From: Methanoregula sp.
Lineage (GTDB): Archaea > Halobacteriota > Methanomicrobia > Methanomicrobiales > Methanospirillaceae
Length of the DNA: 36,353 nucleotides
Reading direction: 5' to 3'
Assembly (NCBI GenBank): GCA_039698055.1
Contig: JBDKTL010000038.1
Span: forward strand, 1 to 36,353
A program made the position numbers and the translations under genes. Below, piece after piece: positions 1 through 36,353 of this stretch. Positions within the stretch are counted from its first letter, which is position 1; every line of letters begins with the position of its first letter. Under the pieces are notes generated by a model that did no database searches, had not been told where the DNA came from, and saw only the letters and a list, made by a program, of their open reading frames with translations.

Positions 1-124
1 AATTCCTCTATTACATTAAAGAGATGGAATGGAGATACAACAACCGTCAGAAAGATTTATTTGCGGTCCTTGTGGATTTGATGTTGAAAGAAACCGTGTT
101 GGTACGGGATGTTACATAATCACC
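1..124 (+). mobile_element. 3' end of an IS1595-family insertion sequence (transposase C-terminus plus probable right terminal inverted repeat); truncated by the window edge
   Basis: Frame from nt 3 reads FLYYIKEMEWRYNNRQKDLFAVLVDLMLKETVLVRDVT* (TAA 117-119), matching the IS1595/ISXO2 C-terminal motif Y-x-x-E-x-x-(W/F)-R-Y-N-x-R. The end GTTACATAATCACC (reverse complement GGTGATTATGTAAC) resembles ISNwi1-group ends and is followed by an AT-rich 8-mer, AAAAATTA. Not in the ORF track. Confidence 0.75.
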
Positions 125-129
125 AAAAA

Positions 130-849
130 TTAATACGTGAGCCGGGTATAGGTCACGTCAACACTGTCAAAGAGATCCATCTCGCTTGTTTTCATCGGGA
201 TATAACTGGTAAGGACAAGCTGCTTATCGATGACCAGCGTCTGAGTGGTTTTGAACTGTGCAATAACATCCCCATCAGAGCGGACATTGACCGAGATCGT
301 ATAGTTTGATGCCCGGACATTTGTCGGGTCAAGGACTACTAGTACTTCGACAAAATTCCAGTTGGGTTCTGGATTAACAACACCAACACATACAGGAAGA
401 TCTTTTATTTTCTGGTTATCTCCTGTTCCTGTTGTGTAGTCCAGCAGGAAATCCCGGTACTCGTGCTCGGAAACCTGTGAAAGTTTTGGAACGACCTGCT
501 GGATGCCGTATTTGGAATCCTTGGCGATGGCAGGGAATACCTGCTGCATCGGGCAGTTGGGGATGTTTTGCGGGAACACGCGTTTTGTCATCTCAAGATG
601 TCGCAGGTACGGGTTATCGGTCGCAATCCGGGTTGTCTGTTCTGTTGTTAAGATTGTTTCAAGCGGAATGTAGGTCGATGCCGGGATCGTGCCTGTTACG
701 CCCGGTGTCGGCAGTTCAGATGTTTCAGGTGGCGCACTGGTGGTTGGGGTGGCTGCCGGTGTCGGATGGGACGATCCGGGAAACGTGCAGCCACATATCA
801 GTGCACTTCCCAGTAAAAAAAGAACAATGAGGATAGTGCTTTTTTTCAT
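130..849 (-). CDS. Secreted/lipoprotein-like hypothetical protein with Pro/Thr-rich linker
   Basis: MKK, hydrophobic stretch and 'ICGC' lipobox-like motif, then a PT-rich linker; 239 aa. Confidence 0.75.
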   Translation of the reverse strand: MKKSTILIVLFLLGSALICGCTFPGSSHPTPAATPTTSAPPETSELPTPGVTGTIPASTYIPLETILTTEQTTRIATDNPYLRHLEMTKRVFPQNIPNCPMQQVFPAIAKDSKYGIQQVVPKLSQVSEHEYRDFLLDYTTGTGDNQKIKDLPVCVGVVNPEPNWNFVEVLVVLDPTNVRASNYTISVNVRSDGDVIAQFKTTQTLVIDKQLVLTSYIPMKTSEMDLFDSVDVTYTRLTY

Positions 850-1208
850 AGTTACTGGTACAGACTAAAAGACCATTAAAGCCTATGGTTGAACGGGACA
901 ATGAAATTTTTTCGTTCCTTGCGTATCAGTATTTATCCAAAAAAAACCATCCGCCCGGCGAGATGGTTATCCTTGTCTTAAGGTATATGATACGACATGA
1001 ACAAATGATGTACAAACTATCGCCATGATACCTCACCGTGCATTTCCGGGTGAGGGTTTCACGTGCAGGCATCGTGAGCGTTTAACGCGGGCGTACCCGT
1101 GACGGGAAAACCTGGTTCCCTGCCACACCAAAAATACAAAAAATGTCCCATGGTCTTTGCCGGTGCGCAATCAACGGCATAATTTAAAAAACACAGAACT
1201 GGCCGATT

Positions 1209-2126
1209 ATGGATTTCTTTGCTGTTCTCATCTCGATCCTGACCCTCTTTGTCATCATGGGAATCGGGTATACCCTGCGGAAACGCGGTGTGCTGGATGC
1301 CAGCCGGGTTCACATGACATCCCATGTGCTGGTCAACATCGCTATTCCCGCACTGACGATCATGAGCATGCAGATGCCAAATACCGGGAATGTGGTGGGC
1401 ATGGCAGACCAGATGCTGCTCGTCGCGTTTGCATATTATGGCCTCGCGTTTGTGGCAAGTCTTGTCATCTGCCGGTTCATTCCCGCCACGGGGCCCGAGA
1501 CGGGCGTGTTCCGGTTCATGCTTGTCTTCCCGAACGTCGGGTTTATGGGGATTCCCGTATCTGAAGTGGTCTTTGGGCCCGGGTCGCTCTTTTACGTGAT
1601 CCTGTTCAACCTGCCCTTCAACCTGCTTGCATTCACGATGGGTGTCTGGCTTCTTGCCGGGGGAAAATCCAAAAAACCCGATCTGAAGATCCTGCTCACA
1701 CCCGGTCTTTTAGCATCCTTCATCGGAATTTTCCTGTTCTTTGCCGGCATTCACATCCCGTATCCGGCCGACACGGTCCTGGACTGGATCGGAAAAACCA
1801 CGACACCGCTTGCGATGCTCGTCGTTGGCGCCCTGCTGGCAACCATCCCCACGGCACGGCTGGCCGGCGACTGGCGGGTGTGGGCGATCTGCGGATGCCG
1901 GCTGGTGGTCTTCCCGCTCATTGCGTATGTCGCACTCGCGCCATTCATCACCGACCGGCTCCTGCTCGGAACAACCGTCCTCATGATTGCGATGCCGATT
2001 GCTGCCTATGCAGTGCTGCTGTCGGAAGAGTACCGGGTGGATGCAACGCTCGCGTCACAGGGTGTGTTCCTCTCCACCGTGCTGAGCCTGGTGACGATCC
2101 CGGCGCTGGTTGTTATGCTGTTTTAA
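1209..2126 (+). CDS. AEC (auxin efflux carrier) family transporter
   Basis: 305 aa, ~10 TM segments, FPNVGFMGIP and AMP motifs, C-terminal 'STVLSLVTIP'. Confidence 0.9.
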   Translation: MDFFAVLISILTLFVIMGIGYTLRKRGVLDASRVHMTSHVLVNIAIPALTIMSMQMPNTGNVVGMADQMLLVAFAYYGLAFVASLVICRFIPATGPETGVFRFMLVFPNVGFMGIPVSEVVFGPGSLFYVILFNLPFNLLAFTMGVWLLAGGKSKKPDLKILLTPGLLASFIGIFLFFAGIHIPYPADTVLDWIGKTTTPLAMLVVGALLATIPTARLAGDWRVWAICGCRLVVFPLIAYVALAPFITDRLLLGTTVLMIAMPIAAYAVLLSEEYRVDATLASQGVFLSTVLSLVTIPALVVMLF

Positions 2127-2218
2127 AGGGCCATCGCAGGAGAGTTGAGACAGGGTGACCGGGGTCTGGCGCCAGAACGGGGATTACGCTGGCGTTTTTA
2201 ATCACTAAAAAAAGGGAA

Positions 2219-2623
2219 TCAGATAATTTTTGCACCGGCGCCGGGTCCGGGTTTGCATTCGAATACTTCGGTAATTTTGACGATGATCAGCGAACGGGCG
2301 GGCAGTGCCGGGTTCTTCACGTTCAGCTTTGCCTTCATCTCGTCGTATTCCTTGCCGCTTGACTTGATCGCGGCAACGCCCTTGATCTGGTAACAGCCCT
2401 TGATATCCGGACCCCAGATATATATCGCAATCTTTGGGTTCAGGCGGATGTTGGACAATGTTTTGTTCATGAAGTTGTCCGTAATCCAGATCGTCTCATC
2501 GTTGACCAGTTCAACTACGCCAATCGGTACAACATTCGGTGTGCCGTCCTTTGACGCCGTGGCAACCGGGAAGATCCTCATCTTTGCAAATGCTTCCTTC
2601 ATTTCAGCGGTTAGTTTTACCAT
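2219..2623 (-). CDS. Pyridoxamine 5'-phosphate oxidase-like FMN-binding protein
   Basis: VATASKDGTPNVVP, 'KTLSNIRLNPKIAI' and 'YQIKG' motifs; 134 aa. Confidence 0.9.
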   Translation of the reverse strand: MVKLTAEMKEAFAKMRIFPVATASKDGTPNVVPIGVVELVNDETIWITDNFMNKTLSNIRLNPKIAIYIWGPDIKGCYQIKGVAAIKSSGKEYDEMKAKLNVKNPALPARSLIIVKITEVFECKPGPGAGAKII

Positions 2624-2927
2624 GGTGTACTCACCGATTATCCCATTCGGACTTTCATTCCTATATACCTTAGCGTCACAAAAATGTAGCAGGATAATCC
2701 GGTGACTATTGCCCTACTCTTTTTAATTTTCCCCGAATGAAAATCACGAACCCCGCATGGCGTCATGATCCTGTCAACACGGCCGGTTACGATAATTATT
2801 CCCGGCCCGGGAACAAGGTTCTGGATAAAATTCCCGGTTCAGCCGCTGGACCTACCGGGAACACAAGTGTCCTCATTGGTCATGTTTATTGGATGGGAAC
2901 TCTCATGTACCCATTCGAGGTTGTTGC

Positions 2928-3152
2928 ATGAAAGTGATCATTGATCGTAAAAATTGTGTCAGCTGCGGCTCATGCTGGGAAGCCTGCCCTGACTTGTTCG
3001 AAGAAGACCCCGATGATTCGTTCAGCAGGATCATTGAAAAACACCGTCCCGATCCAAAAAACCGGGCCGAGGGTACGGTTCCGCCCGCGGATGAAGCCTG
3101 TGCAAAGGACGCCGCTGACCTCTGCCCTTCAGCGATAATCCGGGTGGAATAA
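2928..3152 (+). CDS. Monocluster ferredoxin
   Basis: MKVIIDRKNCVSCGSCWEACP...CPSAII; ATG 2928 is preceded by GAGG, so the start is moved downstream of the track call (2889). Confidence 0.9.
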   Translation: MKVIIDRKNCVSCGSCWEACPDLFEEDPDDSFSRIIEKHRPDPKNRAEGTVPPADEACAKDAADLCPSAIIRVE

Positions 3153-3330
3153 TACCGGCGGGACAATAAGCGGAGAGGCCGTCAGCAGACCGTTTTCGCA
3201 GTCGCCGGGTTGACCCGCCATCGCGGGGCATCTTTTTATTCTGCTGGCAGGATGCACTTTTTTTTCTTACCGCTCTATTTTCCGCTGTTCATAAAAACCC
3301 GGAGAGAGTACAGGAACATGAGGACATGGT

Positions 3331-3639
3331 ATGACACCGCAGAACCCGATGGAACTGTTCCGGAAAGAAGCACCCGAAGTCGCAGAAGCATTCAACGGCC
3401 TGATAATGTCGCTCGTGAATCGGCCGGCGCTTGATGCAAAGACAAAACAGCTGATCTACATCGCCCTCAAGGCATCGACAGGCGACGATTCAGCAGTCCG
3501 GGCGCATGTGCCGATGGCAAAAGCGGCGGGCGCGACAAAAGAGGAAGTGGTGGATGCGATTCTCATGACCCTGACCGTTGCCGGGATTCGTGGGGTAGTT
3601 CACTGCCTGCCCGATGCGGTGGCGCAGTTCGGGGAGTGA
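3331..3639 (+). CDS. Carboxymuconolactone decarboxylase (CMD/AhpD-like) family protein
   Basis: 'LDAKTKQLIYIAL', 'HVPMAKAAGATKEEV' pattern; 102 aa. Confidence 0.88.
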   Translation: MTPQNPMELFRKEAPEVAEAFNGLIMSLVNRPALDAKTKQLIYIALKASTGDDSAVRAHVPMAKAAGATKEEVVDAILMTLTVAGIRGVVHCLPDAVAQFGE

Positions 3640-3769
3640 GACGCACCCGGATTGAAAAAAATCATTTCTTTTTACGATAATCTCCCTTCATCCGCACGTA
3701 AAAAATCCGTTCATCCCTCCTGCTGAACAGGAAAAAATTTACCCCGCCCGCTTCAAGTAAATTGATTGC

Positions 3770-4396
3770 GTGATGTTTCCCATGACACCAGAACCAAAAA
3801 CATTCAAAGACGCTGTTATGTTCCACGGGCATTCCTGTCCCGGGCTTGCGCTCGGGTACCGGGCGGCGCAGCATGCGATGAGCGTCCTTCAGGCAGCACG
3901 TTCCAAAGACGAGGACCTGGTTGCGATTGTCGAGAACGATGCCTGCGGCATTGATGCTGTTCAGGTCCTTGCCGGGTGTTCTGTCGGGAAAGGCAACCTG
4001 ATCCTCCGCGATCTCGGCAAGCATGCATACACGTTCATCAACCGGAAAACCGGAAAAGCAGTCCGGCTGGTCCAGCGTCCCGAACCACTGATCGAGCGGA
4101 TCGATCCGGTTGCTTCAGCGCTTCGGGTAAAAGTGATGAACGGAACAGCAACTCCCGCCGAGCATAAGGAATTCCACGAGCGGCAGACTGCAGTGATCCA
4201 AAAGATCCTCACGATCCCGGTTGAAGAACTCTATATCGTAAAAGACATAGAGCCGGAGATCCCGGATCGCGCTAAGATCTTCAGGTCAGTCCCGTGCGCT
4301 TCCTGCGGGGAGATGGTGGCCGAACACCGGGCCCGGGTCCGGGACGGGAAGATTGTCTGCATCACGTGCGCCGGGGACTACAGCCGCGGGTGGTAA
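3770..4396 (+). CDS. FmdE/FwdE-family protein with C-terminal zinc finger
   Basis: FHGHSCPGLALG, ENDACGIDAVQ, C-terminal CASCGE...CITC. Confidence 0.9.
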   Translation: MMFPMTPEPKTFKDAVMFHGHSCPGLALGYRAAQHAMSVLQAARSKDEDLVAIVENDACGIDAVQVLAGCSVGKGNLILRDLGKHAYTFINRKTGKAVRLVQRPEPLIERIDPVASALRVKVMNGTATPAEHKEFHERQTAVIQKILTIPVEELYIVKDIEPEIPDRAKIFRSVPCASCGEMVAEHRARVRDGKIVCITCAGDYSRGW

Positions 4397-4488
4397 GAGG
4401 CACGTTCTCTTGTGGGCATGAGTCGTTCTGGTGTAGGGGCTTTATCAAACCAAGCTTTCAAGTACGTACCATATCCGGGAGAATCATA

Positions 4489-4716
4489 ATGGCACCATTC
4501 GATTGTATGCAGGGAATGATCAAAGGATACCTGGCCTCACCCCAGGGCCAGCAGGCAGTACACGAGTACTTCGCTTCTGCCGAGGGACAGGCAGCGGTCA
4601 ATTCGTATCTTGCAACGCCCGGGGGCCAGCAGGTGGCCCGGCTGCTGCTCGCCCAATCGCTTGACCGGCTAAACATCCCCAGTGACGTAAAAGATCTCGT
4701 AAAACAAGCCCTTTAA
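4489..4716 (+). CDS. Small hypothetical protein with three internal Y(L/F)A(S/T)xxGQ repeats
   Basis: ATG 4489 follows GGGAG; 75 aa containing YLASPQGQ / YFASAEGQ / YLATPGGQ. Confidence 0.65.
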   Translation: MAPFDCMQGMIKGYLASPQGQQAVHEYFASAEGQAAVNSYLATPGGQQVARLLLAQSLDRLNIPSDVKDLVKQAL

Positions 4717-4842
4717 TCAATTTCATTTTGTGATGCCGGTATTTTTTACGGTGCCGGTTTTTTGGCGGCACATTTTTTTAATTGCCGTCCTGTCCGGCCG
4801 CATTCCAACCATAAAGCATCTAATCTTGCCATTCTTAGTTTT

Positions 4843-5597
4843 ATGGACATGGACCCATCGATGATTTGTACCCTCTTTGAAGGGCTCCCCCGGCAGGGAC
4901 CGGGGAGCACGGCCTGTACAAAAGAGATGTTTTCACGGCTTCCGGCACTGCCCCCCGCCCGGCGATTCTTGATATCGGCTGCGGGAGTGGCATGCAGACG
5001 ATCGATCTTGCACGGCTCTCTCCGGATGCGCAGATTACGGCAACCGACGTGCATGAACCATTCCTTGAAGAACTGCGACAACGGGCACTCTCAGCGGGTG
5101 TGTCCGGCCGTATCAGGACAGTCAGGGCCTCCATGGATGCACTCCCGTTTCCCCCCGCATCGTACGATCTTCTCTGGGCGGAAGGATCAATCTTTATTAT
5201 CGGCGTGGAACAGGGTCTTGCCGCATGGAAAAAATTCATCCGGCCCGGCGGTTTTCTCGCGTTTACCGATGCGGTCTGGTTCACGGACTCCCCTTCTGAA
5301 GAATCCCGGGTATTCTGGCAGCAGAATTACCCGGCAATAAAAACGGCAGAGGAAGTAAAAACGATCGCTGCACATGCAGGCTATAGCTGCGTCACGGATT
5401 TCCCGCTCCTGAAATCCGCGTGGTGGGACGATTACTACACGCCGCTCCTCGCACGAATACCTCTGCTTGAAGAAAAATACCGGGGCAACGCGGATGCATG
5501 TGCCATAATTGCGGTCATGAAACAGGAAATCGGGATGCACCGCCATCATTTTTCCGAATACGGGTACCAGTTTTTCCTGCTCCACACCAGTACCTGA
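4843..5597 (+). pseudogene. Class I SAM-dependent methyltransferase, frameshifted at a C6 run (4951-4956)
   Basis: N-terminus MDMDPSMICTLFEGLPRQGPGS...LPALPP lies in the frame of ORF 4762. Motif I (AILDIGCGSGMQT) and the remainder (DLLWAEGS, RPGG) lie in the frame of ORF 4992. One extra C restores a continuous ORF. Confidence 0.8.
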
Positions 5598-5735
5598 TCT
5601 GCGGCATGGTTTTGATAAATTTATACAACCCGGTTTCCGTTTCTGGAACAGGAATACGACCGCCCGAAACCGGCACCTGCCGGAAAAAAACCCATCTCCT
5701 TTTACCTCACCACTTCCCAGTACTGATGAACTATC

Positions 5736-7865
5736 ATGCCACGGCCGGCGTACCTTATTGTCCTGTTTATCGTCCTGTTCAGTCTCGTGATCATCACCGG
5801 GATGTATTTTCCCGCCGGCATTGGCAAAACCCCTCTCGTCCCCTCAGCACCAACCGGAGTATCCCCTGTGACAACACGTAACCCGACAGAACCTGTCCAG
5901 TCCCATTACGCACCCGGTGAGATCACCGGGTTGTGCGATGCAGCGATCAGCTCGGCAAATGCGTCGTTTAACGAGATCGCGGCAATCCCGCTGGAAAAAA
6001 GAACGACCGATACCACGCTTCTCCGTTTTGAAAATACTCTTGCCGGTTTTAACGACCGGGTCATGCCGCTCACGCTCATGAGTTACGTGTATCCGGACCC
6101 GGCAATCTCCGCAGAAGGTGCCGCGTGCGAAGAGAAAGCCGGGATGTTCACGGTCGGTATCTATACCCGGCGCGATCTCTATGATGCGGTCCGGCAGGCA
6201 ACCCCCCGCACGGCAAAAGAGAGCCGGCTGTATAACGAGACCCTTCGCCAGTTCAAACGAAACGGGCTGGCACTGCCCGATGACCGGCTCGCCCACGTCC
6301 GTGCACTCAAAGAGAACCTTACCCGGCTTGAAGTGCAGTTCTCGGCAAACCTGAACAATGACAATACGACACTCACGTTTTCCGCCGGAGATCTCGTGGG
6401 AGTCCCTCCCGAAGCCCTTGCCACCTTCAAAAAAACCGGGACCGGCACCTACCTTGTCACCACAAAATACCCGGATTACTACGCCGTGATGCAGAATGCG
6501 AAGAAGAGCGACACGAGAAAGACGATGTACCGTGCGTTTGTCAACCGGCAGGCGGACGAGAACACCCGGCTCCTTGAAGAAGCAATCCTCGTACGGCAGG
6601 AGATCGCAAAGGAACTGGGGTATGCGACGTGGGCGGATTACCGGATTGACGGGCGCATGGCAGGGAACAAGGAAAATGTGCTCGCATTTCTCGCGGAATT
6701 AAAGGAACCTCTCAAGGAGAAGACACATGCTGAACTTTCAGCCCTCCTTACTGTGAAACAGGGACTCACACCGGGTGCAACGGCCCTCGATCCATGGGAT
6801 ATGATGTACCTGAACGAGCAGGTCAGGAAACAGAAATATGCACTCGATGACGAAACCATCCGCCAGTATTTCCCGCTGGATGTCGTTACCGACGGCATGT
6901 TTCACGAGTTCGGGCCGCTCTTCAACGTCAGTTTTGCGGAAGTGCCGGGCGCCCAGGTGTGGTCGCCGGACGTGAAACTCTACCGGGTCGCCGGCACGAC
7001 CGACAACCGGACAATCGCGTACATCTATTTCGATCTCTTCCCCCGCGAGGGAAAATACGGGCACACGATGATGGTCCCGCTCATTGCCGGCCGGCTGGTG
7101 AACGGGACGTACAGCGTTCCGGTATCGGTAATTGTTGGCAATTTCCGGGCGCCAAACGGGGATATCCCGTCGCTCCTGACGCACGATGATGTGGACGGGC
7201 TCTTCCACGAGTTCGGCCACACGCTTCACGCGAGCCTGACTAGGGCACCCTACGCGAGCCTTTCGGGCACGAATGTCGAATGGGACTTTGTCGAGACACC
7301 CTCACAGGCCATGGAGGAATGGACCTGGCAGCCGGAAGTGATCGATACGATCTCCGGGCTTTACACCAACCACACGCAGAAACTTCCCGCTGAAATCCGC
7401 GACCGGATCATCGCTGCACGGGACATGGACGCAGGACAGGTCTATACCCGGATGCTGATGATCTCAAGTGAGGACATGGAGTTCCACACGGCACAGGGGC
7501 CGGTTGATGTGACCGACATCTCGGACCGGATGTATGCTGACCTGATGGGCATCCCCCCAATCCAAGGCGGGCATGAGCCGGCGACCATCGGGCATTTCAT
7601 GGGCGGCTACGATGCGGGATATTACAGCTACCTCTGGTCGAAGGTTTACGCATTAAACGTTTTTGAGCGGTTCAGGCAGGACGGTCTTGCCAATACCACA
7701 ACGGGGATGTCCTACCGGCACTGGATCCTTGAACCCGGCAACATGCAGGATGGCAACACCCTCCTCAGGGGATTCCTCGGTAAAGAACCGGGTATGGATG
7801 TGTTTTATGAACGGCTGAATATCAGTGCCGGTGGGAATTCCCGTAAAAATGTAACCCGTTCCTGA
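5736..7865 (+). CDS. M3 family (thimet oligopeptidase-like) metallopeptidase with N-terminal signal/anchor
   Basis: FHEFGH zinc motif, DFVETPSQ, GYDAGYYSYLWS; hydrophobic N-terminus. Confidence 0.92.
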   Translation: MPRPAYLIVLFIVLFSLVIITGMYFPAGIGKTPLVPSAPTGVSPVTTRNPTEPVQSHYAPGEITGLCDAAISSANASFNEIAAIPLEKRTTDTTLLRFENTLAGFNDRVMPLTLMSYVYPDPAISAEGAACEEKAGMFTVGIYTRRDLYDAVRQATPRTAKESRLYNETLRQFKRNGLALPDDRLAHVRALKENLTRLEVQFSANLNNDNTTLTFSAGDLVGVPPEALATFKKTGTGTYLVTTKYPDYYAVMQNAKKSDTRKTMYRAFVNRQADENTRLLEEAILVRQEIAKELGYATWADYRIDGRMAGNKENVLAFLAELKEPLKEKTHAELSALLTVKQGLTPGATALDPWDMMYLNEQVRKQKYALDDETIRQYFPLDVVTDGMFHEFGPLFNVSFAEVPGAQVWSPDVKLYRVAGTTDNRTIAYIYFDLFPREGKYGHTMMVPLIAGRLVNGTYSVPVSVIVGNFRAPNGDIPSLLTHDDVDGLFHEFGHTLHASLTRAPYASLSGTNVEWDFVETPSQAMEEWTWQPEVIDTISGLYTNHTQKLPAEIRDRIIAARDMDAGQVYTRMLMISSEDMEFHTAQGPVDVTDISDRMYADLMGIPPIQGGHEPATIGHFMGGYDAGYYSYLWSKVYALNVFERFRQDGLANTTTGMSYRHWILEPGNMQDGNTLLRGFLGKEPGMDVFYERLNISAGGNSRKNVTRS

Positions 7866-7959
7866 GTGACCAGACCGATTTTTCACCTTTTTTACCGGTT
7901 TGATTTTTTTGTCGTGTCCCATCGTACCCCTTATCATTTCCGGCGCACAATCAATCTGT

Positions 7960-10602
7960 GTGATACGCGAGCCACCGGCAAAAAAGATCCTCTACTGGTG
8001 CGATACGTGCAACGTGCCCCTGATCGGCAGGAGCTGTGCGTGCGGTGCGGACGGGAGAGCGATCGAACTTCTCCAGCCGTACGATGTACGCCCGGTGCTC
8101 GCGGCTGATATGCAGCTGATAAAAACCCTCGTGCGGGAACGCTTTGGCAACATCCCGCTCCAGGCCGTCATGCTTTTTAATAAAACCGGTGGGGTTGACC
8201 GGGCCGATCTCGTTATCGCCCACGGGCAGCGGTTTGCATGGCTGACCTTTGATCCGGTGACCCGTGCTTACAACCTCGATCTTATCCCGGACGCATTGCC
8301 GTACATCATCAAACATGTCACCAAAGGCATGATCGATCTCGATATGGATCTTGCCGGTGACCGGGTGAGCGGAAGAATGGGCGGAAAAAAGTTCCCGCTC
8401 AAAAACCCGGTGCCTGACGGGACTGTGATCCTGAAATACCGGGGCCGGTTTGGCACCGGGGTAGTAAAAGACGGGCAGGTCCGGGTCAAGGAACTCAATA
8501 CCATCGAACCAAAAACCGGCAAGAACCCGGACTGGGCGTTTGTGATCCAGCAGAACAAGTACCACTTAAAAAATCTCGAGCATGCGGCAATCCGGACCAT
8601 AAAGCAGCATATGCGGGACCGGCCCGTCATCAACGTCTCGTTCTCCGGCGGGAAGGACAGCACCGCGGTCTACACACTCGCAAAAAAAGCCGGGGTCACC
8701 GAAGCGTTCTTCATCGATACCGGTATCGAGTTCCCCGAAACGGTCGAGTTCGTGAAATCCATGGGCATCGACATTCTTCCAAAATCCACGGACTTCTGGC
8801 AGGCAGCAGAAAAAGCCGGGCCGCCAAGCAAGGACAACCGCTGGTGCTGCAAGTTCCTCAAACAGAACCCGCTCAAAACCGTGCTTGCAAAGACCGGCCC
8901 GTGTGTCACGGTGCAGGGCAACCGCTGGTACGAGTCATGGAACCGGGCGGACCTTGAGGAGGCGATCCAGAACCCGCTAAATCCTCTTCAGCTCAATGTC
9001 TCACCGATACGGAACTGGCGGGCGCTTGAAGTGTTTCTCTATCTCTGGTGGCAGAACGTACCAATTAACCCGCTCTATGACCGGGGGATCGAGCGGATCG
9101 GCTGCTATCTCTGCCCCGCGATGCTTGAAAGCGAGTACGAACTGCTCCGGGAGACGTACCCGGAAACGGCGCTGCGCTGGGATGAGTTCCTTTTACGGTG
9201 GCAGAGGAAAAAAGGGCTCCCTGACCCGTATTCCCGGTGGGGGCTCTGGCGCTGGCGGACACTTCCAAAGAAGATGCTGGAGCTGTGCCGGAACCGGGGG
9301 ATTGCGGTAAACGAGGATAACACGTTAACCACCGGCCCGGTGCCGGAACACAAAGAGACGGTTGAAATAAAAAAAGAGAGTATCATGAAACCGGAAATGG
9401 CAAAAAGCGTTGGCGACAGTTTTCCGATCGATGCTGTCAGGAGTGACTTCCCGATCCTTGGCGATATCATCTATCTTGACAATGCAGCAACGAGTTTTTC
9501 GCCGGAACCTGTCATCGACGCGGTCGTCGAGTTCGAGCACCACTACCGGGCAAACGTCGGGCGGGGGGTGCACCGCTTCACCCAGATTGCCAGCCAGCGG
9601 TACTGGCATGCCCACGAAAAAGTGGCGGAGTTCATCAACGGCAAAAACGGTATCACCGTGTTTACGAAAAATACCACCGAATCCATCAATATGGTCGCTC
9701 ACGGGCTTTCATGGAAGCCCGGCGACCGGGTGATTACGACTGTTCTCGAACACCATTCAAACTACCTGCCCTGGAGAGCCCTGTCAAAGCAGGGCGTCGT
9801 GCTCGATGTCGTCGGTATCGATACCGGCTATGTTCCCGATCTCGCGCTGCTTGAACAGGCAATCACCCCATCGACCCGGCTGGTCGCCGTCACCCATGCG
9901 TCAAATGTTCTTGGCGTTGTTGTCCCGGTCGAAGAGATTGCCCGCATCTGCCACGCACACGGGGTGCTCCTGCTGGTCGATGGCGCCCAGACCGTCCCGC
10001 ACATGCCGGTGGACGTGGAAAAACTCGGGTGCGATTTCTTCTGCTTCTCGGGCCACAAGATGCTCGGGCTGACCGGCACCGGGGTCCTCTGGATGAAAGA
10101 GGCATGCCTTGAGCCCTTCATTATCGGAGGGGGCATGGTGGAATCGGTGACCGGGGCAAAAGTTACCTACGCCGAGGGATACCAGCAGTACGAAGCAGGG
10201 ACACCGAACATCTCAGGCGGCATCGGACTTGGGGCGGCGGTGGAGTACCTTGAAAAGATCGGGATGGACGCCGTTCACCGGCATGAAACAGCGCTGACGA
10301 CCCGGCTGATCGACGGGCTTATGAAAAATCCCCGGGTCCATGTCTATGCCCCACCCGAACCCAAAAACCGTATCGGCGTGGTATCCTTTACCGTGGACGG
10401 CCTCCCCCCGCACGAGGTAGCCCAGAAACTTGACGAGGCCGCAGACATCATGGTCAGGTCCGGGCACCACTGCTGCCAGCCGCTGATGGAACAGCTGGGC
10501 CTCGCTGACGGCACGGTGCGGGCAAGCCTTGCGCTGTATACGACCGAACAGGAAATCGATCTGTTTGTTGCGACGCTCGATGAGATCACGCGGGCGATAT
10601 AA
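7960..10602 (+). CDS. Fusion of an archaeal PAPS-reductase/DndC-like PP-loop Fe-S domain and a SufS-type cysteine desulfurase
   Basis: N-half: CDTCNVP...CACG, SFSGGKDS, IDTGIEFPET, RWCC, RIGCYLCP. C-half: YLDNAAT, DGAQ, SGHK (PLP Lys), RSGHHC. Single uninterrupted ORF; GTG 7960 is the inferred start (track gives 7900). Confidence 0.9.
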   Translation: MIREPPAKKILYWCDTCNVPLIGRSCACGADGRAIELLQPYDVRPVLAADMQLIKTLVRERFGNIPLQAVMLFNKTGGVDRADLVIAHGQRFAWLTFDPVTRAYNLDLIPDALPYIIKHVTKGMIDLDMDLAGDRVSGRMGGKKFPLKNPVPDGTVILKYRGRFGTGVVKDGQVRVKELNTIEPKTGKNPDWAFVIQQNKYHLKNLEHAAIRTIKQHMRDRPVINVSFSGGKDSTAVYTLAKKAGVTEAFFIDTGIEFPETVEFVKSMGIDILPKSTDFWQAAEKAGPPSKDNRWCCKFLKQNPLKTVLAKTGPCVTVQGNRWYESWNRADLEEAIQNPLNPLQLNVSPIRNWRALEVFLYLWWQNVPINPLYDRGIERIGCYLCPAMLESEYELLRETYPETALRWDEFLLRWQRKKGLPDPYSRWGLWRWRTLPKKMLELCRNRGIAVNEDNTLTTGPVPEHKETVEIKKESIMKPEMAKSVGDSFPIDAVRSDFPILGDIIYLDNAATSFSPEPVIDAVVEFEHHYRANVGRGVHRFTQIASQRYWHAHEKVAEFINGKNGITVFTKNTTESINMVAHGLSWKPGDRVITTVLEHHSNYLPWRALSKQGVVLDVVGIDTGYVPDLALLEQAITPSTRLVAVTHASNVLGVVVPVEEIARICHAHGVLLLVDGAQTVPHMPVDVEKLGCDFFCFSGHKMLGLTGTGVLWMKEACLEPFIIGGGMVESVTGAKVTYAEGYQQYEAGTPNISGGIGLGAAVEYLEKIGMDAVHRHETALTTRLIDGLMKNPRVHVYAPPEPKNRIGVVSFTVDGLPPHEVAQKLDEAADIMVRSGHHCCQPLMEQLGLADGTVRASLALYTTEQEIDLFVATLDEITRAI

Positions 10603-10728
10603 CGTAATTTTTATGCAAAAAACCAGCACTTTTTTTTGTCCGTTGCCCGGCTCGATCTTTTATAATCCGGTGACTGACGTAACAGTAAAGGAACCGGGCA
10701 CCATGAACTGCCGTTCCGGAGTATCTTC

Positions 10729-11529
10729 ATGTATGGATCTGAATTTGCCGACATACTCGGGCGTGTCCGGGTGAAACGACCGCTCGTCCACCATATCACC
10801 AACTACGTCACGGTCAACGATTGCGCGAATATCACCCTGTGTGCCGGGGGAGCCCCGGTCATGGCAGATGCCCGCGAAGAGGTAGCGGAGATGGCGGCAG
10901 TCTCGGGAGCGCTTGTGCTGAACATCGGCACGCTCAACCCGTCAATTATCGAGTCCATGATTATTGCCGGGACTGCGGCAAACGAAAAAAAGATACCGGT
11001 AATCCTTGATCCGGTGGGCGTGGGTGCGACCCGGCTCAGGACGACAAGCGCACAGCGCCTGCTCGATGAACTCAAAATCACGATCCTGAAAGGAAATGCC
11101 GGGGAAATTGGCGTGCTTGCCGGTGCGGAGGCAAAGGTGCGTGGCGTTGATTCCGACGGGCTCAAAGGCGACCCCGTTGCCATCGCACGGGACTATGCAA
11201 AGGAAAGAGGAATTACCGTTGTCGTGAGTGGCGAGACCGATATCGTGACCGACGGACGGCGTACACTGCTGGTTGAGAACGGCGATCCGATGATGGGAAT
11301 TATCTGCGGTACCGGGTGCATGGCGTCGTCGGTTGTCGGTACTTTTGCGGCTGTCTGTGACGATCCGGTCCTTGCGTCGGCCGGTGCACTGGCGGCTTTT
11401 GGGATTGCCGGGGAAAAGGCGGCGACCCGGCAGGGGCGGCCCGGCTCGTTCAAGCCGCACCTTCTCGATGAACTTGCGGCACTCGATCTGCTGACTCTTG
11501 AAGAGTGTGCAAAAGTCCAAAACGCATGA
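10729..11529 (+). CDS. thiM: Hydroxyethylthiazole kinase
   Basis: [32 protein letters not shown] motifs. Confidence 0.95.
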
Positions 11530-11540
11530 ACTAAACTGTT

Positions 11541-12179
11541 ATGTCCTACGATCTCTACGTTATCACCGATGAGGAAATTGCCGGCGGGCTTACCCATGAA
11601 GAGATAACAGAGCGGGCAATCGCCGGCGGTGCAGATGCAATCCAGTTACGGGACAAGCACTGCAGGTACGGGGAACTCGCCAGAACGGCGGACAGGATCT
11701 GCCATCTCTGCAAAAAAACCGGGACAATTTTTATTGTCAATGACCGGCTGGATGTGGCACTCGCCTGCGGTGCGGACGGCGTGCATCTCGGGCAGGATGA
11801 TATGGGGGTGGATGTGGCACGGCAGCTTGCTCCCCCGGCATTTATCATCGGCGTTTCTGTGGGTAACGCTGAGGAAGCGATCCGTGCAGAACAGCAGGGG
11901 GCCAGTTACGTTGCCCTGAGCCCGACATTTTCCACCGGGTCCAAGAATGATGCCGGCCCGGGGCATGGGTTAAACGTCCTTTGGGCGATCCACGCTTCGG
12001 TATCGATTCCGGTGGTGGCAATCGGCGGGATCACGACGGATAACGTGGGCGACGTCATCGCAGCCGGGGCAGATGGCATCGCGGTGATATCTGCGGTGGT
12101 TGGGAAACGGGATATCGCTGCTGCTGCCCGGGAATTAAAAACCCTGATCATGCAGGCAAGGCAGGTGAGGCATTCATGA
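11541..12179 (+). CDS. thiE: Thiamine-phosphate synthase
   Basis: LYVITD, QLRDK, IVNDR, GVHLGQDD, AIGGI motifs. Confidence 0.95.
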   Translation: MSYDLYVITDEEIAGGLTHEEITERAIAGGADAIQLRDKHCRYGELARTADRICHLCKKTGTIFIVNDRLDVALACGADGVHLGQDDMGVDVARQLAPPAFIIGVSVGNAEEAIRAEQQGASYVALSPTFSTGSKNDAGPGHGLNVLWAIHASVSIPVVAIGGITTDNVGDVIAAGADGIAVISAVVGKRDIAAAARELKTLIMQARQVRHS

Positions 12180-12562
12180 CCGGTATTCCCCCGGCCCGGT
12201 TTGTGCTCCACGACCATTTCGCCCGCCACCACCATTTTGATTTCCGGCTTGAACGTGACGGTGTCCTGAAAAGCTGGGCGGTGCCGAAAGGATTGCCGAA
12301 GAAACCGGGCGAACGCCGGCTGGTAATTGCGGTAGACGATCATCCTCTCGGTTACATTGATTTTACCGGCACGATCCCGGAAGGGGATTATGGCGCCGGT
12401 GAGGTGAAAATTGCTGATACCGGGGTGTATGAGTCCCTTGTCTGGACGGATGACCGGATTGAAGTGGTGCTGCACGGCAGGAAATTTTCCGGGAAATTTG
12501 TCCTTGTCCGGTTTAAAAAAGCCGGGGAGAATGAATGGCTTGTCATGAAGGGAAAGGACTGA
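12176..12562 (+). CDS. Stand-alone LigD 3'-phosphoesterase (PE) domain protein
   Basis: FVLHDHFARHHHFDFRLE, KSWAVPKG, DHPLGY.DF.G.IP.G.YGAG motifs; ATGA overlap with thiE. Confidence 0.9.
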   Translation: MTGIPPARFVLHDHFARHHHFDFRLERDGVLKSWAVPKGLPKKPGERRLVIAVDDHPLGYIDFTGTIPEGDYGAGEVKIADTGVYESLVWTDDRIEVVLHGRKFSGKFVLVRFKKAGENEWLVMKGKD

Positions 12563-12618
12563 TTTGTCAATTTGGTTTTTTCGTATCCGGAACTGGTGAA
12601 TAAAGCCCGGCCGATGAT

Positions 12619-13158
12619 TTATGCGACCATCTGCAGGATCTCCAGTGAAGATACCAGGATAATGGAACTGATGAGTGTCCAGCCGATCATGATCACCAGC
12701 ACTCCCCGGACTGTTTTTCCATAAAAAAGCCAGTCGAGAATCGCACAGCCGTACAGTCCGACTCCGGGCACAAGGATGAAGGGAATGAGCATGTACATCC
12801 CGAATTTCTTAAAAAAAACCGAACGGTCTGCAATACCTTTGACCTTTGCGATGAAGTGCGACAACCGGGTGGATCGCTTTGCAAACCCGTCACAGATCTC
12901 AAATATGCCAAAAATTACCGAGAAGGCAACAGAGACCAGTGTCGCGATGATAAACACCGGTGGCAGCGACAGGCCTGCGCCAACGGCAGCGGCAAACGGC
13001 TGGAATACTAGGATGGCGGCAATGAAGCCAAGCGTTACGTGTGCCGGGACATTAAACACAAAACCAAGCGCGAAGGGAATGACAATAATCCCGGCAAGGA
13101 AAAACAGCAGTGCCCGTACTGCCTCGGCGATCGCCCGGGATTCGTGGGTGTCCTCCAT
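12619..13158 (-). CDS. Small multi-pass membrane protein (small multidrug export-like)
   Basis: ~5 TM segments, 'PFILVPGVGLYG'; start at MEDT (13158) is more plausible than 13260. Confidence 0.7.
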   Translation of the reverse strand: MEDTHESRAIAEAVRALLFFLAGIIVIPFALGFVFNVPAHVTLGFIAAILVFQPFAAAVGAGLSLPPVFIIATLVSVAFSVIFGIFEICDGFAKRSTRLSHFIAKVKGIADRSVFFKKFGMYMLIPFILVPGVGLYGCAILDWLFYGKTVRGVLVIMIGWTLISSIILVSSLEILQMVA

Positions 13159-13338
13159 ACTGTGTACCTGTAGTTGATATCCAGAGTAATAACGATGCTG
13201 AACCAATATATATCTGGTTACCAGCGAATTTTTTTGGAACTTCATGTCCACAAAGAACACTATATTCAGCTCCCTGCCCGGATTGAACCGTTTTTATGTG
13301 CTGCGAACATACCGGGATCTACTAAAAAAGGCCTCCTG

Positions 13339-14082
13339 ATGAACAAAACGCCTGTCCCTGAAACCATCCTGTGCAATGGCACCACGATCCCCTATACCAT
13401 TCACTACAGCGACCGGCGCAGGACACTTGCGATTGAGATCTCCCCGGATCTTACGGTCAAAGTCCGTGCTCCACAGCGGGCAACCCGGGCGTCTGTCCGG
13501 GACTTTATAGAAAAAAAGTCTGCGTGGATTGCAAAACATCTCAGCCGGTTTGGCGAGATCCGGCCCTATACTGCCCCAAAAAAGTTTACCAGCGGCGAAC
13601 GGTTCCTCTATCTTGGGCAGGAGTACCATCTTGCCGTTCATGCGTGCGCCGATCAGCCGCATGTCCGGATCATCCGCGACCAGATCGATGTCGGGCTGCC
13701 GGCAACACTCCCGCCCGATGAGTACTCCCGGGCAGCCCGGTCTGCACTCATCGCGTGGTACCATGATCATGCAATCGCGAGGATCGAAGAGTACGTGGCA
13801 AAATATGCAGAGGTCCTTGCAATTCCGGTACCTCCGTTTACGGTAAAAGTGCTGAGAAAACGATGGGGCAGCTGCAGTGCGAAGAACCGTCTCAATTTTA
13901 ACCAGAATATTGTCATGGCTCCTGCACGCCAGATCGAGTACGTGGTGGTGCACGAGCTCTGCCACTTCCGGCACAAAAACCATTCAGCCCGGTTCTGGAA
14001 TCATGTGAGGTCAGTGATGCCGGATTACCGGGAACGGCGGGTGGCGCTCAGGAAAGAAGGATGGAAGTACGGGCTGGAATAA
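13339..14082 (+). CDS. YgjP/DUF45-like zinc metallo-hydrolase (M48/SprT-like)
   Basis: RRRTLAI, VRAP, RWGSCS, YVVVHELCH, NHSARFW; start at MNKT (13339). Confidence 0.9.
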   Translation: MNKTPVPETILCNGTTIPYTIHYSDRRRTLAIEISPDLTVKVRAPQRATRASVRDFIEKKSAWIAKHLSRFGEIRPYTAPKKFTSGERFLYLGQEYHLAVHACADQPHVRIIRDQIDVGLPATLPPDEYSRAARSALIAWYHDHAIARIEEYVAKYAEVLAIPVPPFTVKVLRKRWGSCSAKNRLNFNQNIVMAPARQIEYVVVHELCHFRHKNHSARFWNHVRSVMPDYRERRVALRKEGWKYGLE

Positions 14083-14221
14083 CAACCGCCCGATGAATAC
14101 ACCGCTCCCGGCTGCGTTAAAAAAGGAAAAGAAAATCCGGTCTGCCGGCTGGATGAAGACCGGTCAGAGCCTGTCATCCACCCCGCGTCCGGCTTACCGG
14201 ATCCGGCTTGGTACTATTCCT

Positions 14222-14923
14222 TTAGCCCAGTCTCCATACCGCCCGGTTCTGGTAATCAAGGTTGGTTACCACGTAGGTTGAGGAGGGGGAGAATGAAGCG
14301 GGGACTTCATAGATGAGATATCCTTCTGCTTTGTTGCTTTCACCGGGCAGGAGGAACCCGCCGGTCCCTCCTGTACCTATCCGGTAATCGTATTGCTTGT
14401 CGTTGACATGGTCAATAATTACATCGGAACTGTGGACAGAGGAATAACTGTACGCCTTCCCGTTACTCATGACGACAAATTGCTGGGGTGAAGGAGCGTA
14501 CACATCTTTGCTGCCGGTATTCTGGACCGTGACGTACAAAAACAGGAAGGTGTTGCCTGCCTGTGGCGTTTCCGTGTTGTAACCACGCTGGAGTTCTAAC
14601 GGGAGCGATGATGCGGCCTGCTCGCTAGGGCTGTTCCATGACGGGGCTGTCCAGTTGTAGTTTGGCCGTACTTCGTACCGGTTCACGGTTGCCTTACCCT
14701 GTTCATTCCCGGTCCCGAAGGTGGCGTACTGGTTTAAGGCCAGGGCATTGGAATATTGTTCTGATGCGGTCACGTAGGCCGTGGGTGTTGGCGACGATGT
14801 CATTATTGATGTCGTGGGAACCGTGGTCTCAAGCCGGACCGGCTGGGATGTACTTGTGCATCCTGAAAAGAGGAGTGCAATGAACAGCACTCCAATAACT
14901 GCGGTTGTGTACATGAATTTCAT
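14222..14923 (-). CDS. Lipoprotein-like secreted protein, DUF4352-like Ig fold
   Basis: 'LFSGC' lipobox-like motif, Thr-rich linker, 'FLFLYVTVQNTG', 'LLPGES...GYLIYEVP'; GGAGAG upstream of ATG 14923. Confidence 0.75.
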   Translation of the reverse strand: MKFMYTTAVIGVLFIALLFSGCTSTSQPVRLETTVPTTSIMTSSPTPTAYVTASEQYSNALALNQYATFGTGNEQGKATVNRYEVRPNYNWTAPSWNSPSEQAASSLPLELQRGYNTETPQAGNTFLFLYVTVQNTGSKDVYAPSPQQFVVMSNGKAYSYSSVHSSDVIIDHVNDKQYDYRIGTGGTGGFLLPGESNKAEGYLIYEVPASFSPSSTYVVTNLDYQNRAVWRLG

Positions 14924-15028
14924 ATTATCTCTCCTAGAGGGGTCGTGCATCTATCCCGGGTTCATCATCCCGAAAAATCAAATTATCCCTGTAAAACACT
15001 CCTGTTTCCCTGATATATTTTCAGCATT

Positions 15029-15052
15029 CCCGAAAAAAAGCGTTTTTTCGGG
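15029..15052. promoter_or_regulatory. Perfect 10-bp inverted repeat (operator- or terminator-like)
   Basis: CCCGAAAAAA-agcg-TTTTTTCGGG upstream of the DUF4352-like gene; function not determinable from sequence. Confidence 0.3.
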
Positions 15053-15257
15053 GGATATTTTAGTAATACCGTCTTGTATATGATATAGTTTTATACCAGT
15101 TTCAGAAATTGCTTTGAATACATATTACGATCAATACTCGAAAATTAAGGCCAAAAACACCATCAATGGTGCCTGCGTGACCCGTCAGGACACTAAAAAA
15201 ATCTCGAAAAAATAAACCCGTTACTTTTTAGGAAGGATTGCAACTTTTTTGTTTTTA

Positions 15258-15275
15258 AGCCGCCGGAGGGAATTG
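15258..15275. repeat. att site (duplicated tRNA-Thr 3' end)
   Basis: AGCCGCCGGAGGGAATTG, identical to 25115-25132. Confidence 0.93.
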
Positions 15276-15538
15276 TATGTCAAAGTTCAATTCATTTACG
15301 AAAAACGGGTTAAATCTTATATAGTAAATCTGTGTTTTCTACAATTGTCCAGGGAACTGATATATAAACTTACTTCAGGGGTCAAAAAACACAATTTGGT
15401 CTGCTTTTTAATTATTTTATCGTCGAAGAATTGATTAAAAATAGCAGTATCAATCCGAAACATATCAAATTCTGTCTGCCTACCTTAATTATCCGGTTTG
15501 GTGTATCTCAAAGATCGTACCATCAAAACGGAACATAT

Positions 15539-15757
15539 CTAATTCTGTCTGTCTTCTGCAATTATACGGTCTAGGTGTTCCTCAAATATAGAATCTTCAA
15601 TATTGAACATATCAAGTTCTGTCTGTCCTTTTTTCCGTGTGTTGGGAATTTGAGAAAAGATGTTGTATGTCAATTGGCCGAATCGCAGATCCGGTTGGGC
15701 CAGCCAGATTTCTTTTAGCTTTTCTACTATTATTGGAATTCGTGATGGATCGCGCAT
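15539..15757 (-). CDS. Small phage/MGE-type protein (MRDPxRI...W...PDLRxGQL; YihD/DUF1040-like)
   Basis: 72 aa, MRDPSRIPIIVEKLKEIWLAQPDLRFGQL; AGGA upstream of the start. Confidence 0.75.
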   Translation of the reverse strand: MRDPSRIPIIVEKLKEIWLAQPDLRFGQLTYNIFSQIPNTRKKGQTELDMFNIEDSIFEEHLDRIIAEDRQN

Positions 15758-15839
15758 GCATATCCTATAATGTTCGCAGTATTTGTGAATAGCTTCAGTA
15801 CAAAAGCATTAATTATCATTAGATTTCGAAGAATTGTTA

Positions 15840-17156
15840 ATGATCAATTTTCAAGAAACCGTCAAAAATAATCCCATATCGCTTTTTATTTGGGTATTGA
15901 TAGGAATTTTTGTATTCTTAGTAATTTGTATTATCCTTGCCCTCTTCATCAGTTTTAATCCAACAATAAATGTCGTTTCATCTTTTTTCAATACAACGAA
16001 TATTTCGACTACACAGAATTTCTTTAATAATCAAATTAATGTCTCTCAAGATGAAGTAAACACCTCGATAAACAACTCCATTTTGGATAGTACCGGTTTT
16101 AATTTGATCTCGCCTATCATTGCATTATTGGGTTCTTTCGGGGTATTTGCCTATTTGTTTTATTCAATAAAAGAGGGAACGCTCTCAAAAACCGAGAATA
16201 GAAAATTGCTTTATGGTTTTTTGGGTGGAATGGGTATCATAATATTACTTATTGCGATTGTTTTTACATCTTTTTTTCAGGGTAAATACCCCTATGAAAA
16301 ATACATTGAAATCCTTGGTTTGATTGCCCTCTTTTTATTTATGGCAATAATCGCTTATTTTTTCAAGCTCACATTTGATGCAATAGAAGAAAACTATACA
16401 AATCGTCAAGCACTTATCGATTTTTTGGAAATTAAAATTTCAAAGGCGATTATTTGGCAGCCTATTGATAATTTTGCTCGATGTATTGTGGCACTTCAAG
16501 ATTTTTTTTCTTATTTCGTATTCGTATTAATTTGTCTCATACCAATCGTCGGCATTCTATTAGGGTTAAATTTACTGTCGATAATTTTTATCGAGATAAT
16601 GATCTTCACTCTGTTCAGCGGTTTTTGCAGATTGATTAGTTTATGTGAGAATACTTCGAATATAACTCTTAAAAAACGAATTTGTTCAGAACATATTTCT
16701 TTTTCATCTAAACGTTTGTCGAATATTTTCTTTTTACCCTCTCCCGAAGAGGGGTATTTCAAGATTTTAACTAAAAATGGCTATGTTACAATTTTAAAAA
16801 ATGAGATTCTTACTATTCATGATAACGAGGTTATTATTTTCAAAGGAAAAGAAAAGTTACTTCCCCTAAATATCTGGATAAAAAGAAGTGTTCGTTTCGT
16901 TCTATCATTGATCCTTGCAGGATTCCTATATCTACTATTTTTCTTTGGAATTGTTGGGATAGCGATTTTGGTTCGGCCCAACGATTTGCTACAAATTTTA
17001 CAAACGACAATGCCGGGGTTATTGTTAACAATAGAAGGAAACAGTCTGATATTCGCGTTTTGTATTATTGGATGGTTCTGTCAAGAAATCGATGAATATT
17101 TGAAAACTGTAGTTGATCAATTTATGATAGTACCTCATGCACTAGAATTCTATTAG
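15840..17156 (+). CDS. Unknown polytopic membrane protein
   Basis: ~440-aa ORF in AT-rich DNA, ~8-9 hydrophobic segments, Asn/Thr-rich loop after TM1; ATG 15840 (TTG 15834 alternative). Confidence 0.8.
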   Translation: MINFQETVKNNPISLFIWVLIGIFVFLVICIILALFISFNPTINVVSSFFNTTNISTTQNFFNNQINVSQDEVNTSINNSILDSTGFNLISPIIALLGSFGVFAYLFYSIKEGTLSKTENRKLLYGFLGGMGIIILLIAIVFTSFFQGKYPYEKYIEILGLIALFLFMAIIAYFFKLTFDAIEENYTNRQALIDFLEIKISKAIIWQPIDNFARCIVALQDFFSYFVFVLICLIPIVGILLGLNLLSIIFIEIMIFTLFSGFCRLISLCENTSNITLKKRICSEHISFSSKRLSNIFFLPSPEEGYFKILTKNGYVTILKNEILTIHDNEVIIFKGKEKLLPLNIWIKRSVRFVLSLILAGFLYLLFFFGIVGIAILVRPNDLLQILQTTMPGLLLTIEGNSLIFAFCIIGWFCQEIDEYLKTVVDQFMIVPHALEFY

Positions 17157-17260
17157 ATTTCATTTTTAATGGAAATTAATGGAAAAATTAAAACACATGC
17201 TAAATCGTGAAAGGAATAAAAATCGATAGCCATTTCTATTGTATCACTGAACATAATCTA

Positions 17261-20200
17261 ATGGCCGACCACAATCCCCCTTCGAGGGGAGAAAGAAATG
17301 CAATTATTGGCTATAAACCTCAATACGAGATTGCTGCAATAAAAATTATTCATACAATTAGACTTGGGAATCTCGAATCAATACGTATAGCAGATCCTGA
17401 AGCGGGTCGCGTCGATGATTTTCAAATTCTTACACCAAATAGAATTGACGCATTCCAAGTAAAATGGAGTGAACATTCTTCATTAGTGACGTATAACGAT
17501 TTGATTTCTACAGATTCAAAAGGAAACCCCAGCTTACTGTCCCAACTTGCAGATGGATGGAAGCGAATAAGGTCAAATAACCCCGGGAAACGCGTTGTTG
17601 TTCATTTAATAATGCGAGATCATCCCTCTCCCAATACAACGAAGGCAATTCCTGTTGGAGATAAAATTCCTAATCAATATCATTTTGCTGGCTTTATCAG
17701 TCATATTTGGAATAAAGCCCATGCTTCGCTCCCAGGAGAAGTATATCAGATACCCCTTGAATGGGAGCCTGCATGGGATCGATTTAGAGAATCTTCAGGT
17801 TTAACTACTGTCGATGAATTTAATGATTTTGTAAAGGATTGTGAGCTTGAATTTGGATATGAAATTCCGACGTTTGAGGAATTACCAACTAATGATCGAA
17901 ATTTATTGATTGAAGAAAAAAACTACATTTCAAGTAAATTAATTGAAATCGTCGCTGATTCTGGCTCATCAGTTGAGTATACCTTGAAAGAATTTCTTGA
18001 ATATTTAGGATGGACAGAAAGAAACCATCTTGTAAATATTCATGATTTTCCTGTTAATGAAAGAACATATCAACAAATTGAGGGGTTAAATGAGGAGTTC
18101 GAACAGTTAATTAGCACAACTGGAAAAGGATATATTTCAATTATTGGAACGCCAGGATCGGGTAAATCAACCTTTTTAACTCAGACTTTGAAAAACCGGA
18201 ATGAACGTGTTATTAAATATTATTCATTCATTCCAGATTCATTTGAACCGGTAAATCTTCGAGGAGAAGCAAAAAATTTTCTTCATGATATCATATTTCA
18301 ACTTGATCGGTTGGGCTTCTCTTCAGGAGGCAGTATAAGCTCATATGATCGGAACATCTTGCAGAAGAGATTCCACAATCAATTACAACTTCTTCATACC
18401 GCATGGGAAAAAGATCATCGTAAAACTATTTTTTTAATCGATGGGTTGGATCACATTGCGAGAGAACAACATCCCGAATTTTCATTATTAAACGATTTAC
18501 CCAATCCGACAACCATTCCTGACGGTATAATTTTTGTCCTTGGTAGCCAAACCGATGAAATTTTTTTGAGTGCAATTAAATCTGAAGTGCGAAATGGTCG
18601 TAGAATCGAAATGCGGCCATTAAGCCGTCAAGCCGTTCTAGAAATCGTTAACGCAACGAATTTTAAAACGGTTCCAACAAGTGATCAGATCTCTCGTATT
18701 TATACACTCTCTGATGGGCATCCATTAGCGTTAAATTACATCTTAAACAGGATTCATGATGCACAAACAACTGAAGACATTAACACGATTCTGTCTAGCA
18801 CTCAACAATATTCAGGTAATATTGAACAGCAATACCAATCCTATTGGGATGAGGTTAGTGTAAATTCACAACTTTTCGAATTATTCGGCTTAATAGCGAG
18901 ATGCAAATCTGATATTGATATATCTTGGTTTGAAGGATGGTATTCGCAAAAAGCAATATATAACCTTAAGAAAAGTTTCTCTCACTATTTTAAAAGATAT
19001 GATCAGCACGCTTGGTCATTTTTTCATAACAGTTTTCGAATATTCGTTCTCCAAAAAACATGCGATTCCGGACAAGGAGTGATTGATCCATTAAAATCAA
19101 TTCATTATCATCAGATACTTGTTGAACAATCGATAAGACAACCTGATAATCTAATTCATACTTGGGATGAATTTTTCCACCGCTATAACGCAAAACAATA
19201 TCAGGAGATTATTGGTCTGGCAACGCCGGAATATTTTAGAAATCAATTTTTGAACTATCGTTCAATTCCAGATATTAAAAATGATATTAATATTGCATTA
19301 GGTTGTGCAAAGGAATTACAGAATTTTGTAATTCTGTCCCGTTTACTATTAATTGGTACTGAATACGAGTTACGACAAAATTATCTCGATGATATATCCT
19401 ACATCCCACTTTTATTTAGATTATATAAAGATCAAAGAAAACTCTGTCTAAATCATATTCTATTCGGGAATGTTCTTCAAATATCTCAAAATAAAGCATT
19501 ACTATTGTCTAAAAATATTGTAAATATCGTGAAAGATGATGCAAGGCAAATTTTTGATTTGGCTGAACCGGTGGACATTTTAATTGCAAAGGAACTAATC
19601 CAAGATCCTCGAAGATTCGAACCGGAATTATTGCACACCTGGGCCGCTTCAGTTCCATATTTTAGGACTAGTTCCGAAATAATTGACTTGATAAAAAGAT
19701 GTCAACAGAAAAACCCTCATTTGGCACATAAATCATTAAAGGAAGGGAGAGAGGAGTATCAGAAGGAATTGTTGTATCGTGCAGCGATCTCATATATTGA
19801 TCTCGAATGTTGGAATGATGTCAAGGTAATTACCGAAGAAATTTGTAGATATCCTCATTATCCATTAGAATCGGATGAATTCAATTTATATTATTGGTGT
19901 TGGGAACGGTGTGAGCGACTTGATGATGCCCACTATTTCCTTGAGAATGGTAAAAGAATCGTTGGTGATTCATATCTCTCTCCGAAAACTCCGGAATTCA
20001 ATTCAAGACGAATAATTCTTCTTGCAACAGGGATTTTTAATATTGAATCAAATTTGCCATTAGTAAAACAATATTTACAAAATCTTTCATTAAAGAATGT
20101 TGATTTAAAATTTGATACATCTGGATTCTCCAATCCTGAATTGATATTCTTTGAATTTTTCAAATATCTAAAATTAAAATTTTATTTAGGAGACGAATAT

Positions 20201-22018
20201 CAACCGGTTGAGGACATCCCTGAAATCGGAAATGTAAACGATAATCTGCAAATTGAATTCAAGCGAAATGTATACACCCTGGCATACATCTCCGCAATGG
20301 GTGATTTAAATAAAACTTTAAACGATTCCCAGATTGAAACCTTCCTTTCACCTATACTAAAATTATACAATAAAGAATTCCGTGTTTTTCATAACTCTAC
20401 AAATGGTAGTTTAATTCAAAGAGCCAGAGAAGAGTTTTTCAAATTTTTAGTGTATTCTGTTCTTAAACACGGAGATCCTGCGATACGGATTTTATACAAA
20501 CTACTCGATGAAGAATGGAATACGGCAAATAATAAAAGATATTGGTCATCAAAAACTTGGGAAAATTTCATTTTTATCCTGTATAATCGGGGATATGATA
20601 AGAAATGGAGTATTAATAAAATAACAGCCCTTGAAACATCCATATTACTGCGTCCAAATGAATATTATGACACATATCAGAGAGTGCATGAATATTTCGA
20701 TTATGCAAAAACATGGTATCAAGTTAATGATAATAGAAAATCCGATCAATTTCTGAAAAAAGCCATTCAAACTTCTTTTGGTATTGGTTTTCGTAAGGAC
20801 TACCAACTGAATTCTTGGATAAAATGGTTGGAAATTATAAATCGAATTGAACCAGAAAAACGAATTGAAAGAACGGCCTATTTTGTTAAGATTATCTCCG
20901 TAATGCACGAGTATGTTGAAAAACGGGCTGATCTATATGCCGCTGAAGATTTAGTTTCAATTACATTTCCTTGGAGTCCTAAACGAGCTTTAATTCTTAC
21001 ACGTTGGTTCATTGATCGGGAAATATTTTCTGAAACCTTTGGTCGAGAATTGTATTTATCTGAACTTTTACAGAGTGATTGTTCTCTCGATATCGATGAT
21101 GTGATTCCTTTTGTTGATATTATGTTGTTAGGAACGGAGGAAATTGAATCCGTCCATAAACAGATAATTGAACGAATCATTGTCAAATCAAAAAATACTG
21201 GAGAGAAATATTGCATTAAAATTATCAAGCACTTAATTGAATCCGTGAGTCAGAACGGTAATTGGTCTCCAATATCTCAATGGCAGTTGATTATTGCTGA
21301 AAATATTGAAAAAAATGGTTTTAACTCTACTAGATTTGGTTTAGACATCAATGAATTGAAAGAATTAGTCAACTCAAAAAAATCGTCAACATATGATTAT
21401 GATGATAAAATTCCCCAAGAATTACTTCAACGTCCGGTTACACCAGCACTTCTAATCCAGAATCTTCCAGCTATAAAATATCGTCGGAATTGGGAACCCC
21501 TGGTAATTGATGTTATATCTGAATATTCAAAGGAGCAGGTTCAAGAATTACTTGAAGGGATTTCCAACAATTCAGATATATGTATCATATTAAGTCGAAA
21601 ACTGATGGAATTATCTGATGTGAATGGAGCGAAACAAGCAGCGATAAAAGCTATTAAAGAATGCGAATGGGGGGGATATGGTCTTCCGAGTGATTATGGG
21701 GTAAAGGTTGAAGGGATAAAAATATTATTGGAAATAGATAGAGATCTGGCCAAAAAAATTGCATTTGATGTCATTTTTGAAGATTTAACAGTGAAATATC
21801 CTTATTTCTCTACAATAGCCACTCAAATGCACACATTTATTCCTGAAATCATTGATGAGTGTGATGAAATCAAAAAGGTATGGAAGGAAATTCAAGAATA
21901 TCTTGATCAGATTCTTAGTGAGTATACGTTACCCCCCGATTTACCTGAAAAATTGTTAAGTGATACTTCTGACGATACAGTTATTTCTGCATTTGAAGAA
22001 TTTCAAAAAATCTTTTGA
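17261..22018 (+). CDS. Avs/AVAST-like STAND NTPase with N-terminal PD-(D/E)XK (Cap4/Mrr-like) nuclease and long helical C-terminal region
   Basis: GYKPQYEIA helix, VDDFQI...AFQVKWS nuclease motif, Walker A GTPGSGKST, Walker B IFLIDGLD, GHPLAL (GxP), FFHNSFR winged-helix motif; ATG 17261 (track uses GTG 17207). Confidence 0.85.
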   Translation: MADHNPPSRGERNAIIGYKPQYEIAAIKIIHTIRLGNLESIRIADPEAGRVDDFQILTPNRIDAFQVKWSEHSSLVTYNDLISTDSKGNPSLLSQLADGWKRIRSNNPGKRVVVHLIMRDHPSPNTTKAIPVGDKIPNQYHFAGFISHIWNKAHASLPGEVYQIPLEWEPAWDRFRESSGLTTVDEFNDFVKDCELEFGYEIPTFEELPTNDRNLLIEEKNYISSKLIEIVADSGSSVEYTLKEFLEYLGWTERNHLVNIHDFPVNERTYQQIEGLNEEFEQLISTTGKGYISIIGTPGSGKSTFLTQTLKNRNERVIKYYSFIPDSFEPVNLRGEAKNFLHDIIFQLDRLGFSSGGSISSYDRNILQKRFHNQLQLLHTAWEKDHRKTIFLIDGLDHIAREQHPEFSLLNDLPNPTTIPDGIIFVLGSQTDEIFLSAIKSEVRNGRRIEMRPLSRQAVLEIVNATNFKTVPTSDQISRIYTLSDGHPLALNYILNRIHDAQTTEDINTILSSTQQYSGNIEQQYQSYWDEVSVNSQLFELFGLIARCKSDIDISWFEGWYSQKAIYNLKKSFSHYFKRYDQHAWSFFHNSFRIFVLQKTCDSGQGVIDPLKSIHYHQILVEQSIRQPDNLIHTWDEFFHRYNAKQYQEIIGLATPEYFRNQFLNYRSIPDIKNDINIALGCAKELQNFVILSRLLLIGTEYELRQNYLDDISYIPLLFRLYKDQRKLCLNHILFGNVLQISQNKALLLSKNIVNIVKDDARQIFDLAEPVDILIAKELIQDPRRFEPELLHTWAASVPYFRTSSEIIDLIKRCQQKNPHLAHKSLKEGREEYQKELLYRAAISYIDLECWNDVKVITEEICRYPHYPLESDEFNLYYWCWERCERLDDAHYFLENGKRIVGDSYLSPKTPEFNSRRIILLATGIFNIESNLPLVKQYLQNLSLKNVDLKFDTSGFSNPELIFFEFFKYLKLKFYLGDEYQPVEDIPEIGNVNDNLQIEFKRNVYTLAYISAMGDLNKTLNDSQIETFLSPILKLYNKEFRVFHNSTNGSLIQRAREEFFKFLVYSVLKHGDPAIRILYKLLDEEWNTANNKRYWSSKTWENFIFILYNRGYDKKWSINKITALETSILLRPNEYYDTYQRVHEYFDYAKTWYQVNDNRKSDQFLKKAIQTSFGIGFRKDYQLNSWIKWLEIINRIEPEKRIERTAYFVKIISVMHEYVEKRADLYAAEDLVSITFPWSPKRALILTRWFIDREIFSETFGRELYLSELLQSDCSLDIDDVIPFVDIMLLGTEEIESVHKQIIERIIVKSKNTGEKYCIKIIKHLIESVSQNGNWSPISQWQLIIAENIEKNGFNSTRFGLDINELKELVNSKKSSTYDYDDKIPQELLQRPVTPALLIQNLPAIKYRRNWEPLVIDVISEYSKEQVQELLEGISNNSDICIILSRKLMELSDVNGAKQAAIKAIKECEWGGYGLPSDYGVKVEGIKILLEIDRDLAKKIAFDVIFEDLTVKYPYFSTIATQMHTFIPEIIDECDEIKKVWKEIQEYLDQILSEYTLPPDLPEKLLSDTSDDTVISAFEEFQKIF

Positions 22019-22073
22019 TCAAGAACTACCGTTTTTAATGAGTAACCAATCATTGAATAATTTAGTCTAATAT

Positions 22074-22727
22074 TCAGGAGTTCCCCAACCAGATAACCCC
22101 AGTGATATCAGTGTTTTCAATGATATGTTGGGTATTATTGTAGATGTGTCCCTGATCTCCGGTGACGAGATGAACAACCGGAAGTTGAGTCGCTAAGTGA
22201 TGCCCGTCGATGATAATTTCTACATCTGCTGTATCTGGAATATGTTGGCTTAAAAGAGCAAATATCTCATTGTAACTCTTTCGCCGTGAATGTCTTGTTA
22301 TCTTATTGGTATCATTGACCTCAGAATATCGCTGATAACATAACCCTTCAAATCGACGAAAAGCTACCTTCAACTTTTCAATAATCTGGGGATCCCCCCC
22401 GTATTGAGTGAATAATGCCCGAAACAGAGTAGTTGTTTTGAAATCCTGTCGTTGAATTTCTGCTAGAATATCATTCAGGGGTATGTTTTGTTGAATTCGA
22501 TAAATTACCCTGCGCGCCTCAGATGCGATCTTGTTCTTGATGGTTCCACATTTCCCCTCATCAAAACTTCCATCATTGTATTGTGCACCAAAACATTCTT
22601 CCCAGACATATTTACTCGAATGATTTGGAACCGGATCATTAATTCTCGCGGCAGCCCGCTTCCCCCATCGGTCAGCGCCACAGAAAATATAGCCGAGTAT
22701 CACGGAAGAATCATGGAAATAGTTCAT
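22074..22727 (-). CDS. PIN-domain ribonuclease (toxin-like) with long central insertion
   Basis: N-terminal YFHDSSVI, E in 'VWEE', 'DTADVEII', 'LVTGDQGH' acidic tetrad; 217 aa. Confidence 0.75.
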   Translation of the reverse strand: MNYFHDSSVILGYIFCGADRWGKRAAARINDPVPNHSSKYVWEECFGAQYNDGSFDEGKCGTIKNKIASEARRVIYRIQQNIPLNDILAEIQRQDFKTTTLFRALFTQYGGDPQIIEKLKVAFRRFEGLCYQRYSEVNDTNKITRHSRRKSYNEIFALLSQHIPDTADVEIIIDGHHLATQLPVVHLVTGDQGHIYNNTQHIIENTDITGVIWLGNS

Positions 22728-22728
22728 T

Positions 22729-23676
22729 TTATCGTGATGACCTATTGTTCATTGATAACTGGAATGCATAGTCCATGATCTGATCGACAGAATGATCGAT
22801 CTCTTCAGAAACGGAAGAATTTCCGAGATCTTGTAGTAATAAATCATTTCGTGTCTTTTTCAAACTCTTTTCAAATGTGATGAGATCATGTTCATGGAAT
22901 TTTCGTATCCACTCGTCAACTTCGGATTGAGGGATGTTTTCATGTTTATTAATCCGCAAAAGATTGACGAAGAATTCCCAATATTCATTCAGAAGCTTCA
23001 ACGCAACCTTATGATCATATTTCAATGAAAGTTGCATCGTATCTTCCCATTCTAAAAATAAATCGAAAATTTCAGAAAAATCGTTATTGAAATCATTATT
23101 CAAAATTGCAAGGTATTCGCGTATAGATGCAATTTCATTATCCTGGAGATGGAGGGATACTGGAATTTTTTTCCTTACCGGTGTTCTGAACTGTTCGGCG
23201 TACTTCAATAGACCTCTATTAAATGTCCTTTGAAACTCGTATGGGGCTGTTGCATACGCATCATCAAGGATCTGCTGTAAGTATCCTTTAAAGAAAAGCC
23301 CGTTCCCATTTTGATATTTCCTAACCAGAGCATGTATCTCTTCATCAATTGCTGCTCTGATTGAAGCATCGATCTCAATCTGTGGAACTCTGTTCATCGC
23401 TCTGGTCGATCCATCGTGAGTGTAATAATGGCTCAGTGGATTACCCACCATAATTTCGAACGAGCGTTCATCTACAAGACTGCCATAACGATACCAGTAA
23501 TAAGGCAATTGGATATCGATCTCTCGTTCCTTCAAACGAAGGAATAAAAGATAGATCATCTTGTTGAGATGTGTCTTTTTGAAAAAATACTCCCCCCTAG
23601 GATTTGCTACGTTGAGTAGTTTTTCAATACTATATTTCAGAAGGGGATTTTGAACCAAAGGCGAAGCCTCTTTCAT
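22729..23676 (-). CDS. Putative antitoxin with Panacea/SocA(DUF4065)-like N-terminal winged helix
   Basis: 'KTHLNKMIYLL' and 'PYYWYRYGS' resemble the Panacea K-x-x-Y and aromatic-x-x-x-x-YG(P) motifs; stop codon 1 nt before the PIN start. Confidence 0.6.
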   Translation of the reverse strand: MKEASPLVQNPLLKYSIEKLLNVANPRGEYFFKKTHLNKMIYLLFLRLKEREIDIQLPYYWYRYGSLVDERSFEIMVGNPLSHYYTHDGSTRAMNRVPQIEIDASIRAAIDEEIHALVRKYQNGNGLFFKGYLQQILDDAYATAPYEFQRTFNRGLLKYAEQFRTPVRKKIPVSLHLQDNEIASIREYLAILNNDFNNDFSEIFDLFLEWEDTMQLSLKYDHKVALKLLNEYWEFFVNLLRINKHENIPQSEVDEWIRKFHEHDLITFEKSLKKTRNDLLLQDLGNSSVSEEIDHSVDQIMDYAFQLSMNNRSSR

Positions 23677-23735
23677 AGATAATATGAAATTTATTTCTTA
23701 ACTTTTTGTTGGTAGATCTCAATAATCTATTCTTT

Positions 23736-24827
23736 TTATCTCAACAACTCCCTCCCGCACTTCCCGCAATACTTGTATGTCGGCGGATTGATCTCCCCAC
23801 ATGCTTTGCATGTTTTATGAGTAAGTGGTCGTCCCTTTGGCAACGATTTGATCTCGACGCCCTGCATTTTGATCACGATATCGTCAATGTCCTTCGGGGA
23901 TAGATGGGCATAGGTCTGGAACATCTCGGTCTTCAGATTTCCCCACATCATCAGTTTAATGACATCATCTTTGACTCCCCTCTTGACCAGATGGGTTATC
24001 CGCGTGTGCCGAAAAATATGGAGAGTAATCTTTCGTTTGATTCCGGCAATTCTGCCAATGTTCCGGATCTGTCGCAGCATATGATAATGAGATAGAGGAT
24101 TCCCTTCCGGATCCACAAACACATACTTTTCTCCACAATCTTCGCCAGGATAGACACGTTTCCAGGCGAGCAGGTGCTTTTTACTTTTTACGAGCCGGAT
24201 GTACCGCATGACATCGGTCTTCACATCAGTCCGGATCGCCAGGCCGTATTGATCAATGGTGACCTGGTTCCAGGTCAGGGTTCCAATCTCCTTTGCCCTA
24301 AATCCACCTTCGTACAGCATACAGATAATAGCACGGTATAGGGGAGTGCCGGCGTTTTTTACCAAAAGCCGGATCTCCTTCATTGTCAGGATATCACGAT
24401 GAGATTTCGTGACTCTTTTGACTGAAGGCTGCTTGATCTTATTTACTCCCTCCTGGATTATTGTCGGATGGGCAACGTTCTTTTCAATGAGCCACTTGAA
24501 AAAACGCTTGATGAGAAGGATATGATCGTGGAGGGTGTTCTGTTTGTACTTCTCCCCGTTCGGGTTTTTAGCAATCCTAGCAAGGGATATAGCATGAGTC
24601 AGATTTGCGTATGTCGTATTCCGAAACGCCGGCAAAAATTTTCTCCAGAAGACCAAGCCGTAGATCAGCTTATTTCTCCTGCCCAATGAGATGCCCCGGA
24701 GTGCAAACAACTCATCGACAAATTCCAGGATTAATGCAGAGTCTTCATCAGTCAGTTGATTGCGTTCGATTGCTTTTTGGATCGATGCCTCCCCATACTC
24801 ATGCTTGACATAATGAAACTCTGACAT
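23736..24827 (-). CDS. Tyrosine recombinase/integrase with C-terminal zinc ribbon
   Basis: GGFRAKE (R), VKT (K), HIFRH (HxxR), MMWG (W), TYAHL (Y); CKAC...CGKC tail. Confidence 0.95.
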   Translation of the reverse strand: MSEFHYVKHEYGEASIQKAIERNQLTDEDSALILEFVDELFALRGISLGRRNKLIYGLVFWRKFLPAFRNTTYANLTHAISLARIAKNPNGEKYKQNTLHDHILLIKRFFKWLIEKNVAHPTIIQEGVNKIKQPSVKRVTKSHRDILTMKEIRLLVKNAGTPLYRAIICMLYEGGFRAKEIGTLTWNQVTIDQYGLAIRTDVKTDVMRYIRLVKSKKHLLAWKRVYPGEDCGEKYVFVDPEGNPLSHYHMLRQIRNIGRIAGIKRKITLHIFRHTRITHLVKRGVKDDVIKLMMWGNLKTEMFQTYAHLSPKDIDDIVIKMQGVEIKSLPKGRPLTHKTCKACGEINPPTYKYCGKCGRELLR

Positions 24828-25114
24828 GCTAGCCTAGAGCATCAAATGATAAATTAAGCTTCCTAGACGTAGTGCCCGCAACACAAACGCGCGGCTCTGT
24901 ACCTGAAAGTTCAGAGCCGTTGTGGGGACTTAAACTGTGAGTTTAATTCCTTGAAACAACGCCAATCCATCGGCAAATTCCAAAAACAATCAAATCTCAA
25001 GGTTTTCAATATTTATTGACACGCTATTTATAATAGCACTCAATTAAAACCAAATTCCTGCAATTTGAAGAGATTTTCGCAAAAGGAGTTCAAATTTCGG
25101 CCCGTTTCATTCAG

Positions 25115-25132
25115 AGCCGCCGGAGGGAATTG
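25115..25132. repeat. att site within the tRNA-Thr 3' end
   Basis: Identical to 15258-15275; spans the T-loop to the discriminator base. Confidence 0.93.
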
Positions 25133-25186
25133 AACCCTCGACCTGCTGATTACGAATCAGCCGCTATGCCGCTAAGCCACGGCGGC
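25115..25186 (-). tRNA. tRNA-Thr(CGT)
   Basis: GCCGCCGTGGCTTAGCGGCATAGCGGCTGATT-CGT-AATCAGCAGGTCGAGGGTTCAATTCCCTCCGGCGGCT; 72 nt cloverleaf, no encoded CCA. Confidence 0.97.
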
Positions 25187-25311
25187 GTACTACCTCACAA
25201 TATCGCCTTGTGCAATTATAAACCTAATGAAGAAATCAAAATTTCTGGCGCTTAACAAAAACCGGCGCCTTATTCCCGCCCCGGATATCTCCCCCCCCCA
25301 TTTTCGCACAA

Positions 25312-25821
25312 GAGGTACCCCCCCTGAGGGGGACCTCATGATCCGTGGGGGGTGGGTACGCTGGCATACCCTGTTAGAAATCCCGCTCGGGTGGACATTA
25401 TCGTTGTGAAATTGGGCCCGGGAAGCAGCGGGAATCCTCACAACGAGTGGTGGGGGCAAGGGACTCTTGGCAGTACTGGAGGTACCCCCCTGAGGGGGTA
25501 CCTGCCCCAGTACGACCCACCCTCCGGCAGGGTACCTCCCTCAGTACGACCTACCCCCCCTAAGGGGTACCTCCCTTAGTGTGACCCACCCCCCATGGGG
25601 GGTACCTCATGATCAGGGAGGGGTGGGTCGACAGGGTACCTCCCCTTTTTGAACGGCCACGGTGCAATGGATACCGTCAGGGCTCCACGCGAAGCGTAGG
25701 CAATAACCATGGAAAAGAAGGAGGGATGGGTCTGGGGGGTACCTCCCCCAGTACGACAGACCCCCCCAAGGGGGGTACCTCATGATCAGGGAGGTACCCC
25801 TTAGGGGGGTCACCCATGATC
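25312..25821. repeat. Degenerate GC-rich palindromic repeat array built on GGTACC (~35-bp period)
   Basis: GGTACC at 25314, 25481, 25497, 25531, 25566, 25601, 25635, 25738, 25774, 25793; unit approximately GGTACCTCCCYCAGTACGACCCACCCCCC; inverted modules present. Confidence 0.9.
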
Positions 25822-26017
25822 CCGCGAAAAAAAACCGGGACGAGCGGACCCGGGACCCATGGGCACGTCCCCGGGCTTTTGCGGATCTATCCTGCATGTC
25901 CATGGAAAGAAATTGTCGATCGATGGTGGATGAAGTAAAAAAAGATGAATATCAATGGTTCCCTTAAAATGACCGTTTCGGGCAGCGGTTGTGCGGCCTG
26001 ACAAACGGGAAAAAAAG

Positions 26018-26314
26018 TTAAGAATACCCGCTGAGTGTTGTTACGTTATCGATGGGCTGTTTATCCGACGTGCTGTTGATTGCCCCGAACTTCGCCTCAT
26101 ATTCCTGCACGGTTTTTGAGAGCACGGCAAGCAGGTTCTTTGCATGGTTGGGGGTGATGGAAACGATCGCTTTTGCCCGCGCCTGGTTGACCTGCGGGAG
26201 CTGGTGAAGGAACATAAACGTGAACTCGTCATCCTTGAATGCGATCTGGATCATATTGCTGTACACGGGATCGAGCGTTGGCGGGATATTGACGGAGATT
26301 TCCTGCGTGGTCAT
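26018..26314 (-). CDS. DUF3467-family protein
   Basis: PVYSN...EFTFMF...ITPNHAKNLL..L...V..YE..FG.I pattern; 98 aa. Confidence 0.85.
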   Translation of the reverse strand: MTTQEISVNIPPTLDPVYSNMIQIAFKDDEFTFMFLHQLPQVNQARAKAIVSITPNHAKNLLAVLSKTVQEYEAKFGAINSTSDKQPIDNVTTLSGYS

Positions 26315-26446
26315 ACGTAGAGCATGTGCCGTTATCGTATGAAAAGATTGGGCTCTGTTCTCATCCGGGTTTTGGTGTCGATCGGGGGATCGTTTTCGTT
26401 AAGTATAATCGGGTGGGTTTCCTATTCAGCTGTAAAGGGGATCTGT

Positions 26447-27118
26447 CTGACCGGCAACAACGATGCAATTGCGATTTCCGATATCGTGTACTGCCATGCA
26501 TGTGCCATGAAATATTATTTTGAGCGAAACGAGCCGCGCACGGAATCCGACCGGTACGCGATCTGCAAACAGATCTCCTACCATCTTGGCACGCCGCTTG
26601 ATGCAGAAGCGATCTGGCAGGAGGTGCTCGCAGTCCACCCGGCGATGGATGGTGAGCAGCGCACGTTCCTTGATACCTGTATCGCAAAATGCCAGCCAGC
26701 GGAATGGAAACCGTCCGTCCAGACCGATCTTTTGGTAATTTCAAAGAAACACGGTATTGTGGGCATGGCAGACAGGGTATCTTCTGATGGCACGTTCTCG
26801 GTAATACGGGCGTCAGGGGCGATGCCCTTTGGCACGTACGCGGCAGACCGGTTGCGTATTGCCTGTGTTGCGCTCTGCCTTGAGGAGATGACCGGGACCG
26901 AAGTGAATGGCGGCAATGTGGAATATATTCCGGATGGTATGTCACGGTTCCATGCGGTGCAGCCCCGGGACCGGCGGCAGTTACTCTCAACCCTCCATAC
27001 GGTGCGTTCCATACAGGCAGGTGATGTCCCGCACCATCCGCTGAACGCACCCTGCAACCGGTGCCGGCACAAGGAGCGGTGCGAGAGCAGCGGGCACCGG
27101 TTGTCGGAACTGCTATAA
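26447..27118 (+). CDS. Solo Cas4/Dna2-like (RecB-fold, Fe-S) protein, not CRISPR-associated here
   Basis: ISDI..C..C near the N-terminus, G.AD motif II, C-terminal PCNRCRHKERC cysteine triad. Start uncertain: CTG 26447 after AAAGGGGA is inferred; track gives 26324. Confidence 0.75.
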   Translation: MTGNNDAIAISDIVYCHACAMKYYFERNEPRTESDRYAICKQISYHLGTPLDAEAIWQEVLAVHPAMDGEQRTFLDTCIAKCQPAEWKPSVQTDLLVISKKHGIVGMADRVSSDGTFSVIRASGAMPFGTYAADRLRIACVALCLEEMTGTEVNGGNVEYIPDGMSRFHAVQPRDRRQLLSTLHTVRSIQAGDVPHHPLNAPCNRCRHKERCESSGHRLSELL

Positions 27119-27277
27119 TCCCCCCTTTTTTCCATGGGAATTACCGTATCCACAACAGGACTCAGGGTGGTCTCCCGCTTTTTTTTATGAACAGGTTTTC
27201 ACTTTCACCGTGCGCAGACTCGGGCACTTTTATCCGTCCGCCATCAACCATCAAATCCACGAATGGATGTGATATCA

Positions 27278-27643
27278 ATGACGGCAAAACGAATCGAGAC
27301 GGGAACTGCTGATGGTGACGCACTGGGTTTTTCTGAAGATCTGTTTTCCGGCTGGCTTGAGTTCCACCCCGAACACCAGCTCTACCTGCACTACATCATC
27401 TCACGGCACCGCAATGAGGGAAATACCCAGGCCCTGCTCCGGCAATGGCTGTCGGACGGGTACGATGTACGGGTGGTGATGCCGCGACCGGTTATGCAGC
27501 ATATCCTCAGGAAACTGCGTTTCGTCCCGTATCTTGAGTACTTCCCGGACCAGTACGAGGATCGCGTCGAAGTCTGGTGCAGACCGGATGCCGGCCGGTA
27601 TTTCCCTTGCTCCCGCCGGCAGGCCGGTAAGATGGGATCATGA
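27278..27643 (+). CDS. Hypothetical protein, possible GNAT-like fold
   Basis: 'LYLHYIISRHRNEGNTQALL' resembles the acetyl-CoA-binding motif A; 'LRKLRF' C-terminal motif; GTGAT before ATG 27278. Confidence 0.6.
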   Translation: MTAKRIETGTADGDALGFSEDLFSGWLEFHPEHQLYLHYIISRHRNEGNTQALLRQWLSDGYDVRVVMPRPVMQHILRKLRFVPYLEYFPDQYEDRVEVWCRPDAGRYFPCSRRQAGKMGS

Positions 27644-27728
27644 TGAATCCTCTTTTTTCTGCGGAGTCGGGCATTCCGGATCCAGGAAACGAAAAATCCG
27701 GTTATACAATGAAAAAGAGAAGTACGTT

Positions 27729-28655
27729 TTACCCGTGCCTGAGCAGGGTCTTTGAGATAATATACTCATCCGGCGCTTCCCGTGTCGTGCCGACAATCAG
27801 CCAGCGCTCGCTGCCATGCTGTTCACAGACGCCACAGGCTTCTATGGTCTCGCCGTTTTGCGCCTGCCCGCTGTACGTGTGAGTAAAGGAAAGGACTTTG
27901 CTCACCGAACCGTGCCTGACTTCATACACCGCAGGGTTGTCAAACGCGAGCGATGCATCGGTCACTTCCGCTTCAATCGTCATCCGGCCAAGCACGGGTC
28001 CTCTCCCGGAAGGTGCAGTCTTCATGGTGTCATACGAGCGGGTGTACAGGATATCGAAATAGGTGCCATCGATCTGGCCCCGGTTCCATTTCCGCTCTTC
28101 GTGGCACACAAATGCATCGTAGGAAATCGCCGGTTTGCGCTTCTCGTACACCTTGCGCCACATTTCCGGGGACATGCCCTCGATTTTTCCATCAGCGATA
28201 CCCTGTTTCACGAGTGCCTGCGCAGTAAACCAGTGGTTTCCGTAGACCACCATGTCGATATCCGATGCGCCGTTTTCCAGCTGGCAGAGCAGGGAACCGG
28301 TACAGCCAACAGCACCTTTGGGGAGCCGGAAGATATCCAGCAGTTTCCGGACCCGGGGGTGTGCACGGGCGATACGGGATATCTCCTCTTCCGGTTTGAG
28401 CACAGTTTTAATATCGCCATGCGGGATACGCTGGACGAGACCTGCATACCCGGGTTTCCGCGCAGCAATCAACCCGTACGCATCTTCAAAATCATATTTT
28501 TTATACCGTGTACCGGATGGGCTGACGCGCTCGCCGTCAGCGTCAGGCACATACCTGAGCACGCAGCCGACCGCCGTTTCGTTATCATAGGTCGAAACTG
28601 CATACAGCCATCCGTCGGGATCTTCAATAAAATCCCGGAGGCGTACAGGCATCAT
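27729..28655 (-). CDS. Archaeal nucleotidyltransferase-domain protein (Pol-beta superfamily)
   Basis: GCTGSLL......SDIDMVVYG motif; start MMPVRLRDF. Confidence 0.85.
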   Translation of the reverse strand: MMPVRLRDFIEDPDGWLYAVSTYDNETAVGCVLRYVPDADGERVSPSGTRYKKYDFEDAYGLIAARKPGYAGLVQRIPHGDIKTVLKPEEEISRIARAHPRVRKLLDIFRLPKGAVGCTGSLLCQLENGASDIDMVVYGNHWFTAQALVKQGIADGKIEGMSPEMWRKVYEKRKPAISYDAFVCHEERKWNRGQIDGTYFDILYTRSYDTMKTAPSGRGPVLGRMTIEAEVTDASLAFDNPAVYEVRHGSVSKVLSFTHTYSGQAQNGETIEACGVCEQHGSERWLIVGTTREAPDEYIISKTLLRHG

Positions 28656-28668
28656 AAAAAAAAATCCT

Positions 28669-29241
28669 TTAATGGGTGGCGAGGTATTGCTCGATTTTTT
28701 CTGCCTGATCACCGCGGCGGATGATGATATTGGAACAGAGGTCTACGACCGTGCTTGGCGTACCCGGCAGTCTTCCGCCATCGACGAGCAGATCGCGGGG
28801 AACCGTGCATTCATCCGGCGTCACCGGGTCTTTTGCCCCGGAGAGGTTGGCGCTTGTTGCGGTGATGGGTGCATCGAATTTCTCGATGATCTCAATAGCA
28901 AGCACATGCAGGGGGATGCGGACACCGATCATGCCGGTACCCCCGGTCAGGATGATGGGGATCGTAGTGCGGGCGGGAACGACAACAGTGACGGGACCGG
29001 GAAGAAATGTCTGGACAAAACCCGCCATGCGGGCATCCAGCCGGGCGACAGCACACAGCATTTCAAAATCCGAGACTGCAATTGAAACTGGTTTTGAGAT
29101 ATCGCGTTTCTTTGCTTCGTAAACTTTCCCGATTGCTTCATCCGAAAAAGCATCTGCACCAAGGCCGTAGACCGTTTCAGTAGGATAGACAATGAGACCG
29201 TCGTGCATGAGCGTTGAGACCGCCCGGTCAATGATATCCAT
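28669..29241 (-). CDS. sua5: L-threonylcarbamoyladenylate synthase (Sua5/TsaC, YrdC domain only)
   Basis: YPTETVYGLG, KKR, PGPVT, GVRIP, TSANLSG, PSTVVD. Confidence 0.92.
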   Translation of the reverse strand: MDIIDRAVSTLMHDGLIVYPTETVYGLGADAFSDEAIGKVYEAKKRDISKPVSIAVSDFEMLCAVARLDARMAGFVQTFLPGPVTVVVPARTTIPIILTGGTGMIGVRIPLHVLAIEIIEKFDAPITATSANLSGAKDPVTPDECTVPRDLLVDGGRLPGTPSTVVDLCSNIIIRRGDQAEKIEQYLATH

Positions 29242-29242
29242 C

Positions 29243-29920
29243 TTAAAACTCCCGGCCCCGGACCCGGTTGATATCAAAGACCGCTTTGCTGCTCACGTGC
29301 ATCACGGCAAATACACCTGCCTGGGTAGGGTCCGTGACGACAAGGTCTGCATGGGCAGGGACGGTTCCTGCCATCTTGAGCGCGATCACCGGGATCCCCG
29401 CTTCGCGCACCCGGTCGACCGACTTTGAGATATCCCCTCCCATGATCGACCCGGCAAGAACAAGGATGGATGCCCGGGGGAGACGGGACACGGCGTCCAC
29501 GGCAAGGGCAAGCGTCCTCTCCCCGACCAGCGGAATAGTATCTACCGATATCCGCTCGCCCCGGATATTATGCCGGTCGGCTTCATTGACCGCTCCCATC
29601 GCAACTTGGGCGACCTGCGCTCCTCCCCCGATGATAATGACGCGGGAACCAAAAATATCCCCGAATGGCTGGAACGATTTGACATCTTTGACCGAATCGA
29701 TCGCGGATAAATCCTTGAGAAGCTGTTCCGGATTTGGCCCCGGCTCATATTCAAAATAGAGTTCTCCCATGCCGGTATAGGGGCCGGAATCAAAAACTTC
29801 CTGGTTGATCATGATGATATTTGCGCCATGTTCGGCAACCACCGTAGCGATATCCCGCAGAACGCCCCTGCGGTTCTCGGCGATGATACGCACTGCACAG
29901 CGATTTACATCCATTTCCAT
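29243..29920 (-). CDS. ACT-domain protein of methanogens (DUF5612-like)
   Basis: N-terminal ACT motif 'ENRRGVLRDIA', then GGGAQVAQVA.GA..EADRHNIRGERISVDTIP. Confidence 0.85.
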   Translation of the reverse strand: MEMDVNRCAVRIIAENRRGVLRDIATVVAEHGANIIMINQEVFDSGPYTGMGELYFEYEPGPNPEQLLKDLSAIDSVKDVKSFQPFGDIFGSRVIIIGGGAQVAQVAMGAVNEADRHNIRGERISVDTIPLVGERTLALAVDAVSRLPRASILVLAGSIMGGDISKSVDRVREAGIPVIALKMAGTVPAHADLVVTDPTQAGVFAVMHVSSKAVFDINRVRGREF

Positions 29921-29929
29921 ATAAAAACA

Positions 29930-30000
29930 TGCGACAGCCGGGGATCGAACCCGGGTTAGAAGCTTGGGAAGCTCCTGTCCTACCGCTAGACTACTATCGC
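29930..30000 (-). tRNA. tRNA-Gly(CCC)
   Basis: GCGATAGTAGTCTAGCGGTAGGACAGGAGCTT-CCC-AAGCTTCTAACCCGGGTTCGATCCCCGGCTGTCGCA; 71 nt. Confidence 0.97.
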
Positions 30001-30209
30001 ACCGGTCTTTTCTGCGTTATGATATTACTCCATGTCGAAGATAAATATATCCCGTTTGTTTTCATGGTGCCGGGTCGATATTTTTAAAAATGGCGGTGGT
30101 GCATAGTACCAGTATATCAATGGTGCAAAAGGCCCTGAAAGGAAAAACGATCCGATCTTCGTAATATATCCGTAAAGGGATCCTGCACCATAGAGGGAGT
30201 ATATTCAGT

Positions 30210-31133
30210 ATGAAGTTTTCAAAAATATTGTTAGTCGCTGTTATTGCCGCAGGTATCTTTTTTTGCATCGCACCGGTACTGGCAGATACTGATGCAAACC
30301 AGAAAGTCCTCTACCAGGAAACATTCTCCAAAGATCCCCAATGGCTGACGAATAATCCTTCTTCAGATTACTGGGATCCCAATAAAGGTGCGTACCATTT
30401 TGGCATTGAACCAGCGACTGGCAACTATGCATACATTAAGATACCGGTACCGTATGATGGCGGATCATTTACTCTCCAATACGATCTCATGTTAATGCAG
30501 GTTGATACGGATGCAACATTCAGGCTTGGTTTTTCCGGAACTGAGATGGACCGGTTAAAAGGACCAAACGTCATAACGGAGTTTACCAATGCCAAATATG
30601 GCAACCTCATGTGGGTGAGGGTCGTGACCCAGAATGCAAAACTCAATGAAAAAAGCAGCGCATCATCTTCCTATGGCGGTCCGACGATCAATTACGAACT
30701 GAACACGACCTATCATGTTGTTGTGACCTACGATGACGATGCAAAAACGGTAACAGAACGGGTTTCTGATAAGTTGACCGGGCGGACGATCTGGAGTTAT
30801 TATATCAATACCTGGGACCAGCTGAAAGGGATGAACCGTATTTACCTTGGATCGATTGGCGATTACAGTGTCATGAACAATTATGCTGTCGGGTACATTG
30901 ACAGCGTTGTGCTCACCCAGCCACTGGCAACAACACCAACAGAAACAGCCGCTGTCCAGACCTCGTCGGTTCCCACGTATTCTCTTCGCCCGACCACGCA
31001 GGAAACGACCCGGGTTCCCCTGACATCGATTCCTACGCCGACACAGACCCCGGTACCAGTTTTTATTCCCTGTGCAGCTCTTGCACTTCTCGGGATCGCT
31101 GCCGGTATTCACCGGATGAGAAAGAACCAGTAA
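30210..31133 (+). CDS. Cell-surface protein: signal peptide, beta-rich domain, Thr/Pro linker, C-terminal TM anchor
   Basis: MKFSK, hydrophobic stretch and VLA cleavage motif; TTPTET...TPTQTP linker; TM helix followed by the basic tail RMRKNQ. Confidence 0.85.
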   Translation: MKFSKILLVAVIAAGIFFCIAPVLADTDANQKVLYQETFSKDPQWLTNNPSSDYWDPNKGAYHFGIEPATGNYAYIKIPVPYDGGSFTLQYDLMLMQVDTDATFRLGFSGTEMDRLKGPNVITEFTNAKYGNLMWVRVVTQNAKLNEKSSASSSYGGPTINYELNTTYHVVVTYDDDAKTVTERVSDKLTGRTIWSYYINTWDQLKGMNRIYLGSIGDYSVMNNYAVGYIDSVVLTQPLATTPTETAAVQTSSVPTYSLRPTTQETTRVPLTSIPTPTQTPVPVFIPCAALALLGIAAGIHRMRKNQ

Positions 31134-31572
31134 TGTTCATATAAAAAAAGTTTTTTTTATTTTTTTTGGCTTGTGGTGTATGATTCTGGAGGCGTTTGTG
31201 AATAATAACCGGTGGTAACTGGTCCTTTGTACGATGCACCATAAGGCAGTTACACGGTCAATCCGGCATTTGTCTTTCCCTCGGGTGCAGCGATCAGCGT
31301 GAGGCGGCTGCCCGCTGCATCCATCTTTTTTTGTTAGAGTCCGGAAAAGTGCGGTCCGGATATCCCCGCACGTGCCCTGGTACTTCAGCCTGCTCTCCCT
31401 ATCCAACCATTGAGACAGCCAGGATTCCTGCAGCACCAGCGGCGTGAACGATCGGGACGGCAATGAGGGGAAACATGGTAAACCCCTAAGGATCGTTCCC
31501 CGATCGCCCCTGCGTGCTTTTTTTTTGGATTGGTGACACGATAGATTGGTCCATGCATCACCAAATCTATAT

Positions 31573-31594
31573 TTTATCCCGGATAAGGGATAAA
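31573..31594. promoter_or_regulatory. Inverted repeat, candidate regulator binding site upstream of the wHTH-FHA gene
   Basis: TTTATCCC-N6-GGGATAAA perfect 8-bp arms directly after an AT-rich TATATTT stretch. Confidence 0.3.
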
Positions 31595-31751
31595 TTGCCC
31601 AAATGATCCGGGTTGAAGCATATAACTTCCTGGTTCAATCAATGCATCCCCACTCATAACCCCGGCAAAAATATCGGATGATGTGCTCTTATAGGATAAT
31701 GGGGCATAGGGTTATAGGAAGAAAAACAAAAACGTACCCGACAGGAAGAAT

Positions 31752-32537
31752 ATGAACACTCCGGACCGGTCTCCTACCACGATTTCTGATGAAAACACCG
31801 ATTCACTCGATGAGCTTTCCGAGTATCTCGATGTGCTTTCGAGCAATGCCCGTCTCCGGATTATCAAACTTCTTGAGAAAAAACCGCGTGACGCGAGGGC
31901 AATCTCAAACGAGATCGAGACCAGCTATGAAAATACCAAAAAGCATCTCGATAAACTGCTGGGTATCGGGGTAATTAAAAAAGAAGCGGGTCTTGGTGCA
32001 CCGACATCAAAAGGAATCCATCCCGTCTGGCAATACTCGATTGTGCCAGGAGGTTTTGAGGCAATCATCCGCAATCTCGGCCTTTTTTCCAATGCAAAAG
32101 TCCAGATCGTCGGAGGTGAGATCTCCCGGCGTCTGGATGCCGTGAAAGGAACGCTTTCAAAAGAGGTGCTAGGTGATATGCCGGCGGCGATTGTGCTGGG
32201 TGGTCACGACGATGGGAAAATTTTTCTCTTAAAACATGATCGTGTACGGATTGGCAGGATCGATACCGAGCGCCACGCTCACAGTAATGACGATAAGGAT
32301 GTAGTGCTTGACGGCACGTATACCGCGGTGACCCGGATCTCAAAACCGCATGCGGTGTTTTTGCGTGAAGGTGGCACATGGCATATCGAGGATTGCGGGA
32401 GCACCGGGGGTACCAAGCTGAACAACCAGCAGCTGGAAAATAATGTCCCGGCTTTGGTGCAGGACGGCGATCTTATTGAACTGGCAAAAGGCGTCCCTGG
32501 TGTCAGGCTTCTGATGATCCTGCCAAAAACGGCATGA
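31752..32537 (+). CDS. ArsR-like winged-helix plus FHA-domain transcriptional regulator
   Basis: N-terminal 'LSSNARLRIIKLL...KKHLDKLLGIGVI' wHTH; C-terminal FHA motifs IGR, ISKPHA, STGGT, DGDLIEL. Confidence 0.88.
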   Translation: MNTPDRSPTTISDENTDSLDELSEYLDVLSSNARLRIIKLLEKKPRDARAISNEIETSYENTKKHLDKLLGIGVIKKEAGLGAPTSKGIHPVWQYSIVPGGFEAIIRNLGLFSNAKVQIVGGEISRRLDAVKGTLSKEVLGDMPAAIVLGGHDDGKIFLLKHDRVRIGRIDTERHAHSNDDKDVVLDGTYTAVTRISKPHAVFLREGGTWHIEDCGSTGGTKLNNQQLENNVPALVQDGDLIELAKGVPGVRLLMILPKTA

Positions 32538-32591
32538 ATAGCATCCTTTCAGGAATTACGTGTCTGCACAAAAGAAGAAATAAAAAAAATT

Positions 32592-34694
32592 ATGAATACC
32601 TCTTCCCTCTTACCCTGCTGCAATGATCGCTGCTGGTTACTTACCGGTCTGGTTCTCTGCCTGTTTTTCTTCAGTGTTCCCGGTGTCTGGGCTGCAGAAC
32701 TTTCGGTTGCACCGTCGGGTTCAGAATTTACCCTGATACAGGATGCGATTTCATGGGCATCACCTGGTGACACCATCACGGTGGAAAGCGGTCTGTATCC
32801 CGAAAGCATCCGCATCGACAAAAAAATTTTCCTGACCGGGATTGACAGTGGAGGCGGGGCTCCGGTTATTGATCCCCAGAAAAAAGGTAATGCCATCGAA
32901 ATTCTTGCGGATGGCTGTACCGTGAAAGGATTTACCCTCCAGAACAGCGGTCTCTTCAGCGGTATCCATGTGCTGTCCCGCGATACGACCATTTCCGGCA
33001 ATTTTTTTCAAAATAATGCACAGGGCATCTACCTGGTGTCTGCAGATAATAATACCATCACGGGAAATCGCATCACCGCCAGTACCCGATCCGGGATCAC
33101 CCTTGAATCTTCACAGGATAATATCTTTGAAAATAACCGGATCGCAGATAATTCTGTCGGGATATCGGTTGACGGATCATCGCGTACAAACCACATCTGG
33201 CACAACACGTTTTCAAATTCCCAGAATGTGAATTCCAAAAGTACCTCCCCGTCATGGGTATCGCCTTCTCTGATGAGTTATTCCTATATGGGCAGACAAA
33301 TCCGGAGCCTGATGGGCAATTACTGGAGCGACTATACAGGAAAAGACCGGAATGAAGATGGAATTGGCGACACACCCTATACGATCTTTATTGGGGCGAA
33401 CAAAAACGCCATTCTTCCCATCAACCAGGATGTGTACGATTCCTTCCCGCTGATGGATCCAAATGAATATTACCGTAACCTTACGCCGGTCACCTCGCCT
33501 GCGATGGTGGACACTCCGACACCTGCACCGGTGATACCAGCGATAATCACCCCCACGGTCATCCCGTCAGCCAATGTATCGTCCCCGGTTGATCAGCCTT
33601 CACCAGTTACCCCTGCGGACTCAGCAGTATCCAATCCCCCCTTCAAAGTCCCGTCGGTTATCATTGCAGGTTTCCTCATCCTTGTCGTGGCTGGCATTAC
33701 AGGGATCATCCTGTTGCACGGGCGAAAAAACCGGCGCCGCCCCACGACGTCCGATCCGGTTTCTCATGAGCCCGATGCACAAACGGTCTCAGACTCTGGC
33801 GATACCGCCGATCCGAATACGACCATTGCAGATCCTGTTCTTCCTGACCGTGACGAAACATATGGGTCAGGTCAGGAACTTTATCACTATTTCCCAAAAG
33901 ATCTTGAGAATAAATATACTGATATCCGGTATATCGGGCGGGGCGGTGTAGCGTATGTTTTTTCCGCGACACGAAAAAAAGATCAAAAACGTGTCGCCAT
34001 AAAAATCCCCATCAGTTTTGACGAAGTGACGGGCAAATGTTTCTTAAATGAGATTAATGCATGGGAAACGTTGCGACACCCGAATATCGTTGAAGTGCTG
34101 GGTGTCAACATCCTGCCGGTTCCCTATGTGGAGATGGAATATGTCGCCGGTACGCTTGAAGCGGTCAAAAAACCCCTGCCCGTATGGAAGGCAGTACATC
34201 TGATTTCCGGTGTTGCCGATGGCCTGAAATATGCCCATGCGCACGGATTTATCCACCGGGATATCAAACCGCATAATATTTTAGTGACCGAAAATCTGGT
34301 CCCTAAGATTACTGACTGGGGGATGAGCAAAGTCATCCAGACCGAGATGAAAACCTCAAATGTGGCCGGCTTTTCACTCTCCTATGCAGCTCCTGAACAG
34401 GTCTCGCCCAAGGAATTTGGCAGGACCGATACCCGCACTGACATCTACCAGCTTGGCGTGGTCTTTTATGAGCTGGTCACCGGTTCACTGCCCTTTGGGG
34501 GCGACAGTGTCGTTGAGGTGGGTAATGCCATTGTCCGCGAACCCCCGGTTCCCCCTTCGGAATATACCCCGGAGGCGGTTGCGGTCGAAAAAATTATCCT
34601 GAAATGCCTGGAAAAAGACCCTGCTCAACGGTACCAGTCGGCAGACGAACTGCTCGATGCGTTGTCACGGTATCTGGACGAGGATGCTGAATGA
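32592..34694 (+). CDS. Receptor-like Hanks-type Ser/Thr kinase: signal peptide, NosD/CASH beta-helix, TM helix, kinase
   Basis: IQDAI..A.PGDTI.V..G.Y.E, Asn-ladder repeats, GNYWSDY...DGIGDTPY; TM segment VIIAGFLILVVAGITGIILL-HGRKNRRR; kinase motifs GRGG, VAIK, HRDIKPHN, DWG, APE, DIYQLG. Confidence 0.92.
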   Translation: MNTSSLLPCCNDRCWLLTGLVLCLFFFSVPGVWAAELSVAPSGSEFTLIQDAISWASPGDTITVESGLYPESIRIDKKIFLTGIDSGGGAPVIDPQKKGNAIEILADGCTVKGFTLQNSGLFSGIHVLSRDTTISGNFFQNNAQGIYLVSADNNTITGNRITASTRSGITLESSQDNIFENNRIADNSVGISVDGSSRTNHIWHNTFSNSQNVNSKSTSPSWVSPSLMSYSYMGRQIRSLMGNYWSDYTGKDRNEDGIGDTPYTIFIGANKNAILPINQDVYDSFPLMDPNEYYRNLTPVTSPAMVDTPTPAPVIPAIITPTVIPSANVSSPVDQPSPVTPADSAVSNPPFKVPSVIIAGFLILVVAGITGIILLHGRKNRRRPTTSDPVSHEPDAQTVSDSGDTADPNTTIADPVLPDRDETYGSGQELYHYFPKDLENKYTDIRYIGRGGVAYVFSATRKKDQKRVAIKIPISFDEVTGKCFLNEINAWETLRHPNIVEVLGVNILPVPYVEMEYVAGTLEAVKKPLPVWKAVHLISGVADGLKYAHAHGFIHRDIKPHNILVTENLVPKITDWGMSKVIQTEMKTSNVAGFSLSYAAPEQVSPKEFGRTDTRTDIYQLGVVFYELVTGSLPFGGDSVVEVGNAIVREPPVPPSEYTPEAVAVEKIILKCLEKDPAQRYQSADELLDALSRYLDEDAE

Positions 34695-34707
34695 TAGGGA
34701 GGATGGC

Positions 34708-34899
34708 ATGACTGATGAGGAACCAAAGTATGAACCGGCGACCTGCGGGCATTGCGGGGGGCTTGGATGTACTTATTGCAACAAGACGGGAACGGTTCTT
34801 GTTGCGGCCCCGAAAACATCCTGCCCGGCATGCGATGGTATCGGTTGTATTTACTGTGGGTTTACCGGCTGGACACGCCCGAAAAGCAAGTGTGACTGA
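34708..34899 (+). CDS. Small Cys-rich protein with DnaJ-type CxxCxGxG zinc-finger repeats
   Basis: 63 aa; CGHCGGLGCTYCNKTG and CPACDGIGCIYCGFTG; GGGAGG upstream of ATG 34708. Confidence 0.8.
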   Translation: MTDEEPKYEPATCGHCGGLGCTYCNKTGTVLVAAPKTSCPACDGIGCIYCGFTGWTRPKSKCD

Positions 34900-34947
34900 T
34901 GTAGTACCGGGGCACCCTGCTTGAGCGGGAGTTTCCAATTGTTTTCT

Positions 34948-36153
34948 TTATGGAGGAAACGATCCCTGTATATGTCGCGGGATCACGCATTCTTCGAATT
35001 GTTTGGCAAAATACCGGTCAGTCATCCCGGCAATAAAGTCCCGCACGAGCTCGGCGGGTGTTGCCGACTGGACATAGATCCGGCTGATCCAGTCTGCATC
35101 CATAAAATCGGTAATAATCTTTGAGTGGCGGGTATCATCCTCAATATCATCGAGATAATGGGTAAAGAGTGTCTGGTACATCAGCTCAATTTTCCCCCTC
35201 TCTGCGGTGAGTTTCGGGTTGTCATAGATGCATTGTTTTGAAAATGCCCTGAGTTTGATCAGCATCTGTTCAATATCATGGCTGTAGGAGATGAATCCTT
35301 CATTTTCACTGTCGCTGTTCCCGAGAAGATCATAGATGAGGGTGTTGATGATGACTGCATTGATTGTTTTTGGGTTATTTGTCCCTAAAATCCTGATGCA
35401 CTCCTCCGGGATGGGCGGCGCGTCGTCGATAAGTCCTACTTCGCGTGCGTCCTGCAAATCCCGCCCGATATATGCAATCGTATCAGCAAATTTAACGACA
35501 CATCCTTCAAGTGTCATGGGTGCCCGCGATCGTATGTCCTCCGAATTATCCTGCACTTTCTTGTCAAATGCCAGCCAGTCGGGGCAGGGTTCCGGTGAGA
35601 TACGGACATCGTCTGCTTCACCATTATGGCATAAAATCCCGTCCAGCACCTGCATCGACAGGTCACAGTCTTCAATCTGATCGAGAAAACGCACGCTCTG
35701 GACATTATGAAAAAACCTGCCAATCCCGTACCGTTCGCAGAGCCGGGAAAGACAGGTTTCGCCAAAATGCCCGTAGGGAATGTGGCCGATATCATGGCCA
35801 AGGGCGATAGCTTCGATAAGATCTTCGTTTAACCGCAGGCAGCGCCCGATCGTACGGGCGATCTTTGAGACCAGCTGGACATGGATGACCCGGTGAGTGA
35901 TGTGATCGTTTTCAACGAGATAAAACACCTGTGTCTTATCGATATACCGGGTGTATGCCCGGGTATGGATAATCCGGTCTGCATCGCGGGAGAACGGTGT
36001 CCGGATATCTTCGGGTTTTTTATTATATCGCCGGACTGCATCGGTGCTCGTTGTCGCAAGCGGAGAAAGAAGTGCTTCCCTCCGCGCAGTAACCGTACGA
36101 ATGAACGAACCTGTGTCCGTTGGGATGGAAGGTGTCTGTACAGGGTGATGCAT
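34948..36153 (-). CDS. HD-domain dNTP triphosphohydrolase (dGTPase-like)
   Basis: RTPFSRDADRI, KTQVF, THRVIH, GHDIGHIPYGHFGE, ADTIAY, DFIAGMTDRY. Confidence 0.9.
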   Translation of the reverse strand: MHHPVQTPSIPTDTGSFIRTVTARREALLSPLATTSTDAVRRYNKKPEDIRTPFSRDADRIIHTRAYTRYIDKTQVFYLVENDHITHRVIHVQLVSKIARTIGRCLRLNEDLIEAIALGHDIGHIPYGHFGETCLSRLCERYGIGRFFHNVQSVRFLDQIEDCDLSMQVLDGILCHNGEADDVRISPEPCPDWLAFDKKVQDNSEDIRSRAPMTLEGCVVKFADTIAYIGRDLQDAREVGLIDDAPPIPEECIRILGTNNPKTINAVIINTLIYDLLGNSDSENEGFISYSHDIEQMLIKLRAFSKQCIYDNPKLTAERGKIELMYQTLFTHYLDDIEDDTRHSKIITDFMDADWISRIYVQSATPAELVRDFIAGMTDRYFAKQFEECVIPRHIQGSFPP

Positions 36154-36353
36154 GTATTGGTTTCAGGCTCAATTCTGTTTTTGGCGTTATTAATAGTGAT
36201 GCTTGCGAATTGTGCATGGCAGTTAGGTTGTGGAATCCCGAATTAATTTTACACATATAACCATTTCTTCGCATAATCCAAAATCCTCTCCGGAGGCAAT
36301 TTGTACCAGAAGACGTTACACGGTTCATCCCAGTTGAGACTCATGTGAGGCTT

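Follow-up and report, generated by a model that had tools for sequence, protein, structure and literature searches.

A membrane kinase and its winged helix-FHA neighbour form a conserved gene pair, and probably an undescribed Ser/Thr signalling pathway, in Methanomicrobiales

Near one end of the 36,353-nucleotide stretch of Methanoregula sp. DNA analysed here (the window) lie two adjacent genes which we read, with moderate confidence, as a copy of a conserved module in which two genes serve Ser/Thr phospho-signalling. The module would consist of a membrane kinase bearing DWG in place of the usual DFG and a dedicated partner that joins a winged helix-turn-helix (wHTH) to a forkhead-associated (FHA) domain, acting through a mechanism that we infer. 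It appears so far to be almost restricted to the order Methanomicrobiales, and its retention across nearly the whole of this methanogen order suggests that the pair probably represents an undescribed signalling pathway. The first-pass annotation of this DNA knew of no characterised example in methanogens, and our literature search likewise found no paper on such a kinase/FHA pair in these organisms; the accessible text of a 2016 review mentions one study only of Ser/Thr/Tyr phosphorylation in methanogens (PMC5007285).

The initial description of two co-oriented genes separated by a 54-bp gap is accurate. The wHTH-FHA gene (P0001, 31752..32537, 261 aa, Pfam FHA and HTH_5 above cut-off) and the kinase gene (P0002, 32592..34694, 700 aa, Pfam Pkinase, NosD and Beta_helix) are both open reading frames on the + strand, with the gap at 32538..32591. 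A metatranscriptome contig (X7, record 7) spans 32411-32713 without a mismatch and bridges the gap, which is weak evidence given that it is a contig, that the study behind it also produced the likely source sample and that DNA carry-over is possible. This genome contains exactly two FHA matches, both of them wHTH-FHA genes lying directly upstream of a DWG kinase, and the pair has been duplicated as a unit within genomes, this one included.

How stable is this association? The wHTH-FHA gene is present in 107 of the 151 genomes of Methanomicrobiales, and among the 253 genomes searched in the rest of the phylum there was a single match, confined to the HTH. The kinase occurs in 110 of the 151 with the same pattern across families: the pair is kept in five of the six, and in the remaining family each gene was found in 1 of 29 genomes. 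At least 127 of the 150 FHA matches listed, in at least 97 of 104 genomes, have a co-oriented kinase-domain match no more than 6 kb downstream. The kinase follows in the same orientation in 39 of 41 fetched loci, the exceptions being one convergent arrangement (L076) and one locus cut by a contig end (L071), and it lies downstream in 77 of 80 further loci, where the other three are cut by contig ends. Loss of synteny had been named at the outset as grounds for abandoning the proposed two-part system; these surveys show the pair to be conserved. The trees of 38 pairs are congruent (patristic distances correlate at r = 0.71, where permutation reached 0.28 at most), and paralogous pairs of one genome sit in matching clades of both trees, a congruence for which shared species history partly accounts. 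Family kinases are also found without a wHTH-FHA neighbour, at six informative loci, and G076, a genome of the same genus, encodes four of them and no wHTH-FHA gene; the kinases must therefore have further substrates.

The catalytic domain (aa 442-687, 33915..34652, + strand) is of the Hanks type by profile (PF00069, E 7.7e-43, 147.2 bits against a cut-off of 31.7), and its closest solved relative is Mycobacterium tuberculosis PknB (E 2.3e-37). The motifs VAIK, HRDIKPHN, DWG and APE can be read directly in the sequence, the second being the catalytic loop of Ser/Thr type. The Hanks catalytic residue set is complete: K471, E487, D557, N562, D575, P601, E602 and R680 show no variation among 36 sequences, and they align with PknB. 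The replacement of DFG by DWG (aa 575-577, 34314..34322, + strand), noticed when the sequence was first read, holds in the alignment to the DFG of PknB and extends to the whole family, each of the three residues being invariant in 41 of 41 kinases, none of which has Phe at the middle position. Since the metal-binding Asp and the Gly are retained, DWG is a family signature rather than the sign of a dead kinase. The activation loop carries Ser or Thr at position 589 in 35 and at position 590 in 25 of the 41 kinases, aligned near the phosphorylated TQT of PknB.

The topology of the kinase protein was read from Kyte-Doolittle windows only, and these reveal two hydrophobic segments, at aa 14-32 and aa 356-374. 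The first belongs to an N-terminal stretch (aa 1-34, 32592..32693) that terminates in VWA/AE and is either a signal peptide or a first membrane anchor. It is followed by a NosD/CASH-type right-handed beta-helix (aa 35-295, 32694..33476; Pfam NosD, E 2e-28, 99.7 bits against a cut-off of 23.6, aa 107-250; Beta_helix, E 2.4e-16) and by a stalk (aa 296-352, 33477..33647) with 14 Pro, 8 Val, 7 Thr and 7 Ser among its 57 residues. Then come the transmembrane helix (aa 353-377, 33648..33722; Kyte-Doolittle 2.92 at aa 356-374), the residues RKNRRR with a net charge of +4 over the next 15 positions, and a Thr/Asp-rich juxtamembrane segment predicted to be cytoplasmic (aa 378-441, 33723..33914; 8 Asp and 7 Thr among the 55 residues of aa 378-432), all on the + strand. 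Just ahead of the kinase domain stands a conserved F-P-x-x-L-x-x-x-Y motif, in which P435, L438 and Y442 are invariant and F434 is kept in at least 90%. Because the beta-helix lies between the two hydrophobic segments, it is placed outside and the kinase inside, with or without cleavage of the first segment. Domain matches, hydropathy and composition thus bear out the receptor layout initially proposed, from signal-like segment to C-terminal kinase.

The beta-helix has NosD 7o0y as its closest solved sequence (E 1.2e-9). The kinase protein is nevertheless not a NosD orthologue, as its score against TIGR04247 (132 bits) falls below the cut-off of 300; only the beta-helix repeat domain is held in common. 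The NosD/CASH-type similarity suggests a glycan ligand for the ectodomain. Across the family the sensor part varies freely, from NosD beta-helices and PEGA domains to short loops, some 60-100 aa long, and polytopic membrane forms. The beta-helix with a single transmembrane helix, therefore, describes this protein correctly and fails as a family format, being one of several N-terminal sensor types. The kinase domain is always C-terminal, and the constants of the family are this DWG kinase domain in C-terminal position and the wHTH-FHA gene upstream of it.

In the partner protein, the FHA domain (aa 145-256, 32184..32519, + strand) is identified by profile (PF00498, E 1e-12, 48.7 bits against a cut-off of 20.7, aa 166-244), by conserved residues and by fold. 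Profile, AlphaFold2 (AF2) model and Foldseek search together indicate the 11-strand beta-sandwich of FHA domains; the model reaches pLDDT 79-93 over most of aa 141-250, dipping to 64 at aa 171-180, and the best structural matches are the FHA domains of GarA and OdhI (TM-score to target 0.74-0.88; ranks 1-5, 7 and 8). The motifs IGR, SKPH and STGGT supply the phosphate-contacting Gly-Arg, Ser-x-x-His and Thr. Of 45 sequences, all have G168 and R169 and at least 90% have H200; Ser198 and the Thr of S-T-G-G are each found in 70-90% of 42. In a profile alignment STGGT falls on the STNGT of Rad53 FHA1, with Gly in place of the canonical Asn; G219 and G220 are kept in at least 90% of the 45 sequences where Rad53 has N-G. 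This Asn of the S-x-N-G loop, which contacts the peptide backbone, is absent from the family as a whole. The first-pass annotation had inferred an ArsR-like wHTH joined to an FHA domain that keeps G-R and S-x-x-H and has lost the Asn, and both the Pfam matches (that to HTH_5 being marginal) and the alignments with Rad53 FHA1 and within the family agree. The corresponding residue of a Sulfolobus tokodaii FHA protein (N200 of ST0829) is required for partner binding, according to the accessible text of PMC5007285. With the Asn replaced by Gly throughout the family, peptide recognition may be atypical.

The winged helix (aa 16-97, 31797..32042, + strand) rests on a Pfam HTH_5/ArsR match (E 4e-5, 23.8 bits against a cut-off of 22, aa 33-77), on PDB profile matches to the ArsR-family proteins 2p4w (E 1.2e-4) and 2oqg, and on the AF2 model (mean pLDDT 77.7 for the whole protein). 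In the model the helices at 16-72 and the wing strands at 75-97 reach pLDDT 85-92, and a two-helix linker connects them to the FHA domain. HTH_20 (18.8 against 27) and the NCBIfam HTH_metalloreg model of ArsR (23.7 against 55) remain below their cut-offs, and the sole Cys of the protein, C215, falls in the FHA domain; the N-terminal domain appears best called an ArsR-like winged helix rather than a member of ArsR/SmtB. S58, Y59, N61, K63, K64, H65 and W93 are invariant in the alignment of 45 sequences. Ahead of the winged helix, residues 1-15 are modelled with pLDDT below 50. Within this disordered and otherwise variable tail, position 9 is Thr in 45 of 45 family members (codon at 31776..31778, + strand), followed by I, L or V at position +1 in 42 and at position +3 in 32 of the 45. 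Thr9 is thus a candidate phospho-acceptor and phosphothreonine ligand, and its setting, a Thr followed by three hydrophobic positions, could also be that of a structural strand rather than a phosphosite.

What could be the mechanism connecting the two proteins? We suppose that a signal at the ectodomain would activate the kinase, which would autophosphorylate on the Ser/Thr residues at 589/590 of the activation loop, in the Thr-rich juxtamembrane segment or in both. The resulting phosphothreonine would serve as a docking site for the FHA domain, and the partner would then be phosphorylated in its turn, most likely on Thr9. Phospho-Thr9 would be read by an FHA domain, either that of the same chain or that of a dimer partner, in the manner of GarA and OdhI, and this reading would alter what the winged helix binds, presumably DNA. 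A PP2C phosphatase would reset the system. A PP2C gene adjoins the pair on the same strand in 9 of the 41 loci, directly abutting it in 8, an arrangement to be expected of a genuine Ser/Thr phospho-signalling module; in this genome a PP2C gene is present elsewhere.

A transcriptional output is suggested by the marginal ArsR-type match, and it is here that the principal alternative arises. The wHTH-FHA protein might be a kinase-bound adaptor or regulator akin to mycobacterial FhaA and FhaB/FipA and not a transcription factor: the FHA domain would tether it to the phosphorylated kinase, the winged helix would serve protein-protein contacts or recruit substrates, and the post-translational output would fall on, for instance, cell division, the envelope or a transporter. 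Apart from the marginality of the HTH match, this possibility draws on the recognition helix and wing, which are nearly invariant across orthologues and paralogues alike. Such constancy even among paralogues would be unusual for transcription factors with distinct regulons, and fits a single common partner better than many operators; it would, however, also follow from autoregulation of every copy through a similar, overlooked site. A crude k-mer search of the regions upstream of the genes gave no operator shared across the order. The inverted repeat TTTATCCC-N6-GGGATAAA (31573..31594), with perfect 8-bp arms, was earlier singled out for DNA-binding assays; it is indeed present, but as an operator it does not hold up, since first-order Markov resampling of the 618-bp intergenic region yields at least one such repeat in 22% of 500 sequences (not significant) and its left arm is not conserved in seven orthologous upstream regions of the genus. 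Only its GATAAAT part is conserved there, and this looks like a TATA-like element. The top NCBIfam FHA match of the protein is FhaB/FipA, far under its cut-off (33 bits against 125), and a MacB/FtsX-type ABC transporter operon directly abuts the pair on the same strand in 6 of the 41 loci and could be a post-translational target. Mycobacterial PknF and the FHA-bearing transporter Rv1747 provide a precedent for a kinase that targets a transporter. Against an adaptor stand the confident fold of the N-terminal domain as a winged helix, the basic K63, K64 and H65 on its predicted recognition helix, and the fact that its nearest solved relatives are DNA-binding regulators of the ArsR family. We consider an adaptor unlikely, if worth keeping in mind, and prefer the signalling module with a DNA-binding output.

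The same chain of events could, alternatively, start from the cell's own envelope, with the ectodomain monitoring the glycans of the S-layer or sheath, or a partner transporter, instead of an external ligand. The module would then sense envelope stress or flux, much as PASTA kinases or Bce-type transporter-coupled systems do. The free exchange of sensor parts accords with this, and PEGA domains are common in surface-layer proteins. In six loci (L055, L056, L071, L073, L063 and L077) the MacB/FtsX-type transporter and a secreted accessory protein share an operon-like array with the pair, and the gene upstream of the pair in the window encodes a secreted, C-terminally anchored surface protein of 307 aa that is conserved in the genus. 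ABC linkage is, however, limited to 7 of the 41 loci, no transporter adjoins the pair at this locus by open reading frames and Pfam matches in the window, and NosD/CASH similarity is silent on whether a glycan is self or foreign. We regard self-monitoring as doubtful, and retain the two-gene module responding to a signal at the ectodomain.

The remaining surroundings are typical of the genus, in which the order ACT protein, surface protein, pair, Zn ORF and HD hydrolase recurs in 62-69 of 80 loci. A Cys-rich ORF of 63 aa with two CxxCxGxGCxxC motifs (34708..34899, + strand) begins 13 nt past the kinase stop codon and gave no match in Pfam or PADLOC. A tblastn search locates it at 69 of 80 close loci; among 41 loci with a kinase ORF, made up of the window and 40 others, it occurs in 8, namely the window and the seven loci of two genera (g1 and g3). 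It is a genus-level neighbour outside the core module. Some 7 kb upstream of the pair, still within the window, is a mobile island that carries an integrase and a STAND NTPase.

A role for the pair in anti-virus defence or abortive infection, as a module based on a Ser/Thr kinase in the manner of the PD-T4-6, BREX or MADS kinases, is highly improbable: the PADLOC matches to PD-T4-6 models (E 1.2e-61) and mad6 (E 2.4e-58) and the NCBIfam matches to MAD6 and PglW are restricted to the generic kinase domain (aa 430-698 in PADLOC), the latter two far under their cut-offs (130 against 460 and 60 against 990), and what else might favour it, namely the resemblance of the HTH to Csa3/CARF-associated HTHs (E 1.8e-6, PADLOC), the fusion of one distant relative, named as from a Bathyarchaeota archaeon, to DUF4263, the Shedu nuclease domain, and the upstream mobile island, is outweighed by core-like genus synteny, by linkage with PP2C and transporters rather than nucleases, by adjacent genes that include no other defence component, and by vertical conservation over five families with trees following taxa, unlike patchy defence islands. 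The kinase is accordingly not assigned to any of these systems.

Close known systems include mycobacterial PknB-GarA and corynebacterial PknG-OdhI, which provide the nearest solved kinase and the best FHA fold matches. GarA and OdhI, which are self-binding switches, also share with the methanogen protein a conserved Thr in a disordered N-terminal tail that precedes the FHA domain. They lack a DNA-binding domain and regulate metabolic enzymes, whereas the methanogen partner carries a winged helix and has Gly for Asn in its FHA domain; a score of 24 bits against a cut-off of 200 (NF041660) indicates that it is not a member of OdhI by sequence. PknB and PknG, moreover, have an N-terminal catalytic domain or are soluble, in contrast to the C-terminal DWG kinase described here.

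Mycobacterium tuberculosis PknH-EmbR follows the logic proposed here, with a membrane Ser/Thr kinase and a transcription-factor-like protein whose FHA domain reads a phosphothreonine of the kinase, and EmbR is among the matches of the wHTH-FHA protein (2fez, E 0.0016 by PDB profile; rank 39 in Foldseek). EmbR is, however, a SARP composed of an N-terminal OmpR-type winged helix, a BTAD and a C-terminal FHA domain; the methanogen protein has an ArsR-type winged helix, yields no BTAD or Trans_reg_C match in Pfam and aligns with 2fez in the FHA domain only, which places it outside the EmbR/SARP-FHA group. The kinase domain of PknH is N-terminal, and the archaeal pair differs further in being a strictly adjacent, order-wide operon-like unit. 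The zinc-finger-FHA proteins ArnA/ST0829 of Sulfolobales, with the kinases ArnC/ST1565, are the only characterised archaeal FHA regulators in the accessible text of the sources, which describe their phosphorylation by Hanks kinases and their binding to, or control of, archaellum gene promoters (PMC5007285, PMC10470591, PMC12852372). ArnA, from another phylum, has a zinc finger instead of a winged helix, a vWA protein (ArnB) as partner and a gene that does not lie beside that of its kinase, and the Asn needed in ST0829 is Gly in the methanogen FHA domain.

The PASTA kinases of bacteria (PknB, PrkC, StkP) resemble the methanogen protein as single-pass Hanks kinases with an extracytoplasmic sensor and a disordered juxtamembrane segment. 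Their order of N-terminal kinase and C-terminal sensor is reversed here and PASTA repeats are missing; with 226 bits against a cut-off of 450 for PknB_PASTA (NF033483), over the kinase domain only, the protein does not belong to the PknB-type PASTA receptors. In function the pair resembles two-component systems, having a modular membrane sensor kinase with exchangeable inputs and a one-to-one adjacent partner of DNA-binding type, duplicated as a unit and sometimes arrayed with a MacB/FtsX-type ABC transporter as in the Bce-type transporter-coupled systems. It differs from them in containing neither a histidine kinase nor a receiver, their place being taken by a predicted Ser/Thr phosphorylation read by an FHA domain.

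Both genes of the pair lie exactly where the first-pass annotation had placed them, the wHTH-FHA regulator gene at 31752-32537 (+, 261 aa) and the Ser/Thr kinase gene at 32592-34694 (+, 700 aa), with a gap of 54 bp between the two ORFs. The prediction made there that the pair would be conserved is borne out by order-wide surveys of co-occurrence and adjacency. Of 151 Methanomicrobiales genomes, the source genome included, 107 have a match to the wHTH-FHA protein and 110 have one to the kinase domain, and the two follow the same pattern across families. Counted as genomes with a match over genomes scored, with the source genome left out, regulator and kinase respectively are found in 27/29 and 28/29 genomes of family f1, 16/20 and 16/20 of f2, 12/12 and 12/12 of f3, 25/30 and 27/30 of f4, 25/30 and 25/30 of f5, and 1/29 and 1/29 of f6. 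In the phylum sample a wHTH-FHA match occurs in 37 of 301 genomes, 36 of them in the six families of the order; outside the order, one of 253 phylum genomes gives a match, which covers the HTH alone (E = 1.4e-6).

Adjacency is the rule wherever the regulator is found. A same-strand kinase-domain match lies within 6 kb downstream of at least 127 of the 150 wHTH-FHA matches listed, in at least 97 of 104 genomes, and the median distance from the end of the FHA match to the start of the kinase-domain match among the matches listed is 1053 nt. We fetched 41 loci, 40 spread over all families (five seemingly unpaired ones included) and one being the second locus of the source genome; a co-oriented downstream kinase is present in 39, the kinase is convergent in L076, and L071 runs into a contig end. 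A scan of GTDB species genomes yielded 314 relatives. Adjacency was checked in the best 80 of these: a kinase follows downstream in 77, and in the remaining three the sequence breaks off no more than ~400 nt from the FHA gene. These best 80 are assigned to Methanoregula, Methanoregulaceae, Methanolinea or Methanomicrobiales, bar one 4.7-kb contig titled Thermoplasmata. Three genomes of genus g4 were flagged for an in-frame TGA; in G131, where the ORF of locus L051 ends at 3756 and the match extends to 3759, it was read as the terminal stop and not as an internal codon. Among 1.84 billion representatives searched, 61 clusters match at E of 1e-30 or better, and the ten named distant clusters include a Methanospirillaceae MAG, a Methanobrevibacter isolate and a Bathyarchaeota protein. 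The latter two are distant full-length relatives from outside the order, the Methanobrevibacter protein (P0305, strain sp. DSM 116169) being 263 aa long and the other, fused to DUF4263 and recorded as Bathyarchaeota archaeon (P0266), 443 aa; the wHTH-FHA family is therefore not strictly confined to the order.

How closely are the two partners tied to each other? The source genome has exactly two FHA-domain matches, both in wHTH-FHA genes and each directly upstream of a DWG kinase; the regulators of the two pairs are 39% identical, the second pair being located on contig C39. This second pair occupies C39:19776-21965 (L008:5776-7965), minus strand. The reading frame of its kinase changes near the Gly-rich loop, through either a 1-nt frameshift or an assembly error, and the ectodomain is only ~95 aa long; in two sister species the counterpart kinases, of 654 and 672 aa, are intact. 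Two to four pairs are present in many genomes. Trees of the regulator and of the kinase domain, built from 38 pairs with L046, L070 and L008 left out for a truncated or frameshifted kinase ORF call, recover the same major clades, and paralogous pairs of one genome fall in corresponding clades, which shows that each pair was duplicated, and retained, as a unit. Between the two trees patristic distances correlate at r = 0.71, a value to which shared species history contributes; the highest value among 2000 permutations of the labels is 0.28. The dependence between regulator and kinase is one-sided. Six informative loci (L164-L169, from genomes G076, G006, G138 and G003) carry DWG kinases without a nearby wHTH-FHA gene, and these unpaired kinases, 471-1114 aa long, have different, longer and apparently cytoplasmic N-terminal regions. 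Two of them stand in tandem in G138, and G076, of the same genus as the window, has four DWG kinases and no wHTH-FHA gene.

The kinase protein matches Pkinase (aa 442-687, E = 7.7e-43), NosD (aa 107-250, E = 2e-28) and Beta_helix in Pfam. Its hydropathy profile has two hydrophobic segments, aa 14-32, ending in VWA/AE, and aa 356-374, the latter preceded by a Pro/Thr/Ser/Val stalk with 14 Pro per 57 residues and followed by RKNRRR and a Thr/Asp-rich segment. On the basis of Pfam and hydropathy, the beta-helix is predicted to lie outside and the kinase domain inside, whether the first segment is cleaved or kept as an anchor. NCBIfam matches are all sub-threshold (PknB_PASTA 226 vs 450, NosD family 132 vs 300, ArsR 23.7 vs 55), and the defence-system matches from PADLOC were dismissed as generic kinase-domain matches. 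The kinase domain is C-terminal in all fetched loci, and the N-terminal part differs. Besides the NosD beta-helix with one TM of the window kinase, there are sensors with NosD and three to five further hydrophobic segments, with PEGA domains and several TMs, with a short loop of ~60-100 aa between two TMs, and polytopic ones without a recognisable domain. The ‘eukaryote-like receptor’ topology described at first pass for the window kinase is therefore one of several formats in the family.

The closest solved structure to the kinase by alignment is PknB of M. tuberculosis (E = 2.3e-37), with ITDWGMS aligned onto VVDFGIA. An alignment of 36 members is invariant at K471 (VAIK), E487, D557 and N562 (HRDxKxxN), D575-W576-G577, P601-E602 (APE) and R680. 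The D, W and G of the DWG motif are each present in 41/41 kinase domains from loci across the order, and we therefore regard the motif as a family signature and not as decay; the phrase ‘DWG motif’ was not found in the literature searched. Ser or Thr occupies position 589 of the activation loop in 35/41 domains and position 590 in 25/41.

The FHA domain of the regulator is matched at aa 166-244 (E = 1e-12), and the ArsR-type HTH_5 match at aa 33-77 is marginal (23.8 bits against a cut-off of 22). In a model built from a 45-sequence alignment (mean pLDDT 77.7), residues 1-15 form a disordered tail, aa 16-97 a winged helix with pLDDT 85-92, aa 101-140 the two helices of a linker and aa 145-256 an FHA sandwich. 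In Foldseek the model matches GarA and OdhI best among PDB structures, in both cases the FHA domain, and their chains take ranks 1-5, 7 and 8 with TM-scores to the target of 0.74-0.88. In profile searches of PDB sequences, the N-terminal part matches ArsR-family regulators (2p4w, E = 1.2e-4) and the FHA part matches EmbR (2fez). Across 45 sequences G168-R169 is invariant and H200 is kept in at least 90%; across 42 regulator sequences, conservation falls in the 70-90% range for both Ser198 and the S-T-G-G loop Thr. Alignment of S-T-G-G-T onto the S-T-N-G-T of Rad53 FHA1 indicates that the canonical FHA Asn is Gly in the regulator, a replacement shared by at least 90% of family members.

In the N-terminal tail, whose length and sequence differ between members, one residue is invariant, Thr9 (45/45). 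It is followed by I, L or V at +1 (42/45), mostly V or I at +2, I, L or V at +3 (32/45), and then acidic residues. GarA and OdhI likewise have a conserved Thr in a disordered segment that precedes the FHA domain, and a hydrophobic residue at +3 is preferred by many FHA domains. From these two likenesses we propose Thr9 as a candidate site that would be phosphorylated by the kinase and then read by an FHA domain, a proposal in which we place less confidence than in the link between the two proteins as such.

Clustering of all ORFs in the 41 loci leaves the pair as the only genes common to all families. A same-strand PP2C phosphatase gene occurs in nine loci, abutting the pair in eight and ~5 kb away in the ninth; in L058-L061, L063 and L077 it sits immediately ahead of the wHTH-FHA gene, in L052 it comes immediately behind that gene, and in L050 it immediately follows the kinase. 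Seven of the 41 loci have an ABC transporter of the MacB/FtsX type (ATPase and permease, with a secreted protein ahead), which in six of them abuts the pair on the same strand, either 32-78 nt upstream (L055, L056, L071, L073) or after the kinase (L063, L077), an array resembling the transporter-coupled Bce-type sensing systems. The sole PP2C match in the source genome is away from the pair, on contig C37. The array there (L083:1544-5362, minus strand) encodes a vWA-like protein of 229 aa, the PP2C (306 aa), a kinase of 453 aa, which is the third and more distant protein kinase of the genome, and a HEAT-repeat protein of 283 aa; its combination of vWA, kinase and phosphatase recalls the ArnB context in Sulfolobus.

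In Methanoregula the gene order is fixed: ahead of the pair stand the genes of an ACT-domain protein and then of a 307-aa secreted surface protein, and behind it a 63-aa Cys-rich ORF and then an HD hydrolase gene. The gene for the 307-aa protein (30210-31133, +) is conserved in this place in 62 of the best 80 close loci; its product begins with a signal-like segment, continues in a linker rich in Thr and Pro and has near its C-terminus a hydrophobic anchor with RMRKNQ behind it, and finds no match in Pfam, NCBIfam or PADLOC. The 63-aa ORF (34708-34899, +) starts 13 nt past the kinase stop, is conserved in 69 of the best 80 close loci, carries two DnaJ-zinc-finger-like CxxCxGxGCxxC motifs and has no match in Pfam or PADLOC. 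As a third component this putative Zn-ribbon was rejected, being present in 8/41 loci (the window and seven of genera g1 and g3). Elsewhere in the window, the stretch 15001-24827 has a GC content of 31-40% against ~55% in its surroundings and probably represents an integrated mobile island that may be related to defence. It ends in a phage-type integrase gene (23736-24827, -) and contains a 1603-aa ORF (17207-22018, +) with AAA_22/NPHP3_N (STAND-like NTPase) matches and several further ORFs without a Pfam match.

The upstream DNA offers little in the way of a shared operator. The inverted repeat at 31573-31594, put forward in that role at first pass, is present but is neither conserved nor beyond chance. 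A GGTGA-N(21-24)-TCACC pair (window 31535-31565, at about -210 to -223) recurs in six of eight genus-level regions, the window and seven others, and in 8/42 upstream regions with the window included, against 17/840 control windows; it is at best a genus-level element and may be part of a divergent small gene. Conserved blocks extend across the genus over window 31452-31565 and orthologous regions, the latter showing the apparent start of a divergent small ORF (reverse complement ATGGACACCGG...) that seems disrupted in the window. An order-wide upstream motif was not found, k-mer enrichment over 42 regions giving TATA-like AT-rich words and genus-specific blocks only, and Rfam gave no match over 30000-36353 at E up to 0.1. 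Metatranscriptome contigs from two runs (X7, X8), which belong to the study that also covers the probable source sample, match parts of both genes with full identity, and a 304-nt contig among them spans 32411-32713, across the intergenic gap; parts of the pair without contig cover, such as 34018-34731, are uninformative, as is a third run (X19), probably of DNA, with regard to expression. Since these are assembled contigs with possible DNA carry-over, they give a weak hint of co-transcription.

What might such a pair do? We consider a functional phospho-dependent link between the kinase and the wHTH-FHA protein likely, and a transcriptional output of the latter less so. That the whole chain forms a dedicated pathway from kinase to FHA regulator, with PP2C as its reset, is a reading towards which we lean with some reserve. 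More tentative still, and on balance doubtful, is the notion of a ‘two-component-like’ system of Methanomicrobiales built entirely on Ser/Thr phosphorylation, with swappable-sensor DWG kinases, their own wHTH-FHA ‘response regulators’, Thr9, the FHA reader and PP2C. Each DWG kinase, with an extracytoplasmic or membrane sensor, would be hard-wired to its own wHTH-FHA protein, whose invariant N-terminal Thr would take the role of the receiver Asp. The Asn-less FHA domain would serve as a built-in reader through which phosphorylation changes DNA binding, and PP2C would reset the system. A genome would hold one to four such pairs, some coupled to MacB-type transporters in the manner of Bce systems.

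The analysis defines a compact order-wide module whose parts lend themselves to clear and inexpensive tests: the cytoplasmic domain of the kinase, its partner of 261 aa, a single invariant Thr, and two residues of the FHA domain as targets for mutagenesis. Methanoregula and its relatives are important methane producers in peat, sludge and groundwater, and the pathway, if true, would point to how they sense their surroundings. It would be the first kinase-to-regulator pathway in methanogens and a natural Ser/Thr system wired one to one with exchangeable sensors, and would make available to structural work an FHA domain that lacks the canonical Asn, along with a kinase variant bearing DWG.

Our literature searches turned up no account of a wHTH-FHA/kinase pair in methanogens; supplementary arCOG tables may list the family, and public records carry the generic names ‘FHA domain-containing protein’, ‘DNA-binding transcriptional ArsR family regulator’ and ‘protein kinase’. 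Excerpts of a 2016 review (PMC5007285) describe the Sulfolobus ST1565-ST0829 and ArnA/B/C/D systems, give Methanosarcina barkeri as the subject of the sole methanogen study of Ser/Thr/Tyr phosphorylation, and report no role of Hanks-type kinases in methanogens. Those of PMC4858521 and of a bioRxiv preprint on ESCRT (10.1101/2024.02.06.579148) concern other archaeal FHA/kinase contexts and not this pair.

The pair is probably a further variant of the kind of system known from PknH-EmbR, PknB-GarA and ArnC-ArnA. Its own constant features are the C-terminal DWG kinase, the Asn-less FHA domain, the ArsR-like winged helix, the strict adjacency of the two genes and the exchangeable sensors.
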